From the NCBI GenBank assembly GCA_041484785.1, contig JBGPIH010000001.1, forward strand, positions 7,258 through 71,257: a stretch of 64,000 bases of DNA, in the 5' to 3' direction. The number at the start of each line of letters is the position of its first letter. Positions within the stretch are counted from its first letter, which is position 1. A program made the translations under genes and the position numbers. Below are positions 1 to 64,000 of this stretch, in pieces. The notes beneath the pieces were generated by a model. It was not told where the DNA came from and ran no database searches. It worked only from the letters and a program-made list of their open reading frames with translations. This DNA is from Candidatus Limnocylindria bacterium. Its GTDB lineage: Bacteria > Chloroflexota > Limnocylindria > Limnocylindrales > CSP1-4.

Positions 1-634
1 CTCCGAGGCAGGCTGTCTGCCAGGTCACGCCGAAGGCGAGCACCCATCGGCCAGCCGTCTTCGGATACGCCAACGCGAGCTTCCCGTCGGCAGATGACAG
101 CGGCCGCGGCGTGACTGTGCTCGGATCTGGGAAGCGGTTGGCAGCGATGTCGAAGGCCGAGGCCGGGAAGACGGCGACGGTCCCCGAGAGGAGCCGGAGG
201 CCGGCAGATCCCGCGAGAACACCCTTGCCACCGGCACTCGCTGTCACGGTCGGGGTAGCGCTCGTGAGCTGTGCCCACTGCGGGATCGCGTCGTCGGCCT
301 GGTAATCACCGGAGCGGTTTCGGATGCCCGCGGTCGTCAGCGGGATCCGATTGCCGCCGATGAGGAGCGACCAGTCGGTTACTTTGACCTGCGCGATCAG
401 TCCGTCCTGGCCGGCCGGGCACCCACGGGCCGTCGTTGTCGTCGTGGCAATCGGGCTCGCGCTCGAAGCCGTGCTGGAAGTCGCGTTCGGGCCGACGCTC
501 GGAGTCGCGATCGGGCTCACGCTGGCCGCCGTGCTCGGGCCGGCAGGCGTGGTGGTCGTCACCGGCGCAGTCCCCGATGAGCATGCGGCGAGGCCGATCG
601 CTGCGAGGACGGCGAGACGGAGCTGAGATCGCAT
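1..634 (-). CDS. Lipoprotein, N-terminal part (gene runs off window start)
   Basis: Reverse-strand ATG at 634..632 preceded by GGGGAG. Translation MRSQLRLAVLAAIGLAACSSGT... has a signal peptide with lipobox (LAAC) and a Thr/Ser/Pro-rich linker. Absent from the ORF track because there is no stop inside the window. Confidence 0.55.
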   Translation of the reverse strand, partial: MRSQLRLAVLAAIGLAACSSGTAPVTTTTPAGPSTAASVSPIATPSVGPNATSSTASSASPIATTTTTARGCPAGQDGLIAQVKVTDWSLLIGGNRIPLTTAGIRNRSGDYQADDAIPQWAQLTSATPTVTASAGGKGVLAGSAGLRLLSGTVAVFPASAFDIAANRFPDPSTVTPRPLSSADGKLALAYPKTAGRWVLAFGVTWQTACLG

Positions 635-1013
635 GCTGCTCCCCAAGGTGGGTCAAGGCCGACGGCGTGCCGCGACGCCGGTCACGTCAACTGGGACGAG
701 GGGATGATCCTCGATGTTGTGTCCTGGGGACGAGCACCCCGATGAGGCTCGGGCGTGCGCGGTGCGTCCGGTAAACCCCCGCGGACGCGAGACTTGCGGC
801 GTCGCGTCAGAGAGTCGCTCGAGATGACGCGCGATCTGCTCGCCGGCCGGCTCGGACGCGTGACCGAGCGCAAGCGGATCACCGAGGACGGGGTGGCCGA
901 GCCGATCCGGATCCACCATCCCGGACCGCGCGCCCGTCGTCGCCCGCTGCGATTCGTGCCATCTTGAGGCGGCACACCTGGAGGCCGGCGAGCGTCACAC
1001 CGGTAGCCGCAGG

Positions 1014-1733
1014 ATGGAGAACGCGATGCTCCGAGCCCTCTTCGCCGCTCTCGCGCTCCTGGTTCTGACCGCCGGCACTGCCCTCGCCGAGGCCGAGGAG
1101 GTCGAGCACTACGACTCGCTCGCAGCCCTCACGACGCACGCCGACGCGGTGGTCGTGGGGACCGTCATCTCGACTGCTCCTGGCGTCGCCTATCCAAAGA
1201 TCGAGTGCGGGTTCACGAACGCGACCGTCCGTGTCGAGTCGCTCGTCGCGGGCTCCCTACCTGCGTTCGCGACGAATGAGCTGACCCTCCAATACTTCGG
1301 CTGCGGCCCGCTGCCAGCCCTCGGTGCCGACATCCCGGCGGAGCGCTCGATCTTCTTCCTGCGGAACGGCCGGACCGACAGGCTCATGGCCCAGCCCAAC
1401 GCGACCACGGCCCAACTCCAGGCCGCCTGGCATCTCTGGCGACTCGAGATCTCCGCCGGCACCGGCGTCGATCAGGCCGGGCGGGTCGCGTTCCCGGTCC
1501 TCAACAACGCTTTCTTCCTCAAGCCATTCGCCGGGATGCCGTTCGAGGAGTTCGTGGCACGGGTGCGATCGATCGCGAGCGCAGCCCCGAACACGGCGAC
1601 CGCTCCGGAGCCATCTCCGGCCTCGCCGCCGGCGATACCGCTTCTCGCCGGGCTCGCCGGGCTCATGGCGTCCGCCCTGCTGCTCCCAACGCGGTCAGCC
1701 GTCACCGCGAGCCGGAGCCGAGACGCTCGTTAG
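1014..1733 (+). CDS. Secreted hypothetical protein; paralog of 45351..46142
   Basis: N-terminal signal peptide (LFAALALLVLTAGTALA). Shares motifs with the ORF at 45351 (FDSL...ADxVVVGtV, ...FFL(R/L)NG). Confidence 0.6.
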   Translation: MENAMLRALFAALALLVLTAGTALAEAEEVEHYDSLAALTTHADAVVVGTVISTAPGVAYPKIECGFTNATVRVESLVAGSLPAFATNELTLQYFGCGPLPALGADIPAERSIFFLRNGRTDRLMAQPNATTAQLQAAWHLWRLEISAGTGVDQAGRVAFPVLNNAFFLKPFAGMPFEEFVARVRSIASAAPNTATAPEPSPASPPAIPLLAGLAGLMASALLLPTRSAVTASRSRDAR

Positions 1734-1831
1734 GGTCGCTCGAGCCACCCCGAAGTGCCCGGAGCCCCCGACCGAGACCGAGGCAATGCCTCTGGCGACT
1801 CAGCCGTCATAGCCCGGAGCTCCCGCAGGTC

Positions 1832-2629
1832 TCATGCGACAACGGCGCGCCGCAGGAACCGAGGGGCCCGCGCGGCGCGGACCGGGTTGTGGGCGATGTG
1901 GCGCGCGGAAGACGGGACGAGCTCGCGGGCGAGCCGTCCGTCGAGCATCGCCGCCACGACCGCGAGATGGTCCCAGGCGCGCTCTGTGTTTCCGAGCCGG
2001 CGAGCGAGGACCTGTCGGCACTCGCCGATCGCAGCCTCAATGTCGGAGATGCGGCCACCGGCTGCGGTCGTCATGGCATGGAGGGCGGCGATGGCGGGGT
2101 CGCGGCAGCCCTCCCGCCACACCTGGTCGGCGACATCAGTTGCGCGCTCGGGTTGGCGTTCTGCGCGGTAGAAGTCGAGGCAGCGGCGGAGCGTCGCGTC
2201 AGCGAGGGGCGGAGCCACGGCGCGCATCGCCGCCCAGCCACGTCCTGCACCCTTGCCTCTCTCGTCTGACGACTGCCCGCGCGGGTTCCAGAAGGCGACG
2301 ACCGAGGGTTCATCGGGCTCCGGCAGCACGAAGTCCGCGAGCGAGGCCGTCCAGGTGTCACGCGGGCAGGGCTCCCCGAGGCGACACGCTGGACAGGGCT
2401 GATCGGCGGGGCAGCGGGACACCCCCACCAGGGTTCGCTCCAGGTGCTGCCACACGACGCCGGCGACCCCGCGCCGGTTCGTCCAGCCGGTAATGCGCTC
2501 AAGGTGCGTCCCCGTCTCCGACCGGATCTCGGCGATGCTCTCGGGAAGGGTTTGGAACAGTGGCGCGAGTGCGCCAAGCACCGTGGCGACGGAGGTGGCG
2601 TCGCGGGTGCGCGCGGCGTCGTCGAGCAC
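1832..2629 (-). CDS. Hypothetical protein with Cys cluster (CPADQPCPACRLGEPC), possibly frameshifted
   Basis: 265-aa ORF of mixed composition. Upstream, another reverse frame (to 2847) reads MRPRLDENGRIVAQPVDVHANTL..., suggesting a frameshifted longer gene. A plus-strand alternative at 2700..3010 cannot be excluded. Confidence 0.35.
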   Translation of the reverse strand: MLDDAARTRDATSVATVLGALAPLFQTLPESIAEIRSETGTHLERITGWTNRRGVAGVVWQHLERTLVGVSRCPADQPCPACRLGEPCPRDTWTASLADFVLPEPDEPSVVAFWNPRGQSSDERGKGAGRGWAAMRAVAPPLADATLRRCLDFYRAERQPERATDVADQVWREGCRDPAIAALHAMTTAAGGRISDIEAAIGECRQVLARRLGNTERAWDHLAVVAAMLDGRLARELVPSSARHIAHNPVRAARAPRFLRRAVVA

Positions 2630-3031
2630 CGCGAACAGGATGCGTCGCTTCTCGTGGCGCGGGATCCCGTCAGGACCCCAGATCTCCGAGCGAGCAACGC
2701 GGTGCCGAGGCGCTCATTCTGGCCACGGTAGCGGCCCAGCTTGGCGTCGAGCTCGTCCGGGGCCAGCTCACCGTTCACGAGGGTATTCGCGTGGACGTCG
2801 ACGGGCTGAGCCACGATCCGCCCGTTCTCGTCGAGGCGTGGGCGCATCAGGGACCACCGAAGCCCGCCCAGAAAGCCAAGGTCATGACCGACGCCCTCAA
2901 GCTTCTATGGATCGAGCGGCGCCTCTTCCCGGGCGGGACCAGAAAGGTCCTGGCGCTCGCCGACCCGTCCGCCAGTTACTTCGGGGGCGAACGACAGCCA
3001 TGTCGTACGATGGTTGCCGTCCTTGGAGTGA

Positions 3032-3559
3032 ATGGAGACAGAGGTATTCCAGCGCCTAGCAGCCACCCTGGATCGGCGCTTCTGGATCGCCGCGATCGGC
3101 GGCACGATCCTCGCGCTCATCGTGCTCGGCGTGCCATCGGCCGTCATTCCGAACCCGCTGTTCGTCCGGATGACGCCAACCGAGCCGTTCAACGTCGCCG
3201 TATGGCTCGCGTCTGCTCCCTTGGCGGGACTGATCCTTGCGACATACGTCTCAAAGAGTGGGGCCGCCGCCGCGGACGTTCACGCGGACGCTGGCGCCGG
3301 TCGCGCGACGCTCGGCGGCGTTGCGGCCTACCTCGCCATTGGATGTCCGGTCTGCAACAAGATCGTGGTGCTGGCACTCGGCGTATCCGGGGCGCTCAAC
3401 GTCTTCGCCCCGTTGCAGCCGCTCATCGGCGCGTCGTCGGTCGCGCTTCTCGCGGGCACGCTCGCATGGCGGCTGAGAATGCGGGCACGCGGCTGTAACC
3501 GCTGTGCAGGCGGATCAGGCCGAGGGACGCAACCACTGCCTGTCAGGGATCCGGGCTGA
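3032..3559 (+). CDS. Hypothetical membrane protein (CPVC motif)
   Basis: Several hydrophobic helices; AIGCPVCNKIVVLALG motif. Confidence 0.5.
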   Translation: METEVFQRLAATLDRRFWIAAIGGTILALIVLGVPSAVIPNPLFVRMTPTEPFNVAVWLASAPLAGLILATYVSKSGAAAADVHADAGAGRATLGGVAAYLAIGCPVCNKIVVLALGVSGALNVFAPLQPLIGASSVALLAGTLAWRLRMRARGCNRCAGGSGRGTQPLPVRDPG

Positions 3560-3823
3560 GCAACGCTTGACAACCGTGGCACGAGACGGACCGACGGGAG
3601 AGCATTCGCCAGCCGGCCGAGACGCCGATCTATCAGCCTGTTCTCAGCCGCCATTCATATCTCTCCGCCACCGTGTCGCGTGGAACGTCCACAGACGAGG
3701 CGGTCATCGCCAGGGCCTTGACCGAACGGCCGCAGTTGATCGAAACGCGGTCTGCGTCATATACTCCCTGGGAGTATTGAACCACCGACCAGAGAGCGCG
3801 CCACGAGCGGGAGATGGAACCTC

Positions 3824-4330
3824 ATGCTGGATCTTCAGTTGACCGCCGAGCCAGTCCAGGCCGACACGGTCAAGGCCGGCTACAGCTGCCCGTGCGGGTG
3901 TACCCCAGCGACCACCTATCGACGGGGGAGCGCGGCCGCGACAGAGGGCTGCTGCTGCGGGAACGAGTTCGCGGTCGGACCCGATGCGGAGAGCCACGTG
4001 CACGCTCCCACCGGGTTCCAAGTCCTGACTGACTCACTTATGGCTCCATGGGGCGACCGACTGCCGGTGGCATGGGCGATCGGGCCGTCGACTCACGATG
4101 AACCTGAGCACGCCGCAGTCGGGCACAGCCATCACGACCCCGAAGCGGGTGCGGGCACGACCACCGATCCCGTCTGCGGCATGACGATCGACCCCGAGGC
4201 GTCGCGATCAGACGGGCTACACAGTCGCCACCACGAGGCCGACTACTTCTTCTGCGGCAAGGGCTGCAAGCTCGAGTTCGACGAGGACCCCGCGCGGCAC
4301 CTCGACCCGTCCTACGTTCCATCGATGTGA
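3824..4330 (+). CDS. YHS/TRASH-domain metal-binding protein with Cys-rich and His-rich N-terminal region
   Basis: C-terminal DPVCGMTID...YFFCGKGCKLEFDEDP is a YHS signature. N-terminus YSCPCGCTP...GCCCGNEF and HSHHDPE look like metal-binding clusters. Lies directly upstream of the HMA/CopA genes. Confidence 0.8.
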   Translation: MLDLQLTAEPVQADTVKAGYSCPCGCTPATTYRRGSAAATEGCCCGNEFAVGPDAESHVHAPTGFQVLTDSLMAPWGDRLPVAWAIGPSTHDEPEHAAVGHSHHDPEAGAGTTTDPVCGMTIDPEASRSDGLHSRHHEADYFFCGKGCKLEFDEDPARHLDPSYVPSM

Positions 4331-4339
4331 GGCCACCCA

Positions 4340-4564
4340 ATGACCGCTGAGACGACGACGGCCGCCGGGGTCCGCTTCCCGGTGGAGGGCATGACCTGCG
4401 CCTCGTGCGTGAACCGCATCGAGGGGTACCTGCGCAAGACCGAAGGCGTCGTCGAGGCGAACGTCAACCTCGCGACGGAGACCGCATCAGTACGCTTCGA
4501 CCCGTCGGCCGTCGATCTCGACGGGCTGCGGGCTGCGGGCCGCGGTGGAGGCCGCGGGCTATGA
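4340..4564 (+). CDS. Heavy-metal-associated (HMA) domain, CopZ-like; probably first HMA repeat of CopA separated by a +1 frameshift
   Basis: [17 protein letters not shown]...VRFDP is an HMA fold with the MxCxxC motif. It is near-identical to the HMA domain inside the downstream ATPase. Its frame is lost at 4530..4545 by one extra base, or a 7-nt unit, in gggctgcgggctgcgggcc. Confidence 0.7.
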
Positions 4565-7022
4565 GGCGCGGATCGACCGGGCCGAGGTGACGGGTCCCAA
4601 CCGGCAGGCGGTCGAGATCGCCTTCCGGGCGCCCGAGGGCAGCCTTGCCGGGCCGCGGGCCTTCGCCCTCGACATCGAGGGCATGACCTGCGCCTCCTGC
4701 GTCAATCGGATCGAGCGGTACCTTCGCAAGGTGGACGGGGTCGCCAAGGCCAACGTCAACCTCGCCACGGAGCGTGCGACCGTCGTCGCGGGGCCCGAGG
4801 TGACCCTCGACCAGCTGATCGCCGCCGTCGAGGCGGCCGGCTACGAGGCCAGGCTGCTCGTCGATGCGGCGCCGGCGGTGGCGGCACCGGCCGCGCAGGC
4901 TACGACCGAGCCATTGGAGCCGCAGGCCGTCAGCCGCGAGGCTACCGCCGCGCCCGAGACGAGCTTCCAGCAGCGCCACCTCGCCGACACCCGGCGGCGG
5001 CTGATCGTGGCGGCCATCCTCACGACCCCGCTCCTGTTGGGTCTGGCGTCCATGACGATCGCGCCGTTCCTGCCGTCGTTCCTCACCAACCCATGGCTTC
5101 AGCTCGGCCTCGCGACCCCGGTCCAGTTCTACGCGGGCTGGCCGTTCTACAAGGGCGCCTGGAAGGTCGCCCGCCACCGGGCGACGGACATGAACACGCT
5201 CATCGCCGTCGGGACTTCCGCCGCGTACTTCTACAGCCTCGCCGCGATCCTCTTCCCGGGCTTCTTCCAGGCGGCGGGCGTCGCGACCGAGGGGCGCCTG
5301 CCGCTCTACTTCGACACGTCCTCGGCGATCGTGACGCTCATCCTGCTCGGCCGCTTCCTCGAGGCCCGAGCGCGGAGTCACACCTCTGACGCGATCAAGA
5401 AGCTCATAGGCCTCCAGCCGCGGACTGCGCGCGTCCTGCGCGCCGGGGGCGAGGTCGACATTCCCATCGAAGACGTTGTCCGGGGCGACATCGTGCTCGT
5501 CCGGCCGGGCGAGAAGGTCCCCGTCGACGGGATCGTCCAAGACGGTCGCTCGGCGGTCGACGAGAGCATGGTCACGGGTGAGCCGATCCCGGTGACGAAG
5601 GAGATGGGCGAGGAGGTCATCGGCGGGACCCTCAACACGCTCGGCAGCTTCCGCTTTGAGGCGACCCGTGTCGGGCGTGACACCGTCCTCGCGCAGATCG
5701 TTCGGCTCGTCCAGGAAGCCCAGGGTTCGAAGGCGCCGATCCAGCGCCTGGCCGATGCCGTGACCGGCTACTTCGTTCCGGCGGTCCTCGGCATGGCCGC
5801 CCTGACCTTTGTCGTCTGGTTTGTCCTGGGTCCCCAGCCGGCGTTCAACCTGGCGCTCCTCAACATGGTCGCCGTGCTCATCATTGCGTGCCCTTGTGCG
5901 CTCGGGCTGGCGACGCCGACCTCGATCATGGTCGGGACGGGCAAGGGCGCCGAGAACGGCGTCCTCTTCCGGAACGCCGAAGCCCTCGAGCGCCTGCACA
6001 AGGTCCGCGCCGTCGTGCTCGACAAGACCGGCACACTGACCGAGGGCAAGCCGCGCGTCACGGACGTCGTTCGTGCCGATGACGCGCCGGGAGAGGATGA
6101 GCTTGTCGCCCTCGTCGCCGCGGCCGAGCGTGGTTCGGAACATCCGCTGGGAGAGGCGATCGTCCGCTTCGCTCGCGACGAGCGGTCGCTCACCTTGGCC
6201 GATGTGACAGCGTTCGAGGCCGTGTCCGGCCAGGGGATCGCGGCGACCGTGGCCGGTCGTGCCGTCCTGGTCGGTCGTCCCGCGTATATGGACGGTCAGG
6301 GAATCGACCCGGGTCCCCTGCGCGGCGCTGCGGACGAGCTGGCCGCATCCGGCAAGACGCCCGTGTTCGTCGCGGTCGACGGCCGACTGGCCGCAGTCAT
6401 CGCGATCGCCGACACGCTCAAGGCCGGTTCGGTCGAGGCAGTCGCCGAGCTGCACCGCCTCGGGCTGGAGGTGGCCATGCTGACCGGCGACAACGAGACC
6501 ACGGCGCAGGCGATCGCCCGCCAGGCCGGCGTGGATCGGGTCCTGGCCGACGTGCGCCCCGACGAGAAGGCGGCCCAGATCAAGCGGCTCCAGGGCGAAG
6601 GCAAGCTCGTCGCGATGGTCGGTGACGGGATCAACGACGCGCCAGCTCTCGCGCAGGCCGACGTCGGAATCGCGATCGGGACCGGCACCGACGTGGCCAT
6701 CGAGTCGGGCTCGGTGACGCTCATGAGTGGTGACCTGCGGGCGCTTGTGACGGCGATCTCGCTGTCTCGGGCGACGATGGGCAACATCAAGCAGAACCTG
6801 TTCTGGGCGTTCGCCTATAACGTCGCCTTGATCCCGCTGGCAGCTGGGTTCTTCTATCCGTTCACGGGCATCCTGCTCGATCCCATCTTCGCAGCCGGGG
6901 CCATGGCGCTGTCGTCTGTGACCGTCGTGTCCAACGCGTTGCGTCTGCGTCGCTTCAGCCCGCCGGCTGCCGGTCGGTCGGCATCGCCTGGTCGCCCGAA
7001 GACCATCCCCGCGAGCGCCTGA
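4545..7022 (+). CDS. copA: Cu(I)-translocating P1B-type ATPase
   Basis: HMA domain (GMTCASC), TGE, CPC ([13 protein letters not shown]), [21 protein letters not shown] and MSxSS motifs. Confidence 0.9.
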
Positions 7023-7087
7023 CTGGCGACGGATCGACCGTGTCCAGAGGTGATGCCGGCGCGCTTTGACGAATTGGACTGTCGGCC

Positions 7088-7846
7088 CTACCCGGCGACC
7101 ACGCGAACGCCGACCACGATCGCGGCCCCGATGCCGGAAAGAGCGACGAGGGCGGGTCCCTGTCGAGGGTCGCGATGCTGGGCCTCGGGCAGGAGGTGCC
7201 CGGCGCCAACTGCCAGGAACACGCCCGCGAACCAGGCGAGGAGCAGCCCGAGCGTTGCCGGAGGGATCGAGACGAGGGTGCTGAGGGCCGCTCCCGCGGG
7301 CGGAGCAAGCGCGTCGAGGACGAGCAGGCCGACGGCCAGGCGTTCCCCGCGCGCGGCCTCGAGGGCCAGGGTGACGACGTTCATCCCGTCGGCGAAGTCG
7401 TGCGCGAGGACGGCCAGAAGCACGACGAGCCCGACCGTCGTTCCGGCCTGGAAGCCGAAGCCGATCGCGAGCCCGTCGAGCGTGCTGTGGAGGATCAGGC
7501 TCAGTGGCGGCACGATGGCCAAGAGCGGCGCCTGGGATCGGGTCTCGGCAGGTGCTGGAGTCCCGCCCGGTCGGTCCCCGTGCTGGGCGTGCTCGAAGCT
7601 GGCCTGATGGATGAATGCCTCGATCAGGCTGAACGCGACGAACCCAACGAGCGCGCCAATCCCCACCGCGATCGCGGAGCCTGAGCCGACGAGCTCGTGC
7701 GCCTCGGGCAGGAGGTCGGCGACGGCGGTCGCAACGACGACGCCCGCGGCGAGGGCCATGAAGGCGTGCAGGCGATGCCTCAGCCGCAGCGCGGCCATGC
7801 CGCCAGCGAGCGTCGAGAAGAACGGCAGCACGGCCGCCAGCGGCAC
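7088..7846 (-). CDS. ZIP family metal transporter (ZupT-like)
   Basis: HDFADG and other ZIP TM signatures. N-terminus VPLAAVLPFF aligns to the start of ZupT-type proteins. Exact start uncertain; the ORF track extends to 7963. Confidence 0.8.
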   Translation of the reverse strand: MPLAAVLPFFSTLAGGMAALRLRHRLHAFMALAAGVVVATAVADLLPEAHELVGSGSAIAVGIGALVGFVAFSLIEAFIHQASFEHAQHGDRPGGTPAPAETRSQAPLLAIVPPLSLILHSTLDGLAIGFGFQAGTTVGLVVLLAVLAHDFADGMNVVTLALEAARGERLAVGLLVLDALAPPAGAALSTLVSIPPATLGLLLAWFAGVFLAVGAGHLLPEAQHRDPRQGPALVALSGIGAAIVVGVRVVAG

Positions 7847-7851
7847 GTCGG

Positions 7852-10029
7852 CTAGCCGCCAGACCCTGGGGTTTGCGCATCGTCCGGGGCGACGGCCTCG
7901 GCGCGGTGCGGCGGACGCAGCTCCGGTTCGCGTTCGGGCAATGATCCGACCAACCGAGCGCACTCCTGTTCGGTGAATGGATCCCCGCCGACCACCGCCA
8001 CCCGGACCGTGGTCGCATCGTAGCGGGCCCAGACGCGCCGACGGGGCGCCAGGAGACTGACCGTCACGCCTACGACCAGCAGGATGGCACCGAGCCAGAT
8101 CAGACCCTGGCCCGGATCGCGCTTGGCGATCAGCCCGATGTAGCTGCTCGGGCGGCGGAACTCGATCCCTATGCTTCCGCCCGGGACGAGGTAGCCGTCG
8201 CCCGTTTCGAGGACGGCTCCAAACGCGATCTGCGGCGGATCGCCGGGATTGGTCGGTGGGCGGACGCCGACGACCGTGAGCTCGGCGACGCCGCCCGCGC
8301 CCTTGGCGAGGAGCAGGTCGAGCGAGAGGTCCGTGCCGGGTACGGCGATGAGGCCTTCGGGCTTTCCGCCGAGCTGGCCGTCGAGCAGGACCGAGCCCGA
8401 GTAGAGGATCTCGCCCAGGCGGTCGCGGAGGTCCAACTCGACCGCCGGCCCGAAGAAGTTCTCGTGGAACGCCCAGCCGTCCACCGAGAGCGGGTCATTG
8501 ACCGTGATCTCCTTGCGCGCGATCTGCTGACCCTGCCGGTAGATGCTCAGGGTCGTCCGGTACTCGAGCGGTTGGCTCGCCGGATCGAAGCGTGCCACGA
8601 AGTCCTCGTTGCGGACGAGGACCGTCTCCGGGTCGCTCGGAAAGCCCGTCGGGCGACCCTCGCCGACCGGCACCTTGAGCGCGGTCTCGTAGCCAAAGCG
8701 CGGCGTCACGATGCCCATCCCAAGCACGAAGAGGGCGAGCGCTCCGTGGCTGACGAGCGACGCGAGCGGCGAAAAGCGATTGCGCTCCGCGAGCAGATGG
8801 GTCACCCCGTCGGCCTGCTCCGTGCGGACGCGGTACCCCGACCGAACGAGCTCCTCCGGCAGGACCCGGCCGTCGAGGCCGTCGAGCGGACCGGTCCGCG
8901 CCGGCACCGACGATCGGAAGAAAGCACGGGCCCGTCGAACTCGCGGCGTCCGGACGTCGCGAACGATGCGCGGCAGCCGCGAGAGCGTGTTCCCGAGCAG
9001 GCTGATCGTGAACAGGCCGACGAGGATCGTGAACCACGAGGAGGTGAAGATCCGGTACAGCTCGAGCCGCTCGAAGATCGAGGCCAGCGGCTGACCGAAC
9101 CGATCGGCGGCTCGCTGGACGGCCGTCGCATAGAGCGCGGGATCGGCTAGCGTCAACGTCCCGAACTGCCCGATCAGGATGGAGAGAATCCCGGCGAGGA
9201 CGGTCAGGCCGAGGAGGACGTTCGCCGTCCGTGCCGACGCGAATGCGTGCCAGGCCCGAAGCGCCACACGCCGGCGTCGGGCGTGCCCGACCACCGCGGA
9301 CGTGGTGAGCCGGGCTTCCCGCGTCGCCACGCTCAGCCAGCCAACGGGCCGACGAGCCGGATACGCACGAACAGCGCGGGCAGTGGTCCGAGACGCACCA
9401 GGTCGCGCTCGAGGTGCATGGCCTCGAACGGGCTCCCGGCGAGGAATACCTCGAGCTCGTCGCGAGTACGCGAACGGCCGCAGGTCGTAGATGAGCGCGA
9501 TCCCGCCCGGTCGCAAGACGCGCGCGATCTCGCTGAAGACCGATCCTGGCTCGACCCAGTGGTGGAGGCTGAGCGTCGACGCGGCGACGTCGAACGTCCA
9601 GTCGTCGAATGGCAGCGCGGCGGCGTCGCCAAGGACGAACCGAACGCGGTCGCCGAGGCCCGCGGAAACAGCCCGCGCGCTCGACGTCTCGATCATGGCC
9701 TCCGCGAGGTCGACGCCGACAATCTTCGCGCCTGGCAGACGCCGGGCGACCTCGAGTGCAACCTCACCGGGTCCGGACCCGAGTTCGAGCACGGCGGAAA
9801 TCCCGGGCATCGCGGCGGCTTCGGGGAGCGACGCGACGTCGTCGGCGACCCGGCGGTACAGCGGCCGAAGGAGGACCGGAGCGACGGCGCTGTAGAGCCG
9901 CGCTCCGCGGGGCGCGAAGATCCCGACTCGCCGGTCGATCGTCCGTGCGAGCCGCGCGAGAGGGCGACGCGCCGCGACAACCAGCGACGCGGTTAGGGCA
10001 AGGACGACGAGACGCGTCGGATGCGGCAT
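7852..10029 (-). CDS. resB: Class I SAM-dependent methyltransferase domain fused in frame to cytochrome c biogenesis protein ResB/Ccs1 (System II)
   Basis: N-terminal ~200 aa carry a methyltransferase glycine-rich motif (VLELGSGPGE...VGVDLAEAM...LRPGGIALIYD), paralogous to 46934..47737. The remainder is ResB-like (ELYRIFTSSWFTILVGLFTISLLGNTLSR, large extracytoplasmic domain, C-terminal TMs). There is no stop between the two parts. Confidence 0.75.
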   Translation of the reverse strand: MPHPTRLVVLALTASLVVAARRPLARLARTIDRRVGIFAPRGARLYSAVAPVLLRPLYRRVADDVASLPEAAAMPGISAVLELGSGPGEVALEVARRLPGAKIVGVDLAEAMIETSSARAVSAGLGDRVRFVLGDAAALPFDDWTFDVAASTLSLHHWVEPGSVFSEIARVLRPGGIALIYDLRPFAYSRRARGIPRREPVRGHAPRARPGASRTTARAVRAYPARRPVGWLSVATREARLTTSAVVGHARRRRVALRAWHAFASARTANVLLGLTVLAGILSILIGQFGTLTLADPALYATAVQRAADRFGQPLASIFERLELYRIFTSSWFTILVGLFTISLLGNTLSRLPRIVRDVRTPRVRRARAFFRSSVPARTGPLDGLDGRVLPEELVRSGYRVRTEQADGVTHLLAERNRFSPLASLVSHGALALFVLGMGIVTPRFGYETALKVPVGEGRPTGFPSDPETVLVRNEDFVARFDPASQPLEYRTTLSIYRQGQQIARKEITVNDPLSVDGWAFHENFFGPAVELDLRDRLGEILYSGSVLLDGQLGGKPEGLIAVPGTDLSLDLLLAKGAGGVAELTVVGVRPPTNPGDPPQIAFGAVLETGDGYLVPGGSIGIEFRRPSSYIGLIAKRDPGQGLIWLGAILLVVGVTVSLLAPRRRVWARYDATTVRVAVVGGDPFTEQECARLVGSLPEREPELRPPHRAEAVAPDDAQTPGSGG

Positions 10030-10032
10030 CGG

Positions 10033-10707
10033 TCAGGAGCCCAGGATCGCGGCGACCCGCTGTTCCATTTGATCGCGGCTCAACGGCCCGAAATTCCGAT
10101 CGCGAATCGCACCTTGGCGGTCGATGAAGTAATGCGTCGGGAGCCCGAACACGCTGTACGCTTCGCTGATCGCGCCGGTCTCGTCCAGCCCGATCCGGTA
10201 GGTCAGGCCGAACTTCCGCGCGTATTCGCGGACCACGTCGGCCGGCTCCTCGATGTCGACAGCGACCATGACGAGGCCGTCCTGCCCGTGGGCGTCGTAT
10301 GTCGCCCGCAGGTCGGGCGTCTCGCGCTGGCAGGGTGGACACCAGGTTGCCCAGAAGACGACCCACACCGGTCGGCCGCGCAGGTCGGCGAGTGCGATCG
10401 GGCGACCGTCGAGGTCAGTCAGTCGGACGTCCTGGCCACCCGATCGTCCGACGAAGTCGGGCGCTGGCTTACCGACATCGAGGCCGGCCGAGCCGCTGCC
10501 CAGGACGTAGAAGCTGGCTCCTGGATCGGACGTCGCATCCACTGCCCCGCCCCCGATCGGGCGGGTCGCGAGAAACAGGACGAGCGCGATGGCGACGAGA
10601 CCGCCGTTGACGATGGCGATACGGCGAATGGGCGAGACGCGGATGAGCCGCGGATTCGTCGGATCCGGTCGGCCGTCCGGCTCGAGGCGAGGGGTGATGT
10701 CGGTCAT
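10033..10707 (-). CDS. TlpA/ResA-like thiol-disulfide oxidoreductase
   Basis: Signal anchor plus WATWCPPCQRE thioredoxin motif. ATG at 10707. Sits immediately upstream of resB on the same strand. Confidence 0.75.
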   Translation of the reverse strand: MTDITPRLEPDGRPDPTNPRLIRVSPIRRIAIVNGGLVAIALVLFLATRPIGGGAVDATSDPGASFYVLGSGSAGLDVGKPAPDFVGRSGGQDVRLTDLDGRPIALADLRGRPVWVVFWATWCPPCQRETPDLRATYDAHGQDGLVMVAVDIEEPADVVREYARKFGLTYRIGLDETGAISEAYSVFGLPTHYFIDRQGAIRDRNFGPLSRDQMEQRVAAILGS

Positions 10708-10777
10708 GAAGTTCTCGGAATTGAAAGCGTCATTCTCGTACGCTACAGGAGTGTAGTAGCCAAGAGGAGTTGGGCGG

Positions 10778-11437
10778 TTGAGGGCTCGATTGGTTAGCCC
10801 TGTCACCGCAGCCGCGGTCGCTGGCGCCACGGTCAGCATCGCGCTGCTCGTTGCCCTTGTTCTGACATGGCCCGTTCCCGGTTCTTCGCCGGCCACACCA
10901 TCAGGCGCAGGCCTCCCCACCGAGACGCCGAGCGCTCGATCGATGCCAGCATCGTTCGCGGCCCAGTCGTCAGCTGTACTGCCCACTGTGCGGCCGTCAC
11001 CGGCCTCGATCGGCCTCAACGTAGGTGACCGCGCACCTGAATTCGAGTTGCCTGGCCTCGACGGCACGAGCCCCCGACTCTCCGACTATCGCGGCCACCC
11101 GGTCTGGATCAACTTCTGGGCGTCGTGGTGCCCGCCATGCCGGACCGAGATGCCGCGGATCGAGGGCCTCTACCTGGAGCACAAACAGGACGGCCTCGTC
11201 GTCCTGGGTGTCGCGGTCCATGACTCGGACGCGGCGATCCGCGCATTCGTCGCCGAGGTCGGCGCGACCTATCCGATCCTGCTCGATCCGGACGGTCGGG
11301 TCGCGGCCGCGTACGGGGCGGTCGCCCTCCCCGTCTCGTTCTGGCTCGATCGTGACGGCATCATCCGCGACTGGATCATCGGCGAGGCGCCGCCCGACAT
11401 CATGACGTCAGCCCTCGACAAGATCCTGTCGCGCTGA
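10778..11437 (+). CDS. TlpA-like thioredoxin-family protein (second paralog, divergent orientation)
   Basis: Signal anchor; WASWCPPCRTEMP motif. Confidence 0.75.
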   Translation: MRARLVSPVTAAAVAGATVSIALLVALVLTWPVPGSSPATPSGAGLPTETPSARSMPASFAAQSSAVLPTVRPSPASIGLNVGDRAPEFELPGLDGTSPRLSDYRGHPVWINFWASWCPPCRTEMPRIEGLYLEHKQDGLVVLGVAVHDSDAAIRAFVAEVGATYPILLDPDGRVAAAYGAVALPVSFWLDRDGIIRDWIIGEAPPDIMTSALDKILSR

Positions 11438-11459
11438 ACCCGGACTCGACGCCGTCCGC

Positions 11460-12155
11460 TCAGACGATCCCGAAGTTGAATAGCCCCGCCAGCCGGGCGA
11501 AGGCGCCCGTGAAGACGAGCACGCCGACCACCGTCACCAGCCCACCCGTCACGATGTCGACCGCTCTGCGATGCGTCGCCAGCCAGCGCGCCAGACGGCC
11601 GAACCGGCGGTATGCGAGGAGCACGAGCAGGAAGGGCACGGCGAGCCCCAGCGCATAGGCGACGAGGAGGAGAGTGCCGACCGCGGCCGACGGCCCGGAG
11701 ACGGCCATCGTGAGGATCGCCCCAAGCGTCGGACCGATGCATGGCGTCCAGCCCACGGCCACGCCGGCGCCCAGGAGCAAGGGCGCGCCGGTGCGTGCCG
11801 GGTGGATCCAGCGCGCGAGCCCGAGCATCGGGTGGCGACCGGCGATCATGAACAGCCCCATCGCAACGATCAGGGCCCCCGTGACCTGCCGCAGGACCGG
11901 GACCGCCTGGAGAAGCGCGAACCCGACGAGTCCGAGCGACGCCCAGAGCACGACGAAGACGCCCAGGAAGCCGACGAGAAAGCCGAGCGCGCGCCACGTC
12001 GTGCCGCCGGCCAGACCCGGCGACGGCGCGCCGCCGGCGACCGCCCACTGCGGGGAGCCGCCCGCGACGTAGCCGGCGAAGACCGGGATGACCGGCAGGA
12101 CGCACGGCGAGATGCACGAGACGAGCCCGGCCAGGAAGGCCAAGGCGAGGGTCAT
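11460..12155 (-). CDS. ccdA: Cytochrome c-type biogenesis protein CcdA (DsbD-like TM reductant transporter)
   Basis: MTLALAFLAGLVSCISPCVLPVIP... plus second Cys motif GWTPCIGP. ATGA overlap with the ccmH stop at 12152..12155. The ORF-track entry 11460..13397 is an upstream extension artefact. Confidence 0.8.
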   Translation of the reverse strand: MTLALAFLAGLVSCISPCVLPVIPVFAGYVAGGSPQWAVAGGAPSPGLAGGTTWRALGFLVGFLGVFVVLWASLGLVGFALLQAVPVLRQVTGALIVAMGLFMIAGRHPMLGLARWIHPARTGAPLLLGAGVAVGWTPCIGPTLGAILTMAVSGPSAAVGTLLLVAYALGLAVPFLLVLLAYRRFGRLARWLATHRRAVDIVTGGLVTVVGVLVFTGAFARLAGLFNFGIV

Positions 12156-13159
12156 GGCGAGCTGCTCGGCGTTGCGCCAGCGAGGAGCTGGTCCGCGAGC
12201 GTGCGGCGCGGGTCGTTGGGGGCGAGTTCGAGGAACCGGAGGGCGTCGGCGCGGGCGTCCGCGGTCAGTGAGCCGGCCAGCTGGTAGCGCGCGATCGCCC
12301 GGTACAGATACGCGTCGGGCAGGTCCGGCGCGATCGCGACGGCTCGGTCGAGGAGCGTGAGCGCTCCGTCGGGTCGACCGGCGCCCAACAGGAGCGAGCT
12401 CAGGCCGACGAGCGCCCCGATATCGTCCGGCTCGACCTTCAGGGCCCGCCCGTAGGCGTCGGCCGCGTCCCCGGCCCGACCGGCCACGGCGTATGCGTCG
12501 CCGAGGGCGACGAGCGCGCCCACATCGGTTGGGTTGGTGGTCACTCGCGCCTGGAGATCGTCGATCGGCGCCGCCGCCTGGGTCGTCGCCTGGCCACCCG
12601 TGATCTGGCCGCCTAGCGCGCGCGGTCCGACCGCGACGGCCAGCGGGATGGCGACCGCCGCGATGACGATCCCGAACACGGCCGCCAGGGCGAGCGGACG
12701 CGGTCGCTCGCTGGCGACCTTCTCGACGGCCTCGACCGGGGCACGCACCCCGCGCCGGCGGGTTCTTGTGACAACGACGGCCGCCCCGCCGAGGAGGAGC
12801 AGGCCCGGCGCCGCCCAGAGAAGCAGGTTCGCACCGACGGCGTCGGGTACGAGCAGGATCCACTGCCCGTATCGCTCCACGAAGTAGGCGCGGATATCGG
12901 CGTCGCCCGCGCCGGCGGCCACCTGCTCGGCCACGACACTCCGCATCTCGCCCGCGAGCGTGGCTGGCGAATCGGCGATCGAGAGGCCCTGGCAGACCGG
13001 GCAGCGCAGCTCCGACTCGAGCCGGCGCGCCCGGTCGTCGGCACCCTCCGGCCGGAGACCGAGGGCCGATAGGAGTGCCGCGACGACCACGAGAAGGACC
13101 GCCCCGACGAGCAGCGCGTCGGCCGGTAGGCGGAGCGCGGCCCGACGCCGTGCCGTCAC
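12152..13159 (-). CDS. ccmH: CcmH/CcmI-like cytochrome c maturation protein with TPR repeats
   Basis: LRCPVCQGLSIADSPA...IRAYFVERYG CcmH motif followed by TPR-like repeats. GTG start at 13159 overlaps the ccmG stop (GTGA). Confidence 0.7.
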   Translation of the reverse strand: MTARRRAALRLPADALLVGAVLLVVVAALLSALGLRPEGADDRARRLESELRCPVCQGLSIADSPATLAGEMRSVVAEQVAAGAGDADIRAYFVERYGQWILLVPDAVGANLLLWAAPGLLLLGGAAVVVTRTRRRGVRAPVEAVEKVASERPRPLALAAVFGIVIAAVAIPLAVAVGPRALGGQITGGQATTQAAAPIDDLQARVTTNPTDVGALVALGDAYAVAGRAGDAADAYGRALKVEPDDIGALVGLSSLLLGAGRPDGALTLLDRAVAIAPDLPDAYLYRAIARYQLAGSLTADARADALRFLELAPNDPRRTLADQLLAGATPSSSP

Positions 13160-13704
13160 CGGAGCGCCTCCTGGATCTGGCGCTCGAGGGAGGCGGCGTC
13201 GAGCGGTCCGATCTGCTTGGCCCGGATCGTGCCATCGGCGGCGATGAAGTACGTTTCGGGGATCCCGTACACGCCGTAGTCGAGCGCCGTTCGGCCGTCG
13301 GGGTCGAGCAGCGACGGATAGGCGATCCCATAGCGATCGACGAAGGCCTGCGCGCTCGCAGGGCTGTCCTGGTAGACGATGCCGAGGAACGCGACATCGC
13401 GTGCGGCGTAGCGCTCCTGCGCCGCCCGCAGCAGCGGTGCCTCGTCGCGGCAGGGGATGCACCACGATGCCCAGAAGTTCAGCAGGACCGGACGTCCGCG
13501 AAGGGTGGCGAGGTCGACCGTCGCGCCGGCGAGCGAGACGAGCCGGAATTCCGGCGCGACGCGACCGACGAGCGGCGACTCGATGCGGCTCGGATCGCGG
13601 GTGAAGCCGACGGCAATGAGCGCGATGGCGCCGATGAGCAGGATCCCGGCGATCGCCGACGCCACGAGGCGCGTTCGCGAGGGTCGAATGACGGCTGCGC
13701 TCAC
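13156..13704 (-). CDS. ccmG: CcmG/DsbE thiol-disulfide oxidoreductase
   Basis: [15 protein letters not shown] motif. GTG start overlapping the ccmF stop (GTGA at 13701..13704). Confidence 0.8.
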
Positions 13705-15671
13705 GTCGAGGTCTCGGCCGGCACGCCCTCCGGCTCGGCGACCGCGGCCCGACGCGACTGCCCGATCAGACGCGGGGCGAGGGCCAGCAGACCACCGACC
13801 GCCACGAGGAGCCCGCCGACCCACAGCCAGCTCATGAAGGGTTGCACGGTCAAACGCAGCGAGGCCGTGCCGACCACCGGGTCGACATCGAGCAGAACGA
13901 TGTAGACGTCGATGGTCGGGCCCGGGACGATCGCCGGGGTTGCGATCGCCTGCGAAGAGGTCGCGAAGAGGCTCAACGCGGGCGCGGCAGTCTGCTCGAG
14001 GCCGGGCCCATCAATCCGGACCGCAGCCTGGACGATCGAACGGTCGGTCTGGGTTTCGCGGGAGATCGAGATCAGCTGGACGCGGTACTCGCCGAGGTCG
14101 AGCGTCTGCCCGTCACGCAGGATCGCCGAAGCCTCCTGCCGCCCCGCCGCCGCGGCGACGATGACGAGCGCGACGAGCGCGATCCCGGCGTGGCTGAGCA
14201 TCGCCCCGACTCGCCGGGGTGGCCACCCGAGCCGCGATCCGCGACGCGTCCGGACAGCTAAGGGCCGTCTGCCGCGAGCGAGATCGAACAGGTAGCTCAC
14301 CGACTGGACGAACGCGAACCCCCCGATCGCGATCCCGAGGATGAGCTCGGGCGGGCCACCGACCAGGAGATCGCCGGTCGCGAGGACCGCGCCGGCAATC
14401 GCGCCCGGAACGAGGCGCCGCCGAGACGCACGCGTCCAGGTGCCCCATGGCAGTGACGGCCCGACGCCCAACAACACGAGCAGCCCGAGGGCGATCGGCC
14501 CGATCACCCGCTCGAAGTACGGCGCCCCAACGCTGACCTGACGACCCGTGGCCGCCTCGACGAACAACGGGAACAGCGTTCCCACCAGGACGGTTGCGGC
14601 GACAGCGACCAGCAGCAGGTTATTCACGAGAAACGCCACGCCACGTGCACCGAGCGGGCCTCCGGCGGGGGCCGCGGGAAGGCGCCAGACGGCGAGCAGG
14701 ACCGAGCCCGTGACGACCCCACCGACGAGCACCAGGAAGAGTGGTCCGATGGGAGTGTTCGTGAAGGCGTGGACGGACGAGAGGATCCCGCTCCGGGTGA
14801 TGAGCGTGGCGAGAAGGGTCAGCGAGAACGAGGCGACGACGAGGGCGACGTTCCAGGCGGTGAGCGACCCTCGCCGCTCCTGGACCATCGCCGAGTGGAG
14901 GAAGGCCGTCGCCGTCAGCCAGGGCAGCAGGGCGACGTTCTCGACCGGATCCCAGGCCCAATAGCCGCCCCAGCCGAGGACCGCATACGACCACCACGCC
15001 CCGAGCACCAGTCCGGCAGTCAATGCGATCCAGGCACCGAGCGTCCAGCGCCGCGTGGCCGCCAGCCACACCCGGTCGAGGTCGCCACGAACGAGCGCCG
15101 AGATCGTCAGCGCGAACGGGACCGCCAGTCCGACGAGGCCGAGATAGAGAAGCGGCGGGTGGACGGCCATCAGGGGGTGGTTCTGCAGGAGCGGATTGGG
15201 CCCCGGGCCATCCGTGGGAACGGGCGAGACACGTCCCCACGGGTTGCCGGGGCCGACGACAATGGCGAGGAAGAATGCGAGTAGCCCGAACAGGACGGCC
15301 AGGGCCGGCGGAAGTCGGTCCTGGCTGGGGGCAGGCGTTCGGAGGACGAGCAGCGCTGCCAACGAGGCCAGGAGCCCTGCCCAGAACAGGATCGAGCCCT
15401 CGAGCGCACCCCAGAGCGAGGCGATCGTGTAGAGCAGGGGCGTCTCCCGGCTTCCAACCTGGGCGACGTAGTCGACCGAAAAGTCGTGGCCGACAAGCCC
15501 CAGGATCATGATCACGTTCGCCGCGACCGCGAGCCCGGCGACCGCAAATGCGAACCACCGGAGGCTCGGATCGAAGCGGCCTGATCGAAGCGAGCGGATC
15601 GCGGCGACAACGCCGACGACCGCCAGACCCAAGGCGGTGACGCTGGCCGTGAGCCCGGCGACGCTGATCAT
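13701..15671 (-). CDS. ccmF: Cytochrome c heme lyase subunit CcmF
   Basis: [15 protein letters not shown] motif, ~15 TM, 656 aa. Confidence 0.85.
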
Positions 15672-16099
15672 CCGCCGCCCCGGATCTGCTGAAGGATGTC
15701 GGGCGGGATCGTCTCGCCCGGCCTGAGCGGCTCGTACACCGCGGAGTGCTTGATCAGGATCTCATCGGCCGAGAACGCGCCGGGCGCAGTCGAGCGGCCG
15801 ACGAGGACGACGCCGATGCTGTCCCGAAAGAGAGCCGTCGGCAGAAAACGGCTCGTCACGGCGTCGGTGGTCTGGCCATCCGAGATCCGGAACGAGAGGA
15901 TGCTTGTCAATCGGTCGTAGCTGACCGAGCCAGGGACGACGATCCCGTACAGACGAACCGCGCCATCGACCGGCTTTGCGGCGAGCTCGGTCGGCGTCAT
16001 GTAGTAGACGACGGCGTTCGTGACTGCGAGGCCACCGAGCGCAAGGAGCGCCGCCAGGACCAATCCGAGCCCGAGGAGCGTCGCCGGCCGGAGGCGCAT
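15668..16099 (-). CDS. ccmE: Heme chaperone CcmE
   Basis: Membrane anchor plus the conserved heme-binding His in ILIKHSAVYEP. ATG at 16099 shares one base with the ccmD stop (TGATG). The ORF track starts at an in-frame GTG at 16102. Confidence 0.8.
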   Translation of the reverse strand: MRLRPATLLGLGLVLAALLALGGLAVTNAVVYYMTPTELAAKPVDGAVRLYGIVVPGSVSYDRLTSILSFRISDGQTTDAVTSRFLPTALFRDSIGVVLVGRSTAPGAFSADEILIKHSAVYEPLRPGETIPPDILQQIRGGG

Positions 16100-16269
16100 C
16101 ACAGAACCTGCGGCTGGGTCCGTGTCTCCGTCTCGGCGGTCCGCCGTACGTCGATCGCCGCACGGGCCGAGCGCGCCGCGCGGAGGCGGCGGACGAGCAT
16201 CGCCGCGTACGCGCCGATCGCACCGAGCGCCGCGAGGTAGGCGCCCGCGACAAAGACGGTGTCGCTCAC
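16099..16269 (-). CDS. ccmD: CcmD-like small membrane protein (56 aa)
   Basis: Not in the ORF track. Found by translating the ccmC-ccmE gap: GTG-SDTVFVAGAYLAALGAIGAYAAMLVRRLRAARSARAAIDVRRTAETETRTQPQVL is a single TM followed by a basic tail. GTGA overlap with the ccmC stop; stop shares one base with the ccmE ATG. Confidence 0.6.
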   Translation of the reverse strand: MSDTVFVAGAYLAALGAIGAYAAMLVRRLRAARSARAAIDVRRTAETETRTQPQVL

Positions 16270-16949
16270 GACGGCATGAGAAGCGCTAGCTCGGCCTCAT
16301 CGCGCGCCCGCTCCAGCTCGAGCCGCCGGTTCAGCAGGTACAGGAAGAGCAGCGTGTAGGCGAGGACGCTGGCCAGCAGCTCCCCGAGCAGTAGGTGGTC
16401 GATGGTGGGATCGCCCGGTTGGATGATCGTCGGCGGTTGGTGCAGGCTCCGCCACCAGGTCACGGAGAAATGGACGATGGGAACGTTCGCGAAGCCCACG
16501 ATCCCGATGACCGCGCCGGCGCGTGCTCGACGAACCCGGTCGACAATCGATCCGCGGATGAGGATGTAACCCGCATAAATCACGAAGAGCAGAGCTGTCG
16601 TGGTGAGGCGTGGATCCCAATCCCACCAGATGCCCCACGTGGCCTTGCCCCAGATCGCACCGGTCACGATCGCCACGCCGGTAAAGACGAGGCCGACCTC
16701 GGCGGCGGACGCCGCCAGCCGATCGGCGCCGAGTTCGCGTCGCCAGAGGTACCGAACGCTCGCCGTGAACGTGACGAAGAAGGCGAGATAGGCGATCCAC
16801 GCCGACGGGACGTGCACGTACATGATCCGCTGCACCTGACCCTGCAGCCGGTCAGGCGGGACCACGAACAGCCCGACGGCCACCACCCCAAGGACGGCCG
16901 CGAAGGCGACCAGAGCGGGCGGCGCGAGCAGACGTCGCAGGACGATCAT
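16266..16949 (-). CDS. ccmC: Heme exporter protein CcmC
   Basis: WGIWWDWDPRLT WWD motif; 227 aa starting at ATG 16949. The ORF-track entry extends spuriously to 17450. Confidence 0.85.
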   Translation of the reverse strand: MIVLRRLLAPPALVAFAAVLGVVAVGLFVVPPDRLQGQVQRIMYVHVPSAWIAYLAFFVTFTASVRYLWRRELGADRLAASAAEVGLVFTGVAIVTGAIWGKATWGIWWDWDPRLTTTALLFVIYAGYILIRGSIVDRVRRARAGAVIGIVGFANVPIVHFSVTWWRSLHQPPTIIQPGDPTIDHLLLGELLASVLAYTLLFLYLLNRRLELERARDEAELALLMPS

Positions 16950-17617
16950 TCGAGGGCCACCCCGGATTCGTAGACGAGCAGGCCGAGCCCGGCAAAGAGG
17001 GCAGCCTGGGCACCCAGCAACGCAAACCACGGTAGGGCACTGTCCAGCCGGCCCTCGATGAGCGCCGCCGTGGCCTGAGACGCCGCGAGCAGCGTCGGCG
17101 CGAGGAGTGGCAGCAGAGTCACCGGCAGGAGCAGGATTCGCTGGCTGCTGACCCCGACCACCCCAGTCACCAGACCCGTCGCGCTGGCGAGGGCGAGGCA
17201 GGCGAGCCCGGCGAGCGGGACGAGCGCGATCGCCGCAGGCGACGGCTCCACGTTGAGGAGCACGACCGCCGCGCCGAGGAGCGCGAGCGTGATCGTCCAG
17301 AGGACCGCCGTCAGCGCCAGGACCTTGCCGGCGAAGATCGCCCGACGGTCGTCGACCGACAGCCACAGCACCGAGAACGCATCGTCCGTCCGGTCGATGC
17401 GGTCGAGCCGCTCGCCGACCGCGATCGCGGCGTAGACGACCGACAACCACGCGAGGCCGGGCGCGATCGCGCGGAGACGCGCCGTGTCGGGACCGGCCGC
17501 GAGCCCGGTCACGACGAGCCCGACGAGCCCGAGCGTGAGCGCTCCCGTGATCGAGGCCGGTGAGCGCAGCTCGATCCGGAGATCCTTTGTCGCGAGCGCG
17601 AGGACGTCAGCCAGCAT
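16946..17617 (-). CDS. ccmB: Heme exporter permease CcmB
   Basis: Six predicted TM helices typical of CcmB. ATGA overlap with the ccmC start. Confidence 0.75.
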   Translation of the reverse strand: MLADVLALATKDLRIELRSPASITGALTLGLVGLVVTGLAAGPDTARLRAIAPGLAWLSVVYAAIAVGERLDRIDRTDDAFSVLWLSVDDRRAIFAGKVLALTAVLWTITLALLGAAVVLLNVEPSPAAIALVPLAGLACLALASATGLVTGVVGVSSQRILLLPVTLLPLLAPTLLAASQATAALIEGRLDSALPWFALLGAQAALFAGLGLLVYESGVALE

Positions 17618-18290
17618 CGATCTGTTCGAGCCAACCCGCAGATGGCGGTAACGAACGCAAGACGTGGCCGTCGGCCAGCGCGACGGTGTGCCCCGCCTTG
17701 GCGCGGAGGCGTGCGTCGGACGGAGCGGCCACGACGACGAGGCGACCGGCTTGCGTCGCCTCGTCGATCAGTTTCAGGACGGCGGTGACACCGGCCTCGT
17801 CGAGGGCGGCAAGAGGTTCGTCGAGGAGAATGGCATCTGGGTCGGACGCGAACGCTCGCGCCAGGCTGATGCGCCGCCGCATTCCGGCCGAGAGCCGGCC
17901 ACACGGTTCGCCGGCCACGGAGGCCGCGCCGATCCTCTCGAGTAGTGCCAATGCGTCAGTCGGGTCGGTGCGGCAGAGCCTTGCCGACAGCGTCAGATGC
18001 TCGAAGGGCGTGAGCCCGTCGTAGAGACCCGACGCGTGTCCGACGTGGGCGACCCGCGGTCGCGATGAACGGGGACCCCCCGCCCAGCGAACCTCTCCTG
18101 CCGTTGGCGAGGTCAGGCCGGCGGCGATCCGGAGGAACGTCGACTTGCCGGATCCGTTGGCTCCCTGCACGAGAACGAGCTGTCCCGCGCTTGCCTCGAG
18201 ATCGACCTGCCAGAGCGCCACGGTCGTCCCGAACAGCTTTGAGACGCGGCGCAGCTCAAGGCGAAGATCGGCGGGCGGAACGTGGGGCAT
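17607..18290 (-). CDS. ccmA: Heme exporter ATPase CcmA (ABC)
   Basis: Walker A GANGSGKST, LSAGMRRR signature, Walker B ILLDEP. Confidence 0.8.
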   Translation of the reverse strand: MPHVPPADLRLELRRVSKLFGTTVALWQVDLEASAGQLVLVQGANGSGKSTFLRIAAGLTSPTAGEVRWAGGPRSSRPRVAHVGHASGLYDGLTPFEHLTLSARLCRTDPTDALALLERIGAASVAGEPCGRLSAGMRRRISLARAFASDPDAILLDEPLAALDEAGVTAVLKLIDEATQAGRLVVVAAPSDARLRAKAGHTVALADGHVLRSLPPSAGWLEQIDAG

Positions 18291-18412
18291 CGTGCAATCG
18301 AGCCTCGTTGGTACGACGTGGCCGTAGTATACGGTCGGCCTGCTCGAAGACCTTCGGGTCCGCTTCGAGACCGCTTCGCGGTCGCTCTCCGTTGGCTACC
18401 GCGGTCAAGCGT

Positions 18413-19165
18413 TCAGGCGAACGGCGACAGACCGCTCACGTGGCATGCGAGGGCGACAATGGCGACGGCTGCCACGGGCAACCATTCATACGGGAGGCGC
18501 GGGTCGTCCTTGAGCTCCGTTCCGTCCGCGAGGGCGACGAGGGTGCGGAGGCGCCGAGCCGACACTGTGCCAAATGAAGTCCCAAGTGCGAAGCTCGAGT
18601 CGGTCTTGACCAGCGCACTCGCAAGGGCGGATGGGTCCGCGCCGCGCCGCAGCGCTGCTGCATCGGCCTCCTCCTCGAGATCGGTCAGGCGGTCGAGCAG
18701 GCCTCGCCGGGCCGGCCCGACGCGACCGAGCAGCGTCAGCCATGCCTCCAGCGCCACAGCGCGCAGCGGCGCCAGGGTTCGCCGGTGGTGCTCCTCGTGG
18801 AGGAGGACCGCGCGCAGCTCGTGGGCGTCGAGGCGTTGCATCAGCTCGTCACCGAGATAGATCTGCGGCCTGATCACGCCCAGCACGAATGCGCGCCGGC
18901 CACCGCCCTGGACGATCCGGCATGCCACGCCCTCTGGAACGTCGGGCGCGGATCGCGCATTCAATGCGCGGGCGAGACGCCGCCCCTGTAGTACAGCCCG
19001 AAGCCCGACTGCGCTCCAGATCGTCAGGACCCCGAGGCTGAATGCTTCGAGTCCCAGCATCGGATCGCCAGGCGACGTCCGTGCGGCGGCCAGGCAAATG
19101 ACGGCCACCGCAGCGCCCAACGTGGCCACGATGACCGCGGGTCGCATCTGGCGAATGCTCGTCAT
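18413..19165 (-). CDS. M56-family (BlaR1-like) membrane metallopeptidase, short form
   Basis: HEEHH zinc motif (HExxH) inside a TM protein. Immediately downstream of the BlaI/CopY-family repressor with a 4-nt overlap. Confidence 0.65.
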   Translation of the reverse strand: MTSIRQMRPAVIVATLGAAVAVICLAAARTSPGDPMLGLEAFSLGVLTIWSAVGLRAVLQGRRLARALNARSAPDVPEGVACRIVQGGGRRAFVLGVIRPQIYLGDELMQRLDAHELRAVLLHEEHHRRTLAPLRAVALEAWLTLLGRVGPARRGLLDRLTDLEEEADAAALRRGADPSALASALVKTDSSFALGTSFGTVSARRLRTLVALADGTELKDDPRLPYEWLPVAAVAIVALACHVSGLSPFA

Positions 19166-19581
19166 GATCGACGTCTCGCCAACGCGAGAATCTGACCTCG
19201 GAGCTCAGGGTCGGCGTCAGCCAACCGCGCGGCGAACTGCCGCAGGGCCGAGGTCCCGTAGCGATCCAGGAGATCGTCGACCGCCCGTGCGCTCATGCTC
19301 TCCAGCAGGGCACGCTCGTCGCTCACGGGCCGGTACATGAATTGGCGCCCGCGCTTCTCGCGCTCGAGCAGCCCTCGCTCGAACAGCCGGACCAGGATCG
19401 TCATCGCCGTGGTGTACGCGAGCGGTCGGTCACGCTCGGCGTTCAGCGCGTCAACAACGGTTGACACGCTCGACTCGCCCTGAGTCCAAACGACGCGCAT
19501 GACCGCGGCGCCAAGGGGCCCGAGGACATCTTCAATCGCAGGGTCGCGGGGTTCTCTCTGATCGTCGGTGGTGCGGGACAT
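19162..19581 (-). CDS. BlaI/MecI/CopY-family transcriptional repressor
   Basis: Winged-helix N-terminus (VMRVVWTQGESSVSTVVDALN...AYTTAMTILVRLFERGLL). ATG at 19581. The track ORF extends upstream to 19731. Confidence 0.7.
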   Translation of the reverse strand: MSRTTDDQREPRDPAIEDVLGPLGAAVMRVVWTQGESSVSTVVDALNAERDRPLAYTTAMTILVRLFERGLLEREKRGRQFMYRPVSDERALLESMSARAVDDLLDRYGTSALRQFAARLADADPELRGQILALARRRS

Positions 19582-19643
19582 CGCGACAAGGCTAGCAGAC
19601 CATTTGGTCAGCGGAGTGCGATCTACGACGCGCGGGTAGTACA

Positions 19644-19667
19644 GTCGGGCCGGTATCGCGGCCCGAC
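19644..19667. repeat. Perfect 9-bp inverted repeat GTCGGGCCG-N6-CGGCCCGAC in the blaI/copY to response-regulator divergent intergenic region
   Basis: Read directly. Lies ~65 nt upstream of the repressor start. Candidate operator or leader hairpin. Confidence 0.4.
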
Positions 19668-19874
19668 GACGATCTCTCAGGCGACATTCAGCTGGCGTTA
19701 AGGTTCGTCGGCGAGATTGGGGCATACTCATTCCAGAGCTTGAGGTTCATTCATGCGGCTCCCGTCTCAACACCCGAGCCAGGCTCCGAGCCCCACCATG
19801 GCGTCGGACATGACCGAGATGCTCGGGATGAGCTCGATGCCCGAGATCACCAGCTGATGGAGGTCTGAGCCGTC

Positions 19875-20555
19875 ATGAGCGAGGCGACCCGTGTCCTCGT
19901 CATCGACGACGATCCGAAGATCCGGACGGTCGTCCGTCGCGGCCTTGCCTATGAGGGCTACCGCGTGGTCGAGGCGGCCTCGGGCGAGGAGGGCCTGGAG
20001 AAGGCCCGCGAGCATCTGCCTGACCTCGTGGTCCTCGACATCATGATGCCCGGCATCGACGGTCTCGAGGTGACCCGTCGGCTGCGCGCTGCCGGTGACG
20101 AGGTGGCGATCCTCATGCTGACGGCGCGCGACGAGGTCAAGGACCGGGTCGAAGGGCTGGAGAACGGTGCCGACGATTACCTCGTCAAACCGTTCAGCTT
20201 CGAGGAGCTCCTCGCCCGTGTTCACGCGCTGCTCCGTCGCCGGGCCGCTCCGTCAGGCGAGGTGCTGCGGTTTGCCGACCTCGCGCTCGATGTCGACGCA
20301 CGCGAGGCGAGCCGGGCAGGGCGAACGATCGACTTGACGACGACCGAGTTCAGCCTGCTGCTGCTGCTGCTGCGCCACCCGCGCAAGGTGCTGACCCGCG
20401 ACGTGATCATGGAGCACGTCTGGTCGTATGACTTCGAGGGCGAGTCGAACGTCCTCGAGGTCTACGTTCGGTACCTGCGCAACAAGCTCGAGGCCAGTGG
20501 CGAGCCCCGCCTCATCCACACGATCCGCGGCGCGGGCTACGTCCTCAAAGAGTGA
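19875..20555 (+). CDS. OmpR-family response regulator (TCS 1)
   Basis: REC domain ([11 protein letters not shown]...[14 protein letters not shown]) plus winged-helix C-terminus. Confidence 0.9.
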
Positions 20556-21961
20556 GGCCTGTTTCCCGACGACTTTCGATCCGGGCCCGGCTCGCATTCA
20601 TCTATACCGGGCTCCTCGCGGCGGCCCTCGTCGCATTCGGCTCGGGAATGTATCTCGTCCTGCGCGCGCAACTCGAATCCTCGTTCAACGCTGGTCTCCT
20701 GGCGAACGCCGAACATGCGGCAGGGGCATTTGCCCAGGACACCGACGCCAGCGGTCGCCTGCGCCCGACTGGGCGCCTGATCACGCAGTTTGCCTCAACC
20801 GGCGGACGGGTCGTTGTCCTCGACGCCGGTGGCACCGAGCTCGCTGACTCGGCCCCGGCCGGCAGTCCCGCGCTATCAATCGGCCCCGAGGACCTCGCGG
20901 CCGCGGATCGTCATGGCCAGGTCATCAGTGAGTTTGCCGCAGGCGGTGACGTGCTTCGCCTGACCGTCGAGCCCGTCAACCTCCCGGACGGCAGCCTAGT
21001 GGGATACGTGGCCTGGGCGGACTCCACCCGCTCACTCCGCGACCTCCTGACCACGGTGAGTGTCGCCCTCGTCTTCGGCGGCGCTGCGGTCATCGGACTG
21101 GCGCTCGTCGGCGGCCTGGTCCTGGCACGGCGAGCCCTGGCTCCGGTCTCAGACGTCACCGAGACCGCCCGAGCGATTTCCCTGTCGGGCGATTTCGCGG
21201 CGCGCGTGGAAGCAGGTCGACCGGGCGACGAGGTCGGCGAGCTGGCGGTCGCGTTCAACGAGATGCTCGGCGCGCTCGAACAGAACCACCAGGCTTTGCA
21301 GCGCTTCCTCGGCGATGCATCTCACCAGCTCCGCACTCCACTCACGACCATCCGCGCCAACCTCGACCTCGCGGCACGGTCGGACCTGCCCGTGGGGGAA
21401 CGGGAAGCGATCCTGTCCGATGCGCGTGACGAGGCCGAGCGGATGGGCAGGCTGATCGGCGATCTCCTGTCGCTCGCCCGGGCGGAGTCCGGCGCTCGAC
21501 TGGAATTCCGTCCCGTCGAACTGGACGCCCTGCTGGTCGAGTCCGTCCGTCGCCAGCGCCAGGCGGCGCAGCACGTCCGGATGAGCGTGGCCACCGTGGA
21601 GCCGGCGGTCGTTGATGGCGACCGGGACCGGCTGCGTGAGCTGTTCGGGATCCTCCTCGACAACGCCGCGCGTTATACACCGGACGGCGGGACCGTCGTC
21701 GCGGGGCTCGTGGTGCGGAATGGGCGCGCCATCACCAAGGTCGAGGACACGGGCATCGGCCTCGATGCCGCCGATCGTGATCGGCTCTTCGAGCGCCTCT
21801 ACAGGGGTACGCGCGCACGCGAGATGCGGCCGTCAGGGACCGGGCTCGGCCTCGCGATCGCAAGCTGGATCGTCGAGTCGCACGCGGGAACGATCGAGCT
21901 GGCCAACCGGCCCGAGGGAGGCACGACGGTGGAAGTCACCCTGCCCCTGCGCCAGCCATGA
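20552..21961 (+). CDS. Sensor histidine kinase (TCS 1)
   Basis: Two TM, HAMP, H-box SHQLRTPLT, HATPase_c with G boxes. GTGA overlap with the upstream response regulator. Confidence 0.85.
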
Positions 21962-22659
21962 CCGCGACGCGGGTCCTCCTGGTGGACGATGAGGCGCCCA
22001 TCATCGAGCTCGTCCGCGGCTATCTCGAGCGCGAGGGCATGGACGTGATCGAGGCCTCCGACGGGCGGGTCGGACTGGAGCTCATCCGCGAGCGAGCGCC
22101 AGACGTCGTCGTGCTCGACGTCATGCTCCCCGGCATCGATGGTTTCGAGGTCCTCCGCCGCGCACGTGAGTTCTCGGACGCCTACGTGATCATGCTGACG
22201 GCCCGCGCCGAGGAGATCGACCGGATCGTCGGCCTGTCGGTTGGCGCCGACGATTACCTTGTCAAGCCGTTCTCGCCGCGAGAGCTCGTCGCGCGCGTCA
22301 AGGCACTCCTGCGCCGTCCGCGAGCTGCCCGCCGCGAGGGTGACGGCGGGGTCGTCGATCGCGGTGATCTCGTGATCGACACGGGCCGACGGCTGGTGAA
22401 GGTCGACGGAGCGCCCATCGCCCTCACGACGATCGAGTTCGACCTCCTGCTCGTCCTCGCGGACGAGCCCGGGATCGTGCTCGGCCGGCAGCGTCTGCTC
22501 GACCGCGTGTGGGGCATGGACTTCGTGGGCGACGACCACGTCGTCGACGTGCACCTCGGAAACCTGCGCCGAAAGCTCGGCGAGGATGCCGTTGCCCCGA
22601 GGTTTATCGAGACCGTCCGGGGCGTCGGCTACCGACTACGCGAGGACAACCCAGAATGA
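21958..22659 (+). CDS. OmpR-family response regulator (TCS 2)
   Basis: REC domain plus winged helix. ATGA overlap with kinase 1. Confidence 0.9.
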   Translation: MTATRVLLVDDEAPIIELVRGYLEREGMDVIEASDGRVGLELIRERAPDVVVLDVMLPGIDGFEVLRRAREFSDAYVIMLTARAEEIDRIVGLSVGADDYLVKPFSPRELVARVKALLRRPRAARREGDGGVVDRGDLVIDTGRRLVKVDGAPIALTTIEFDLLLVLADEPGIVLGRQRLLDRVWGMDFVGDDHVVDVHLGNLRRKLGEDAVAPRFIETVRGVGYRLREDNPE

Positions 22660-23759
22660 GACGGGTTCGACGGCTGGGCATGCGCCTGCTCCTCGCGAAC
22701 ATCGTTGTCATCGCGGTCGGAAGCGTCACGCTCTTCCTGACGGTCGGTCTCGTGGCGCCCGGCGCGTTCGACGCGGCGATGGGCCATGCCATGAACGGTA
22801 CCGGCGGCATGGACGAGATGATGGGCGATCTCGTCCGGGCGGCCTTCCACGACGCCATCCAGACATCGATCCTCCTCGCCGTGCTGGCCGCATCGGTCGC
22901 CGCGGTCGTCGTGAGCGTGGCCTTGTCCGCGCGGTTGTCGAGGCCGATCAGCCGTCTGGCTCAGGCGAGTCGAAGGATCGCCGCGGGCCGGTACGCCGAG
23001 CGAGTCCCCGTGACATCCGAGGACGAGATCGGCGAGCTGGCCGACTCGTTCAACACGATGGCCGCGTCACTCGAGACGACCGAGCGACGCCGGCTGGAGC
23101 TCGTGGGGGACGTGGCCCACGAGCTTCGGACGCCGCTCACGACGCTGGATGGCTATCTCGAAGGGCTCGAGGACGGAGTCATCCAGCCGCGCGAAGCGAC
23201 CTGGACGCTGCTCCGTAGCGAGACCGCTCGGATGGCACGTCTTGTCAACGATCTCCAGGAGCTCTGGCGGGCCGAGGCTAAGCAGCTGCCGCTCACCATC
23301 GAGCCGATCGACGTCGGCGCCATGGCCGCCGCCGCGGTGGACCGGTACTCGGCCGTCGCCAGCGAACGCGCGGTCCAGCTCCGGCTCGATGCGACCCAGG
23401 CTCCACCGGCTCGGGCTGACCGCGAGAGACTCACGCAGGTCGTGGACAACCTGCTCAGCAACGCTGTCCGCTACACAGCCGAAGGCACGACGATCACCAT
23501 CGGTGTCCGGGGCGACGATGAGACCGTGACGCTCTCGGTCGCCGATCAGGGACCCGGTCTCACAGAAGAGCAGCGCGCCAAGGTCTTCGAGCGCTTCTAT
23601 CGGATCGACCCGTCGCGCTCGCGAGCGCTGGGCGGATCGGGGATCGGCCTGGCGATCGCCAAGGCCCTCGTCGGGCTCATGGATGGGCGGATCTGGGCGG
23701 AGAGCGAGGGCGAGGGACGCGGAGCAACGTTCCGGGTGTCGCTACCCCGGACCCGATAG
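22656..23759 (+). CDS. Sensor histidine kinase (TCS 2)
   Basis: TM, HAMP, H-box AHELRTPLT, HATPase_c. ATG at 22656 overlaps the response regulator stop (ATGA). The track ORF starts spuriously at 22509. Confidence 0.85.
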   Translation: MRRVRRLGMRLLLANIVVIAVGSVTLFLTVGLVAPGAFDAAMGHAMNGTGGMDEMMGDLVRAAFHDAIQTSILLAVLAASVAAVVVSVALSARLSRPISRLAQASRRIAAGRYAERVPVTSEDEIGELADSFNTMAASLETTERRRLELVGDVAHELRTPLTTLDGYLEGLEDGVIQPREATWTLLRSETARMARLVNDLQELWRAEAKQLPLTIEPIDVGAMAAAAVDRYSAVASERAVQLRLDATQAPPARADRERLTQVVDNLLSNAVRYTAEGTTITIGVRGDDETVTLSVADQGPGLTEEQRAKVFERFYRIDPSRSRALGGSGIGLAIAKALVGLMDGRIWAESEGEGRGATFRVSLPRTR

Positions 23760-23782
23760 AGCGCCCGGCCGCCGACCTTGGC

Positions 23783-23974
23783 TTACGAGTCGACCGCTGA
23801 GGACTGGCGCCCGACCTCCGGTCGAGCCCAGCGCTCCGGTTCCTCGTTGAATGTCTCGGCGCAGACGCTCTCGCAGAAGTAATACCTCGTGCCCGAGTAG
23901 TCGACGGCGATGGCAGTCGCCGGGTCGACCTCCATGTCGCAGACCGGGTCGATAGCGCGCGTCGTTGTCGCCAT
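23783..23974 (-). CDS. Small YHS/TRASH-domain protein (63 aa)
   Basis: DPVCDMEVD...YYFCSESC motif. Confidence 0.75.
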   Translation of the reverse strand: MATTTRAIDPVCDMEVDPATAIAVDYSGTRYYFCESVCAETFNEEPERWARPEVGRQSSAVDS

Positions 23975-24235
23975 GAACGGAACTCCTTCAATGATCGGCC
24001 GGCTCGCTGACCGGCGGTGGGCTGCGTTGTGCTGGAAGGTTCGCGGACCGTCCTGATAGCCACCTGAGGATCAGCTGGGAACCTGCTGAAGGGATCGCCG
24101 ATCGGGCCTTGGCGGAAGCCCGCTCTTCTTGATCAGAACTTGAACTTGGCGGGCACGATCGCTTGAGGTCCGGTCCCCACCATGATCCCTGTCAGGCGTC
24201 GAACAGTGCGGCTGGCGATCACGGAGGAAACGCCA

Positions 24236-24457
24236 ATGATGACCGGCATCGGCTGGGACATGGGCCTGGGCGGCTGGCTGTGGATGGTCGTAGCGATCGT
24301 CCTCGTCGTCGTGATCGTCTGGGCGTTCGTCTCCGCCGTCTCGACACGAGACCGCCCGCCGGTCGAAGACGCCGCGCAGATCCTGAAGGCGCGCTTCGCC
24401 CGGGGCGAGATCAGCGAACCGGAATACGAGCAGGCACGTCGCCTGCTCGGCATCTGA
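24236..24457 (+). CDS. Small membrane protein with C-terminal SHOCT domain
   Basis: GGAGGA SD 8 nt before the ATG at 24236. TM helix WLWMVVAIVLVVVIVWAFV, then SHOCT-like ILKARFARGEISEPEYEQARRLLG. Confidence 0.6.
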   Translation: MMTGIGWDMGLGGWLWMVVAIVLVVVIVWAFVSAVSTRDRPPVEDAAQILKARFARGEISEPEYEQARRLLGI

Positions 24458-24475
24458 ACAGTAAGGAGATTTGAC

Positions 24476-24811
24476 ATGGCATCGAAGCGAATTGGACTGA
24501 TCGCCAGCGGCGTCCTTGCCGGTGGCCTGCTGCTCGGAACCGCCGGACTGGTCGCGGCCCAGGATCCGACCGCCTCGCCGTCGGCGGGGCCGACCTCAGC
24601 GGGATCGTCCGGGATGATGGGCGGGTCGGGCATGATGGGCGGCGCCGGGATGATGGGCGGCGCCGGGATGATGGGCGGCTCGGGCATGGGCCAGATGGAC
24701 GCCGCCGACATCCAGGCGATGACCACGATGCATCAGTCGATGACGGCGAACGGCACGTGTGACCCGGCTCAGATGAGTCAGCTTCACGCGCAAATGCATT
24801 CGAGCCGCTAA
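24476..24811 (+). CDS. Secreted methionine-rich repeat protein (putative Cu(I)-binding)
   Basis: AAGGAG SD and signal peptide. Repeat run SGMMGGSGMMGGAGMMGGAGMMGGSGMGQM plus further Met/His (MTTMHQSM, AQMHS). The antisense ORF 24133..24726 was rejected. Confidence 0.65.
   Translation: MASKRIGLIASGVLAGGLLLGTAGLVAAQDPTASPSAGPTSAGSSGMMGGSGMMGGAGMMGGAGMMGGSGMGQMDAADIQAMTTMHQSMTANGTCDPAQMSQLHAQMHSSR
24605..24700 (+). repeat. Tandem 15-bp repeats (x4-5) encoding GMMGG
   Basis: gggatgatgggcggc units read directly in the sequence. Confidence 0.8.
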
Positions 24812-24888
24812 ACCCTCTTCCTCGGTAGTGGCGCCGCGGCCCAAATGGCTCGGCGCTCTTCCGTGTCCTGATCCAATGAGGAGATCCC

Positions 24889-25314
24889 GTGCCAACGTCG
24901 ACCGCGTACACATTCCGAGCAACGATCCCGTTTTCTATCGAACAGACCCGCGCTCGCGTCGAGGCGGCGCTCAAGGCCGAGGGCTTCGGCGTCCTGACCG
25001 AGATCGATGTCGCGGCGACGCTCCAGGCGAAGCTCGGGCTGGAGTTTCCCCCGTATCTCATCCTGGGCGCCTGTAACCCGCGCCTCGCGCACGCTGCTCT
25101 TGAGTTCGAACCCTCGATCGGGGCCCTTCTGCCCTGCAATGTCGTCCTGCGCCAAGCCGCGGCCGCCGGGGAGACCATCGTAGAGATTCTCGACCCGGAA
25201 GTGGCGCTGGCGATCGCCGGCTCCGAGCAGGTCGCGCCGATCGCCGCCGAGGCCGCCGCCCGACTGCGACGAGTCCTCGCGGCGGTGGCCCCCGACGGAG
25301 CCGGCGCCGCGTGA
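24889..25314 (+). CDS. DUF302-domain protein
   Basis: TEIDVAATLQAKLGLEFPPYLILGACNP...LLPCNVVL is the DUF302 signature. Confidence 0.8.
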   Translation: MPTSTAYTFRATIPFSIEQTRARVEAALKAEGFGVLTEIDVAATLQAKLGLEFPPYLILGACNPRLAHAALEFEPSIGALLPCNVVLRQAAAAGETIVEILDPEVALAIAGSEQVAPIAAEAAARLRRVLAAVAPDGAGAA

Positions 25315-25377
25315 GCTGTTAGCCCGGTTTCATCCTCGGCTCATCGGACTCTCATCTCGCACGTCGAATGTGCGGCC

Positions 25378-25830
25378 ATGAAGAAGCACCGCCTCCTGGC
25401 CTCCGTCCTCGCTCTGCCGCTGCTCATCGCGGCCTGTTCGGGCTCGCCAGCCGCGCCGGCCCCCGCGTCAAGCGGGACCGCGAGCTCCCCCTCGGCAGGT
25501 GCCACGCAAACGAGCGAGGGCGGAGGGGTCACCGTCGTCGCGTCGTGGGCTGGACCGGCTGCCGGAGCGACGTTCGACGTCAAGCTCGACACGCACTCGG
25601 TGGATCTGGATGCGCTCGATCTGTCCACCGCCGTCCTGCGCAACGACCGCGGCGAGACCCTGGGCGCGCGGCCGTGGGCGGCGCCGAAGGGCGGGCACCA
25701 CCGAGAGGGCGCCCTCACCTTCGACGGCGACGCCTCGAGCTTCTTCGCCGGCGCGAAGTGGATCGAGCTGGCCCTCGCCGGCGTCGGCGACACCCCCGAG
25801 CGGACCCTCCGCTGGGCGATCGGCTCGTGA
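25378..25830 (+). CDS. Lipoprotein, unknown function
   Basis: Signal peptide plus lipobox LIAAC, Ser/Ala/Pro linker, conserved-looking GGHHREGALTFDGD. Confidence 0.6.
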   Translation: MKKHRLLASVLALPLLIAACSGSPAAPAPASSGTASSPSAGATQTSEGGGVTVVASWAGPAAGATFDVKLDTHSVDLDALDLSTAVLRNDRGETLGARPWAAPKGGHHREGALTFDGDASSFFAGAKWIELALAGVGDTPERTLRWAIGS

Positions 25831-26342
25831 CTGCGGTCGCTCGCCCCCTCCGGCCGACCCTGCCGGTCGCGCCGCGCTCGATCGTCGCCGGTCTCATCGG
25901 CGGGGCCACCCTCCTCGGTGTCTACCTTGCGATCATCAGCCTTGCCCAGGGCGTCGACCACGCGGTCGAGCAGCTCGCGACGGATGCCCTGTTCGTGGGC
26001 CTCATCGCGGCTGGCTTCGGGATCCAGATCGCGCTGTTCGCCGAGCTGCGTACGCTCGATCGACGGCATCGGGCGAGCGCCGCGGTCACCGCCGTCGGGA
26101 CCGGAACGAGCGCGGCCGCGATGCTGGCCTGCTGCGCCCATCACGTCGTCGACCTGCTGCCGCTCGTCGGCCTGTCGGCAGCGGCTGTGTTCCTGGACGC
26201 CTACAAGACCCCGCTTTTCCTCGTGGGGATCGGAATGAACCTGGTCGGGATCATTGTGATCGGCCGGCAACTCCGTCGCGCTCGTCGCGCCTGCGCGGTG
26301 GTCGATGCGGCCGCCTCGGTCCGCGTGCCCGCGGCGAGCTGA
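25827..26342 (+). CDS. Four-TM membrane protein with CCAHH motif, translationally coupled to the lipoprotein
   Basis: GTG at 25827 overlaps the lipoprotein stop (GTGA). Hydrophobic segments; MLACCAHHVVDLLP motif. The track ORF 25368..26342 is an upstream extension. Confidence 0.5.
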   Translation: MTAVARPLRPTLPVAPRSIVAGLIGGATLLGVYLAIISLAQGVDHAVEQLATDALFVGLIAAGFGIQIALFAELRTLDRRHRASAAVTAVGTGTSAAAMLACCAHHVVDLLPLVGLSAAAVFLDAYKTPLFLVGIGMNLVGIIVIGRQLRRARRACAVVDAAASVRVPAAS

Positions 26343-26493
26343 CCGGACGACGAGGGCCAAGCAGTCCGTTCGAGCGGTCTGGATCGCGATTCTTAGGACT
26401 GCCTCACGTGGCTCTCAGCCCCAGGACTGACGGTTTCTGTCAATCGTTACCCCCCACGCCGGGTCGGCATGCTGGCTGAAGGAGGCCAAGAGC

Positions 26494-26727
26494 GTGGACG
26501 TCACCAAGAAGACCCCACCGAGCGAAGCGGCCCTTGGCCGCGACGTCCGGAGCCGGGCCCTCGCGATGTGGCCCGGACTCGACCGCAAGAAGCTCACCCG
26601 CACCTGCGGCGACCCGACTCGAGTGACCCGTCTCGTCGAGCGCCGGACCGCGCTTCCGCGCGAGTCGATCCTCCGCATTCTCGAGGGTCGGGTCTCAGCT
26701 GGGGAATTGCTCAAGCGGCCCGACTGA
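26494..26727 (+). CDS. Small hypothetical protein (77 aa)
   Basis: GGAGG SD 8 nt upstream of the GTG start. Followed directly by a GC-rich hairpin terminator. Confidence 0.45.
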   Translation: MDVTKKTPPSEAALGRDVRSRALAMWPGLDRKKLTRTCGDPTRVTRLVERRTALPRESILRILEGRVSAGELLKRPD

Positions 26728-26753
26728 TTCCACGCCGCTCCTGATTGCGGAAA

Positions 26754-26787
26754 GCCCGACCGGGGAAGGGATCCGGTCGGGCCTTTC
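26754..26787 (+). terminator. Stem-loop GCCCGACCGG-ggaagggat-CCGGTCGGGC followed by CTTTCG
   Basis: Perfect 10-bp stem immediately after the stop of 26494..26727. The U-tract is short, so rho-independent function is uncertain. Confidence 0.5.
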
Positions 26788-27467
26788 GTGAGGAAGGTAT
26801 GTGGCTGGGCCTGCGTCGCAGGGTGCCACAAGGCCCGGAAGAAGGGCCGTTCGGCAGGTCCTCATTGCGGCTGGGGCCTCCTGCGTGCTGGTTGCACTCC
26901 ACGCTCGGCCCATGCCGAGGCGTGCGTAGAAGCGGGCAGTAGCTTCGGACGCCGGTGACGACGAAGTCGAGGCCGAGCAGCGCGGCGGCGAACCAGGCCC
27001 AGGCCACGAAGCCTCCGGTCGTGAGCCACAGATTGAGGGCGAAGCAGCGCAACTGCGTGCGGGACGTCGTGGCGAGGCCGCGGCGTCGACAGATGCCAGG
27101 AGAAAAGAGTCTACCTTCGCGGCTGGCGCTTGCGATCCCAACCGATGATGAGGCCGGCACCAGTTGGAACTGGTGCACCAAGTCTCAGGCGCCGCTCACG
27201 CTGGGCTCAGCCTTCCGCTTCACGCTCGGGTGATGGACATCAGGCGCGGGCTTCAGATCCCCGTCTCCAGCCTGTGCGGTGGAGCACGGGCGACCACCAC
27301 CGAGCGCGAGCTGGCCGCGACCGACGGCGTGCTGTGCGGCTACGTATACCCGGCGACCGAGACGACTCACGTCGACTACGACCCGGCCGAGACCGACGCG
27401 TGGGTGCTCGCCCGGGTGAATCGAGCGGGCCGGGTATCAGATCGGCGCCCCCTCGAGGCCGTGATCC

Positions 27468-28118
27468 ATGGGTGACGACGACTTCGGCGGCGGGCTCTGG
27501 ATCTTGGTCGCGATCAACTCGGTGATCTTCATCGCGTTCGCGGCCAGCTTCTTTCATCCGCGGAGCGGACGAGACTGGCGGGTCATGGGCGCCTACTCGG
27601 CGTTCATCGTCGCCCTGTTCACCGAGATGTACGGCTTCCCGCTCACGATCTACGTGCTCTCGGGCTGGCTGGGCGATCGCTTTCCTGCGCTGGTCCCGTC
27701 GCACGCAGGCGGCCATCTGCTGAATGACCTCATCGGCTGGCAGGGCGACCCGCACCTGAGCCCGTTCCACCTCGCCAGCTACCTGGTCATGGGCGCCGGG
27801 TTCGTGGTACTAGCCAAGGCCTGGCCCGTGCTCTGGAAGGCCCAGCGCGAGCACCGCCTGGCCACGACCGGTCCGTATGGCTCGATCCGCCATCCGCAGT
27901 ACGTTGGATTCCTGCTGATCATGGTGGGCTTCCTGCTCCAGTGGCCCACGCTCTTGACGCTCCTGATGTTCCCGATCCTGACCTTCGCCTACAGCCGCCT
28001 CGCGATCTCGGAGGAGCGCGAGGTCCGGGCCGAGTTCAGAGTCGATTACGAGCGGTACGCGGCGACCACGCCCCGCTTCCTTCCCCATTTCAGGCATCGG
28101 CGAGTCCCGCAACCCTGA
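27468..28118 (+). CDS. Isoprenylcysteine carboxyl methyltransferase / phospholipid methyltransferase family membrane protein
   Basis: TTGPYGSIRHPQYVGFLL motif; multiple TM. Confidence 0.8.
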   Translation: MGDDDFGGGLWILVAINSVIFIAFAASFFHPRSGRDWRVMGAYSAFIVALFTEMYGFPLTIYVLSGWLGDRFPALVPSHAGGHLLNDLIGWQGDPHLSPFHLASYLVMGAGFVVLAKAWPVLWKAQREHRLATTGPYGSIRHPQYVGFLLIMVGFLLQWPTLLTLLMFPILTFAYSRLAISEEREVRAEFRVDYERYAATTPRFLPHFRHRRVPQP

Positions 28119-28375
28119 TCGCCGTGGGTCGGGGACCGAGGATCAACCTGACCCGTGCGCCTGGGTCGCCGCGGATTGGATGGCTCGATGCAGATCTCCG
28201 ACGGGGTGGTGATGGCGACGGCGGCGGCTCGGACCGGCTGCCGCCGCCGGACCGCGCTCGGCTCCGGGGCCATGGTGGCACCCAGTGGGCAAGGGCACCT
28301 TATGTCAGATAACAAGGGGCCTTTCAGCCACAAGGGAAGGCCTTTTGGCACTCCCGCCAACGTCGCTCGGTTGGG

Positions 28376-29671
28376 TTGACTGAGCGCGTGAGGGTCTCTG
28401 AGGAAGTCCAGGTTCGCCGACCTGTTCTGCCGTCATTGGAGCTCTCCTCGCGGCGACTTACAATCCGCCGCCTGCTTCGCGTCCTGGGGCCTGCCTGGAT
28501 CGTGATGCTGGCTGATGTCGACGCGCCGAGTGTCCTCACCGCGGCCAAGGCCGGCACCGACTTCGGATACGCCATCCTCCTGCCGGTCATCGCGCTGATC
28601 CCGGTGCTGTATCTCGTCCAGGAGATGACCGCGCGATTGGCGATTGGAACGGGCCTCGGTCATGCCGAGCTCATCCGTGAGCATTATGGCTTCCGCTGGG
28701 GAGCCATCGCCGTTGTCTCGATGGTCGTCATTGACCTTCTTGCGTACACGGCCCAGTTCGCCGGGATCGTCCTGGGGGCGAGCCTGATCGGGATCGGAGC
28801 GGTGCCGGCCGTGCTCGGCGCGTTGGCCATCCACTCGCTGATCGTGCTGACCCGCGGCTACCGGCAGTTCGAGATCGTCGCCGTCGGGCTGTCGTTGTCG
28901 CTCTTCGCGTTCGTCGTCCTCGCCTTCACCACCGGACCCGATCTGGGCTCTGTGCTGGGCGGTCTGTCGCCCATTCAGCCCTTCGATCGACCGGGGTATC
29001 TCGACCTGGTGGTGGCCACGATCGGCGCCGTGATCATGCCCTGGATGCTGTTCTATCAGCAGGCGGCGACCGTCGACAAGGGCCTCGGCCCAGCCGACCT
29101 TCCCGCGGCGCGGGTGGAGACCCTCGTCGGCGCCATCGCCAGCGAGGTCCTGATGGCCGCGATCCTGATCGCCGCCGCGACCGCCGCGCTCTCCGGCGGC
29201 GCCGTGGCACAGGTCGTGGGCGGCCTGGCGCTACCAGCCGGCCTTGCGAACCTTGCGACTGGTCCGACCGGGGTGCTCATCGCGATCGGGATCATCGGCT
29301 CGGGGCTGCTCGCGGCTGTCGTCATCTCGCTCTCGTCGGCGTGGGCCTGGTCCGAGTTGTTCCACTGGCCGCACAGCCTCAACCTGTCGCTCCGGAAAGC
29401 GCCCGCCTTCTACGCGCTGTACCTCCTCGAGGTCGTCCCGGCCGCCGTCGTCGCGCTCCTCGCGCAGGACCTCGTGGCGGTCGTGATCGATACGATGATC
29501 CTCAACGTCGTGGTGCTCGCGGTCCCGCTGACGTTCCTTGTGCGGCTGTCGAGCGACCGGACGCTGCTCGGCCCGTTGGCGAACTCCCGACGCCGGGCGG
29601 CGGTCCTGTGGGCGCTCACAGGGGGCCTGCTCGCTCTCGGCTTGACGAGCGCGTTCGGGCTGCTGCGGTAG
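28376..29671 (+). CDS. NRAMP-family divalent metal transporter (MntH-like)
   Basis: GPAWIVMLADVDAPSVLTAAKAGTDFGYAILL resembles the NRAMP N-terminal consensus; ~11 TM. Start uncertain. Confidence 0.8.
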   Translation: MTERVRVSEEVQVRRPVLPSLELSSRRLTIRRLLRVLGPAWIVMLADVDAPSVLTAAKAGTDFGYAILLPVIALIPVLYLVQEMTARLAIGTGLGHAELIREHYGFRWGAIAVVSMVVIDLLAYTAQFAGIVLGASLIGIGAVPAVLGALAIHSLIVLTRGYRQFEIVAVGLSLSLFAFVVLAFTTGPDLGSVLGGLSPIQPFDRPGYLDLVVATIGAVIMPWMLFYQQAATVDKGLGPADLPAARVETLVGAIASEVLMAAILIAAATAALSGGAVAQVVGGLALPAGLANLATGPTGVLIAIGIIGSGLLAAVVISLSSAWAWSELFHWPHSLNLSLRKAPAFYALYLLEVVPAAVVALLAQDLVAVVIDTMILNVVVLAVPLTFLVRLSSDRTLLGPLANSRRRAAVLWALTGGLLALGLTSAFGLLR

Positions 29672-29689
29672 GGCGCGGACCGTCGCCCG

Positions 29690-30622
29690 ATGCATCCCTC
29701 TGGCCGAGAAGCCCCACCGAGCGGCAGGGCTCCAACCGCGACGGTGGCGATGCGAGCGCTTCGCGACGACGGCCACCGGCGACAGGCTAATCGCGCCGTG
29801 GCGGTCTCGGCGGTTGGCTTGGCCGCCACGGGAGGCATCGAATTCGCGATCGCACTGCTGACCGGCTCGGTCGGCCTCCTGAGCGACGCCCTGCACAACC
29901 TGTCTGACGTCAGCACGTCGGCGGTCGTCTTCTTCGGGTTCTGGATCAGCAAGAAGGCGCCCACCGCGCGCTACCCCTACGGCTACGAACGCGCGGAGGA
30001 CCTGGCCGGCCTAGGCGTGGCCCTTGTCATCTGGGCGTCGGCGCTGCTGGCGGGCTACGAAAGTGTCCGCAAGCTCCTGAGTGGCGCCGGCACCAGCAAC
30101 CTCGCGATTGGCATGGCGGCCGCCGGGATCGGCATCGCAGGAAACCTCGCCGTCTCGCGCTACAAGCTCCGGGTCGGCCGCCGGATCCACTCGACGGCGC
30201 TCGTGGCCGATGCCGACCACAGCCGGCTCGACGCGCTTGCGAGCGTGGGCGCCCTGGCAGGACTCGCCCTGGTCGCCCTCGGCTTTCCGGTCGGCGACCC
30301 GATCGCAGGCTTTGCGGTCACCCTGCTCATCGTCGGCGTAGGGGTCGAGGTGACGCGCGACGTCCTGCATCACCTGCTCGACGGGATCGAGCCGGAACTC
30401 CTCGAGTCGATCGGGTCGATCGCTCGGCGAGCGCCGGGTGTCGAGGCCGTCGCGCAAGCTCGTGGTCGCTGGACAGGGCGGGCCGTCCGAGTCGAGCTCG
30501 ATGTTCGTTTCGCTGTAGGCGCGTCACCCGAGGCCGTCGTGGCCGCGCAGGCCTGGATTCAGGAGACTGCGCGCGCGGAGCACGAGATGGTGGAAGAGGT
30601 TCGAGTCAGCCTCTCCGCCTGA
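29690..30622 (+). CDS. Cation diffusion facilitator (CzcD-like) transporter
   Basis: LLSDALHNLSD and HSRLDALASVGA motifs, six TM plus cytoplasmic C-terminal domain. Likely start at MRALRDD (29750). Confidence 0.85.
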   Translation: MHPSGREAPPSGRAPTATVAMRALRDDGHRRQANRAVAVSAVGLAATGGIEFAIALLTGSVGLLSDALHNLSDVSTSAVVFFGFWISKKAPTARYPYGYERAEDLAGLGVALVIWASALLAGYESVRKLLSGAGTSNLAIGMAAAGIGIAGNLAVSRYKLRVGRRIHSTALVADADHSRLDALASVGALAGLALVALGFPVGDPIAGFAVTLLIVGVGVEVTRDVLHHLLDGIEPELLESIGSIARRAPGVEAVAQARGRWTGRAVRVELDVRFAVGASPEAVVAAQAWIQETARAEHEMVEEVRVSLSA

Positions 30623-30712
30623 TTGCGGAATCTTCAGGCGGGCGGGTTGGTTCCAGGCCGCCACGCATCCTGGTACGTGCGCTCGAGCCATCGAGGACGT
30701 CGCGGACCGGTC

Positions 30713-30743
30713 TTGACATTCCAGCCACGGGAAGGTCTACCGT
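30713..30743 (+). promoter_or_regulatory. Putative MerR-type promoter: TTGACA - 19 bp - TACCGT, 6 nt before the merR-family ATG
   Basis: Consensus -35 with an over-long 19-bp spacer, characteristic of MerR-regulated promoters. Would give a leaderless transcript. Confidence 0.4.
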
Positions 30744-30749
30744 CAGGGC

Positions 30750-31265
30750 ATGCAGATCCGTGAGCTGGCTCGCCAGGCCGGCACGACGACGAAGGCCGTT
30801 CGGTTCTACGAATCCCAGGGGCTCATGGGCGCCCCCGAGCGCGCCGAGAATGGTTATCGCCGGTACGCCGCTGCGGACGTCGAGCGGCTCCGACTCCTGG
30901 TCGGCCTCCGCACATTGGATGTTCCCCTCGACCGGGCGGGGGAGTTGGCTGCCCTGCGTGCCGCCGGCCACTGTGAGCGAGTGTCGACCGAGCTGCGCGC
31001 GCTCATCGCTCGCCAGCGTGCGGACATCCGGCGCCACGCAGGGGAGCTCGACTTCCTGGACCGGCGTCTCGCGACCCTCGAACGGCATGTTGCGGCGGGC
31101 GATCCACCGCAGTCCGTGATCCCTCGTGGAAGGAGCATCGAAATCGCGACCTGTGATTGCTCGTGTGGGCAGTGCTGCGGATGTGACGCCTGCGGTTGTG
31201 TCTGTTCCTGCTCGAGCCACGGCAGGATGGCGGCGGGTGATCGCCATGAGCCGCGCAATGACTGA
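30750..31265 (+). CDS. MerR-family metal-responsive regulator with Cys-rich C-terminal tail
   Basis: HTH (MQIRELARQAGTTTKAVRFYESQGL), coiled-coil dimerisation region, then CDCSCGQCCGCDACGCVCSCSS. Confidence 0.85.
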   Translation: MQIRELARQAGTTTKAVRFYESQGLMGAPERAENGYRRYAAADVERLRLLVGLRTLDVPLDRAGELAALRAAGHCERVSTELRALIARQRADIRRHAGELDFLDRRLATLERHVAAGDPPQSVIPRGRSIEIATCDCSCGQCCGCDACGCVCSCSSHGRMAAGDRHEPRND

Positions 31266-31614
31266 GCCATCCCGGCCGCGCGTCGAGCTGCTCTGGTTCC
31301 AGGACTGCCCGAACCACCCGGCGGCCAGGGTGCTCCTCGACGAACTCCTCGACGAGCTCGCGCCGGGCACGGCAGTCCAGGAGATCGACGCCACCGAGCC
31401 CGCTGTCGCGCAGCGGCACCGCTTCCCCGGCTCGCCGACGATCCGGATCGACGGCCGGGACATCGATCCCTCTTACCAGGATCCAGGTGACTACACGCCC
31501 CGTTGCCGGCTGTACCGGACGGCCGAGGGGCTTCGAGGCCTTCCGGAGCGGGCCTGGATCGAGGCGGCGCTCCTGGCCAGCGTCCGCTCGATCGGCGGAC
31601 GCTTCTCGGAGTAG
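31258..31614 (+). CDS. Small thioredoxin/glutaredoxin-fold-like protein (CPNHP motif)
   Basis: VELLWFQDCPNHP ... FPGSPTIRIDGRDI resembles the Grx active-site strand and the proline-containing strand. Overlaps the merR stop by 8 nt. Confidence 0.5.
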   Translation: MTEPSRPRVELLWFQDCPNHPAARVLLDELLDELAPGTAVQEIDATEPAVAQRHRFPGSPTIRIDGRDIDPSYQDPGDYTPRCRLYRTAEGLRGLPERAWIEAALLASVRSIGGRFSE

Positions 31615-31874
31615 GCGCGTCGGGCGCGATGCCGACGCGCCCGCCTTGGCGGTGAACGTCGCGGTCGTCCATCGGTCCTAGCTGTGTCTCCCCTGGTGCC
31701 GGGCCACTGCGGCGTTCGGGCCGCTGTCCGGTGCCGGACGGCAGCCCAGCGATCCGTCGGCACATCACCGGCGAACACTTCACGCTCGGCGGGTCCGGTT
31801 TCTCGGGCAGACCCTGCATGGCGCCAAGCACGGATGGCCTGAGAGTGATGCCCTTGCGGATCATCGCCGGCGGG

Positions 31875-32159
31875 TCAGCCGGCGCGGAGGGACTCGACGT
31901 GGATCAGGCCGTCGTTTGCAGACGTCGCAAGGTCGGTGTGGCCATGCTCGTCCTCGCAGCAGGATGCCGGGCCGCCCATCAGGAAACGGTCAGGGTCGAG
32001 CGCGAACCGTGAAACGCAGCCGGGACACTTGAACCGAAGGCTCTGGCAATCGAGGCGTGCGGTCACGCCCTCGCCGGCCGCAATGTCCTTCCCGCAGACG
32101 ATACAGCTCGCGGCGGCTTCGGCCGCCGAATCGACGATCACGAGATCCTGGATGCTCAT
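31875..32159 (-). CDS. Small Cys-rich protein (zinc-ribbon/TRASH-like)
   Basis: GAAGGA SD before ATG 32159. CIVCGK-x15-C-x7-CPGC plus CCEDEHGH. Confidence 0.45.
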   Translation of the reverse strand: MSIQDLVIVDSAAEAAASCIVCGKDIAAGEGVTARLDCQSLRFKCPGCVSRFALDPDRFLMGGPASCCEDEHGHTDLATSANDGLIHVESLRAG

Positions 32160-32274
32160 CTTCTGTCCTTCGACGGTGTTTGCTCTCTCGAGTGGATCGC
32201 CGGCGCGGAGTGGCCGCGCGGATCTGGGACATGTGATAGCGGTGGTGTCCGGCCACTCGCGTCCCCGTGGCCGA

Positions 32275-32469
32275 TCAGGCCTGCGGGCGGGTGAAGAGGC
32301 GCCGAACTGCCTGGAACAACCCGGAGTTGCGGAGCTCTGGCGAGGTGCTTTCGAGGCCAGCGGCTCGCTCGACGACGGCCTGGTTGGTCGTCTTCGCGGG
32401 CTTTGTCTGATCGGTCACGGCCTCGTGGGGGTCGGGCGCCCCACAGCACGACGTGTTCTTGTCGCTCAT
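32275..32469 (-). CDS. Small protein (64 aa) with N-terminal SCCGAPDPHE
   Basis: GAAGGAG SD 10 nt before ATG 32469. Confidence 0.35.
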   Translation of the reverse strand: MSDKNTSCCGAPDPHEAVTDQTKPAKTTNQAVVERAAGLESTSPELRNSGLFQAVRRLFTRPQA

Positions 32470-32739
32470 TTGTCGCGGTCTCCTTCGGTGGATTGCGTTC
32501 GTCCCGTGAGATGCACGTGACGACTCGCCACTTGACGCCGAGCATGCGGAACCAACCTGAGAGCCGCCTGATCGATGGCTGAATCGACGCCGAGAGTAAG
32601 CCCAACGGTTCGGCCACGCGATTCTCCCGTGACACCGGAGACCCCCGCCGCCGGTCTGGCAGCGGGGGTCGGGGCTCCGGCGCAGCGGAGCGTGGCTCGG
32701 CCGGTGGTCGGTACCGGCGGGACGTGGAGGGTGGCGGGA

Positions 32740-33900
32740 TCAGGACTGGACGTTGATGACCATGAGCAGGCCGCCCGGCTCGACGTCGTCGTTGGTGGCG
32801 TGGTGGACGATGTGGCAGTGGAGCGCCCAGGTCCCCGGGTTCTCGGCCGTGAACTCGACGTCGAACCGCTCACCCGGGTGGACCGGGATGGTGTCCTTGG
32901 TCAGTTGGGCGGCGGCAGGCACCGGGAAGCCGTCGGTGGCGACGATCTTGAACCCCGAGCCATGGAGGTGCATCGGGTGCTCGAACTGTCCGGCCCCCAC
33001 AAATCGCAGGCGGACGCGATCGCCCTTCTTGACCGTGATGGCGGGGATGTCGGGATAGGTCTTGCCGTTGATCGTGAAGAAGTTGGGTTCGCCCATCGAG
33101 GGCATCGCCGGGTAGCTCACGCCGTCGACGACGCGCCATTCGTTGAGGATCAGCGTCGCGTCGACGTCGGGCTTGATCGCGTTCCAGTTCCTGGGATCGA
33201 CGATCAGCCCGCCGAACAGCCCGACGTTGATCTGGGTGTCGGTGTCGAAGTGCGAGTGGTACATGAAGGTGCCGGCCGGGTTGGCCACGAACTCATAGGT
33301 GAACGTCTCGCCCGGCATGACCGGCTTCTGCGAGATCTCCGGCTGGGCGACGCCATCCATGTTCGAGGGCACGAACTGGCCATGCCAGTGGATGCTCGTC
33401 GGCGTCGTGAGCTCGTTCTTGAACACGATCCGGATCCGGTCGCCCTCGGTGACCCGGATGAGCGGCCCAGGGACCGTGCCGTTGTAGGTCAGCGCGGTGA
33501 CCTGGGTGGCCGAATTGATCTTCCAGAAGACGGACTTCGCCGTCAGTTGAAAGACTTTCGTCTTGCCGTCGAGCGTGAACGGCAGAGGCTGAAGACCCGC
33601 CGTCTCGGTGGCGGGTACGGCGCCATCGGTCGGGACCGGCTCGTCGGTCATGAGGCCGCCGGTTGTGTCCATACCGGACATCCCCGTGGAGGGCGCGCCG
33701 GATGGCGCGAGCGAGCTCGGACTCAGGCTCGGCGAGCCGCCCATGTCCATCCCGGGCATATCCGAGCTCATCGGTGTGGGCGAGGAGGCCGGCGAGGCGA
33801 CCGCCGAAGCAGCCGGTGAGGCGGCCGGCGCACACGCGGCCACGGCGACCGAGAGCGTGACCAGTGCGGCAATTGCGGTTTGGCGATTCTGCACAGCCAA
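32740..33900 (-). CDS. Multicopper oxidase (two-domain, CopA/laccase-like) lipoprotein with Met-rich N-terminal region
   Basis: Cu-binding motifs HWHG, HSH, HPMHLHG, HCHIVHH. Lipobox VAACAP. MSSDMPGMDMGG...MSGMD Met motifs. Confidence 0.9.
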   Translation of the reverse strand: MAVQNRQTAIAALVTLSVAVAACAPAASPAASAVASPASSPTPMSSDMPGMDMGGSPSLSPSSLAPSGAPSTGMSGMDTTGGLMTDEPVPTDGAVPATETAGLQPLPFTLDGKTKVFQLTAKSVFWKINSATQVTALTYNGTVPGPLIRVTEGDRIRIVFKNELTTPTSIHWHGQFVPSNMDGVAQPEISQKPVMPGETFTYEFVANPAGTFMYHSHFDTDTQINVGLFGGLIVDPRNWNAIKPDVDATLILNEWRVVDGVSYPAMPSMGEPNFFTINGKTYPDIPAITVKKGDRVRLRFVGAGQFEHPMHLHGSGFKIVATDGFPVPAAAQLTKDTIPVHPGERFDVEFTAENPGTWALHCHIVHHATNDDVEPGGLLMVINVQS

Positions 33901-34163
33901 AGGTTCCTTTCTGCGAACGGAAGGTCCTCACCGTGGTGTTCCAAGCTGAATCGTCGCTTAGCGGACGCTGAGAACCTGGCGTCTTGAGACTTCGGCAGCT
34001 CTTCGCTGGATATCGAGCAATCGACGGGGCGACGAATCGGTCGGACGTCGCCAACGGGCGCGGTGCCCGATCTCCAGGCTGGTCGTCGATCGAGAACGCC
34101 GAGGTTCGCATGCGAAAGGCCGCCCCCTGACGATCGAGGCCGACGGGCGGGTATCGTTCGCCG

Positions 34164-35099
34164 GTGAGCAGTCGATCGGCCGGTATGGCCGCCCTCATCG
34201 CGATCCTCTGGGGACTGTGCTTTGTGCTGATCCGGGCGTCCCTACCGAGCCCCGCGCCCCTCCTGCTGGCGGCGCTGCGAGCGCTCATCGGCGGGGGCGT
34301 GGTTGTTGCGTGGGTCGCCCTGAGCCGGCGGAAACCGGCGATCCAGGCTGCCGAGCGACCAGTTCGGCGCCCATGGATGGACGGCTTGCCATCCATCCCC
34401 CTTCTCCTAGTACTCGCCTGGACCAACGCCACGCTCGCCCTCGGGGCGATGTACCTCGCCGCCGGCCGGGCCGAGGCTGCGGTCGGATCGATCCTGGCCG
34501 GCGGTCAGCCGCTCGTCCTGACTGTTGCCGGTTGGGCCCTGTTTGGGGAGCGTGTCGCAGGTCGTACGGTGGTCGGGCTCGCAGTCGCCTTGCTCGGCGT
34601 TGGTCTGGTGGCGACCACAAGCTCGGGCACAACGAGCCTCGACGGGACCGTCCTCGCCCTGCTCGCCTCGGTCGCCCCGGCCGCCGGCACCATCGTCATG
34701 CGGCGCCTCAGGCCATCGCTCGACCTGCTCGTCACGACCGGCGCCCAGTTCCTGCTTGGCGGAGCCATCCTGCTGGCGGCCAGCGCGATGCTCGAGCCGT
34801 GGGACAAGGTCACCTGGTCACCCGCGAGCGTTGCCGGGCTCCTCGTCCTGGGTGTGCTCGGCACTGGTCTCGCGTACGTGTCCTGGTTCTGGCTACTCGA
34901 CCGGGTGCCCATGGTGCGGCTCGGCGTGACCCTGTTTCTTGTTCCGGTCGTCGGCGTCGTGGCATCGATCGCCACGGGTGACCGCCCGGCGCCCGTCGAG
35001 CTGACGGGCATCGCCGCAGTGCTCCTCGGACTGGCGATCGTCCTGGTGGGCGGCCGTGCCGCGAAGAGAACCGAAGAGGCGGTCCGACAGGGAGCCTGA
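34164..35099 (+). CDS. EamA/DMT-family transporter
   Basis: 10 TM, duplicated EamA-like halves. Confidence 0.75.
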   Translation: MSSRSAGMAALIAILWGLCFVLIRASLPSPAPLLLAALRALIGGGVVVAWVALSRRKPAIQAAERPVRRPWMDGLPSIPLLLVLAWTNATLALGAMYLAAGRAEAAVGSILAGGQPLVLTVAGWALFGERVAGRTVVGLAVALLGVGLVATTSSGTTSLDGTVLALLASVAPAAGTIVMRRLRPSLDLLVTTGAQFLLGGAILLAASAMLEPWDKVTWSPASVAGLLVLGVLGTGLAYVSWFWLLDRVPMVRLGVTLFLVPVVGVVASIATGDRPAPVELTGIAAVLLGLAIVLVGGRAAKRTEEAVRQGA

Positions 35100-35210
35100 C
35101 CGCCGCTTGCGGACATGTCTCAGGTCTGCCTCACCTGAGGCTCAGCAACCCCACGCACGCTACGTGGAAGCCGTGCGGCCGAGTCCAGCGAATGTGGGCA
35201 GCGAGGCAGC

Positions 35211-35453
35211 GTGATGTTCAGATTCGTCATCGATCCCGTATGCCAGATGGAGATCCGGCCCGACCAGGCGGTCGCCGTCACTCGGTTCGAGGGCCATCGC
35301 ATCTACTTCTGTAGCGACGGCTGCTACGCGGAGTTCCTCGATATTCCGCACAGCTACGTCGACTGGGATGACCGTCCCAATCGCGACCCGAAGCATCGCG
35401 GGCGACGACTCGATCCGCGCTACGTGCTTTCCGATAGCCCTTCGGATCGATGA
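35211..35453 (+). CDS. YHS/TRASH-domain protein
   Basis: DPVCQMEIRPDQ...YFCSDGCYAEF. Confidence 0.75.
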   Translation: MMFRFVIDPVCQMEIRPDQAVAVTRFEGHRIYFCSDGCYAEFLDIPHSYVDWDDRPNRDPKHRGRRLDPRYVLSDSPSDR

Positions 35454-35605
35454 CGGCGGCCGGCACGTCCAGGCCCGAAGCCGCCTCAACACGAAATCGC
35501 GACAGAATCGCCGGGCTCTGCATACTACAGTAGTGTCGTAGCCCAATGGCGCTACGGCGCTGAGCCGCCAATGTCCGACCCCCAATAGACCCAGCGAGGA
35601 CGAAC

Positions 35606-36805
35606 GTGGACAACCGAGCAGCGCGACGAAAGGCAGCCGCCGCGGCGCGGCGCACGACGAATCGATCGGGGCGGGCGCCGGACGCGGCGACGAGGGCCAG
35701 CACCGGGCGCGGCGACGCGGGCGGGTTAACCACGAGTCCGCAATCCAATCCGTCCGAGGCTGTCGAACCGGAGGCGCTCGTCGTCAGCCACTGGTTCGAC
35801 TCCGGTGACGAAGGTGAATCGTACGCCGCGACCGTTCGGTTGACGGGACGCCGCGTCGACATCCACGGGCTGCCCGGGCCCCATGACACGTTCGTCCAGG
35901 AAGACAAGATCGAGGCGATCGTGCCCGGCAGCGGACCGGTGTCGCTTACCTCATGGGTCTACGGGCTCGAGCCAGGCGATTGGACCGTCGACGCGGAGCT
36001 GTTGCGGTCACATCGTGATCCGGGCCGAGGGAGGCGAACATCCGCCGAGCCGGTCCTTCCCGCGACCTGGTCGTGGCGCCGCTGGGCGCTTTCGACCGGC
36101 TCCTCGGAGGCGGTGAAGACACGCTGGGCGATGGTGGCGCCGTTGGCACGAATGCCCGGGGTCCTCCCCGGTAGCTGGCCAGCCCTTGGCGCCCTCGGGG
36201 CCGTCGTCGCTTTGATCACCCAGGCGGCGATTCTCGAGCACGAGAAGGCCGCTGTTGGCCAATCGCTCCTGGTGTCCCTGATCGCCCTCCTATCCGGGAT
36301 GCTCGGGGCGAAGCTCTGGTACGCGGTGCTGCACCCTGGCCCATGGCGACAGGCGATCCTCGGAGGCTGGGCCGTCGACGGGTTTCTGGTGGTGGCCCCC
36401 GTCGTAGCGGTCGCGGCACTGGTGGCCTGGAATCTGCCCGTCGGTGCCTTTCTCGACGCCGCGGCACCGGGCCTCTTCTTCGGGGTGGCGATCGGGCGCG
36501 TCGGGTGCTTCTTCACCGGCTGTTGCGCCGGTCACATCACCAATTCACGCTGGGGCATCTGGTCCTCCGATCGGAGGGTGGGAGCTCGTCGGGTTCCTGC
36601 CCAGCTTCTTGAATCCACCGCCGGATTGGTGATCGGAGGCCTGGCGGCGACGGCAGTCCTTGGCCACCTGCCACGTCCCGACGGCGCCGTATTCGTGGCT
36701 GCATTCGTGGCGTATCTCCTCGTCCGGCAGGCCCTCCTCCGGGTTCGAGCGGAATCGCGCCAGTTCTCGTGGCGTCGGAGCGTCGCGGTTGCCGAGCGGG
36801 CGTGA
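35606..36805 (+). CDS. Lgt-like (prolipoprotein diacylglyceryl transferase family) membrane protein with N-terminal soluble extension; start uncertain
   Basis: C-terminal ~230 aa with FFGVAIGRVGCFFTGCCAGH resemble the Lgt signature GR[IL]GNF[IL]N.E, but Asn/Asn/Glu are replaced by Cys/Thr/Cys. The N-terminal ~150 aa look like a folded domain rather than frame noise. Confidence 0.5.
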   Translation: MDNRAARRKAAAAARRTTNRSGRAPDAATRASTGRGDAGGLTTSPQSNPSEAVEPEALVVSHWFDSGDEGESYAATVRLTGRRVDIHGLPGPHDTFVQEDKIEAIVPGSGPVSLTSWVYGLEPGDWTVDAELLRSHRDPGRGRRTSAEPVLPATWSWRRWALSTGSSEAVKTRWAMVAPLARMPGVLPGSWPALGALGAVVALITQAAILEHEKAAVGQSLLVSLIALLSGMLGAKLWYAVLHPGPWRQAILGGWAVDGFLVVAPVVAVAALVAWNLPVGAFLDAAAPGLFFGVAIGRVGCFFTGCCAGHITNSRWGIWSSDRRVGARRVPAQLLESTAGLVIGGLAATAVLGHLPRPDGAVFVAAFVAYLLVRQALLRVRAESRQFSWRRSVAVAERA

Positions 36806-36963
36806 CTCAAAGAGGGCGAGCGGGAGACCCCGCTCAGTTGTGAGCCTGCCTGAATCGAGGGCGAGCTGGCGGACTCAGGCATGAGTTCTGGCGGAGCAGC
36901 CCTGCCATCGATTCCCGCAGATGCTGAGCCGCAGGCCGATTGGTGCTCGACCGGTTGGATCCG

Positions 36964-38109
36964 TCAGGACAGCTCGAGCGGATCGACGAGGCGGCCGCCC
37001 ATCCAGACGCGGAAGTCCAGGTGTGGCCCGGTGGCCCGGCCAGTCGCCCCGACGAGTGCGATCGTGTCGCCCTGGGCAACCTTGTCGCCTCGTTCGACCG
37101 TGACCTTGCTGTTGTGGTTGTAGGTCGAGCGCATCCCGTCCGGGTGCTCGATCTCGACGACGTAGCCGCCGCCGTTGTCCTTCCAGCCTGCCCACACAAC
37201 CGTCCCGCCGGCAACAGCCCGGACCGGAGTCCCCAGAGGCGCCGCGATGTCGATTCCGGGGTGCGCCGCCGAGAACCGGGTGGTCAGGGTTCCGCGAACT
37301 GCGAGCGGCCAGAGGTGGTCGCCCTCTTGAGCCTGGGACGATGCCCGTCGTGTCATCGGGGCAGGGCGAGAGGACGTCGTCCTGGGCGCCAGGCGGGTCG
37401 GCTGAGGGAGGGACGCCATCTTCGAGCCGCCCGGCACCAGAATTCGCTGGCCGGCGACGAGACGGTCGGGATCAACGCCGTCATTCCATCGAAGAATGTC
37501 CGCCAGATCGGTGGAATGTCGCCGCGCGATAGTCCACAGATTGTCGCCCGCTGTGACGACGTGGGTGGGGCCCTTCGGGGCCTTGGGCGGGCTGGCGGAC
37601 CGCGCGGGGGTGATCGTCGGTGACGGGGTCGCCTTGGTTAGCGTTTCGGCCATGCTGGAGGCCGGCTGGACCGGCAAGGCTGTGGACGATGGATTACCTC
37701 CCCGGGCGTCCACAGTCCCGATCGCGATTCCCGGGGATCCGCCGGGGACTGGATCATCAGGCTGGGGTTTGGCTGATCCGCTTCGTCGATCGTCGGGGCT
37801 GAGGCCAGGGGACGGCTCGCCGGGTGACTTGATCGAACCGAAGGCTGTCGCTGGCAGCGGTGACCAGCGCCACGGTGGCGTGGCGCGCGTCACCCCGCCC
37901 GGCCGGAGGGCAAGGACCAGTCCGGCCGCGACGATCACCGGCACCAGCAGGGCTGCCCGCGGGAGCCTGGCCCCCCCGCGCGGGTGCGCCTGGTCGCGAT
38001 GAGCGTGAGCGGGTCGGCCGGTCGAGCGCATCGCGCGCGCGCGGGCCCAGAGCGGGCGAGTGAGCACCGATATGTCCTCCGGTGAGCGGAGTGGAGCCCC
38101 GGCCGGCAC
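36964..38109 (-). CDS. LysM-domain M23 peptidase
   Basis: LysM (HVVTAGDNLWTIARRH...GQRILVPG) plus M23 (GIDIAAPLGTPVRAVAGG...HLDFRV). Start uncertain. Confidence 0.8.
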   Translation of the reverse strand: MPAGAPLRSPEDISVLTRPLWARARAMRSTGRPAHAHRDQAHPRGGARLPRAALLVPVIVAAGLVLALRPGGVTRATPPWRWSPLPATAFGSIKSPGEPSPGLSPDDRRSGSAKPQPDDPVPGGSPGIAIGTVDARGGNPSSTALPVQPASSMAETLTKATPSPTITPARSASPPKAPKGPTHVVTAGDNLWTIARRHSTDLADILRWNDGVDPDRLVAGQRILVPGGSKMASLPQPTRLAPRTTSSRPAPMTRRASSQAQEGDHLWPLAVRGTLTTRFSAAHPGIDIAAPLGTPVRAVAGGTVVWAGWKDNGGGYVVEIEHPDGMRSTYNHNSKVTVERGDKVAQGDTIALVGATGRATGPHLDFRVWMGGRLVDPLELS

Positions 38110-38289
38110 TCGGTCAACGTGGACCGCGTGCGGCGTTGCATTTCGGGCAGAGAAGGGGCGGTGGGGTTAGGCAAGCCTGTGACGGCCAGCTTGGATGAAC
38201 CAGAGAACGGCCTGAGAATGCGCTGAGAAAGCTCTCTGTAGCTCCCGATCAGAGAGCCGCGCCCGCCTAGCCTAGCCTCCGCTGCCGGG

Positions 38290-38967
38290 TCAGACGAGAG
38301 CCCGACCGCCTGCCTGGCTTCGGCGCAGACGCAGTGTCGTGGCAGCGATCACAAGGAGGCCGATTGCTACGCTCAGCCCGGCGAGGGTACCCGCGGCGAA
38401 CTCCCAGAACGCGGTCGGATAGAGCTGCACGATCCGCTGGGTGGTCGGGTCGAATTGCCAGCCGCCGGCCGGGAAGACGATCTCGTGGAATAGCGTGAAC
38501 AACGCATCGAAGGCGACAACGAGCCCGATCCCGACGGCCGAGAAGATGAGCACGAGCCCGGTCGCGCCCCGCCGGACCGCGCGGAGCGCATCCGGTCCGC
38601 TCATCCCCCGGGTCGTGATGATGACCGCGATCGCGCCCGCCAGCACAAGCCCGAAGAACCCATAGACAACGACACGGACGTCCTGCATGTGAGCCGCCTC
38701 GACCGGTCCGTAGAACGGCGGGCCTCCTGGTGTCGCGGCAAATGTGAACGAGCCTGGTCCAATGAGCAGCTCCTGGACAGACAGCTCAGAGGCTCGTTGG
38801 GCGACCTCGTGCGGCACGCCCAGGATGCCGGCTGAGCCCCCGATCTCGAGGCCGAGGTTCATCACTGGCGGAAGCAGCAGAATGACCGCGGCCGTGCCGA
38901 CGATGACGATTGCGGTGCCGACCCCGGCGATGGTACGCCAAGGTCGGCTGGAGTGGTTGGCAGCCAC
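38290..38967 (-). CDS. DUF1461-family integral membrane protein
   Basis: FTLFHEIVFPAGGWQFDPTTQRIVQLYP motif. Confidence 0.6.
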   Translation of the reverse strand: MAANHSSRPWRTIAGVGTAIVIVGTAAVILLLPPVMNLGLEIGGSAGILGVPHEVAQRASELSVQELLIGPGSFTFAATPGGPPFYGPVEAAHMQDVRVVVYGFFGLVLAGAIAVIITTRGMSGPDALRAVRRGATGLVLIFSAVGIGLVVAFDALFTLFHEIVFPAGGWQFDPTTQRIVQLYPTAFWEFAAGTLAGLSVAIGLLVIAATTLRLRRSQAGGRALV

Positions 38968-39026
38968 TGCGTTTCGTGTCCTTCCCAGGCCGGAGCTGCG
39001 ATTCGGGCGCCTGCCGGCCGGTCTGA

Positions 39027-39212
39027 TCAGTGTCCAGCGTGCCCGCTGTGCTCGTCCTTCGGATGGCCGTAGCTGTGCGGGTCCTTGACGAACGTCTCGT
39101 GGCAGGCATTGCTACAGAAGTAGAACGTCCGCCCTTCGTGCTCTTCCGTGGCGGCGGCGTCCTCGGGGCGGATTTCCATGCCGCAGACCGGGTCCTTCAC
39201 CTTGTCAGCCAT
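39027..39212 (-). CDS. Small YHS/TRASH-domain protein with His-rich C-terminus
   Basis: GGAGG SD before ATG 39212. DPVCGMEIRPED...YFCSNACHETF, ending HPKDEHSGHAGH. The track ORF extends upstream to 39734 without a stop, but that stretch is Arg-rich low complexity. Confidence 0.8.
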   Translation of the reverse strand: MADKVKDPVCGMEIRPEDAAATEEHEGRTFYFCSNACHETFVKDPHSYGHPKDEHSGHAGH

Positions 39213-39720
39213 CTTGGCGACCTCCTTGTGGGATGAGTGGATCAGTCCGGTACGCCGACCAACGGCCGGCCTCCGGTTCCGTGCCGAATCCGTGCCACCA
39301 CGGCCTGAGCGGTGGAACGGCCGGGCCGTCTGCGCGAGGTCGGGGAGGAGCAGCTGTGCCACGTCGAGCGAGCCGTCCTCGAAGCCACGCCGGGCAGCGG
39401 CCATGTAGATCCGCCAGGTTCGGTTGTGGAAGCGAATGGCGGCAAGGTCGCGAGCCCGCGAATGGCGCCGTCCGGAGAGGCGGGCCCGGCGTCGAAGGTC
39501 ACGCGCCGGCCTCGAACCGCGGCGCAATTCGACACCGAGGCGGGCCAGCCGCGGCAGGTCCAGGCCGAGGCGTCGCAGCTTGAACGATCGGCCGGCGTCG
39601 ATGGCCGTCCAGATGTCACCCGCGGGGAAAGCTCGACCGACGAGCGCGAGAGATTCCTGGGCCATCGCCGCGCAACGCCCGACGCGGCCGAGCGGGGACG
39701 CCGATGCTGGCGCGAGAGCC

Positions 39721-42252
39721 TCACTCGGCGCCATAGCGGCGGATTCCTTCGAGCTTTGTGCGCTTCAGGAGCAGCGCGTTGACGGCTACCAGGAAGGAGC
39801 TGCCGGCCATGCTGATCGCCGCGATCTCCGGCCGGAGGACGAAGCCGAAGGCGGGGTAGAAGAGGCCCATCGCGATCGGGAAAGCGACCGAGTTGTAGCC
39901 CACCGCCCAGAAGAGGTTCTGGCGCATCTTGCGGACGGTCGCCCGGCTGAGCGCGATGGCGCCGAGCACGTCGATCGGGTCGCTCTTCATGAGGACGATG
40001 TCGGCAGTCTCCACGGCGACGGCGGTGCCGGCCCCGATCGCGATGCCGACGTCCGCCTGGGCGAGCGCCGGGGCGTCGTTGATCCCGTCACCAACCATGG
40101 CCACGAGCTTGCCGCTCGCCTGGATCTCCTTTACCTTGTCGGCCTTCTGGCCGGGCAGAACCTCGGCGAAGACGATGTCGAGTCCGAGCTCGGCGGCGAT
40201 CCGATCGGCGGTCGCCTGGTTGTCGCCGGTCAGCATCGCGACCTGGATGCCGAGGTTGTGCAGGCGCTCGATCGTTTCCTTCGCGCTCGGGCGGACCGCG
40301 TCGGCGATGGCGATCAGGCCGCCGGCCTCGCCGTCGACCGCGACTCGCACGACCGTGCGACCGGCGCCTTCCAGCTCATCCGCTCGGGACCCCAGCCTGC
40401 CGAAGTCAATGCCGCGGTCGCGCATGAGCTTGGCGTTCCCGACCAGGACCGAGCGGCCGTCGACCTTTGCCTCGAGCCCGTGGCCAGGGACGGCCTGGAA
40501 GTCGGTCGCGTCGACGAGCGTGAGCTTGCGCTCCTTCGCCGAGTCGACGACCGCCTGGGCGAGCGGATGCTCGCTGGAGCCCTCGGCCGACGCCGCCAGT
40601 CGAAGGACCTCATCCTCGCTGACCGGGTTTCCCGCGCCCACGAGCTCGACGACTCGCGGCTGTCCGACGGTCAGCGTGCCGGTCTTGTCGAAGATGACCG
40701 CGCCGATCTTGGACGCCTGCTCCAGGGCGGTTGCGTTCTTGAACAGGATCCCGTTGAGCGCGCCGAGACCGGTGCCCACCATGATCGCCGTCGGCGTGGC
40801 CAGGCCCAGGGCATCCGGGCAGGCGATGATCACGACCGTGATCGCGAGCGTGAGGGCGAAGATGAACGTCGACCCACCGATCGTCAGCCAACCGAAGAAG
40901 GTCACCAGGCCGAGGATCACGGCCGCGGCGACCAGCCACTGGGCGGCGCGGTCGGCGAGTCGCTGGGCCGGCGCCTTCGAGTTCTGGGCTAGCTGGACAA
41001 GCTGCACGATCTGGGCCAGCGCGGTATCGGCGCCGACCTTGGTCGCCTTGAACCGGAATGTCCCGGTTTTGTTGATCGACGCGCCGATGACGTTCGAACC
41101 GACCGTCTTCTCGACCGGCACGCTCTCCCCGGTGATCATCGATTCGTCGACGCTCGATTGGCCATCGACGATGACGCCATCGACCGGGACCTTGTCGCCG
41201 GGCTTGATCAGGACGATGTCGTCGATCACGACCTCTGCGGTCGCGATCTCAACGGGCTCGCCGTTGCGGATGACGGTGGCCTTCGGCGGCGTGAGGTCGA
41301 GGAGCGCCTTCATCGCATTTGATGCGCCCGCCCGGGCCCGCATCTCCAGCCAATGCCCGAACAGGACGAACGTGAGCAGGACGACCGCCGCCTCGTAGAA
41401 GACCTCGCCCTCGAACAGGAACGTCGCGGCGACGCTGAACAGGTAGCCGCTGCCGACCGACAGCGCGACGAGGACCGACATGTCGAGCGTCCGGTTGCGG
41501 AGCGCCCGATACGCGCCGACGAAGAACATCTTCCCGCTCCAGGCGACGGCGGGCGTGGCGAGCAGGAAGGCCAGGATGTCCTTGTCGATCCCGAACGGAG
41601 TGCCGAGGCGGATGCTGAAGACCTCGGTCGCGAGCGGCGAGTAGAGGAAGATCGGGACGGCCAGGATGAACGCCACGATGAAGCGGTTCCGCATGTCGCG
41701 GACCATTTCCTCCATCGTCATCCCGCCGCCATGCCCCATGCCGTGAGCCATCTGGGCCATCTCGCCCTGGACGGGTGCGCCCGCGGCCGCCGCTGCCATC
41801 GCGTGGCCGGCGTGCTCGTCATGGGCCGCAGGCGCCGCCTTCGCCGGAGCCGGAGCCGGAGCGGCCATCGTGTGGCCGGCGTGCGCATGATCGGCTGCGC
41901 CGGGCGTCTCCGCCTTCGCCGGGGCCGGGGCGGCCATCGCGTGGCCGGCGTGTTCGAGCGGCGGCGCGTGTGCGGCACCATGTGCAACCGTGCTGCCGAT
42001 GACGGCCGTCTGCTCGTCCTGGCAGAGATGGCACGGGACGACCTCGCCACCGCAGCGGCAACCGAAGCGCTCGATCAGCGCCCGGACGTCATCCGCGGAC
42101 AGTGCCGTCTCGTCGTAGTGGACGGTCACCGTCTGGGAGACAGGGTTGGCCTCCGCTTGCTCGACACCGCGCTGCCGCTGGAGGAATGCCTCGAGACCCG
42201 TGGCGCTGCTGGCCCGTAGGAGCCCTCCTGCTTCAAAGACTCTGCCCGTCAC
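39721..42252 (-). CDS. P1B-type heavy-metal ATPase (CopB-like) with His/Met-rich N-terminus and CPD transmembrane motif
   Basis: [25 protein letters not shown] and MAGSS motifs. TM6 reads [13 protein letters not shown]; the gat codon was verified on the reverse strand near 40800. N-terminal repeats [13 protein letters not shown] x3 plus a Met/His cluster. Confidence 0.9.
41800..41975 (-). repeat. Three imperfect ~60-bp tandem repeats encoding the His/Met-rich units ([15 protein letters not shown])
   Basis: Repeated ggccatcg(c/t)gtggccggcgtg units read in the sequence. Confidence 0.7.
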
Positions 42253-42525
42253 TGCCTGCTCCGTTCGTGTTGCGTGCGTATGATTGTCGCGCCACTACGG
42301 CGCTGTCGTACATAGAGTCTCATCGACATCGCCAGCGCGTCCGTGGCGGCTTGGTCGATCCTCGGCGTCGAGCCTGAGTCGTCGATGAGGTGAACCTGAG
42401 AAGGCGCAAGATCCACGCCACGTCGCCTTTCGTGACCTTTCTTAGCTTCGATTCAGCGGGGTCTCAGGTTCGGGCCTGACAGTCGGGATTGACGACGCGC
42501 CAGTGACAGAAGAAGAGGTTGATCG

Positions 42526-42729
42526 ATGACACGAACGATCCGGTTGGCCCTCGCCGCCGGCGCACTCTTGGCGCTGCTCATCGGGTCCAGCCCGGTCGCC
42601 GCGGCGGGTGACGGGGCCGCTTACGGCGCCTGCGTCGCCCATCATGCAACCACAGAGGGCGGCTTCAGTGGCGAGCACAATCCCGGGATGCACCTCGGCT
42701 TCTCGGGCTGGTCGGGCTGTCCTGACTGA
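42526..42729 (+). CDS. Small secreted protein (67 aa)
   Basis: GAAGAAGAGG before the ATG; signal peptide; GEHNPGMHLGFSGWSGC. Confidence 0.35.
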   Translation: MTRTIRLALAAGALLALLIGSSPVAAAGDGAAYGACVAHHATTEGGFSGEHNPGMHLGFSGWSGCPD

Positions 42730-42930
42730 CAACTCCATTCGCGTACCCACGGGCGGGCCAGTCACCACCTCCCTTCCGGTGATTGGACCGCTCCCTCCCT
42801 TTGTCCCCGGCACCCCCCGGCCGGGGGACAGGACGGCGGGGCCGGCTCAGCCGGCCCCGCCGTATTTCTTCGCCCAGGTGTTCCCATCGGGTCAGGACCT
42901 GGTTCTCGGACCTACTCAGGAGGGCAAGTC

Positions 42931-43497
42931 GTGGAACCGCTCCTATTGATCATCGCGGCAGCGATCGCCGCGGTCGTCCTCGTCTACGTCGTCCGCATGT
43001 ACAACGGGCTGGTGCAGCGCCGGCTCCGAACGGACGCTGCCTGGGCCCAGATCGACGTCCAGCTCAAGCGCCGGCATGACCTGGTCCCCAACCTCGTGGC
43101 CGCCGTCAAGGGCTACATGGGCTTTGAGCAGGCCGTCCTAACACAGGTCACCGAGGCGCGGGCGAATGCGGTCAGCGCCGGCGCCGCCAGCCCGGCGCAG
43201 GTCGCAGCGGCCGAGGGCGTCCTGACCACAGCCCTCCGATCGCTCTTCGCGGTCGTCGAGAACTACCCGGATCTCAAGGCCAGTCAGAACGTCAGCGCGC
43301 TGCAGGCCCAACTGGCCACGACCGAGAACCAGATCGGGGTCGCCCGTGACGGCTACAACGCGGCCGTGCGCGACTACGACACCGCGATCGCGACGTTTCC
43401 GACGCGGCTCATGGCCGGCTCAATGGGCTTCGCACGGCGGGAGTTCTTCGAGGCCGAGCCGGAGGCACGCGAGGTCCCGAGCGTTCAGCTGCGCTGA
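42931..43497 (+). CDS. LemA-family protein
   Basis: N-terminal TM plus the LemA conserved region (NLVAAVKGYMGFEQAVLTQVTEAR...VENYPDLKASQN). Confidence 0.8.
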   Translation: MEPLLLIIAAAIAAVVLVYVVRMYNGLVQRRLRTDAAWAQIDVQLKRRHDLVPNLVAAVKGYMGFEQAVLTQVTEARANAVSAGAASPAQVAAAEGVLTTALRSLFAVVENYPDLKASQNVSALQAQLATTENQIGVARDGYNAAVRDYDTAIATFPTRLMAGSMGFARREFFEAEPEAREVPSVQLR

Positions 43498-44447
43498 GCT
43501 CCATGCGTCGAGGTTGCCGGTCGGCCAGATTGAACGTCGACGAACTGACTCCGACGCGACCGTAGTAGATTGTGGCGACCATGACCGCGCACGGGCATCC
43601 GTCAGGGAATCAGCTGACCGGCGGTCCGACCCCTAAAGTCGTCGGCGGCAGTCAGTTGATTGTCGACCAGATCATCGTCCCCAACGCCTTCTGGTCAAGG
43701 AGCGCCGCGGTCACTGGCCGGAGCGGGCCATCGGGCCAACTGTTCCCGAGGACGTTTGACTCTTCTGGAGCCATCGTCGCACCGGAGCCCGAGCCGGTCC
43801 GACGCCGGTCGAGAAGGGAGTATTGACGGAGCTCGTCACGGGTGTCGCATGTCTGGCTTCGATCGACTCGGACCGTCCGCTCGACGACCGCCGGTGCCGG
43901 GCGGATCGTCCCTTCCGCGGTCCGCAGCGATGACGAGGACCGAAGACCGCCGGCCGCGGGTCGGCGCTCGGCGGCCATCGAGGAGCCATATCTCTGGCGG
44001 GATCTCCATGCGCCTCTGGAGCCGGACGTACAGCTCGTTGAGATACGCGACGCGCTCGTCGGCGCGACGGTACAGCTCGCCTCCCGCTGGAGCGCTTCGG
44101 CGTTGCGCGACTGCTTCGCGCAGCTGGGTCGCGAGGACCTGCAGGGCGTCAGAGAGCTGCGCAACTGGGTTTCGGGCGGGCAGCGTCACGGTCTGGGAGA
44201 GCGCGTGAGCCCGAGATCGGTCTCCTGGCTGAGTGCGATGGTCGAGCGCGACGTGTTGGCTGTTCATCCGGGTATTGCAGCGCCCGTCGCTGAGATGCCG
44301 ATGAGGCAGACCTGCAAATTGACTGAATGGCGATCCCGGGTCCGACGCGGCGCGGGACGGTCCATCTGGCCGAGGAACCGGCGGGCGTAGGGCGCTCGGG
44401 GCCCTCGACGTATCGCCGCTGCTCTTCCGTGTAGATCGTGTCGGACC

Positions 44448-44573
44448 CAAGCTACTCTTGCCCGACCCGGATAGCCCGGTGACGACCGCCAGCCGGTCAC
44501 GCGGGAACGCAACGTTGACGTTCTTGAGGTTGTGCTCGCGGGCTCCACGCACGACGAGCTGGTCCCGGGGCAC
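44448..44573 (-). pseudogene. uvrA: 5' remnant of uvrA (first ~42 codons only)
   Basis: [42 protein letters not shown] matches the UvrA N-terminus including Walker A. The frame then degenerates to Arg/Ser-rich noise. Confidence 0.55.
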
Positions 44574-44749
44574 GCGACCAGTTTAGTGAATGTGGGCCAA
44601 ACAGAACAGACGTTCGTCACACGCACCCAGGCCGCCCCCTTACACGGCCTACTACAGGGCCGTCGTTGACACTCCCCCAAGAAAAGCTAGGATGCGGCTT
44701 CCCGCGCTGGGACGACGAGGGTGCAGCCTATTGAGACAGGGGGTGGCAC

Positions 44750-45382
44750 GTGAGACGGCGACAGATCACCGCAGTCGCGGCCGGCAGCTTGATGGCGATA
44801 GCCTTCGCCAGCCCTGCCGCCGGGACCAACTTCGGGGGCCCGAGAGACTCGGGTGTGCATTGCGACACGGACCCCGTCACCAGCCAGTGCGTCGCCGAAA
44901 ACGCCTCGCACACCGTGTATATAGAAGCCAGTGTCGACTCCCAGCTGGTAGCACAGCTCCAGTGGTCAACAGCCAATTACACGGCCGTGACCGACGTGTC
45001 CATGGTCATCTCGACCTCGAGCAGCAGCGACGTAAAGGTGCGTGCTGTCAATTACGGCGCCAATGGGTGGTGGGCATCTACATCGTGCGAGTTTGCCGGA
45101 TCGCCAACCGTCTATGGCGGCTCGGAGACCCCCCTGCCCGGTACCAGATGGTGCAAGGCGCAGGTGCTCAGGTACAACCTCTACTACCGAGCTACCAAAT
45201 ACCCATCGGACAACAACGCGCGTTCGGTCACCTGTCAAGAACTCGGGCACACGATCGGCCTGCGCCACGCGACCTCTGGCACTGGCGACCCATTCTGGGC
45301 GGATTCGTGCATGAAAGTGAACAACCAGACAAAGATCACAACCACCGATCATGATCGGAGCCACGTCGATGCGCGCTATTGA
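44750..45382 (+). CDS. Secreted Cys-containing protein, snapalysin-like (M7 metzincin-like) with Gln at the first zinc-ligand position
   Basis: Signal peptide. QELGHTIGLRH...DSCMKV parallels the snapalysin HExxHxxGxxH plus Met-turn region. The region is lower in GC than its surroundings. Confidence 0.5.
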   Translation: MRRRQITAVAAGSLMAIAFASPAAGTNFGGPRDSGVHCDTDPVTSQCVAENASHTVYIEASVDSQLVAQLQWSTANYTAVTDVSMVISTSSSSDVKVRAVNYGANGWWASTSCEFAGSPTVYGGSETPLPGTRWCKAQVLRYNLYYRATKYPSDNNARSVTCQELGHTIGLRHATSGTGDPFWADSCMKVNNQTKITTTDHDRSHVDARY

Positions 45383-46142
45383 GCCTGTCCTGTTCAAGGC
45401 CACGCGTGTATCCGAGGCGATCGCGGCCATCGTGCTCACGCTGGCGGCCTGCACGAGCGCGGCGGGCGGAGCCACGCCTGGCGTTCGAACTCCTGCCCCA
45501 AAGGAGACGCCTAGCGCTCAGCCACCAGTGACCCCAAGCGCAATAGCGTCGGCGCCAGCGTCTACATTGAAAGATGCTGGCGCATTCTGGACCAGGATCG
45601 GCGGCGGCGAGAACGCCGAGACGTTCGACTCGCTGAGGTCGATGATGGGCGCATCGGATCTCGTCATGGTCGGCGTGGTGACGGAGTTCACGAGCGGCCG
45701 GCAGATTGCCTTTCCGGAGACCGGTGAGACCATGTACATGGCCGAAGTCCGGCTACGTGTAAGCGATACGATCCGTGGAAGTCTCAGGAGTCCTAACGAT
45801 GATTCTGGGTCGGTCGTCGTGGAGACCTCGTTCGGCTTCTCGCCCGATCCCTTACGCCTTTCGGCGATGGAGGCCAGCACGCCGGTCGGCAGCCGGGTCG
45901 TTCTGTTCCTGGCGAACAAGGCCGCCGACGCGGTGCGGCATGGATTCCCGCCTGATGCGCCATACGCAGGCGAGACGTACTACTTCCTCCTCAACGGTGT
46001 ACAGGCTGCCATCAGCGATGATGCAGGAATCGTCGCCATCAGTCCGGGAGCCGAGGACTGGCCATGGCTAGCCGGAATCAAGGGTCGAGCCTTCGACCGG
46101 GTCGTGCGAGACATCAAGGCCGCGGTCTCGGCGACGCCCTGA
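45351..46142 (+). CDS. Secreted lipoprotein-like protein; paralog of 1014..1733
   Basis: LAACTS lipobox; shared motifs with 1014..1733. Confidence 0.6.
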   Translation: MIGATSMRAIEPVLFKATRVSEAIAAIVLTLAACTSAAGGATPGVRTPAPKETPSAQPPVTPSAIASAPASTLKDAGAFWTRIGGGENAETFDSLRSMMGASDLVMVGVVTEFTSGRQIAFPETGETMYMAEVRLRVSDTIRGSLRSPNDDSGSVVVETSFGFSPDPLRLSAMEASTPVGSRVVLFLANKAADAVRHGFPPDAPYAGETYYFLLNGVQAAISDDAGIVAISPGAEDWPWLAGIKGRAFDRVVRDIKAAVSATP

Positions 46143-46933
46143 CCGGGCTGCCGTCTCGGCCGGTTTGCAGACCGATCGCCTGAGGCGAAATGCGTCGCGT
46201 CGGCGACGTGCAGCGCAGCGCATCGAGCGTCCGTATCCGGTCCGTGCAGCCCAGATCGACGGGCTGGTGCAGGCACGGACCGTCGACCGGAACTACGAAC
46301 AATCGCTCTCAGGCGGCCCGCGGTCGGCGTCGCAGGTCGGCTATCGCCCGCGCTCAAGGCGTGCTGGCAGAGACACAGATCCGCTTCGGTGCGGGCGACT
46401 GCCGATGCCGCAGCAGCAGGGAACGTCCGAGATCCTCCGGTCGGGTCAGGACATGGCGAGCGGAATCGCGGTTTGGAACGGTCGCGTCATCGCGGTGGGC
46501 GATGCCTGGGACGGCGGCACTGCGCCTGGTGAACCGGCCGTGTGGATCGGGCCGCGGCTCTTTGGTCGCGAGCTCGAGTCACGGCGAGCTGCCACCGATC
46601 GGCGAGCCCGCTTCTCATCTCCCTCTAATCCGACCGTGGCAGCATGTCGTCTGCATGAGCCAGCAACCGCCTCCGATCGTTACATCCAGGGCCCCACTGT
46701 GCCCGCTCTGACCGACCTCGAGCGCCGCATTCGCCACTCCCGCCCGTGTGGCGGGCCACGACCGGAGAAGCGCATGAGCGCCGCCTCCCGGGCCGTCGAT
46801 CGCACACAGGTTCAGCCGCTCGACCCGCGTCCGTCCTGCACGTGTCCGGAGCCCTGCGCCGCCTGACAGGTTTGGCGCCGGGCATATCACTCCGATCGCG
46901 ACGACGAGACACGTAGGAACGGAGCACCTCTCC

Positions 46934-47737
46934 ATGAACAGAGCCAGATTCGGCCTTTCTCTTGCTGCCATCGGACTTTGGGCGATCCCCGCTTTGGTCC
47001 GCAACGGCGCGGCGGCGCGCGCCTTCCGTACGATCGATCAGCGATCCGGGCTGTTCGCCCCGCGCGGTGCCCGACTCTATGCGCGGTTCGCACCGCGGAT
47101 TCTTGGCGGCCTGTACGACCACGTGGCTAGGGACGTCGCCTCCGTGGCCGCTCGCCACGACGAGCCGATCATCGTCGACCTGGGCTCCGGTCCGGGCGAG
47201 CTCGCGCTCACCATCGCCCAGCGGGTGCCAACTGCTCACGTCCTCGGCGTGGACCCGGCTGCGGCGATGCGGGAGCTTGCCGAGGCGCGAGCCGAAGCGT
47301 CGGGCCTCGTGAACGTGTCGTTCGTCGCAGGTCACGCTGGAGACGTCCCGCTCGCCGAGAGCACCGCTCACGTCGTCGTCTCGACGTTGTCGATGCACCA
47401 CTGGCCCGATCCGGCGAGCGCCTTCGCGGAGATCGCCCGCATTCTGCGACCAGACGGCGAGGCGCGCATCTTCGACGCCCGCTTCGCCGCGTACAGCGCC
47501 TCCGAGCTGCGGACGTTCGCAGCTCGCGTCGGCCTCGACCGCGCGGCGATCACGCGAGAGGTGCTGCCGGGCCGCGTCGTCCGCCCGTACGTGCTGGTGA
47601 CGCTGCGATTGTCCGGCTTCGAGCGGGAGGCTCAGAACCCTGCTGATTCATCGGTTCGCCCTCCCGCGACCCTGCTCCGGGACGTAGCGGCCCTGTCCGG
47701 GACCGCTCAGGCCGCGGCGCCGCGCGAAGGACGCTGA
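46934..47737 (+). CDS. Class I SAM-dependent methyltransferase (paralog of the ResB N-terminal domain)
   Basis: VDLGSGPGELALTIAQR...LGVDPAAAM...LRPDGEARIFD. N-terminal region TIDQRSGLFAPRGARLY is near-identical to 7852..10029. Confidence 0.8.
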   Translation: MNRARFGLSLAAIGLWAIPALVRNGAAARAFRTIDQRSGLFAPRGARLYARFAPRILGGLYDHVARDVASVAARHDEPIIVDLGSGPGELALTIAQRVPTAHVLGVDPAAAMRELAEARAEASGLVNVSFVAGHAGDVPLAESTAHVVVSTLSMHHWPDPASAFAEIARILRPDGEARIFDARFAAYSASELRTFAARVGLDRAAITREVLPGRVVRPYVLVTLRLSGFEREAQNPADSSVRPPATLLRDVAALSGTAQAAAPREGR

Positions 47738-47739
47738 CC

Positions 47740-48795
47740 ATGATCTCCACCGTCAGCGCGCCACCGCGGAGCGCCGCGCAACCGATGGACTACGCGGAGT
47801 CGATCGTCGATCTCGTGGGGCACACACCGCTGGTCCACCTGAGCCGGATCACGCGTGACCTCGGGCCGGTCGAGCGCCAGCCGCTCGTGCTCGCCAAGCT
47901 CGAGATGCTCAATCCGGGCGGCTCGGTCAAGGATCGGATCGGCCTGGCCATGATCGAGGCGGCGGAGCGGGATGGCTTGCTTTGCCCGGGCGGGACGATC
48001 GTCGAGCCCACGTCGGGTAACACGGGTCACGGCCTCGCGATCGCCGCCGCCCTCCGCGGCTACCGCTGCATCTTCGTCATGGCCGACAAGCAGTCGACCG
48101 AGAAGCAGGCGTTGCTCCGCGCGTACGGCGCCGAGGTCATCGTCTGCCCGAGCGACGTGCCACCCGAGTCTCCTGAGAGCTACTACTCCGTCGCGCGGCG
48201 CGTGACCCGCGACATTCCGGGGGCGTTTTCGCCGGGCCAGTACTGGAATCCGGCCAACCCCGCCGCACACGAAGCGACGACCGGACCGGAGATCTGGCGG
48301 CAGACCGCGGGGCGGGTCACGCATCTCGTGGCGAGCGCCGGAACCGGTGGGACGATCACTGGGACCGCCCATTTCCTGAAGGCGCACAAGCCCGACCTGG
48401 TCGTGGTCGGGGCCGATCCGGAGGGGAGCGTGCTGTCCGGCGACACGGCCCGGCCCTACCTGACCGAGGGCGTCGGCGAGGACTTCTTCCCGGCGACCTT
48501 CGATCCGGCCGTCGTCGATCGCTGGATCCGCGTCTCGGACCGCGACGCTTTCCGGATGGCACGCCGGATCACCCGCGAGGAGGGGATCCTTGCCGGCGAG
48601 TCGTGCGGCACCGCGACCGTCGCCGCACTGAACCTGGCGCGAGAGCTCACCGATGCTGGCACAGGTTCGGAGGCGGTCATCGTCGTCATCCTGCCCGACA
48701 GCGGGCGCAACTACCTTTCGAAGCTCTACGACGACGCGTGGCTGCGGCAGCGCGGGCTGCTCGAGACAAGCGGCGCGACGATCCAGGTCGGCTAA
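47740..48795 (+). CDS. cbs: Cystathionine beta-synthase / cysteine synthase family PLP domain
   Basis: GSVKDR lysine motif, TSGNTGHGLA, GTGGTITG, ILPDSGRNYLSKL. Ends at a TAA that is in frame with the following CBS-pair region. Confidence 0.85.
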   Translation: MISTVSAPPRSAAQPMDYAESIVDLVGHTPLVHLSRITRDLGPVERQPLVLAKLEMLNPGGSVKDRIGLAMIEAAERDGLLCPGGTIVEPTSGNTGHGLAIAAALRGYRCIFVMADKQSTEKQALLRAYGAEVIVCPSDVPPESPESYYSVARRVTRDIPGAFSPGQYWNPANPAAHEATTGPEIWRQTAGRVTHLVASAGTGGTITGTAHFLKAHKPDLVVVGADPEGSVLSGDTARPYLTEGVGEDFFPATFDPAVVDRWIRVSDRDAFRMARRITREEGILAGESCGTATVAALNLARELTDAGTGSEAVIVVILPDSGRNYLSKLYDDAWLRQRGLLETSGATIQVG

Positions 48796-48861
48796 CGGTC
48801 GCGCGATCGGCGCGACGACCCTGGGCGTGCGGAGCTCATCGTCGCGTGGACCACCGATCGA

Positions 48862-49200
48862 GTGGGCGAGGCCAGATCCACCTCGAGCGCTACGGCAACA
48901 GTCAGATCCCGGTCACTGAGGAGGGCCACAGGTCTCTCGGTCACGGCGATCGTCGGGGCCATCACGGACCGTGGCCTGCTCGATCGTGCCTACCGCGATC
49001 CGTCCGTCCTCGAGCGCACAGTAGGCGAGGCGATGGACCCACCGCTGCCGCACATCGACGCGTCTGCGACGCTCGACGAAGCGGTCGAGCTCCTCTCGAA
49101 CGGCGCACCGGCGCTCGTGGTTGTTCGCGACGGCTTGCCGGTGGGAGTCGTGGCGAAGCTCGACCTGCTCGAGTACCTTGCGTGCCGTCGCGGGACGTGA
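48862..49200 (+). CDS. CBS-pair regulatory domain (same frame as cbs, downstream of an in-frame TAA)
   Basis: TVGEAMDPPLPHIDASATLDEAVELLSNGAPALVVVRDGLPVGVVAKLDLLEYL is a CBS domain. The in-frame stretch 48796..48861 is colinear with a first CBS domain. Confidence 0.65.
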   Translation: MGEARSTSSATATVRSRSLRRATGLSVTAIVGAITDRGLLDRAYRDPSVLERTVGEAMDPPLPHIDASATLDEAVELLSNGAPALVVVRDGLPVGVVAKLDLLEYLACRRGT

Positions 49201-49245
49201 CGGTCGTGGCGCTCTCAGCTGGGTCGGCCGGCCCACGAGCTGCGC

Positions 49246-49608
49246 TCAGCCGGTGGTGAAGAGGCGGTACACGACCGCCCCGAGCACGACGAAGGCCACC
49301 AGCAAGAGGGTGCTGGGGCCGCGGCCGCGCATCCGCCCGAGGAACGAGCGGGCGAGAGGGATGAGCGCGATGGCGATCAGCGCATAGAGGATGTGGAGGC
49401 CGTCGGCCGGCCGCGAGCCGGCCACCAGCAGCATGAGCCCGCTGGCCGCCCCGACGATGACGAGGCTGACGACGGCGGCCTGAAACTGCTCGAACCTCGG
49501 GCCCCCGGTTCGTCCCGAGCGTGCGAGCGCGGCTGACCAGACCGCGCCGCCCGCGACGGCGGCGATGACGGCGTACGCGAGGAGCCGGTGGATTGTGTCC
49601 GTGATCAC
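49246..49608 (-). CDS. Hypothetical membrane protein
   Basis: Three hydrophobic helices; 120 aa. Confidence 0.45.
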   Translation of the reverse strand: MITDTIHRLLAYAVIAAVAGGAVWSAALARSGRTGGPRFEQFQAAVVSLVIVGAASGLMLLVAGSRPADGLHILYALIAIALIPLARSFLGRMRGRGPSTLLLVAFVVLGAVVYRLFTTG

Positions 49609-49614
49609 GCCCTC

Positions 49615-50391
49615 TCAGTCGGCGGGCTCGCCGCCCAGGAGATCCTCGAGCAATCCCGGCGGCGCCGGCCGGATCCGACCCTCGAGATCGAGGAAGGCGC
49701 CCCGAGCTCGGTCGGCCGCGACGAGCGACCCGTCCGCCCGGCGGACCTCATGGTGCCACGTGCCCGACACCCGGCGCAGCTCGATGAGTCGGCTCGTCAC
49801 CGCGAGCTCGTCGTGTTCGCGGGCCGGTGCTCCGAGGATGAGATGGTGGCCGACGACGAACGTGACGAAGCCCTCGCGTTCCATCCGTTGGCCTGGCCAG
49901 CCCGCCAGATCGGCGGCCCGGAAGACAGCATGCTCGAGCCACTGGAGGACCGCCTGCGGCCGGGCGCTGTCGTTCGGCCCAAGCTCGTGGCTGTGGACCG
50001 CCTGGCTGAAGCAGAACGTGCGGCCGGCGACGTCACGGTCGACCGGCGGCAGGCCGGCATCGAGCGGCGGGCCGCCGAACTGCCACAGCGCGGTGAGTTC
50101 GGCGGCCGGCCGGTGGTCGACCTCGATCGTGTAGGCGATGCGCTGCCACGAGGCGGTCTGCTCCAGGACGATCACGTCGACGTTCACGATGACGTCGGGC
50201 GGGACCGGCTGGCGGTACCCGATTTCGACCGACCGCAGCTCGCCGGCCGGCTGGCCCGCCGCATCATGCGCAGCCCGCATCAATGCGAGGTAGGCGGCGT
50301 TGTTGACGTGGCCGTAGCGGTCGCAATCATCCCAGCGTGTGCGGACGTTGACCCTCGCGCCCGACCGTTCGTCGTGCCCCCCGCCGGTCAT
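49615..50391 (-). CDS. Tandem hotdog-fold acyl-CoA thioesterase
   Basis: YGHVNNAAYLAL in the first half, second hotdog repeat in the C-terminal half. Confidence 0.7.
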   Translation of the reverse strand: MTGGGHDERSGARVNVRTRWDDCDRYGHVNNAAYLALMRAAHDAAGQPAGELRSVEIGYRQPVPPDVIVNVDVIVLEQTASWQRIAYTIEVDHRPAAELTALWQFGGPPLDAGLPPVDRDVAGRTFCFSQAVHSHELGPNDSARPQAVLQWLEHAVFRAADLAGWPGQRMEREGFVTFVVGHHLILGAPAREHDELAVTSRLIELRRVSGTWHHEVRRADGSLVAADRARGAFLDLEGRIRPAPPGLLEDLLGGEPAD

Positions 50392-52907
50392 CGCTGCCAG
50401 GCGATGAGCGGCAGGGCGAGTGGACCGGATTCAGCGGCCTCGCGCGACAGGATCCGCGCGGTGTAGGCATCCGATGGTGCGGTCAGCCTGCCGAGCGAGA
50501 TGCTGAAGTCGGCCCAGCCGTCGCGGTTTCGGCGGCCAGGACGCATCTCCAGGATCACGCTCGCGGCATCCTCGTCCCCGATCGGGGCTCGGTAGAACTG
50601 CACCGCGACGTCGGACGGCGCGAGCGCTCCGAGACCGACGGGGACGACGACGCGGGCGCCCGAGCCTCGTCCACGGACCGTCGGCGCGCCAAACGCGAGC
50701 GACGACCAGGCGGACCGGATCCGCTCCCGACGCGCGGCGACGAGGACCGCACCCCTGCCGCCCCGGGCGGCCAGCGCGGCCGCCCGCGCGGCGGCCGGCA
50801 GGTAGTGCTGCTCGACATACTCGGCGACCATCCGGTTGGAGCTGAAGCGCGGCGTCAGCATGGTCATCGAGGCGCGCAAGCGGTCCGTCCAGGCTCTTGG
50901 GATACCGTCGGGATCGCGGTCGTAGAAGGCCGGCAAGACGTCCTGCTCGATCAGCCGGTAGAGCTGCTCGGCCTCGGCCGCGTCGTCGGGATGCTCACCT
51001 GCCGGAGCGCCGAGCGCCCAGCCGACCGCCGGGTCGTAGGCCTCGGCCCACCAGCCATCCAGCTCGGATAGGTTGAGCCCGCCGTTCGCGAGCACCTTCA
51101 TGCCGCTCGTACCACTCGCTTCGAGCGGATAGCGTGGCGTGTTGAGCCAGACGTCAACGCCATGCACGAGGTGGGCCGCGTGCTCGAGGTCGTAGTCCTC
51201 GAGGAAGACGATCCGGTCGCGTACCGCCGAATCGCCGGCGAACCGGACGATCTCGGCGATGAGGCCCTTGCCAGTATCGTCACGCGGGTGGGCCTTGCCG
51301 GCAACGACGAGCTGGATCGGCCGTTCGGAGTCCCTGAGCAGCCGCCGCAACCGGTCGGGTTGGCTCAAGAGGAGGGTCGGGCGCTTGTACTCGGCGAAGC
51401 GTCGGGCGAAGCCGATGGTCAGGACGCCGGGGTCGAGCACTGACGCGGCCGCCGCGACGCACTCGGGCGGCTCACCGCGCTGGGCGAGGTGGTGTGCCAA
51501 TCGCTCGCGCGCCCAGCCGACGAGGCGCGCTCGCTCGCGGTTCCGAGCGCCCCACAGGGCCTCGTCCGGGACGTCCGCGAGCCGGGCCCAGTTGGCCGTG
51601 TCGGGTTGGTCCCAGCAGGCCTCGCCGTAGCACAGGTGCCAGAGCTCGCGCATCGCGTCCGAAACCCAGGTCGCGACGTGCACGCCGTTGGTCACCGAGC
51701 CGACCGGGACCTCGCGCTCGGGCCAGCGGGGAAAGAGGCCGGCAAAGAGCCGGCGGCTGACCGCGCCATGGAGCTGGCTCACACCATTCGCGTAGCCGGC
51801 GAAGCGAAGCGCCAAGATGGCCATCTCCAGCGGTGCCGACGGGTCACCGGGATGCGTCCGACCGAGGTCGAGCAGCTCCTCGGTGGACAGGCGAAGCTCG
51901 TCGGCGTAGGGGGCGAGGGAGCGCCGGCTGAGGTCGGGCTCGAAGGTGTCGAAGCCCGCGCCGACCGGCGTGTGGGTCGTGAACACGTTGCCGGCGGTCG
52001 TCGCCACGCGGGCGACCTCGAAGCTCGCGCGGTGCTCGACCATCCAGTCGCGTGCCCGCTCGAGGACCGCAAACGCAGCGTGGCCCTCGTTGAGATGGCA
52101 GACCGGCGGGCGGATCCCGAGCGCGGTCAGGGCCCGCCAGCCGCCGATGCCGAGTGCCATCTCCTGCTGGAGGCGGGTCTCCCGATCGCCGCCGTAAAGC
52201 TGCGCGGTGATGCCCCTGTCCGCCGGGCTGTTGACTGCCACATTTGCGTCGAGGAGGTAGAGGCTGACCCGGCCGACCTGCGCCCGCCAGACCGCGAGCG
52301 TCAGCGGGCGGCCGGGCAGCGGGACTTCGACCGTCAACGGGCGCCCGTCGTCCGTCAGCACCTGCGAGATCGGGAGGAGATCGAACCGGTTCGGCGGGTA
52401 GTACTCGCGCTGCCAACCCGAGGCGTCGAGCTGCTGGCGGAAATAGCCCTCGGCGTAGAGCAGGCTCACCCCGACGAGCGGCACACCGAGCGCACTTGCC
52501 GACTTCAAGTGGTCGCCGGACAGGACGCCCAGCCCGCCCGAGTAGAGCGGCAAGGCCTCGTCCAGACCGACCTCGGCGCTGAAGTAGGCGCCGAGCGGCT
52601 CCACGACTCGTCCATGCGTCCGCTCGAACCAGCCGCCATCGGCGCGGTAGGCGGTGCGCTCGGCCGCCAGCCGCTCGAGGGTCGATTGGAAGGCTGGATC
52701 GGCAGCGAGCTCCTCGAGCCGCTCCAGCGGAGCGAGCCGAAGGATCGTCCAGGGGTCGGCTCCGCCGGTCAGACGGCCATTGGGATCGATCGCCCGGAAG
52801 TGCGCGCGGATCTCGGGACGCCACGACCAGCGCAGGTCGAGCGCGAGTTCGCGCAGCAGGCTGAGTTGGGAGCCCCCCGTACCGGTAGCGCGGTTGGTCG
52901 CTTGCAC
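50388..52907 (-). CDS. glgP: Alpha-glucan (maltodextrin/glycogen) phosphorylase, GlgP-type with DUF3417 N-terminus
   Basis: YFSAEVGLDEALPLYSGGLGVLSGDHLKSASALGVPLVGVSLLY and the PLP-Lys region. Confidence 0.85.
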   Translation of the reverse strand: MQATNRATGTGGSQLSLLRELALDLRWSWRPEIRAHFRAIDPNGRLTGGADPWTILRLAPLERLEELAADPAFQSTLERLAAERTAYRADGGWFERTHGRVVEPLGAYFSAEVGLDEALPLYSGGLGVLSGDHLKSASALGVPLVGVSLLYAEGYFRQQLDASGWQREYYPPNRFDLLPISQVLTDDGRPLTVEVPLPGRPLTLAVWRAQVGRVSLYLLDANVAVNSPADRGITAQLYGGDRETRLQQEMALGIGGWRALTALGIRPPVCHLNEGHAAFAVLERARDWMVEHRASFEVARVATTAGNVFTTHTPVGAGFDTFEPDLSRRSLAPYADELRLSTEELLDLGRTHPGDPSAPLEMAILALRFAGYANGVSQLHGAVSRRLFAGLFPRWPEREVPVGSVTNGVHVATWVSDAMRELWHLCYGEACWDQPDTANWARLADVPDEALWGARNRERARLVGWARERLAHHLAQRGEPPECVAAAASVLDPGVLTIGFARRFAEYKRPTLLLSQPDRLRRLLRDSERPIQLVVAGKAHPRDDTGKGLIAEIVRFAGDSAVRDRIVFLEDYDLEHAAHLVHGVDVWLNTPRYPLEASGTSGMKVLANGGLNLSELDGWWAEAYDPAVGWALGAPAGEHPDDAAEAEQLYRLIEQDVLPAFYDRDPDGIPRAWTDRLRASMTMLTPRFSSNRMVAEYVEQHYLPAAARAAALAARGGRGAVLVAARRERIRSAWSSLAFGAPTVRGRGSGARVVVPVGLGALAPSDVAVQFYRAPIGDEDAASVILEMRPGRRNRDGWADFSISLGRLTAPSDAYTARILSREAAESGPLALPLIAWQR

Positions 52908-53240
52908 GATCGTTCCTTCAGTCCCTGGATGGTCGTGTGCGCCGTGGCTGGCGCCGTCATGCCGCCTGCATCGTCGCTATCGGGGCTGAGCGGAGCGTGA
53001 GGTCACGCTGAGATTCACAACCGGGATGGCTCTGAGGCATCCTGACCCGAACAACGACAGGGGCGTAGGATGCCAGGACGCTCGTAGTCCGGTGCGCCTC
53101 ACAGGTGATTCTCAGTTTCGATTCAGCCGAGCCTCATTTCGACGCCGACACTGGGTGGTAGAGCGCCGGTCCGGGCGACTGGACGAACCAGCCAGCCGCG
53201 ACGGCACAAGGTCGTCGACGACCGGTCGGAGGTTCAAGCA

Positions 53241-53840
53241 ATGCAGCACAAGACACCAAGCGTCGCGTTCGAGGGGAGCGCCAGGCCCCTGCTGGCTGGC
53301 CTGCTCGCGATCCAGGCCTTCCTGGGTTACGAATGGTTCATGTCGGGCCTCGCGAAGGCGCTAAGCGGCGACTTCATTTCGGGCATCGGCGACCAGCTGA
53401 CCGATACGTCCAAGGACCTGTCGGGCTTTTACAAGTCGTTCCTCGACGGCACCGTGATCCCCAACGCTCAACTTTTTGGCTATCTCGTGATGATCGGCGA
53501 GCTGGCCATCGGGATCCTCCTGATCGCCCTCGCGGCCGTGTGGTGGTTTCGCTGGTCGAGGCTCTCGATCACCGGCCAGTCTGTAGTCCTGGGATTGATC
53601 GTCCTGGCCGGCGTGTTCGCGATCTTCATGAACGTCAACTTCCATTTGGCGAACGGCGGCACACACCCGTGGTTCATCGCGGCCGACCCCTTTGATGAGG
53701 GCGTTGACCTCGATAGCGTCATGCCGCTGATCCAGCTCGCGATCTCGGGTGTCGCCTTCGTCATCCTCCGCCAGGTCCGAGCCGCGCGACCGGCCAGCTC
53801 GTCGGAGCGGCCAATCACAGCCTCAGCCTCCCACCCTTGA
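53241..53840 (+). CDS. DoxX-family membrane protein
   Basis: Four TM; DoxX-like hydrophobic pattern. Confidence 0.6.
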   Translation: MQHKTPSVAFEGSARPLLAGLLAIQAFLGYEWFMSGLAKALSGDFISGIGDQLTDTSKDLSGFYKSFLDGTVIPNAQLFGYLVMIGELAIGILLIALAAVWWFRWSRLSITGQSVVLGLIVLAGVFAIFMNVNFHLANGGTHPWFIAADPFDEGVDLDSVMPLIQLAISGVAFVILRQVRAARPASSSERPITASASHP

Positions 53841-54039
53841 TTTCAGTCTCTGCTTCGCTACGGCGATCGGGCATCGCACCGCTCGATCGCCCTGCGCGCC
53901 GAGGTCGCGACACCAATCAGGACGACATTGGGGCCCGCTCATGATGGCGGCCGTGGACTCGCCCGGTCGGTGTGTCAGAGGCCGGGACTCTGTTGATGGC
54001 TGACGCCAGCGGGAGCCGCACGATGGAGGAAGACGCCGG

Positions 54040-55122
54040 ATGACCGCCGATGCCCGAGACATCCCCGCCAGTCGGTGGCAGAGAGCCTGGACGGCGATTG
54101 ACGAACGTCTGGGCCTCAGCGGCCTGGCCTACCCTGTGCCCGCCCATGCCAACGGCATCGGCTACATCCTCGGCGGGATCACCTTCTTCGGCTTCCTGAT
54201 CCTCGCCGCAACGGGCGTGTGGCTCGCCCAGTTCTACCACCCAACCCCCGAGGCGGCCCGCGAGAGCGTCCTCTACATCATGACCGTGGCACCCCTCGGC
54301 GACATCGCGCGCGGCGTCCACTTCTGGACCGCCAACCTGGTCATGGCCACCGTCCTGCTGCACACGGCACGCATCTTCGTCACCGGGGCGTACAAGCGAC
54401 CGCGCGAGCTGAACTGGCTCATCGGGCTCGGGCTGCTGTCGGTCACGATCGGCCTGATCTTCACCGGGACCGTCCTCAAGTGGGACCAGGAGGGGTTCGA
54501 GGCGCTCGGTCACAATGTCGAGATGGGCGACCTGCTCGGCGCCTTCGGCTTCTGGTTCTCGCCAGCCATGTCGGCCAGCCTGCCAATCGTCGGGCGCCTG
54601 TACATCGCCCACGTCGTGATCCTGCCCGCGCTGGGGACGTTCCTCCTGATCACCCACTTTCTGCTCGTCAAGCGTCACGGCATCTCGGCTCGACCGGCCG
54701 ACTTCGACGCTGCGGTCGACGGCGGGCCTGAGCCCTCGAAGGCCGGCTCGACGTTCGCGGTCCATCTCATCCGGATGGTCGGCTTCGGGCTCGTCATCCT
54801 GGCCGTCACCTTGCTGCTGTCCCTCATCGTGAAGACGCCGCTGGGCCCTTCCCCGAACCCGAGCGTTGAGGTCTCGAAGCCCTGGTGGATGTTCCTGCCG
54901 TTCTATCCGTTCGAGGACTGGTTCGGGCTGCCGGCGCTGATCTGGGCTCCGGGCCTCCTCATCGGGGCGCTGGCTCTCGTCCCGTTCGTCGACCGCAGCC
55001 GATACCGCTCGCCCGCTCGGCGTCGCGTCTTGATCATCGCCGGTGCGATCGTCCTGGTCGCCCTCGTCGCGCTCGTCGCCTACGCGCTGATCGAGCCGGC
55101 CAAGAGCCACGTGGCGATGTGA
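54040..55122 (+). CDS. qcrB: Cytochrome b (bc-complex cytochrome b/b6 family)
   Basis: Heme-ligand His pairs in TM helices (FYHPTPEAARESV, VHFW, LLHTARIFVTGAYKRPRELNW). Confidence 0.85.
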   Translation: MTADARDIPASRWQRAWTAIDERLGLSGLAYPVPAHANGIGYILGGITFFGFLILAATGVWLAQFYHPTPEAARESVLYIMTVAPLGDIARGVHFWTANLVMATVLLHTARIFVTGAYKRPRELNWLIGLGLLSVTIGLIFTGTVLKWDQEGFEALGHNVEMGDLLGAFGFWFSPAMSASLPIVGRLYIAHVVILPALGTFLLITHFLLVKRHGISARPADFDAAVDGGPEPSKAGSTFAVHLIRMVGFGLVILAVTLLLSLIVKTPLGPSPNPSVEVSKPWWMFLPFYPFEDWFGLPALIWAPGLLIGALALVPFVDRSRYRSPARRRVLIIAGAIVLVALVALVAYALIEPAKSHVAM

Positions 55123-55331
55123 TGGGCGCCGTCCTCCTTCGACTCACGCTGCTTGCGCTCGGCATGGGCCTGATCGAGATCGGGCTGACCGACGCCCTCG
55201 GTAAGGGGTCGCTTGCCGGATGGGGGCTGGTCTTCCTGGCTGGGTTCCCGCTCGTCCTGGTTGGAACGGCCGGCGTCATTGGTCCGCTTTTTGGGATCCG
55301 GCGCGACAGAGGAGGCAGTGGTCATGACTAA
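55122..55331 (+). CDS. Small two-TM membrane protein, translationally coupled to cytochrome b
   Basis: ATG overlaps the qcrB stop (TGATG). Hydrophobic 69 aa. Confidence 0.4.
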   Translation: MGAVLLRLTLLALGMGLIEIGLTDALGKGSLAGWGLVFLAGFPLVLVGTAGVIGPLFGIRRDRGGSGHD

Positions 55332-55836
55332 GCGCTCCCTCGCCAGCCCACTGGCAGCAGCGCTCCTGCTTGCGATCCTCGCCCCAGCCGTCCTGGCCCA
55401 CGGCGTCGTGACCGTGACCGTTGACCCGATGACCGTGACGGCCGGCGAGGACGTGACGATCAGCGTGGCTGGCGTCGAACCCGACCAGGATCGCGTCATC
55501 GTCCTCATCGGCCAGGGGATCGTCGTCCCGTTTCCAACCGTGCGAACCGACGCTTCGGGCTCGTTCGTTACGACGCTGACGATCCCGACCCGGCTGCCGG
55601 GCGGGACCTACCGCTTCGAGGCGATTGGCGACGAAACGCTGACGGGCGACGTCGACGTGATGGCCGCCGCCGGCGGGATCGCGGCCCAGGCACCGGTCGA
55701 CCTGACGGTGCCCGAGTCGCGCACCCGTGGCGCGCCCGAGACGGGCGGGATCGCCGTCGTCGCGCTGCTAGCCGGGCTCATCGGCCTCGCCCTCGTCTGG
55801 CGCGCCGAGCGCTTCCGGGGTTCGGCCAAGGACTGA
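55324..55836 (+). CDS. Secreted protein with N-terminal His after signal cleavage and C-terminal PETGG + TM + basic tail
   Basis: GGAGG SD. Signal peptide ...AVLA|HGVV. C-terminus APETGGIAVVALLAGLIGLALVWRAERFRGSAKD resembles a sortase-type sorting signal. Confidence 0.55.
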   Translation: MTKRSLASPLAAALLLAILAPAVLAHGVVTVTVDPMTVTAGEDVTISVAGVEPDQDRVIVLIGQGIVVPFPTVRTDASGSFVTTLTIPTRLPGGTYRFEAIGDETLTGDVDVMAAAGGIAAQAPVDLTVPESRTRGAPETGGIAVVALLAGLIGLALVWRAERFRGSAKD

Positions 55837-55909
55837 CCGTTCGACGTTCGATCTCTCACGATCTCTCACATGCCTCTCCGCCGCCTCTCAGGCGCCATTC
55901 AGCCTAGCC

Positions 55910-57103
55910 GTGCATGGTCGAGCGATGAATACGACAGTTGCTCCCTCGCAGGGCGAACAGCCAGCCGGACCAGTCACCCTTGGGTCCGGCTGGCTGTGGC
56001 CCGCCGCCTTCGTGGCGATGTACGTCGCCCTGTTCTACGTGCCCGGCCACTCCCCGGCATCGGGCGGCAGCGACGACCTCGTCGCCACGATCGGTGCGCT
56101 CTACGTCGTCGGGCTGATCGTCGTGGGCGTGCGCCTCCTCCGGGGCACCATCCTCCGGGCCGGCGGCAGCCACCAGCCGATCGTGCTCCTCGGAAGAGGA
56201 CCAGATCCCCTGACGTCGGAAGCGATCCGGCCACGATGGCGCCTCACCGCCGTGGCCGCCGGTGTGATCGCGCCAGTGGCTGCCGCCCTTGCCGCCTGGC
56301 AGCTTGCGGCCGCCGCTGACCCAACCACGTACGCCCACGCGATCGCAAGCCTCGCGCTCAGCGTGAGCGCCGTCATTGCCGCGGGCGCGCTCATCCCCGC
56401 ACCAGGTTTCCCCGGATGGGCGCTGTTGCTCGGGATCGTAGACTCGACCGGAGCCCCGCTGGAACAGCGCGTCCGGCGTGCGGCCCGGATCGCACGAGCG
56501 GTCGGAGCCCCGATCCTGTTCGCGGCAGGCATAGCCGCCGCGCTGCTGGGCGACCCGATGCTCATGCTCCTCGGATTCGTCCTCGGCTTCCTGACTTGGA
56601 GCGGGGGCCAGGCGGCCGCCGCCCAGGACGCGACCGCTCGTTTTCTCGCCGCCCATACTGCGGGCGAGATCGCCAGACCGATTGCGAATGACGCTGCTCC
56701 CGATGAACTGATCGGCAACCTCATGGGCCGCCTGAGGACGGACAACACCATCGTCACTGTGGAGGCCGGCGGCGGTGTCGTCGGGGCGATTGGGCCGCGC
56801 CAGCTCGCGGCCCGTGACGCACTGAAGCGCGACGAGCGCTGCACGGAGGCCATGGTGCCGCTCGGTTCGCTGCGGCTCCTCGGCCCGGCGTCGCCTGCGG
56901 TCGACTTGCTCCCCGAGATCGCCCGGCACGGCTTCGCGCTCGTCACCGGCCCGGATGGGCTGGGCTACGTCGAGGCGTCGGATCTCGGGCGCCAGATTAG
57001 GATCTGGATCGCACTCGGCGACCGCGGCGTCGGCGGGCGTTCGGACCGGCATCGGGACGGTCGCGGCGCCAAGGCCGGGGCGGGCGGCACGATCGTCGAA
57101 TGA
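55910..57103 (+). CDS. Membrane protein with C-terminal CBS-like domain
   Basis: Multiple TM, then TEAMVPLGSLRLLGPASPAVDLLPEIARHGFALVTGPDGLGYVEASDLG. Confidence 0.55.
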   Translation: MHGRAMNTTVAPSQGEQPAGPVTLGSGWLWPAAFVAMYVALFYVPGHSPASGGSDDLVATIGALYVVGLIVVGVRLLRGTILRAGGSHQPIVLLGRGPDPLTSEAIRPRWRLTAVAAGVIAPVAAALAAWQLAAAADPTTYAHAIASLALSVSAVIAAGALIPAPGFPGWALLLGIVDSTGAPLEQRVRRAARIARAVGAPILFAAGIAAALLGDPMLMLLGFVLGFLTWSGGQAAAAQDATARFLAAHTAGEIARPIANDAAPDELIGNLMGRLRTDNTIVTVEAGGGVVGAIGPRQLAARDALKRDERCTEAMVPLGSLRLLGPASPAVDLLPEIARHGFALVTGPDGLGYVEASDLGRQIRIWIALGDRGVGGRSDRHRDGRGAKAGAGGTIVE

Positions 57104-57351
57104 ACGGCGGTGGCGGCCGCGGTGACGGCCAGCGAGCACCTTGCCAGCTCGCGTCATCGGCGTCTTCGCGGCCTTGTGGTCGATGCTGGCCGCCGGCTGG
57201 TTGTGTCGATCGCCACCCAAGGCGAACTGCGGACACCGGTGGTCGTCTCGCGGTGGGCTGTTTTTCGTCGCGGTCGTATGGCTGATTGGGCTCCTGATGC
57301 TTGTGCTGTTCGTGCCCCGCAGGGCGGACGAGTAGGACCCATCGCGTCCGA

Positions 57352-58071
57352 TTACAGCTCGGCGTAGCGGACGAGCTTGACTTCCGAATGCCGCCCGAGC
57401 GCGCGACGAAGGTAGTGACAGTAGCGGGCGTTGACGACGACCAGGATGCGCCGGCCCGTGTCCCGCCGAGCGAGTTCCACGACGCGCTCCGCCAGCGCCT
57501 CGCGGTGGGTGATTGCGCCATGCAACGTTGACCCACGGTGCATCGCCGGTGCACCCGACAGCCAGTCCATGAGGTGGTACAGCAACTCCGCCATCCAGTG
57601 GCGGGCTCCGCGGTCGACAGCGACAGGGCTTTTGGCACCCCGCTGAAGCGACGCGACCGCAGCGCGCAGGCGATCGAACAGCCACCTTCGCGGCCCTGCC
57701 GGCCCCGATGTCGTGGCATCGACCGCGGTCAACCCGTCAGCCCGCGCGTCATCCCCGATCGGCACGACGACGATGTCGGTCTGCTGGGCGAGGGGCAGGA
57801 GGGCGTCGCGGTACTCCGGCGGCAGCCCACCGAAGTCCCGAAGCCGCCATTGCTCGAGGGTCATGTCGAGGCACAGCAGGTCCGGGCCGATCGTGCGGAC
57901 GAAGTCGACGAGGGCGACGAGGTCGTAGGGGGTCGGTTCGGGCCGGAATTCGGCCAGCGTTCCAACCACCGCAACCGGTGTGAGGCCCTTGGTCGTGACG
58001 TCCATCCGGTCGTCGATGGGTCCGTCGAGCGGTTGATTGCCAGTCGCGCGGCGGTCGGTGTCGAACGTCAT
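57352..58071 (-). CDS. Hypothetical protein
   Basis: 239-aa ORF of balanced composition, 4-nt overlap with the downstream LuxR-family gene. Confidence 0.45.
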   Translation of the reverse strand: MTFDTDRRATGNQPLDGPIDDRMDVTTKGLTPVAVVGTLAEFRPEPTPYDLVALVDFVRTIGPDLLCLDMTLEQWRLRDFGGLPPEYRDALLPLAQQTDIVVVPIGDDARADGLTAVDATTSGPAGPRRWLFDRLRAAVASLQRGAKSPVAVDRGARHWMAELLYHLMDWLSGAPAMHRGSTLHGAITHREALAERVVELARRDTGRRILVVVNARYCHYLRRALGRHSEVKLVRYAEL

Positions 58072-58730
58072 TCCCGGCCCCCTTCATCTGGGCTCTGGCG
58101 GACCGCCCAGAGCACCGCCTCTGTTCGCGACCGCACGCCGAGCTTGGCATAGATGCTGCGCAGATGCGCCTCGACGGTCCGCACGCTCAGGAACAGCGCC
58201 TGGGCCATGTCCTTGTTCGTTTGACCCCGGACGAGGAGATGGATCACGTCATGCTCACGCTCGGAGAGTTCGTTGGTGGCCCGGCGGTCGAGGCCGACCG
58301 GTCGGGCGAGCTCGGCGAGTGCCCGCGCCGCGATCGAGGGCGGCAGGGCAATCTCGCCACGCCCGACCGCCACCAGGGCGCGGACAAGATCGCTGGTCGG
58401 AGAATCCGCTGGGAGGCAGCCGATGACGCCGGCCTTGAGCAGGGGAACGACGGTTGGCAGGTCGATGTGGTCGAGCACGGCAAGCACTCCCAGACCGTTC
58501 GTAGCGCTCACCAGGGCCGCAGCAGCGTCGGGATCCATCGTGGCGTCGTCCAAGAGAACCGCCACGACGCCGACCGTCGGCAGCAGGCTTGCCACCTCGG
58601 CCGCCGCGCCAGCCGTGCCGGTCACCGTGAGTTCCCGTTGCTGTGCGAGCAGGGCCTCCCACGCCGCCCGCCGAAGAGCTCGGGGGGCGACGACGATGAC
58701 CGGAGTGACGGCTTCACGAGGGTGTGGCAC
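58068..58730 (-). CDS. LuxR/NarL-family response regulator-like transcription factor
   Basis: C-terminal LuxR HTH (LSEREHDVIHLLVRGQTNKDMAQALFLSVRTVEAHLRSIYAKLGV); N-terminal receiver-like region. Confidence 0.7.
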   Translation of the reverse strand: MPHPREAVTPVIVVAPRALRRAAWEALLAQQRELTVTGTAGAAAEVASLLPTVGVVAVLLDDATMDPDAAAALVSATNGLGVLAVLDHIDLPTVVPLLKAGVIGCLPADSPTSDLVRALVAVGRGEIALPPSIAARALAELARPVGLDRRATNELSEREHDVIHLLVRGQTNKDMAQALFLSVRTVEAHLRSIYAKLGVRSRTEAVLWAVRQSPDEGGRE

Positions 58731-58787
58731 TGGACGGAGCGTACCGGACCCGGACAGGCCGGGTCCGGTACAGCTTCGATCCGCCGA

Positions 58788-60953
58788 TCAACTTTCGCGT
58801 GCGACGGAAGCACGCTCAAGGGCGAGATGCGGCAGTCGCCGGTCCAGCCAACCCGGGATCCACCAGTTCGCCCGGCCGAGGATGGCCATGGCCGCGGGCA
58901 GCAGGATGACCCGCACAATCGTCGCGTCGACCAGGATCGCGGTTGCGAGGCCTACGCCGATCATCTTGATGTCGACCATCTGCACGGGCACGAACGACAG
59001 GAAGACTGCGACCATCACGAGCGCGGCCGAAGTGATGACCCGGGCCGTCGATCCGACCCCGCTGACGATCGCGGCCTTTGTGTCGGCTCCGGCGGCGTAC
59101 GCCTCCCGGATGCGCGACAGCAGGAAGACCTCGTAGTCCATCGACAACCCGAAGAGGATGGCGAACACGAACAACGGCACAATCGACGCGATCGGGAGCG
59201 CTTCGTCGAGCCCGACGAGCTTCACTCCCCAGCCCCACTGGAAGACGGCCACCAGGACACCGAAGGCGGCTCCCAGCGAGATGACGTTGAGGATGGCCGC
59301 CGTCAAGGCGACGACGATCGATCGGAACGCGAGGAGCAGCAGCAGGAACGACACGGCGATCACGGCGCCGACGACGAGCGGTAGCCGGCTGGCAGAGCGG
59401 GCGTCCAGGTCGACATAGAGCGCGTTGACCCCGCCCACGTGCACCTGAGCGCCGGTCCCCGACGTCGCGGCGGGCAGCACCCGGTCGGTCAGGCGATTCA
59501 GGAGCTGCACGGTCGTCTGGGCCTGCGGCGCGCTTCGAGGCACGATGGCGATCACGGCGGTGTCGCGGGCTGCGTTGATCTGCGCGGGCGCCACGGCAGC
59601 GACGTCCGGATCGGCAATGAGACTCGCTGCGATAGGCTCGAGCACCCGGGTGTCACCGGGCGGCAGGTCGACGACCAGGAGGATCGGCCCGTTGATGCCC
59701 GGGCCGAATCCCTGGGCGAGCAGGTCGTATGCCTGCCGTTGGGTGGTTGCGGGTGAGGCGCTGCCCTGGTCGGGCATGCCGGAGCGCAGATCGAGGATCG
59801 GCGCGGCCAGGATCAGGAGGATTCCGAGGCTGGCGAGGAGGTAGGGCCATGGGCGGGCGACCACCCGGCTGGTCCAGCCGGTCCAGCCACGGGTCACGGA
59901 AGCGTCCGGCCTGGGGGCCGACGCGGTCCGACCGAGCCGCGGGATATGCCATCGCTCGATGCGCTGTCCGAGCAGGCCAAGGAGTGCAGGCAGGAGCGTG
60001 ACCGCTGCGAGGATCGTGACGGCCACGGCGATCACAGCGGATGTGGCCATCCAGCTCAGGAAGGGGAACTCCGCGAGCCACAGCCCGAGGATCGAGATGA
60101 CCACCGTGGAGCCGGCAAACAGGACGGCTCGACCTGACGTCGCGAGCGCGATCCCGACCGATTCGACCACCGGGTGGCCGCTTCGCAGCTGCTCGCGGAA
60201 GCGGTTGCTGATGAACAGAGCGTAGTCGATCCCCGCGCCCAGGCCGAGCATCGCCGCGACCGTCGGAGCGGCCGTCGAGACCTCGACCTTTGCCGCGAGG
60301 AGGAGGACGAGGGAGATGCCACTGGTCAGGGCGATGATCGCCGTCAGGATCGGCAACCCGGCCGCCATGACCGAGCCGAAGGCGATGAGCAGGATCACGG
60401 CGGCCACGAGCAGGCCGACTCCCTCGCCGGCCGACCCGGCCAACGGGGACGCATAGTCAAGAAGCTCGCCTCCGAGCTCCACCTGGAGCCCGGCCTGCCG
60501 GCCGGTGGCGGCCGCCGACTGGAGGCGATCGACCGCAGGCTGCGCGAGCTTCCCAGCTTCTCTGTCGTACTGGACGGCTGCGTAAGCGATCGTCGCATCG
60601 GCCGAAACGGCACCAGGCGTGGTCAGGGGATCGGTCACACCGATCACGTCCGGCTGGCGCCCAATGGCGGCCATCGTTGCCGTCACTCCGGCGGCCGCCG
60701 CGGGATCGCGGATCGTACCTCCGGGGGTTCGGAACACGACCGTGACCTGCGTGCCGGCGACCTGGGGGAACTTCTGCTCGAGGAGATCGATGGCCGCCTG
60801 CGAATGGGCTCCGGGCAGGACGAATCGATCGTTGAAGGTTCCGCCGAACCTGCCGGCCAACGCGACCGCGCCGACGGTCGCGACAAGCCAGATGAGGATA
60901 ACGAGCCGGGCGTGGCGAGCGGCCGCCTGCCCCAGCCGGTTGAGTGGTGACAT
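58788..60953 (-). CDS. MMPL-family (RND superfamily) transporter
   Basis: 12 TM with two periplasmic loops. GGAG SD before the ATG at 60953. Confidence 0.85.
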   Translation of the reverse strand: MSPLNRLGQAAARHARLVILIWLVATVGAVALAGRFGGTFNDRFVLPGAHSQAAIDLLEQKFPQVAGTQVTVVFRTPGGTIRDPAAAAGVTATMAAIGRQPDVIGVTDPLTTPGAVSADATIAYAAVQYDREAGKLAQPAVDRLQSAAATGRQAGLQVELGGELLDYASPLAGSAGEGVGLLVAAVILLIAFGSVMAAGLPILTAIIALTSGISLVLLLAAKVEVSTAAPTVAAMLGLGAGIDYALFISNRFREQLRSGHPVVESVGIALATSGRAVLFAGSTVVISILGLWLAEFPFLSWMATSAVIAVAVTILAAVTLLPALLGLLGQRIERWHIPRLGRTASAPRPDASVTRGWTGWTSRVVARPWPYLLASLGILLILAAPILDLRSGMPDQGSASPATTQRQAYDLLAQGFGPGINGPILLVVDLPPGDTRVLEPIAASLIADPDVAAVAPAQINAARDTAVIAIVPRSAPQAQTTVQLLNRLTDRVLPAATSGTGAQVHVGGVNALYVDLDARSASRLPLVVGAVIAVSFLLLLLAFRSIVVALTAAILNVISLGAAFGVLVAVFQWGWGVKLVGLDEALPIASIVPLFVFAILFGLSMDYEVFLLSRIREAYAAGADTKAAIVSGVGSTARVITSAALVMVAVFLSFVPVQMVDIKMIGVGLATAILVDATIVRVILLPAAMAILGRANWWIPGWLDRRLPHLALERASVARES

Positions 60954-61109
60954 CTTGATGCTCCTTGGAGTTCGACCTGGCCGGCCAGGCGGACGGCCGC
61001 TCGTCAACATCGTCGGAGTTGAAGGTCGGGGCGGGCTACGGCAGAACCGCGAGAAGCTTGATTGGTGAAATCACCGAATCGATCGGCAGGGTGAGCCGCC
61101 GATCGGACG

Positions 61110-61892
61110 TCAGGCGGGCGCTCCTCGATCATGGCTATGGCCGGCCGCGTCGATTGAACCGCCCGCGGGAGGGGTCGGAAACCGAACGGTATCGATCCGA
61201 CCGCGGCTGGCGAATGACCGCAGCTGGTAGGCCGCCAGCGCGCCCGCGACGATCAGGAATGTCGCCGCTGCCAGGCCGAGCGACAGGTTGAGGCCCAAAC
61301 CGAGGTGATGGGCGACCATCCCAGACACGCTCGCGCCCAGGACCGCGTCGACCGTTCCAACGACGGCCGGCGTCGTCACGAACACGTGATGGTGGATCGG
61401 ATGGCCGGTGGGAGATGCGCCGAAGGTCCGCAGGACGCCGGCCCCATCGTCATGCCACCCGGAGACGAGGTACGGCTCAACGTCCGGGGCAAGCTCCAGG
61501 TAGGCATGGCGAAGCCGGTTCATGCCCTGCACCCATAGGACGTCCTCGCCGTTCACCGCCACGAGGCGGACGAACGTGGCCAGGCCGATGAACAGGATGA
61601 CTGGCAGGATGACGAGCGCGGCCACCAGGAACTCGGGCCCGAAGGCGGTCGCCTGGGCGACGAGGGCCAAGGCGACGATCGATCCCGAGAGCGTCGCCAG
61701 GAACATGCTCGATCGGCTGAACGACTCGTTCCAGGTCATCGAGCGTGTTGCCAGCAGGCTCCAATGCTCGGTCGTCAGGATCTGCAGGCGTAGAGCGGCG
61801 GGCAGCGGGGTACCTTGCTGCTGCGGCGACGTCTCGGCCGGTAATGCCAGCGGCTCGGCTGCGAATCCCGGGATCGATCGTTCGAAGGACAT
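61110..61892 (-). CDS. Hypothetical membrane protein
   Basis: Several TM helices; His cluster HPIHHH. Confidence 0.45.
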   Translation of the reverse strand: MSFERSIPGFAAEPLALPAETSPQQQGTPLPAALRLQILTTEHWSLLATRSMTWNESFSRSSMFLATLSGSIVALALVAQATAFGPEFLVAALVILPVILFIGLATFVRLVAVNGEDVLWVQGMNRLRHAYLELAPDVEPYLVSGWHDDGAGVLRTFGASPTGHPIHHHVFVTTPAVVGTVDAVLGASVSGMVAHHLGLGLNLSLGLAAATFLIVAGALAAYQLRSFASRGRIDTVRFPTPPAGGSIDAAGHSHDRGAPA

Positions 61893-62367
61893 CGCCGTCT
61901 CCTTCCACCGGGCGGGGTGGCCGGGACCCGATCGGCGGCCTACCCCTTCATCGTGACGCCAGCGCGAGGTAGGCGCCCGCCATCAAGATAAGGCCCACCG
62001 CGATGCCGAGCGCGTAGTTCTGGACGCGTCCCGTCTGGATCCGTCGCTGGCGGCGTGGCGTCGCGTCGATCGTGAGGGATCCGATCCGTTGAGCAAGGCG
62101 TCGACGATCGTCCGGCGAGAGGCACGGCCAACAGAAGGACGACGGCCGAGGAGTCGGTCACGAGCGTGTTTGCGCTCCAACTGCGGCGGTCTCGCTACGA
62201 CAGCCCCATAGTTAATCGTCGCCGGCGCGTTCAGCTGCGACTCGGTGGCGGTACGTCCGGGCGAGAAAGGGGGCCAAGCAGAGGTTCTCAGCTGGCTTTC
62301 AGGTTCGGCTCACCGCCCGTTCAGCACCTGCGGCCACGCTGAGCGCCACCCTCAGGAAGGATCTGGT

Positions 62368-62760
62368 GTGAAGGCGTTCGGTTTCCTGCTCGGCGTCGCG
62401 TTCGTCATCATCGGTTTCGTGTTCGTCGCTGCGATCACCGACTGGTCTGGCGGCACTGGTGGCGCTCAGGGCTCGATCGCGATCGTGCTCGAGGACTTCC
62501 GCTTCACCCCGAACCGCATCGACGCGAAGGTCGGCGTGCCGGTCACTGTCACGCTGACGAATCGCGGGACTGAGCGCCACGATCTCAACTTCGGATCGCT
62601 CCATATGCCTGGCCTCGGCGGGGTCGAGTCGATCTTGGAGCCGGGCGAGACGCGGACGATCACGCTCAGCTTCGATCAGGCCGGAACGCACACGTTCACC
62701 TGCTCCTTGCCCGGGCACGCCGCCGCTGGCATGACCGGCGCTGCATTCGTGACTCCATGA
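62368..62760 (+). CDS. Cupredoxin (blue copper protein), membrane-anchored
   Basis: GGAAGG SD then GTG start. N-terminal TM. Type-1 Cu ligands H (ERHDLNF) and C-x4-H-x4-M (HTFTCSLPGHAAAGM). Confidence 0.75.
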   Translation: MKAFGFLLGVAFVIIGFVFVAAITDWSGGTGGAQGSIAIVLEDFRFTPNRIDAKVGVPVTVTLTNRGTERHDLNFGSLHMPGLGGVESILEPGETRTITLSFDQAGTHTFTCSLPGHAAAGMTGAAFVTP

Positions 62761-63098
62761 CTGTCCGGGCATCTGGCGATCGCGGCGCCGCCATGCGACA
62801 CGCTCAACGCGCGAGCGGCCAGCTCGCGGCGCTGGCCCCAATGATCGCCGCGAGCCAGCCGTTTCCGGAGGTTGCGCAACAACTGCTGGCGGCCCGAGGC
62901 TCGCTCGACTCGCTGCTGGTGCGACTCGTGGAGCTCGAGCTCCACGACTGCCTGCCGAGCCGTGAGGCCCGGGCGGAGGTCGATGGACTGCTCCGGACAG
63001 CACTCGGGCGGAATGCGTCCCATCGGGGGTCGCTCGCCATTCGCAGCCGCGCGGCGGCAGCAACCCGCAATGCACTTCAAGGAAGGACGACACGATGA
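62757..63098 (+). CDS. CsoR/RcnR/FrmR-family metal-sensing repressor
   Basis: ATGA overlap with the cupredoxin. Helical; RASGQLAAL..MIAAS....VAQQLLAARGSLDSLLVRLVELELHDC parallels the CsoR RIEGQ...C...H...C scaffold, with the H-x3-C pair retained. Confidence 0.65.
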   Translation: MTVRASGDRGAAMRHAQRASGQLAALAPMIAASQPFPEVAQQLLAARGSLDSLLVRLVELELHDCLPSREARAEVDGLLRTALGRNASHRGSLAIRSRAAAATRNALQGRTTR

Positions 63099-63610
63099 CC
63101 GGCCAACACACCCACGACCACCCCGAGACCGTGCAGACGCGGGCTGCCCGTCGCGCCGCGGCGCGCGCCGGGCATACCGGGCCTTCCGGGCGCCGTCTCC
63201 CGCGGCCAGTACGGCTCGCCCTCTTCGGGGTCATCGCCGTGGTCGTCGGAGTAGGCGCCATTGGCCTAGTCGTCAGCCGTCTCCAGGGGCCCGCCGCCAC
63301 AGACACGGCGGCAATCCAGGTCCACGCGAGCATGAACGGGTTCGATCCATCGGCGTTGACGGTGAAGGCCGGGCAGCCGGTCAAGATCGAGCTGAGCAGC
63401 ATGGATAGCTCGATGCACAGCGACGGCGGTGGCTCGCACCAATTCGCGATCGACGCGCTCAGCATCAACTGGAAGGTCGGCCCGCTGAGCACCAAAGTCT
63501 TCGAGTTCACGGCGCCCATCACGCCGGGCACCTACAGCTGGTACTGCGACATCTGCTGCGGCGGCAAGGCGAACCCATCCATGCAGGGCAAGCTGACGGT
63601 GACCGCGTAA
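63095..63610 (+). CDS. Membrane-anchored cupredoxin-like protein (CuA-like C-x-I-C-C-G-x5-M site)
   Basis: ATGA overlap with the csoR-like gene. TM anchor. HQFAID ... YSWYCDICCGGKANPSMQG. Confidence 0.65.
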   Translation: MTGQHTHDHPETVQTRAARRAAARAGHTGPSGRRLPRPVRLALFGVIAVVVGVGAIGLVVSRLQGPAATDTAAIQVHASMNGFDPSALTVKAGQPVKIELSSMDSSMHSDGGGSHQFAIDALSINWKVGPLSTKVFEFTAPITPGTYSWYCDICCGGKANPSMQGKLTVTA

Positions 63611-64000
63611 TGCGGGCGCCACTCGACACATTCGTCGCCCGTCCTCGGCTGCTCCTGCTGCTCATCGGCGCGACCGTCATTACGGCATCTGCGGCGGCGA
63701 TCCTTTTCGTTTCGCCGCAGATGGCGGACCACCAGGCGATCTCCGACCTCAGCGTGCCGGCGATCATCACGGCCGGTTTCCTCGACGGCTTCAACCCCTG
63801 CGCCTTCGGTGTCCTGATCCTGTTCGCGACGTTTGCTCTCGGGCTGGCGACGCGCCAGTCGCTGACGACCAGCGGAACGGGTGGCGTGGCTGATACCCGC
63901 GCCGCAAGCCGGACCGTCCTCGGACTCGGCTCTTTCTTCGTCGTCGGCGTCCTGGTCACCTACTTCCTGCTCGGGCTCGGCCTGCTGACCGCGGTTGCCT
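63610..64000 (+). CDS. DsbD/CcdA-family transmembrane protein, partial (runs off window end)
   Basis: ATG shares a base with the preceding TAA. ITAGFLDGFNPCAFGVLILF matches the DsbD-family Cys motif. Absent from the ORF track because it has no stop in the window. Confidence 0.6.
   Translation, partial: MRAPLDTFVARPRLLLLLIGATVITASAAAILFVSPQMADHQAISDLSVPAIITAGFLDGFNPCAFGVLILFATFALGLATRQSLTTSGTGGVADTRAASRTVLGLGSFFVVGVLVTYFLLGLGLLTAVA

Follow-up and report, generated by a model that had tools for sequence, protein, structure and literature searches.

Every characterised inducer class of the CsoR family carries a Cys at position X of the W-X-Y-Z signature (PMC8643695, PMC11672702), and members of the family are known to act in concert with two-component systems (PMC11672702). 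Of the cupredoxin-type proteins that take part in copper handling, CopI and CupA have been described (PMC7558416), the latter only in a few streptococcal species. The copper-induced lgt2/lit2 genes (PMC8275575) offer a precedent for the presence of Lgt in a copper island, and DsbD-type reductant pathways are known to be induced by copper stress (bioRxiv 10.1101/2020.08.17.255257). Our searches found no literature on copper handling in Chloroflexota, particularly in Limnocylindria, a class represented here by metagenome-assembled genomes only. In this study we describe an operon of four genes, A-B-C-D, which opens a copper island of about 9 kb conserved in Candidatus Limnocylindria (Chloroflexota) and which combines a blue copper protein, a degenerate CsoR-family protein, a CuA-derived cupredoxin and a divergent relative of DsbD.

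The operon occupies the end of the window, i.e., of the whole 64,000-nt stretch of DNA that was analysed, and its features are listed in the table. A metagenome contig that is 99.95% identical to the window (L001) supplied the full-length gene D and the downstream part of the island. All four genes lie on the forward strand and neighbouring genes overlap by ATGA, ATGA and TAATG: the stop codon of A and the start codon of B share ccATGAct (62757-62760), those of B and C share cgATGAcc (63095-63098), and those of C and D share gcgTAATGcg (63608-63612). The overlapping junctions were kept across about 25 related genomes. The A/B junction measured -4 nt in 18 of 18 related loci, the B/C junction was -4 in most of them, and the C/D junction was -1 or -4 in all. 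Because this spacing is kept across related loci, the overlaps are not due to chance in this genome. No terminators were found in the operon region. Thus, as the earlier note had claimed, A-B-C-D is a single translationally coupled transcription unit, and its gene order and junctions recur in related Limnocylindria loci. The span given in that note held for the genes and failed for the start: position 62245 is merely an upstream in-frame GTG, and the extension from 62245 to 62367 contains the promoter element. We therefore rejected it as the start of gene A in favour of the conserved GTG at 62368 (MK...). An 85-aa gene call for B on L001 was likewise rejected, since the conserved residues R9, A11 and H15 are encoded upstream of that start and most calls are of 113 aa.

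Table. Features of the operon, of its promoter, of the candidate regulator locus and of the copper island (positions are those of the window)
Feature	Position	Strand	Basis or remark
Candidate operon regulator: element, response regulator and histidine kinase	19676..21961	+	site and domain matches; direct-repeat copy at ~19676-19705, OmpR-type response regulator 19875-20555, histidine kinase 20552-21961
Four direct repeats, exact 11-bp period	62284..62327	+	alignment, PWM scan; candidate response-regulator site
-10-like hexamer CACGCT (pattern CANNNT)	62335..62340	+	10 nt past the last repeat
Shine-Dalgarno AGGAAGGA of gene A	62354..62361	+	g.agg block conserved in the promoter alignment
Gene A, 130-aa extracytoplasmic type-1 (blue) copper protein	62368..62760	+	PF13473, PF00127
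Gene B, 113-aa CsoR/RcnR-family protein, single Cys	62757..63098	+	PF02583
Gene C, 171-aa CuA-like cupredoxin	63095..63610	+	PF13473, AF2, Foldseek, NosZ profile alignment
Gene D, truncated by the end of the window after 130 of its 287 codons	63610..64000	+	full length from L001 8327-9190
Island unit 1: A-B-C-D			
Island unit 2: small Met-rich ORF, CupA-like cupredoxin, Lgt, His-rich protein			
Island unit 3: CopA, CupA-like cupredoxin, TRASH protein, then CopI-like lipoprotein			

The copper theme proposed for the operon was borne out by the downstream part of the island, which holds genes for CopA, CupA-like, TRASH/YHS and CopI-like proteins. Each of the three units of the island is preceded by the same set of four direct repeats phased at 11 bp, which replace the -35 box; the element is found right after the stop codon of D and upstream of copA.

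Gene A matched PF13473 with 50.6 bits and PF00127 with 29.4 bits (cutoff 21.2). The C-x4-H-x4-M arrangement that had been read as classic type-1 ligands proved to belong to the type-1 ligand set H71, C112, H117 and M122, which is invariant in 21 orthologues; H79-M80 are conserved in addition. The protein has an N-terminal hydrophobic helix directly after MK (topology by inspection), and in two orthologues lipobox-like sequences were seen (A-N-G-C in L009 and L012's L-A-A-G-C). A is thus a membrane-anchored, outward-facing protein, and a lipoprotein in some of its orthologues.

Gene C encodes an Arg-rich cytoplasmic N-terminus, one transmembrane helix and an outward-facing cupredoxin domain, which scored 47.7 bits against PF13473 and was modelled by AF2 with a pLDDT of about 85-96. 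The residues H108, H115, C151-x2-C154-C155 and M163 are invariant. When C was aligned to the profile of the NosZ CuA domain, its H115, C151, C155 and M163 paired with CuA ligands, and the position of the second CuA His was occupied by A or E159 in all C orthologues. This agrees with the earlier description of C as CuA-like with the second His missing; the full ligand set of CuA (His, Cys-x3-Cys, His, Met) is not present. In one distant orthologue the loop reads CGICYGG and the CuA-equivalent second Cys is lost. A Foldseek search with the model of C gave 4HCF, the CuA domains of ba3 oxidase and NosZ, and CupA among its matches, the two CuA domains at E values near 1e-7 and with an rmsd close to 2.3 Å. 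C is an outward-facing CuA-derived cupredoxin that has retained one CuA His, the two bridging Cys and the Met, and that has gained a third Cys (CxxCC) and another His.

The assignment of gene D was less direct. Neither the 130-aa fragment nor the full-length protein gave a Pfam or NCBIfam match (full length at E ≤ 0.1), a profile search of PDB sequences matched none, and Foldseek against the PDB returned nothing below E = 0.2. The family was reached through the relatives of D, 1776 of which were found. Relatives matched PF02683 and PF11139; among 40 diverse ones, DsbD_TM was matched by 16 and the related SfLAP family by 28. One relative (P0255) matches the D-like protein P0122 at E = 1.5e-33 and PF02683 with 34.7 bits (cutoff 27.1). 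D itself crosses the membrane several times and carries the invariant motifs P63-C64 and P204-C205 and, in addition, C201. Both Pro-Cys motifs are invariant across the 40 relatives, and C201 is not invariant in the wider family. In the AF2 model (pLDDT 84) the helices are interrupted at residues 61-62 and at residue 202, by both of these motifs, on which the two halves of D can also be aligned to each other. Some relatives are fused to thioredoxin or GILT-like domains, one of them carrying an N-terminal thioredoxin. Judged by transitive homology and motifs, D is a putative divergent member of the DsbD/CcdA superfamily, either half of which bears a Pro-Cys motif. The relatedness to DsbD that had been claimed for D was thereby upheld, whereas a direct HMM match was not obtained.

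C and D form an ancient core pair that is always adjacent. The gene next to D was always the CxxCC cupredoxin, and even in lineages where identity has fallen to 44-45% the D-like gene still abuts a cupredoxin with H-x-DGGG-x-H ... YCDICCGG. The pair occurs without B in five loci (L082, L109, L130, L150 and L151), in the first three of which A is absent as well, and a paralogous pair is present in L035. Where A is absent (L016 and L017), B is the first gene. The position of a repressor between its targets, which had been pointed out as unusual, is therefore not a defining feature: B leads where A is absent, and C-D also occurs without B.

The function of the pair can be read in several ways. 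C could be a respiratory CuA subunit (of cytochrome oxidase subunit II or NosZ type) and D its CcdA-type assembly factor. CcdA/TlpA-type reductants are used in CuA maturation; the JGI annotation of C as 'cytochrome c oxidase subunit 2' and the CuA domains of NosZ and ba3 among its best sequence and fold matches point the same way. However, the second CuA His is missing from every C orthologue, neither an oxidase subunit I nor a NosZ catalytic domain was found nearby, C has a single N-terminal transmembrane helix and reaches only 12 bits with NCBIfam CoxB (E = 0.11), and the neighbouring genes are uniformly of the copper-resistance type, which makes a respiratory role highly improbable. D could instead be a metal transporter (of the DsbD/LysE clan, with three membrane Cys). 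The CxxCC loop of C would then pick up extracellular Cu(I), or else Hg(II) or Ag(I), and pass it on to C64/C201/C205, which lie within the membrane, so that D could translocate it in the manner of MerP and MerT. Such a thiol relay would account for the three conserved intramembrane Cys of D, which include a CxxxC, where the canonical CcdA has two, and for the absence from the island of a thioredoxin-fold partner, which DsbD/CcdA proteins usually have as their substrate; SfLAP, which like DsbD_TM belongs to the LysE transporter clan, is matched by more relatives of D than DsbD_TM is. Moreover, a distant C-D pair in L150 adjoins genes for a MerA-like disulfide oxidoreductase (pyridine-nucleotide, dimerisation domain), a YHS protein and a TRASH regulator, and another, in L151, adjoins a gene for an HMA protein. 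At the same time, one would not intuitively expect a resistance island that is induced by copper to import the metal, two invariant Pro-Cys, one in each half, are the hallmark of DsbD/CcdA, the thioredoxin or GILT-like fusions of some relatives also speak against transport, and C201 varies across the wider family. On balance we regard a metal transporter as unlikely, and we favour the reading in which D reduces C.

The family of gene B was confirmed, as the HMM check suggested by the earlier note gave 34.8 bits with PF02583 (cutoff 22.8; residues 12-76, profile positions 5-70 of 78), and the NCBIfam models FrmR, RcnR and RicR matched weakly, far under their cutoffs. Its homologues of similar length (about 113 aa) number at least 260, all in Chloroflexota, and the clade was found only there (in Limnocylindria and relatives). 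The alignments showed that B keeps the alpha1 motif R-x3-R-x2-G-Q and the motif QQ..A.RG. Its W-X-Y-Z signature is x-F36-E61-C65, with Phe at X and Glu at Y in all aligned members; two of the three Cu(I) ligands are missing, the second-shell Tyr35 is lost, and the combination of Cys at X with His or Cys at Y and Z is absent. By its sequence B is a CsoR-fold protein that has lost the X and Y ligands.

We also compared the promoters. The -35 region of the operon promoter is filled with the repeat element, whose cores are CTCAG (62287), TTCAG (62298), CTCAC (62309) and TTCAG (62320), and which is kept in 20 of 20 loci carrying gene A. In a PWM scan of the window with the four-unit matrix, the operon site scored 35.8, in comparison to a maximum of 8.6 in shuffled sequence. 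The C.A...T columns of the -10-like hexamer are conserved in the promoter alignment, and no sigma-70 consensus was found within 61800-64000. In three orthologues (L021, L027 and L028) the ATG follows the hexamer after 6-7 nt, which implies that their transcripts are leaderless and that the repeats lie upstream of the transcription start. Tandem repeats with an 11-bp period that abut a -10 element and replace the -35 box have the geometry of OmpR/PhoB-type sites. The repeats were also considered as an RNA element, which was rejected, as Rfam gave nothing at E ≤ 1 (61800-64000) and the leaderless orthologues place them upstream of the transcript. A resemblance to the mycobacterial MprA box was considered and dropped, as literature searches did not confirm the sequence of that box.

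The CsoR-type GC-rich operator that had been expected upstream of 62368 was looked for and not found. No conserved inverted repeat was detected between promoter and start codon in 20 aligned promoters with shuffled controls, a repeat search of 61893-62400 revealed no GC-tract palindrome, and a significant inverted repeat was seen in L012 only (8-bp arms, P = 0.01). The direct repeats were the sole conserved element. Together with the x-F-E-C site, this does not support B as a metal sensor that acts on an upstream palindrome.

The repeat element is far more frequent than expected: about 45 sites were found in 439 kb, in comparison to about 0.05 expected from base composition by a rough estimate. 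Every site that was checked precedes a gene of its own orientation, and the genes behind these sites are mostly copper-related, with copA seven times, HMA-like genes five times, and a multicopper oxidase and a YHS protein besides. A or B stands behind repeats in every locus that has it. In the window the element also precedes copA, multicopper oxidase and HMA-like genes and a two-component system of the heavy-metal type. Some repeat-driven genes have no obvious tie to copper: an M23 peptidase, a cytochrome b cluster and, in two genomes, a GlgP-like phosphorylase together with a thioesterase. A metagenome scan for TCTCAG-N6-CTCAC-N6-CTCAG gave 120 hits, which were mostly chance matches in unrelated DNA, about 16 being in the context of the gene family, and is unusable as an unbiased census of the regulon.

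The two-component system behind the element consists of a regulator with Response_reg and Trans_reg_C domains and a kinase with HAMP, HisKA and HATPase domains. The best NCBIfam match of the kinase was TIGR01386 (heavy-metal sensor kinase), and TIGR01387 was, with 238.5 bits, the second-best match of the regulator after NblR. In L055 a 90%-identical regulator is part of a repeat-driven operon alongside a multicopper oxidase. The pair lies 40 kb from the operon and adjoins the island in only a few contigs. As far as the arrangement of sites and genes can tell, the operon promoter looks to be controlled by a two-component response regulator and not by B. The link between regulator and repeats is one of association, as the element precedes the regulator gene both in the window and in L055, from which we infer it.

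Autoregulation by B fits as well as control by the response regulator, because B itself is encoded behind the repeat element. In a relaxed form of the first proposal, B would be the copper-regulon repressor, bound to DNA at the operon promoter until copper releases it; this would involve a non-canonical site (e.g., C65, H15, E61, M29) or recognition of the four CTNAG repeats by B itself. The PF02583 match above cutoff, the retained helix motifs and the known cooperation of CsoR-family proteins with two-component systems (PMC11672702) are in keeping with a repressor; B follows the repeats in every locus, directly so in L016 and L017, these repeats are the sole conserved DNA by its promoter, and each CTNAG core is a short palindrome. 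However, Phe at X, Glu at Y, a single Cys and the lost Tyr35 are set against the Cys at X of all characterised classes. A D2-symmetric tetramer would be expected on a dyad, whereas the promoter carries four directional repeats at -35, an activator geometry, and no GC-tract palindrome was found. In addition, repeat-driven C-D operons occur on contigs without B, and in L055 the response regulator itself belongs to a repeat-driven operon. We therefore consider repression by copper-responsive B improbable and retain the two-component system as the candidate regulator of the operon.

We propose the following model. A CopRS/CusRS-like two-component system, for which the pair at 19875-21961 is the likely candidate, would sense copper outside the cell, and its phosphorylated regulator would bind the repeats as two head-to-tail dimers and activate all units. 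D would carry reducing equivalents across the membrane through thiol-disulfide exchange at C64/C205 and hold the CxxCC loop of C reduced. On the outside of the membrane, C would then be able to bind Cu(I) or to reduce Cu(II). A may take part in one-electron transfer as a partner protein or provide additional copper buffering, and CopA with cytoplasmic CupA-like chaperones would clear cytoplasmic Cu(I). B would regulate at a second level from within the cytoplasm, probably as a feedback repressor whose synthesis keeps pace with that of its operon; its signal would not be Cu(I) at the canonical site, and the simplest guess is a thiol or redox signal received by the lone C65. The model as a whole, a copper island driven by a two-component system in which D reduces C and B is a secondary regulator, has in our judgement an even chance of being right. 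A bolder reading, which we put forward as doubtful, is that C-D is an undescribed trans-membrane thiol relay, in which a CcdA-type protein directly serves a CuA-derived three-Cys copper site in place of a thioredoxin-fold protein, and that B is a CsoR-fold regulator with a new signal under a copper two-component system. If so, the relay would draw on the cytoplasm for power to reduce Cu(II) or trap Cu(I) outside it, or the pair would instead perform a MerP/MerT-like hand-off of metal, and the new signal of B could be, e.g., one-Cys redox.

The island provides a testable list of parts, together with a candidate motif for the regulon. The conserved association between a CxxCC cupredoxin derived from CuA and a DsbD-like protein reaches beyond Limnocylindria and suggests that cytoplasmic reducing power, or thiol-based transport, may be coupled to an extracytoplasmic copper site; no description of such coupling was found in the literature searched. 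The x-F-E-C clade indicates that the rule of an inducer Cys at X does not span the whole CsoR family, and it cautions against calling every PF02583 protein a metal sensor.

When set beside known systems, B aligns helix for helix over about 90 core residues with members of the CsoR/RcnR/FrmR/CstR family such as M. tuberculosis CsoR and E. coli RcnR, is 24% identical to the latter with the QQ..A.RG and R..GQ motifs in common, and shares a transcript with metal-handling genes, an arrangement that is usual for csoR. It differs in having x-F-E-C in place of x-C-H-C, H-C-H-H, P-C-H-x or x-C-x-C, and in its single Cys, its Arg-rich tail of about 30 aa and the absence of a detectable GC-tract palindromic operator. 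The regulon shares with CopRS/CusRS regulons and PhoB-type promoters the 7-bp direct repeats with 4-bp spacers and an 11-bp period, the proximal box that ends 10 bp before the -10 and replaces the -35, and a membership that takes in copA, cupredoxins, a multicopper oxidase and the genes of the two-component system. Unlike in those regulons, a CsoR-family gene is embedded here, and the repeat sequence (T)CTCA(G/C) presumably differs from the published CusR and CopR boxes.

Island genes E and I resemble S. pneumoniae CupA/CopA in being membrane-anchored cupredoxins with Cys ... CxM(xM) beside a CopA without HMA domains, so that CupA-like proteins are now seen in Chloroflexota; C is unlike CupA in lacking a CxMxM motif. 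A and M are plastocyanin-like, as is R. gelatinosus CopI, and match CopI models weakly: A reaches 56.3 bits with the equivalog models (NF051440/NF047895) and M 72.7 bits, in comparison to a cutoff of 280. C shares the cupredoxin fold of 4HCF, an uncharacterised Cupredoxin_1 protein of B. anthracis (target-normalised TM-score 0.91), and its H-x35-C-x3-C ... M spacing fits the ligands of CuA in cytochrome oxidase subunit II and NosZ. It departs from CuA centres in the extra Cys (CxxCC), in an extra invariant His in the H-S-D-G-G-G-x-H loop and in the replacement of the second His ligand by A or E, and from CuA proteins in standing alone with a single transmembrane anchor, always beside a DsbD-like gene and not an oxidase. 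D shares with DsbD, CcdA and ScsB, including the copper-linked Scs and DsbDEG systems, a multi-pass architecture with a conserved Pro-Cys in each half, and its relatives pass PF02683, some being fused to thioredoxin-like domains. In contrast to DsbD/CcdA, D gives no direct HMM or structure match, has an extra N-terminal helix and a third Cys (C201-x3-C205) where the canonical CcdA has two Cys, and its presumptive partner in the adjacent gene is a cupredoxin and not a protein of the thioredoxin fold.

The 3' end of the window carries four coupled ORFs that encode a type-1 cupredoxin (A), a CsoR-family protein (B), a CuA-like cupredoxin (C) and a DsbD-like protein (D), and inspection of their junctions (ATGA, ATGA and TAATG) showed that they match the description in the earlier note exactly. 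The start placed there at 62245 proved to be a GTG in frame with, and upstream of, the conserved start, which is at 62368 and is preceded by the Shine-Dalgarno sequence AGGAAGGA; the promoter is contained in 62245-62367. The genes beyond the window were read from the JGI metagenome contig L001, which is 99.95% identical to window 55284-64000 and extends 8.5 kb further downstream. A genome scan uncovered 26 loci, all from Chloroflexota and many of them named Candidatus Limnocylindria or Limnocylindrales, and in nearly all of them A-B-C-D is followed by further genes (tblastn synteny). The overlaps are conserved across related loci (-4 between A and B in 18 of 18, mostly -4 between B and C, -1 or -4 between C and D). 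A is missing in L016 and L017, where B is the first gene.

Features of the operon, the downstream copper island and the repeat element (window coordinates unless L-numbered, which denotes related metagenome contigs)
Feature	Position	Strand	Description
A	62368-62760	+	130 aa, GTG start
B	62757-63098	+	113 aa
C	63095-63610	+	171 aa
D	from 63610	+	cut by window end; full length taken from L001
E	downstream island		CupA-like cupredoxin
F	downstream island, L001 9860-10684		Lgt
G	L001 10681-11130		149-aa membrane protein, (HGG)n/His-rich tail
H	downstream island		HMA-less CopA
I	downstream island		second CupA-like cupredoxin, CxMxM
TRASH/YHS proteins	downstream island
M	downstream island		CopI-like lipoprotein
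Repeat cores	62287, 62298, 62309, 62320
CANNNT hexamer	62335-62340		CACGCT, 10 nt after the end of the last repeat
Repeat sites	19676, 27184, 35119, 53097, 55862, 62284	+
Repeat sites	33972, 53012, 32597, 38230	-
Repeat site	L001 10996
OmpR-type regulator	19875-20555		behind repeat element
Kinase	20552-21961		partner of the OmpR-type regulator
Tandem OmpR-type systems	19875-23759		regulator-kinase-regulator-kinase
HMA-like proteins	27230-27475; L006 685-918; L010 2631-2864; L018 3624-3875; L024 3480-3713		77-83 aa, repeat-driven
Broad metal-island genes	28376-30622; 32740-33900; 39721-42252	-(last two)
Lgt domain	35606-36805		399 aa
Lit	38290-38967	-
Thioesterase	49615-50391	-	4HBT
Phosphorylase-like gene	50388-52907	-	DUF3417/alpha-glucan phosphorylase
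MMPL-family transporter and unannotated 260-aa membrane protein	58788-61892	-	divergent from the operon
Phosphorylase	L012 3470-5983	-	repeat-driven
Thioesterase-like gene	L011 6543-7364	-	repeat-driven
D-E membrane peptide	L001 9190-9323		just past window end
Distant C orthologue	L152 1-345		CGICYGG

Between D and E, most related genomes (L006, L008, L009, L011, L014 and L016 among them) encode a conserved membrane peptide of ~65 aa (MPDLL...LLAGGAMTMTGMSAMAG...), which in the present genome is shortened to ~21 codons and has neither a gene call nor an annotation in L001. The window as a whole is a broad metal island, with genes for Nramp, a cation-efflux protein of the CDF type, a multicopper oxidase of small size and a second P1B ATPase, which carries an HMA domain.

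The earlier note had regarded B as a metal-sensing repressor of the CsoR/RcnR family. The family placement stood (PF02583 at 34.8 bits, cutoff 22.8), but B is no canonical copper sensor. When B was aligned with CsoR from M. tuberculosis, CsoR from B. subtilis and two E. coli proteins, RcnR and FrmR, F36, E61 and C65 fell at the X, Y and Z positions of the W-X-Y-Z inducer ligands. In the literature consulted, the sensors described for Cu(I), Ni/Co, formaldehyde and persulfide all have Cys at X, and several large PF02583 clusters have been noted as uncharacterised (PMC8643695, PMC11672702). In the B clade F36 is invariant and C65, the single Cys of B, is nearly so, while Pro occupies the second-shell Tyr position. 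At least 260 homologues were found; all those listed are ~113 aa long, and wherever a source is named it is a Chloroflexota MAG. Cu(I) bound at the classical trigonal site cannot be the inducer of B. DNA binding by B is plausible, since the α1 R..R..GQ and α2 QQ..A.RG motifs are retained. It is probably the nucleotide sequence, and not the protein, that is conserved at the 3' end of B (63074-63098), because the Shine-Dalgarno of C (GGAAGGA, 63080-63086) occupies the codons for the conserved C-terminal E-(E/G)-R-T.

A scores 50.6 bits with Cupredoxin_1 and 29.4 bits with the plastocyanin/azurin family (cutoff 21.2), its type-1 ligands H71, C112, H117 and M122 do not vary across 21 orthologues, and several orthologues carry a lipobox in place of the N-terminal anchor. 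C likewise matches Cupredoxin_1, with nitrous-oxide reductase CuA domains as its best NCBIfam and PDB-sequence matches, and its AlphaFold model (domain pLDDT ~85-96) superposes on 4HCF (a B. anthracis Cupredoxin_1 protein), the ba3 and NosZ CuA domains, FtrB, AcoP and CupA. In the profile alignment H115, C151, C155 and M163 fall on CuA ligands and the second CuA His is replaced by A or E, so that the description of C as CuA-like without the second His was accurate. Two additional residues, C154 and H108, are invariant.

D itself gave no direct HMM, PDB-sequence or fold match. An exhaustive HMMER search recovered 1776 relatives; among 40 diverse ones, 28 matched SfLAP and 16 DsbD_TM, and P63-C64 and P204-C205 were invariant. 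The relative P0255 exceeds the PF02683 cutoff, and one relative bears an N-terminal thioredoxin domain. The D model (pLDDT 84) has helix breaks at both Pro-Cys motifs, on which the two halves of the protein align weakly (E = 0.03). Taken together, these results make D a divergent member of the DsbD/CcdA superfamily, as had been proposed.

The C-D pair occurs without A and B in L082, L109 and L130, and L035 carries a paralogous pair. In lineages whose D-like protein is 44-45% identical, the adjoining gene is again a cupredoxin that keeps SMSGF ... H-[ST]-DGGG-x-H ... YCDICCGG-x-NP-x-M, and the CsoR-like gene is absent from these loci. C-D is therefore the ancient functional core, to which A and B are lineage-specific additions. 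We found no description of such a cupredoxin and DsbD-like pair in the literature searched. The distant C orthologue in L152, upstream of a DsbD_TM-positive D-like gene, retains the CxxC pair and has lost the CuA-equivalent second Cys, a hint that the functional pair is CxxC and not C-x3-C.

The search for a CsoR-type operator that the earlier note had proposed revealed no conserved inverted repeat in 20 aligned promoters, and nothing operator-like was present in 61893-62400; neither a sigma-70 consensus nor a terminator was found. What every locus does contain is a set of four direct repeats whose period is exactly 11 bp (consensus cTTCT(A/C)AGC-tCTCAGG-cCTCAC-g(C/T)TCAGC). At three loci an ATG lies 6-7 nt past the CANNNT hexamer, which implies leaderless transcripts, and the repeats are therefore promoter DNA and not RNA; Rfam was also negative. 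This layout, in which seven-bp repeats with four-bp spacers adjoin the -10 and take the place of the -35, is that of PhoB/OmpR-type activator sites. The element recurs directly after the D stop codon, where it precedes a small Met-rich ORF and E in most genomes, and ahead of copA, whose promoter repeats are carried by the 3' end of G. The island therefore comprises three co-regulated units, of which A-B-C-D is one.

The three-unit pattern was detected at ~45 sites in 439 kb of related DNA, where base composition predicts roughly 0.05 by our estimate, and when the window was scanned separately with a 4-unit PWM, five real sites scored 24-36 and no shuffled sequence above 8.6. Each repeat site that was checked has a gene downstream in the same orientation. 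The genes so driven are mostly copper-related (copA, a second CopA, A or B, multicopper oxidase, a YHS protein and, counted with these, a degenerate HMA-like protein of 77-81 aa); less obviously related are an M23/LysM peptidase, an Lgt-domain protein, a cytochrome-b cluster and, in two genomes, a GlgP-like phosphorylase with a thioesterase. The window holds at least 10 copies of (C/T)T(A/C)A(G/C) with an 11-bp period and 3-4 units, and the genes behind them include a regulator/kinase pair, the HMA-like gene with ICMT and Nramp, the multicopper oxidase, the Lgt-domain protein, the GlgP-like gene and thioesterase, the M23/LysM peptidase, a 199-aa protein with cytochrome b and a 392-aa membrane protein. 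The element looks like the mark of a lineage-specific regulon that is wider than copper efflux. The HMA-like proteins resemble the HMA/CopZ fold by eye, with GLGCGG (SSLCGG in the window) replacing GMTCxxC, and no more than one of the two metal-binding Cys remains; the window copy had no Pfam match. In L140 a repeat-driven MMPL gene adjoins an orthologue of the window kinase, and no repeat site was found at the window MMPL copy.

The binder of the repeats is most likely a CopRS/CusRS-like system, judging from the activator-type geometry, from the copy of the element ahead of the window regulator and kinase, and from L055, where a multicopper oxidase behind the element is followed by a regulator 90% identical to that of the window. 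The window kinase has the heavy-metal sensor kinase family TIGR01386 as its best NCBIfam match; for the regulator, NblR ranks first at 249 bits and the heavy-metal regulator family TIGR01387 second at 238.5 bits. Both fall short of the curated cutoffs. Of the two tandem systems, the first alone has the element upstream and looks like a heavy-metal system. The rival candidate is B itself, which is also encoded behind the element, the sole conserved feature near its promoter.

By the positive-inside rule, A, C and M would have their cupredoxin domains outside the membrane, and E and I, like CupA, would have theirs in the cytoplasm. Copper outside the cell would activate the two-component system, whose regulator would turn on the three units; CopA and the CupA-like chaperones would export cytoplasmic Cu(I), while A and M could serve in copper buffering or oxidation. 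D may supply the CxxCC loop of C with reducing equivalents and thereby keep it fit for Cu(I) binding or Cu(II) reduction at the outer surface. The main alternative is that C and D perform a thiol metal hand-off in the manner of MerP/MerT, via the three membrane Cys of D. B might feed in a cytoplasmic signal other than Cu(I), possibly a redox signal sensed at C65, and the dedicated Lgt would lipidate the lipoprotein cupredoxins, for which the copper-induced lgt2/lit2 operon of Listeria and Enterococcus offers a precedent (PMC8275575). The extra lipoprotein-modification genes among the metal genes, two Lgt paralogues (window and L001) and a lipoprotein intramolecular transacylase, echo that operon.

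Overall, the observation in the earlier note was confirmed and its interpretation holds in part. All four proteins are members of known superfamilies; as far as the sequences indicate, what is new relative to these is the x-F-E-C clade of CsoR proteins, the CuA-derived CxxCC cupredoxin with its constant DsbD-like partner, and the repeat-defined regulon.
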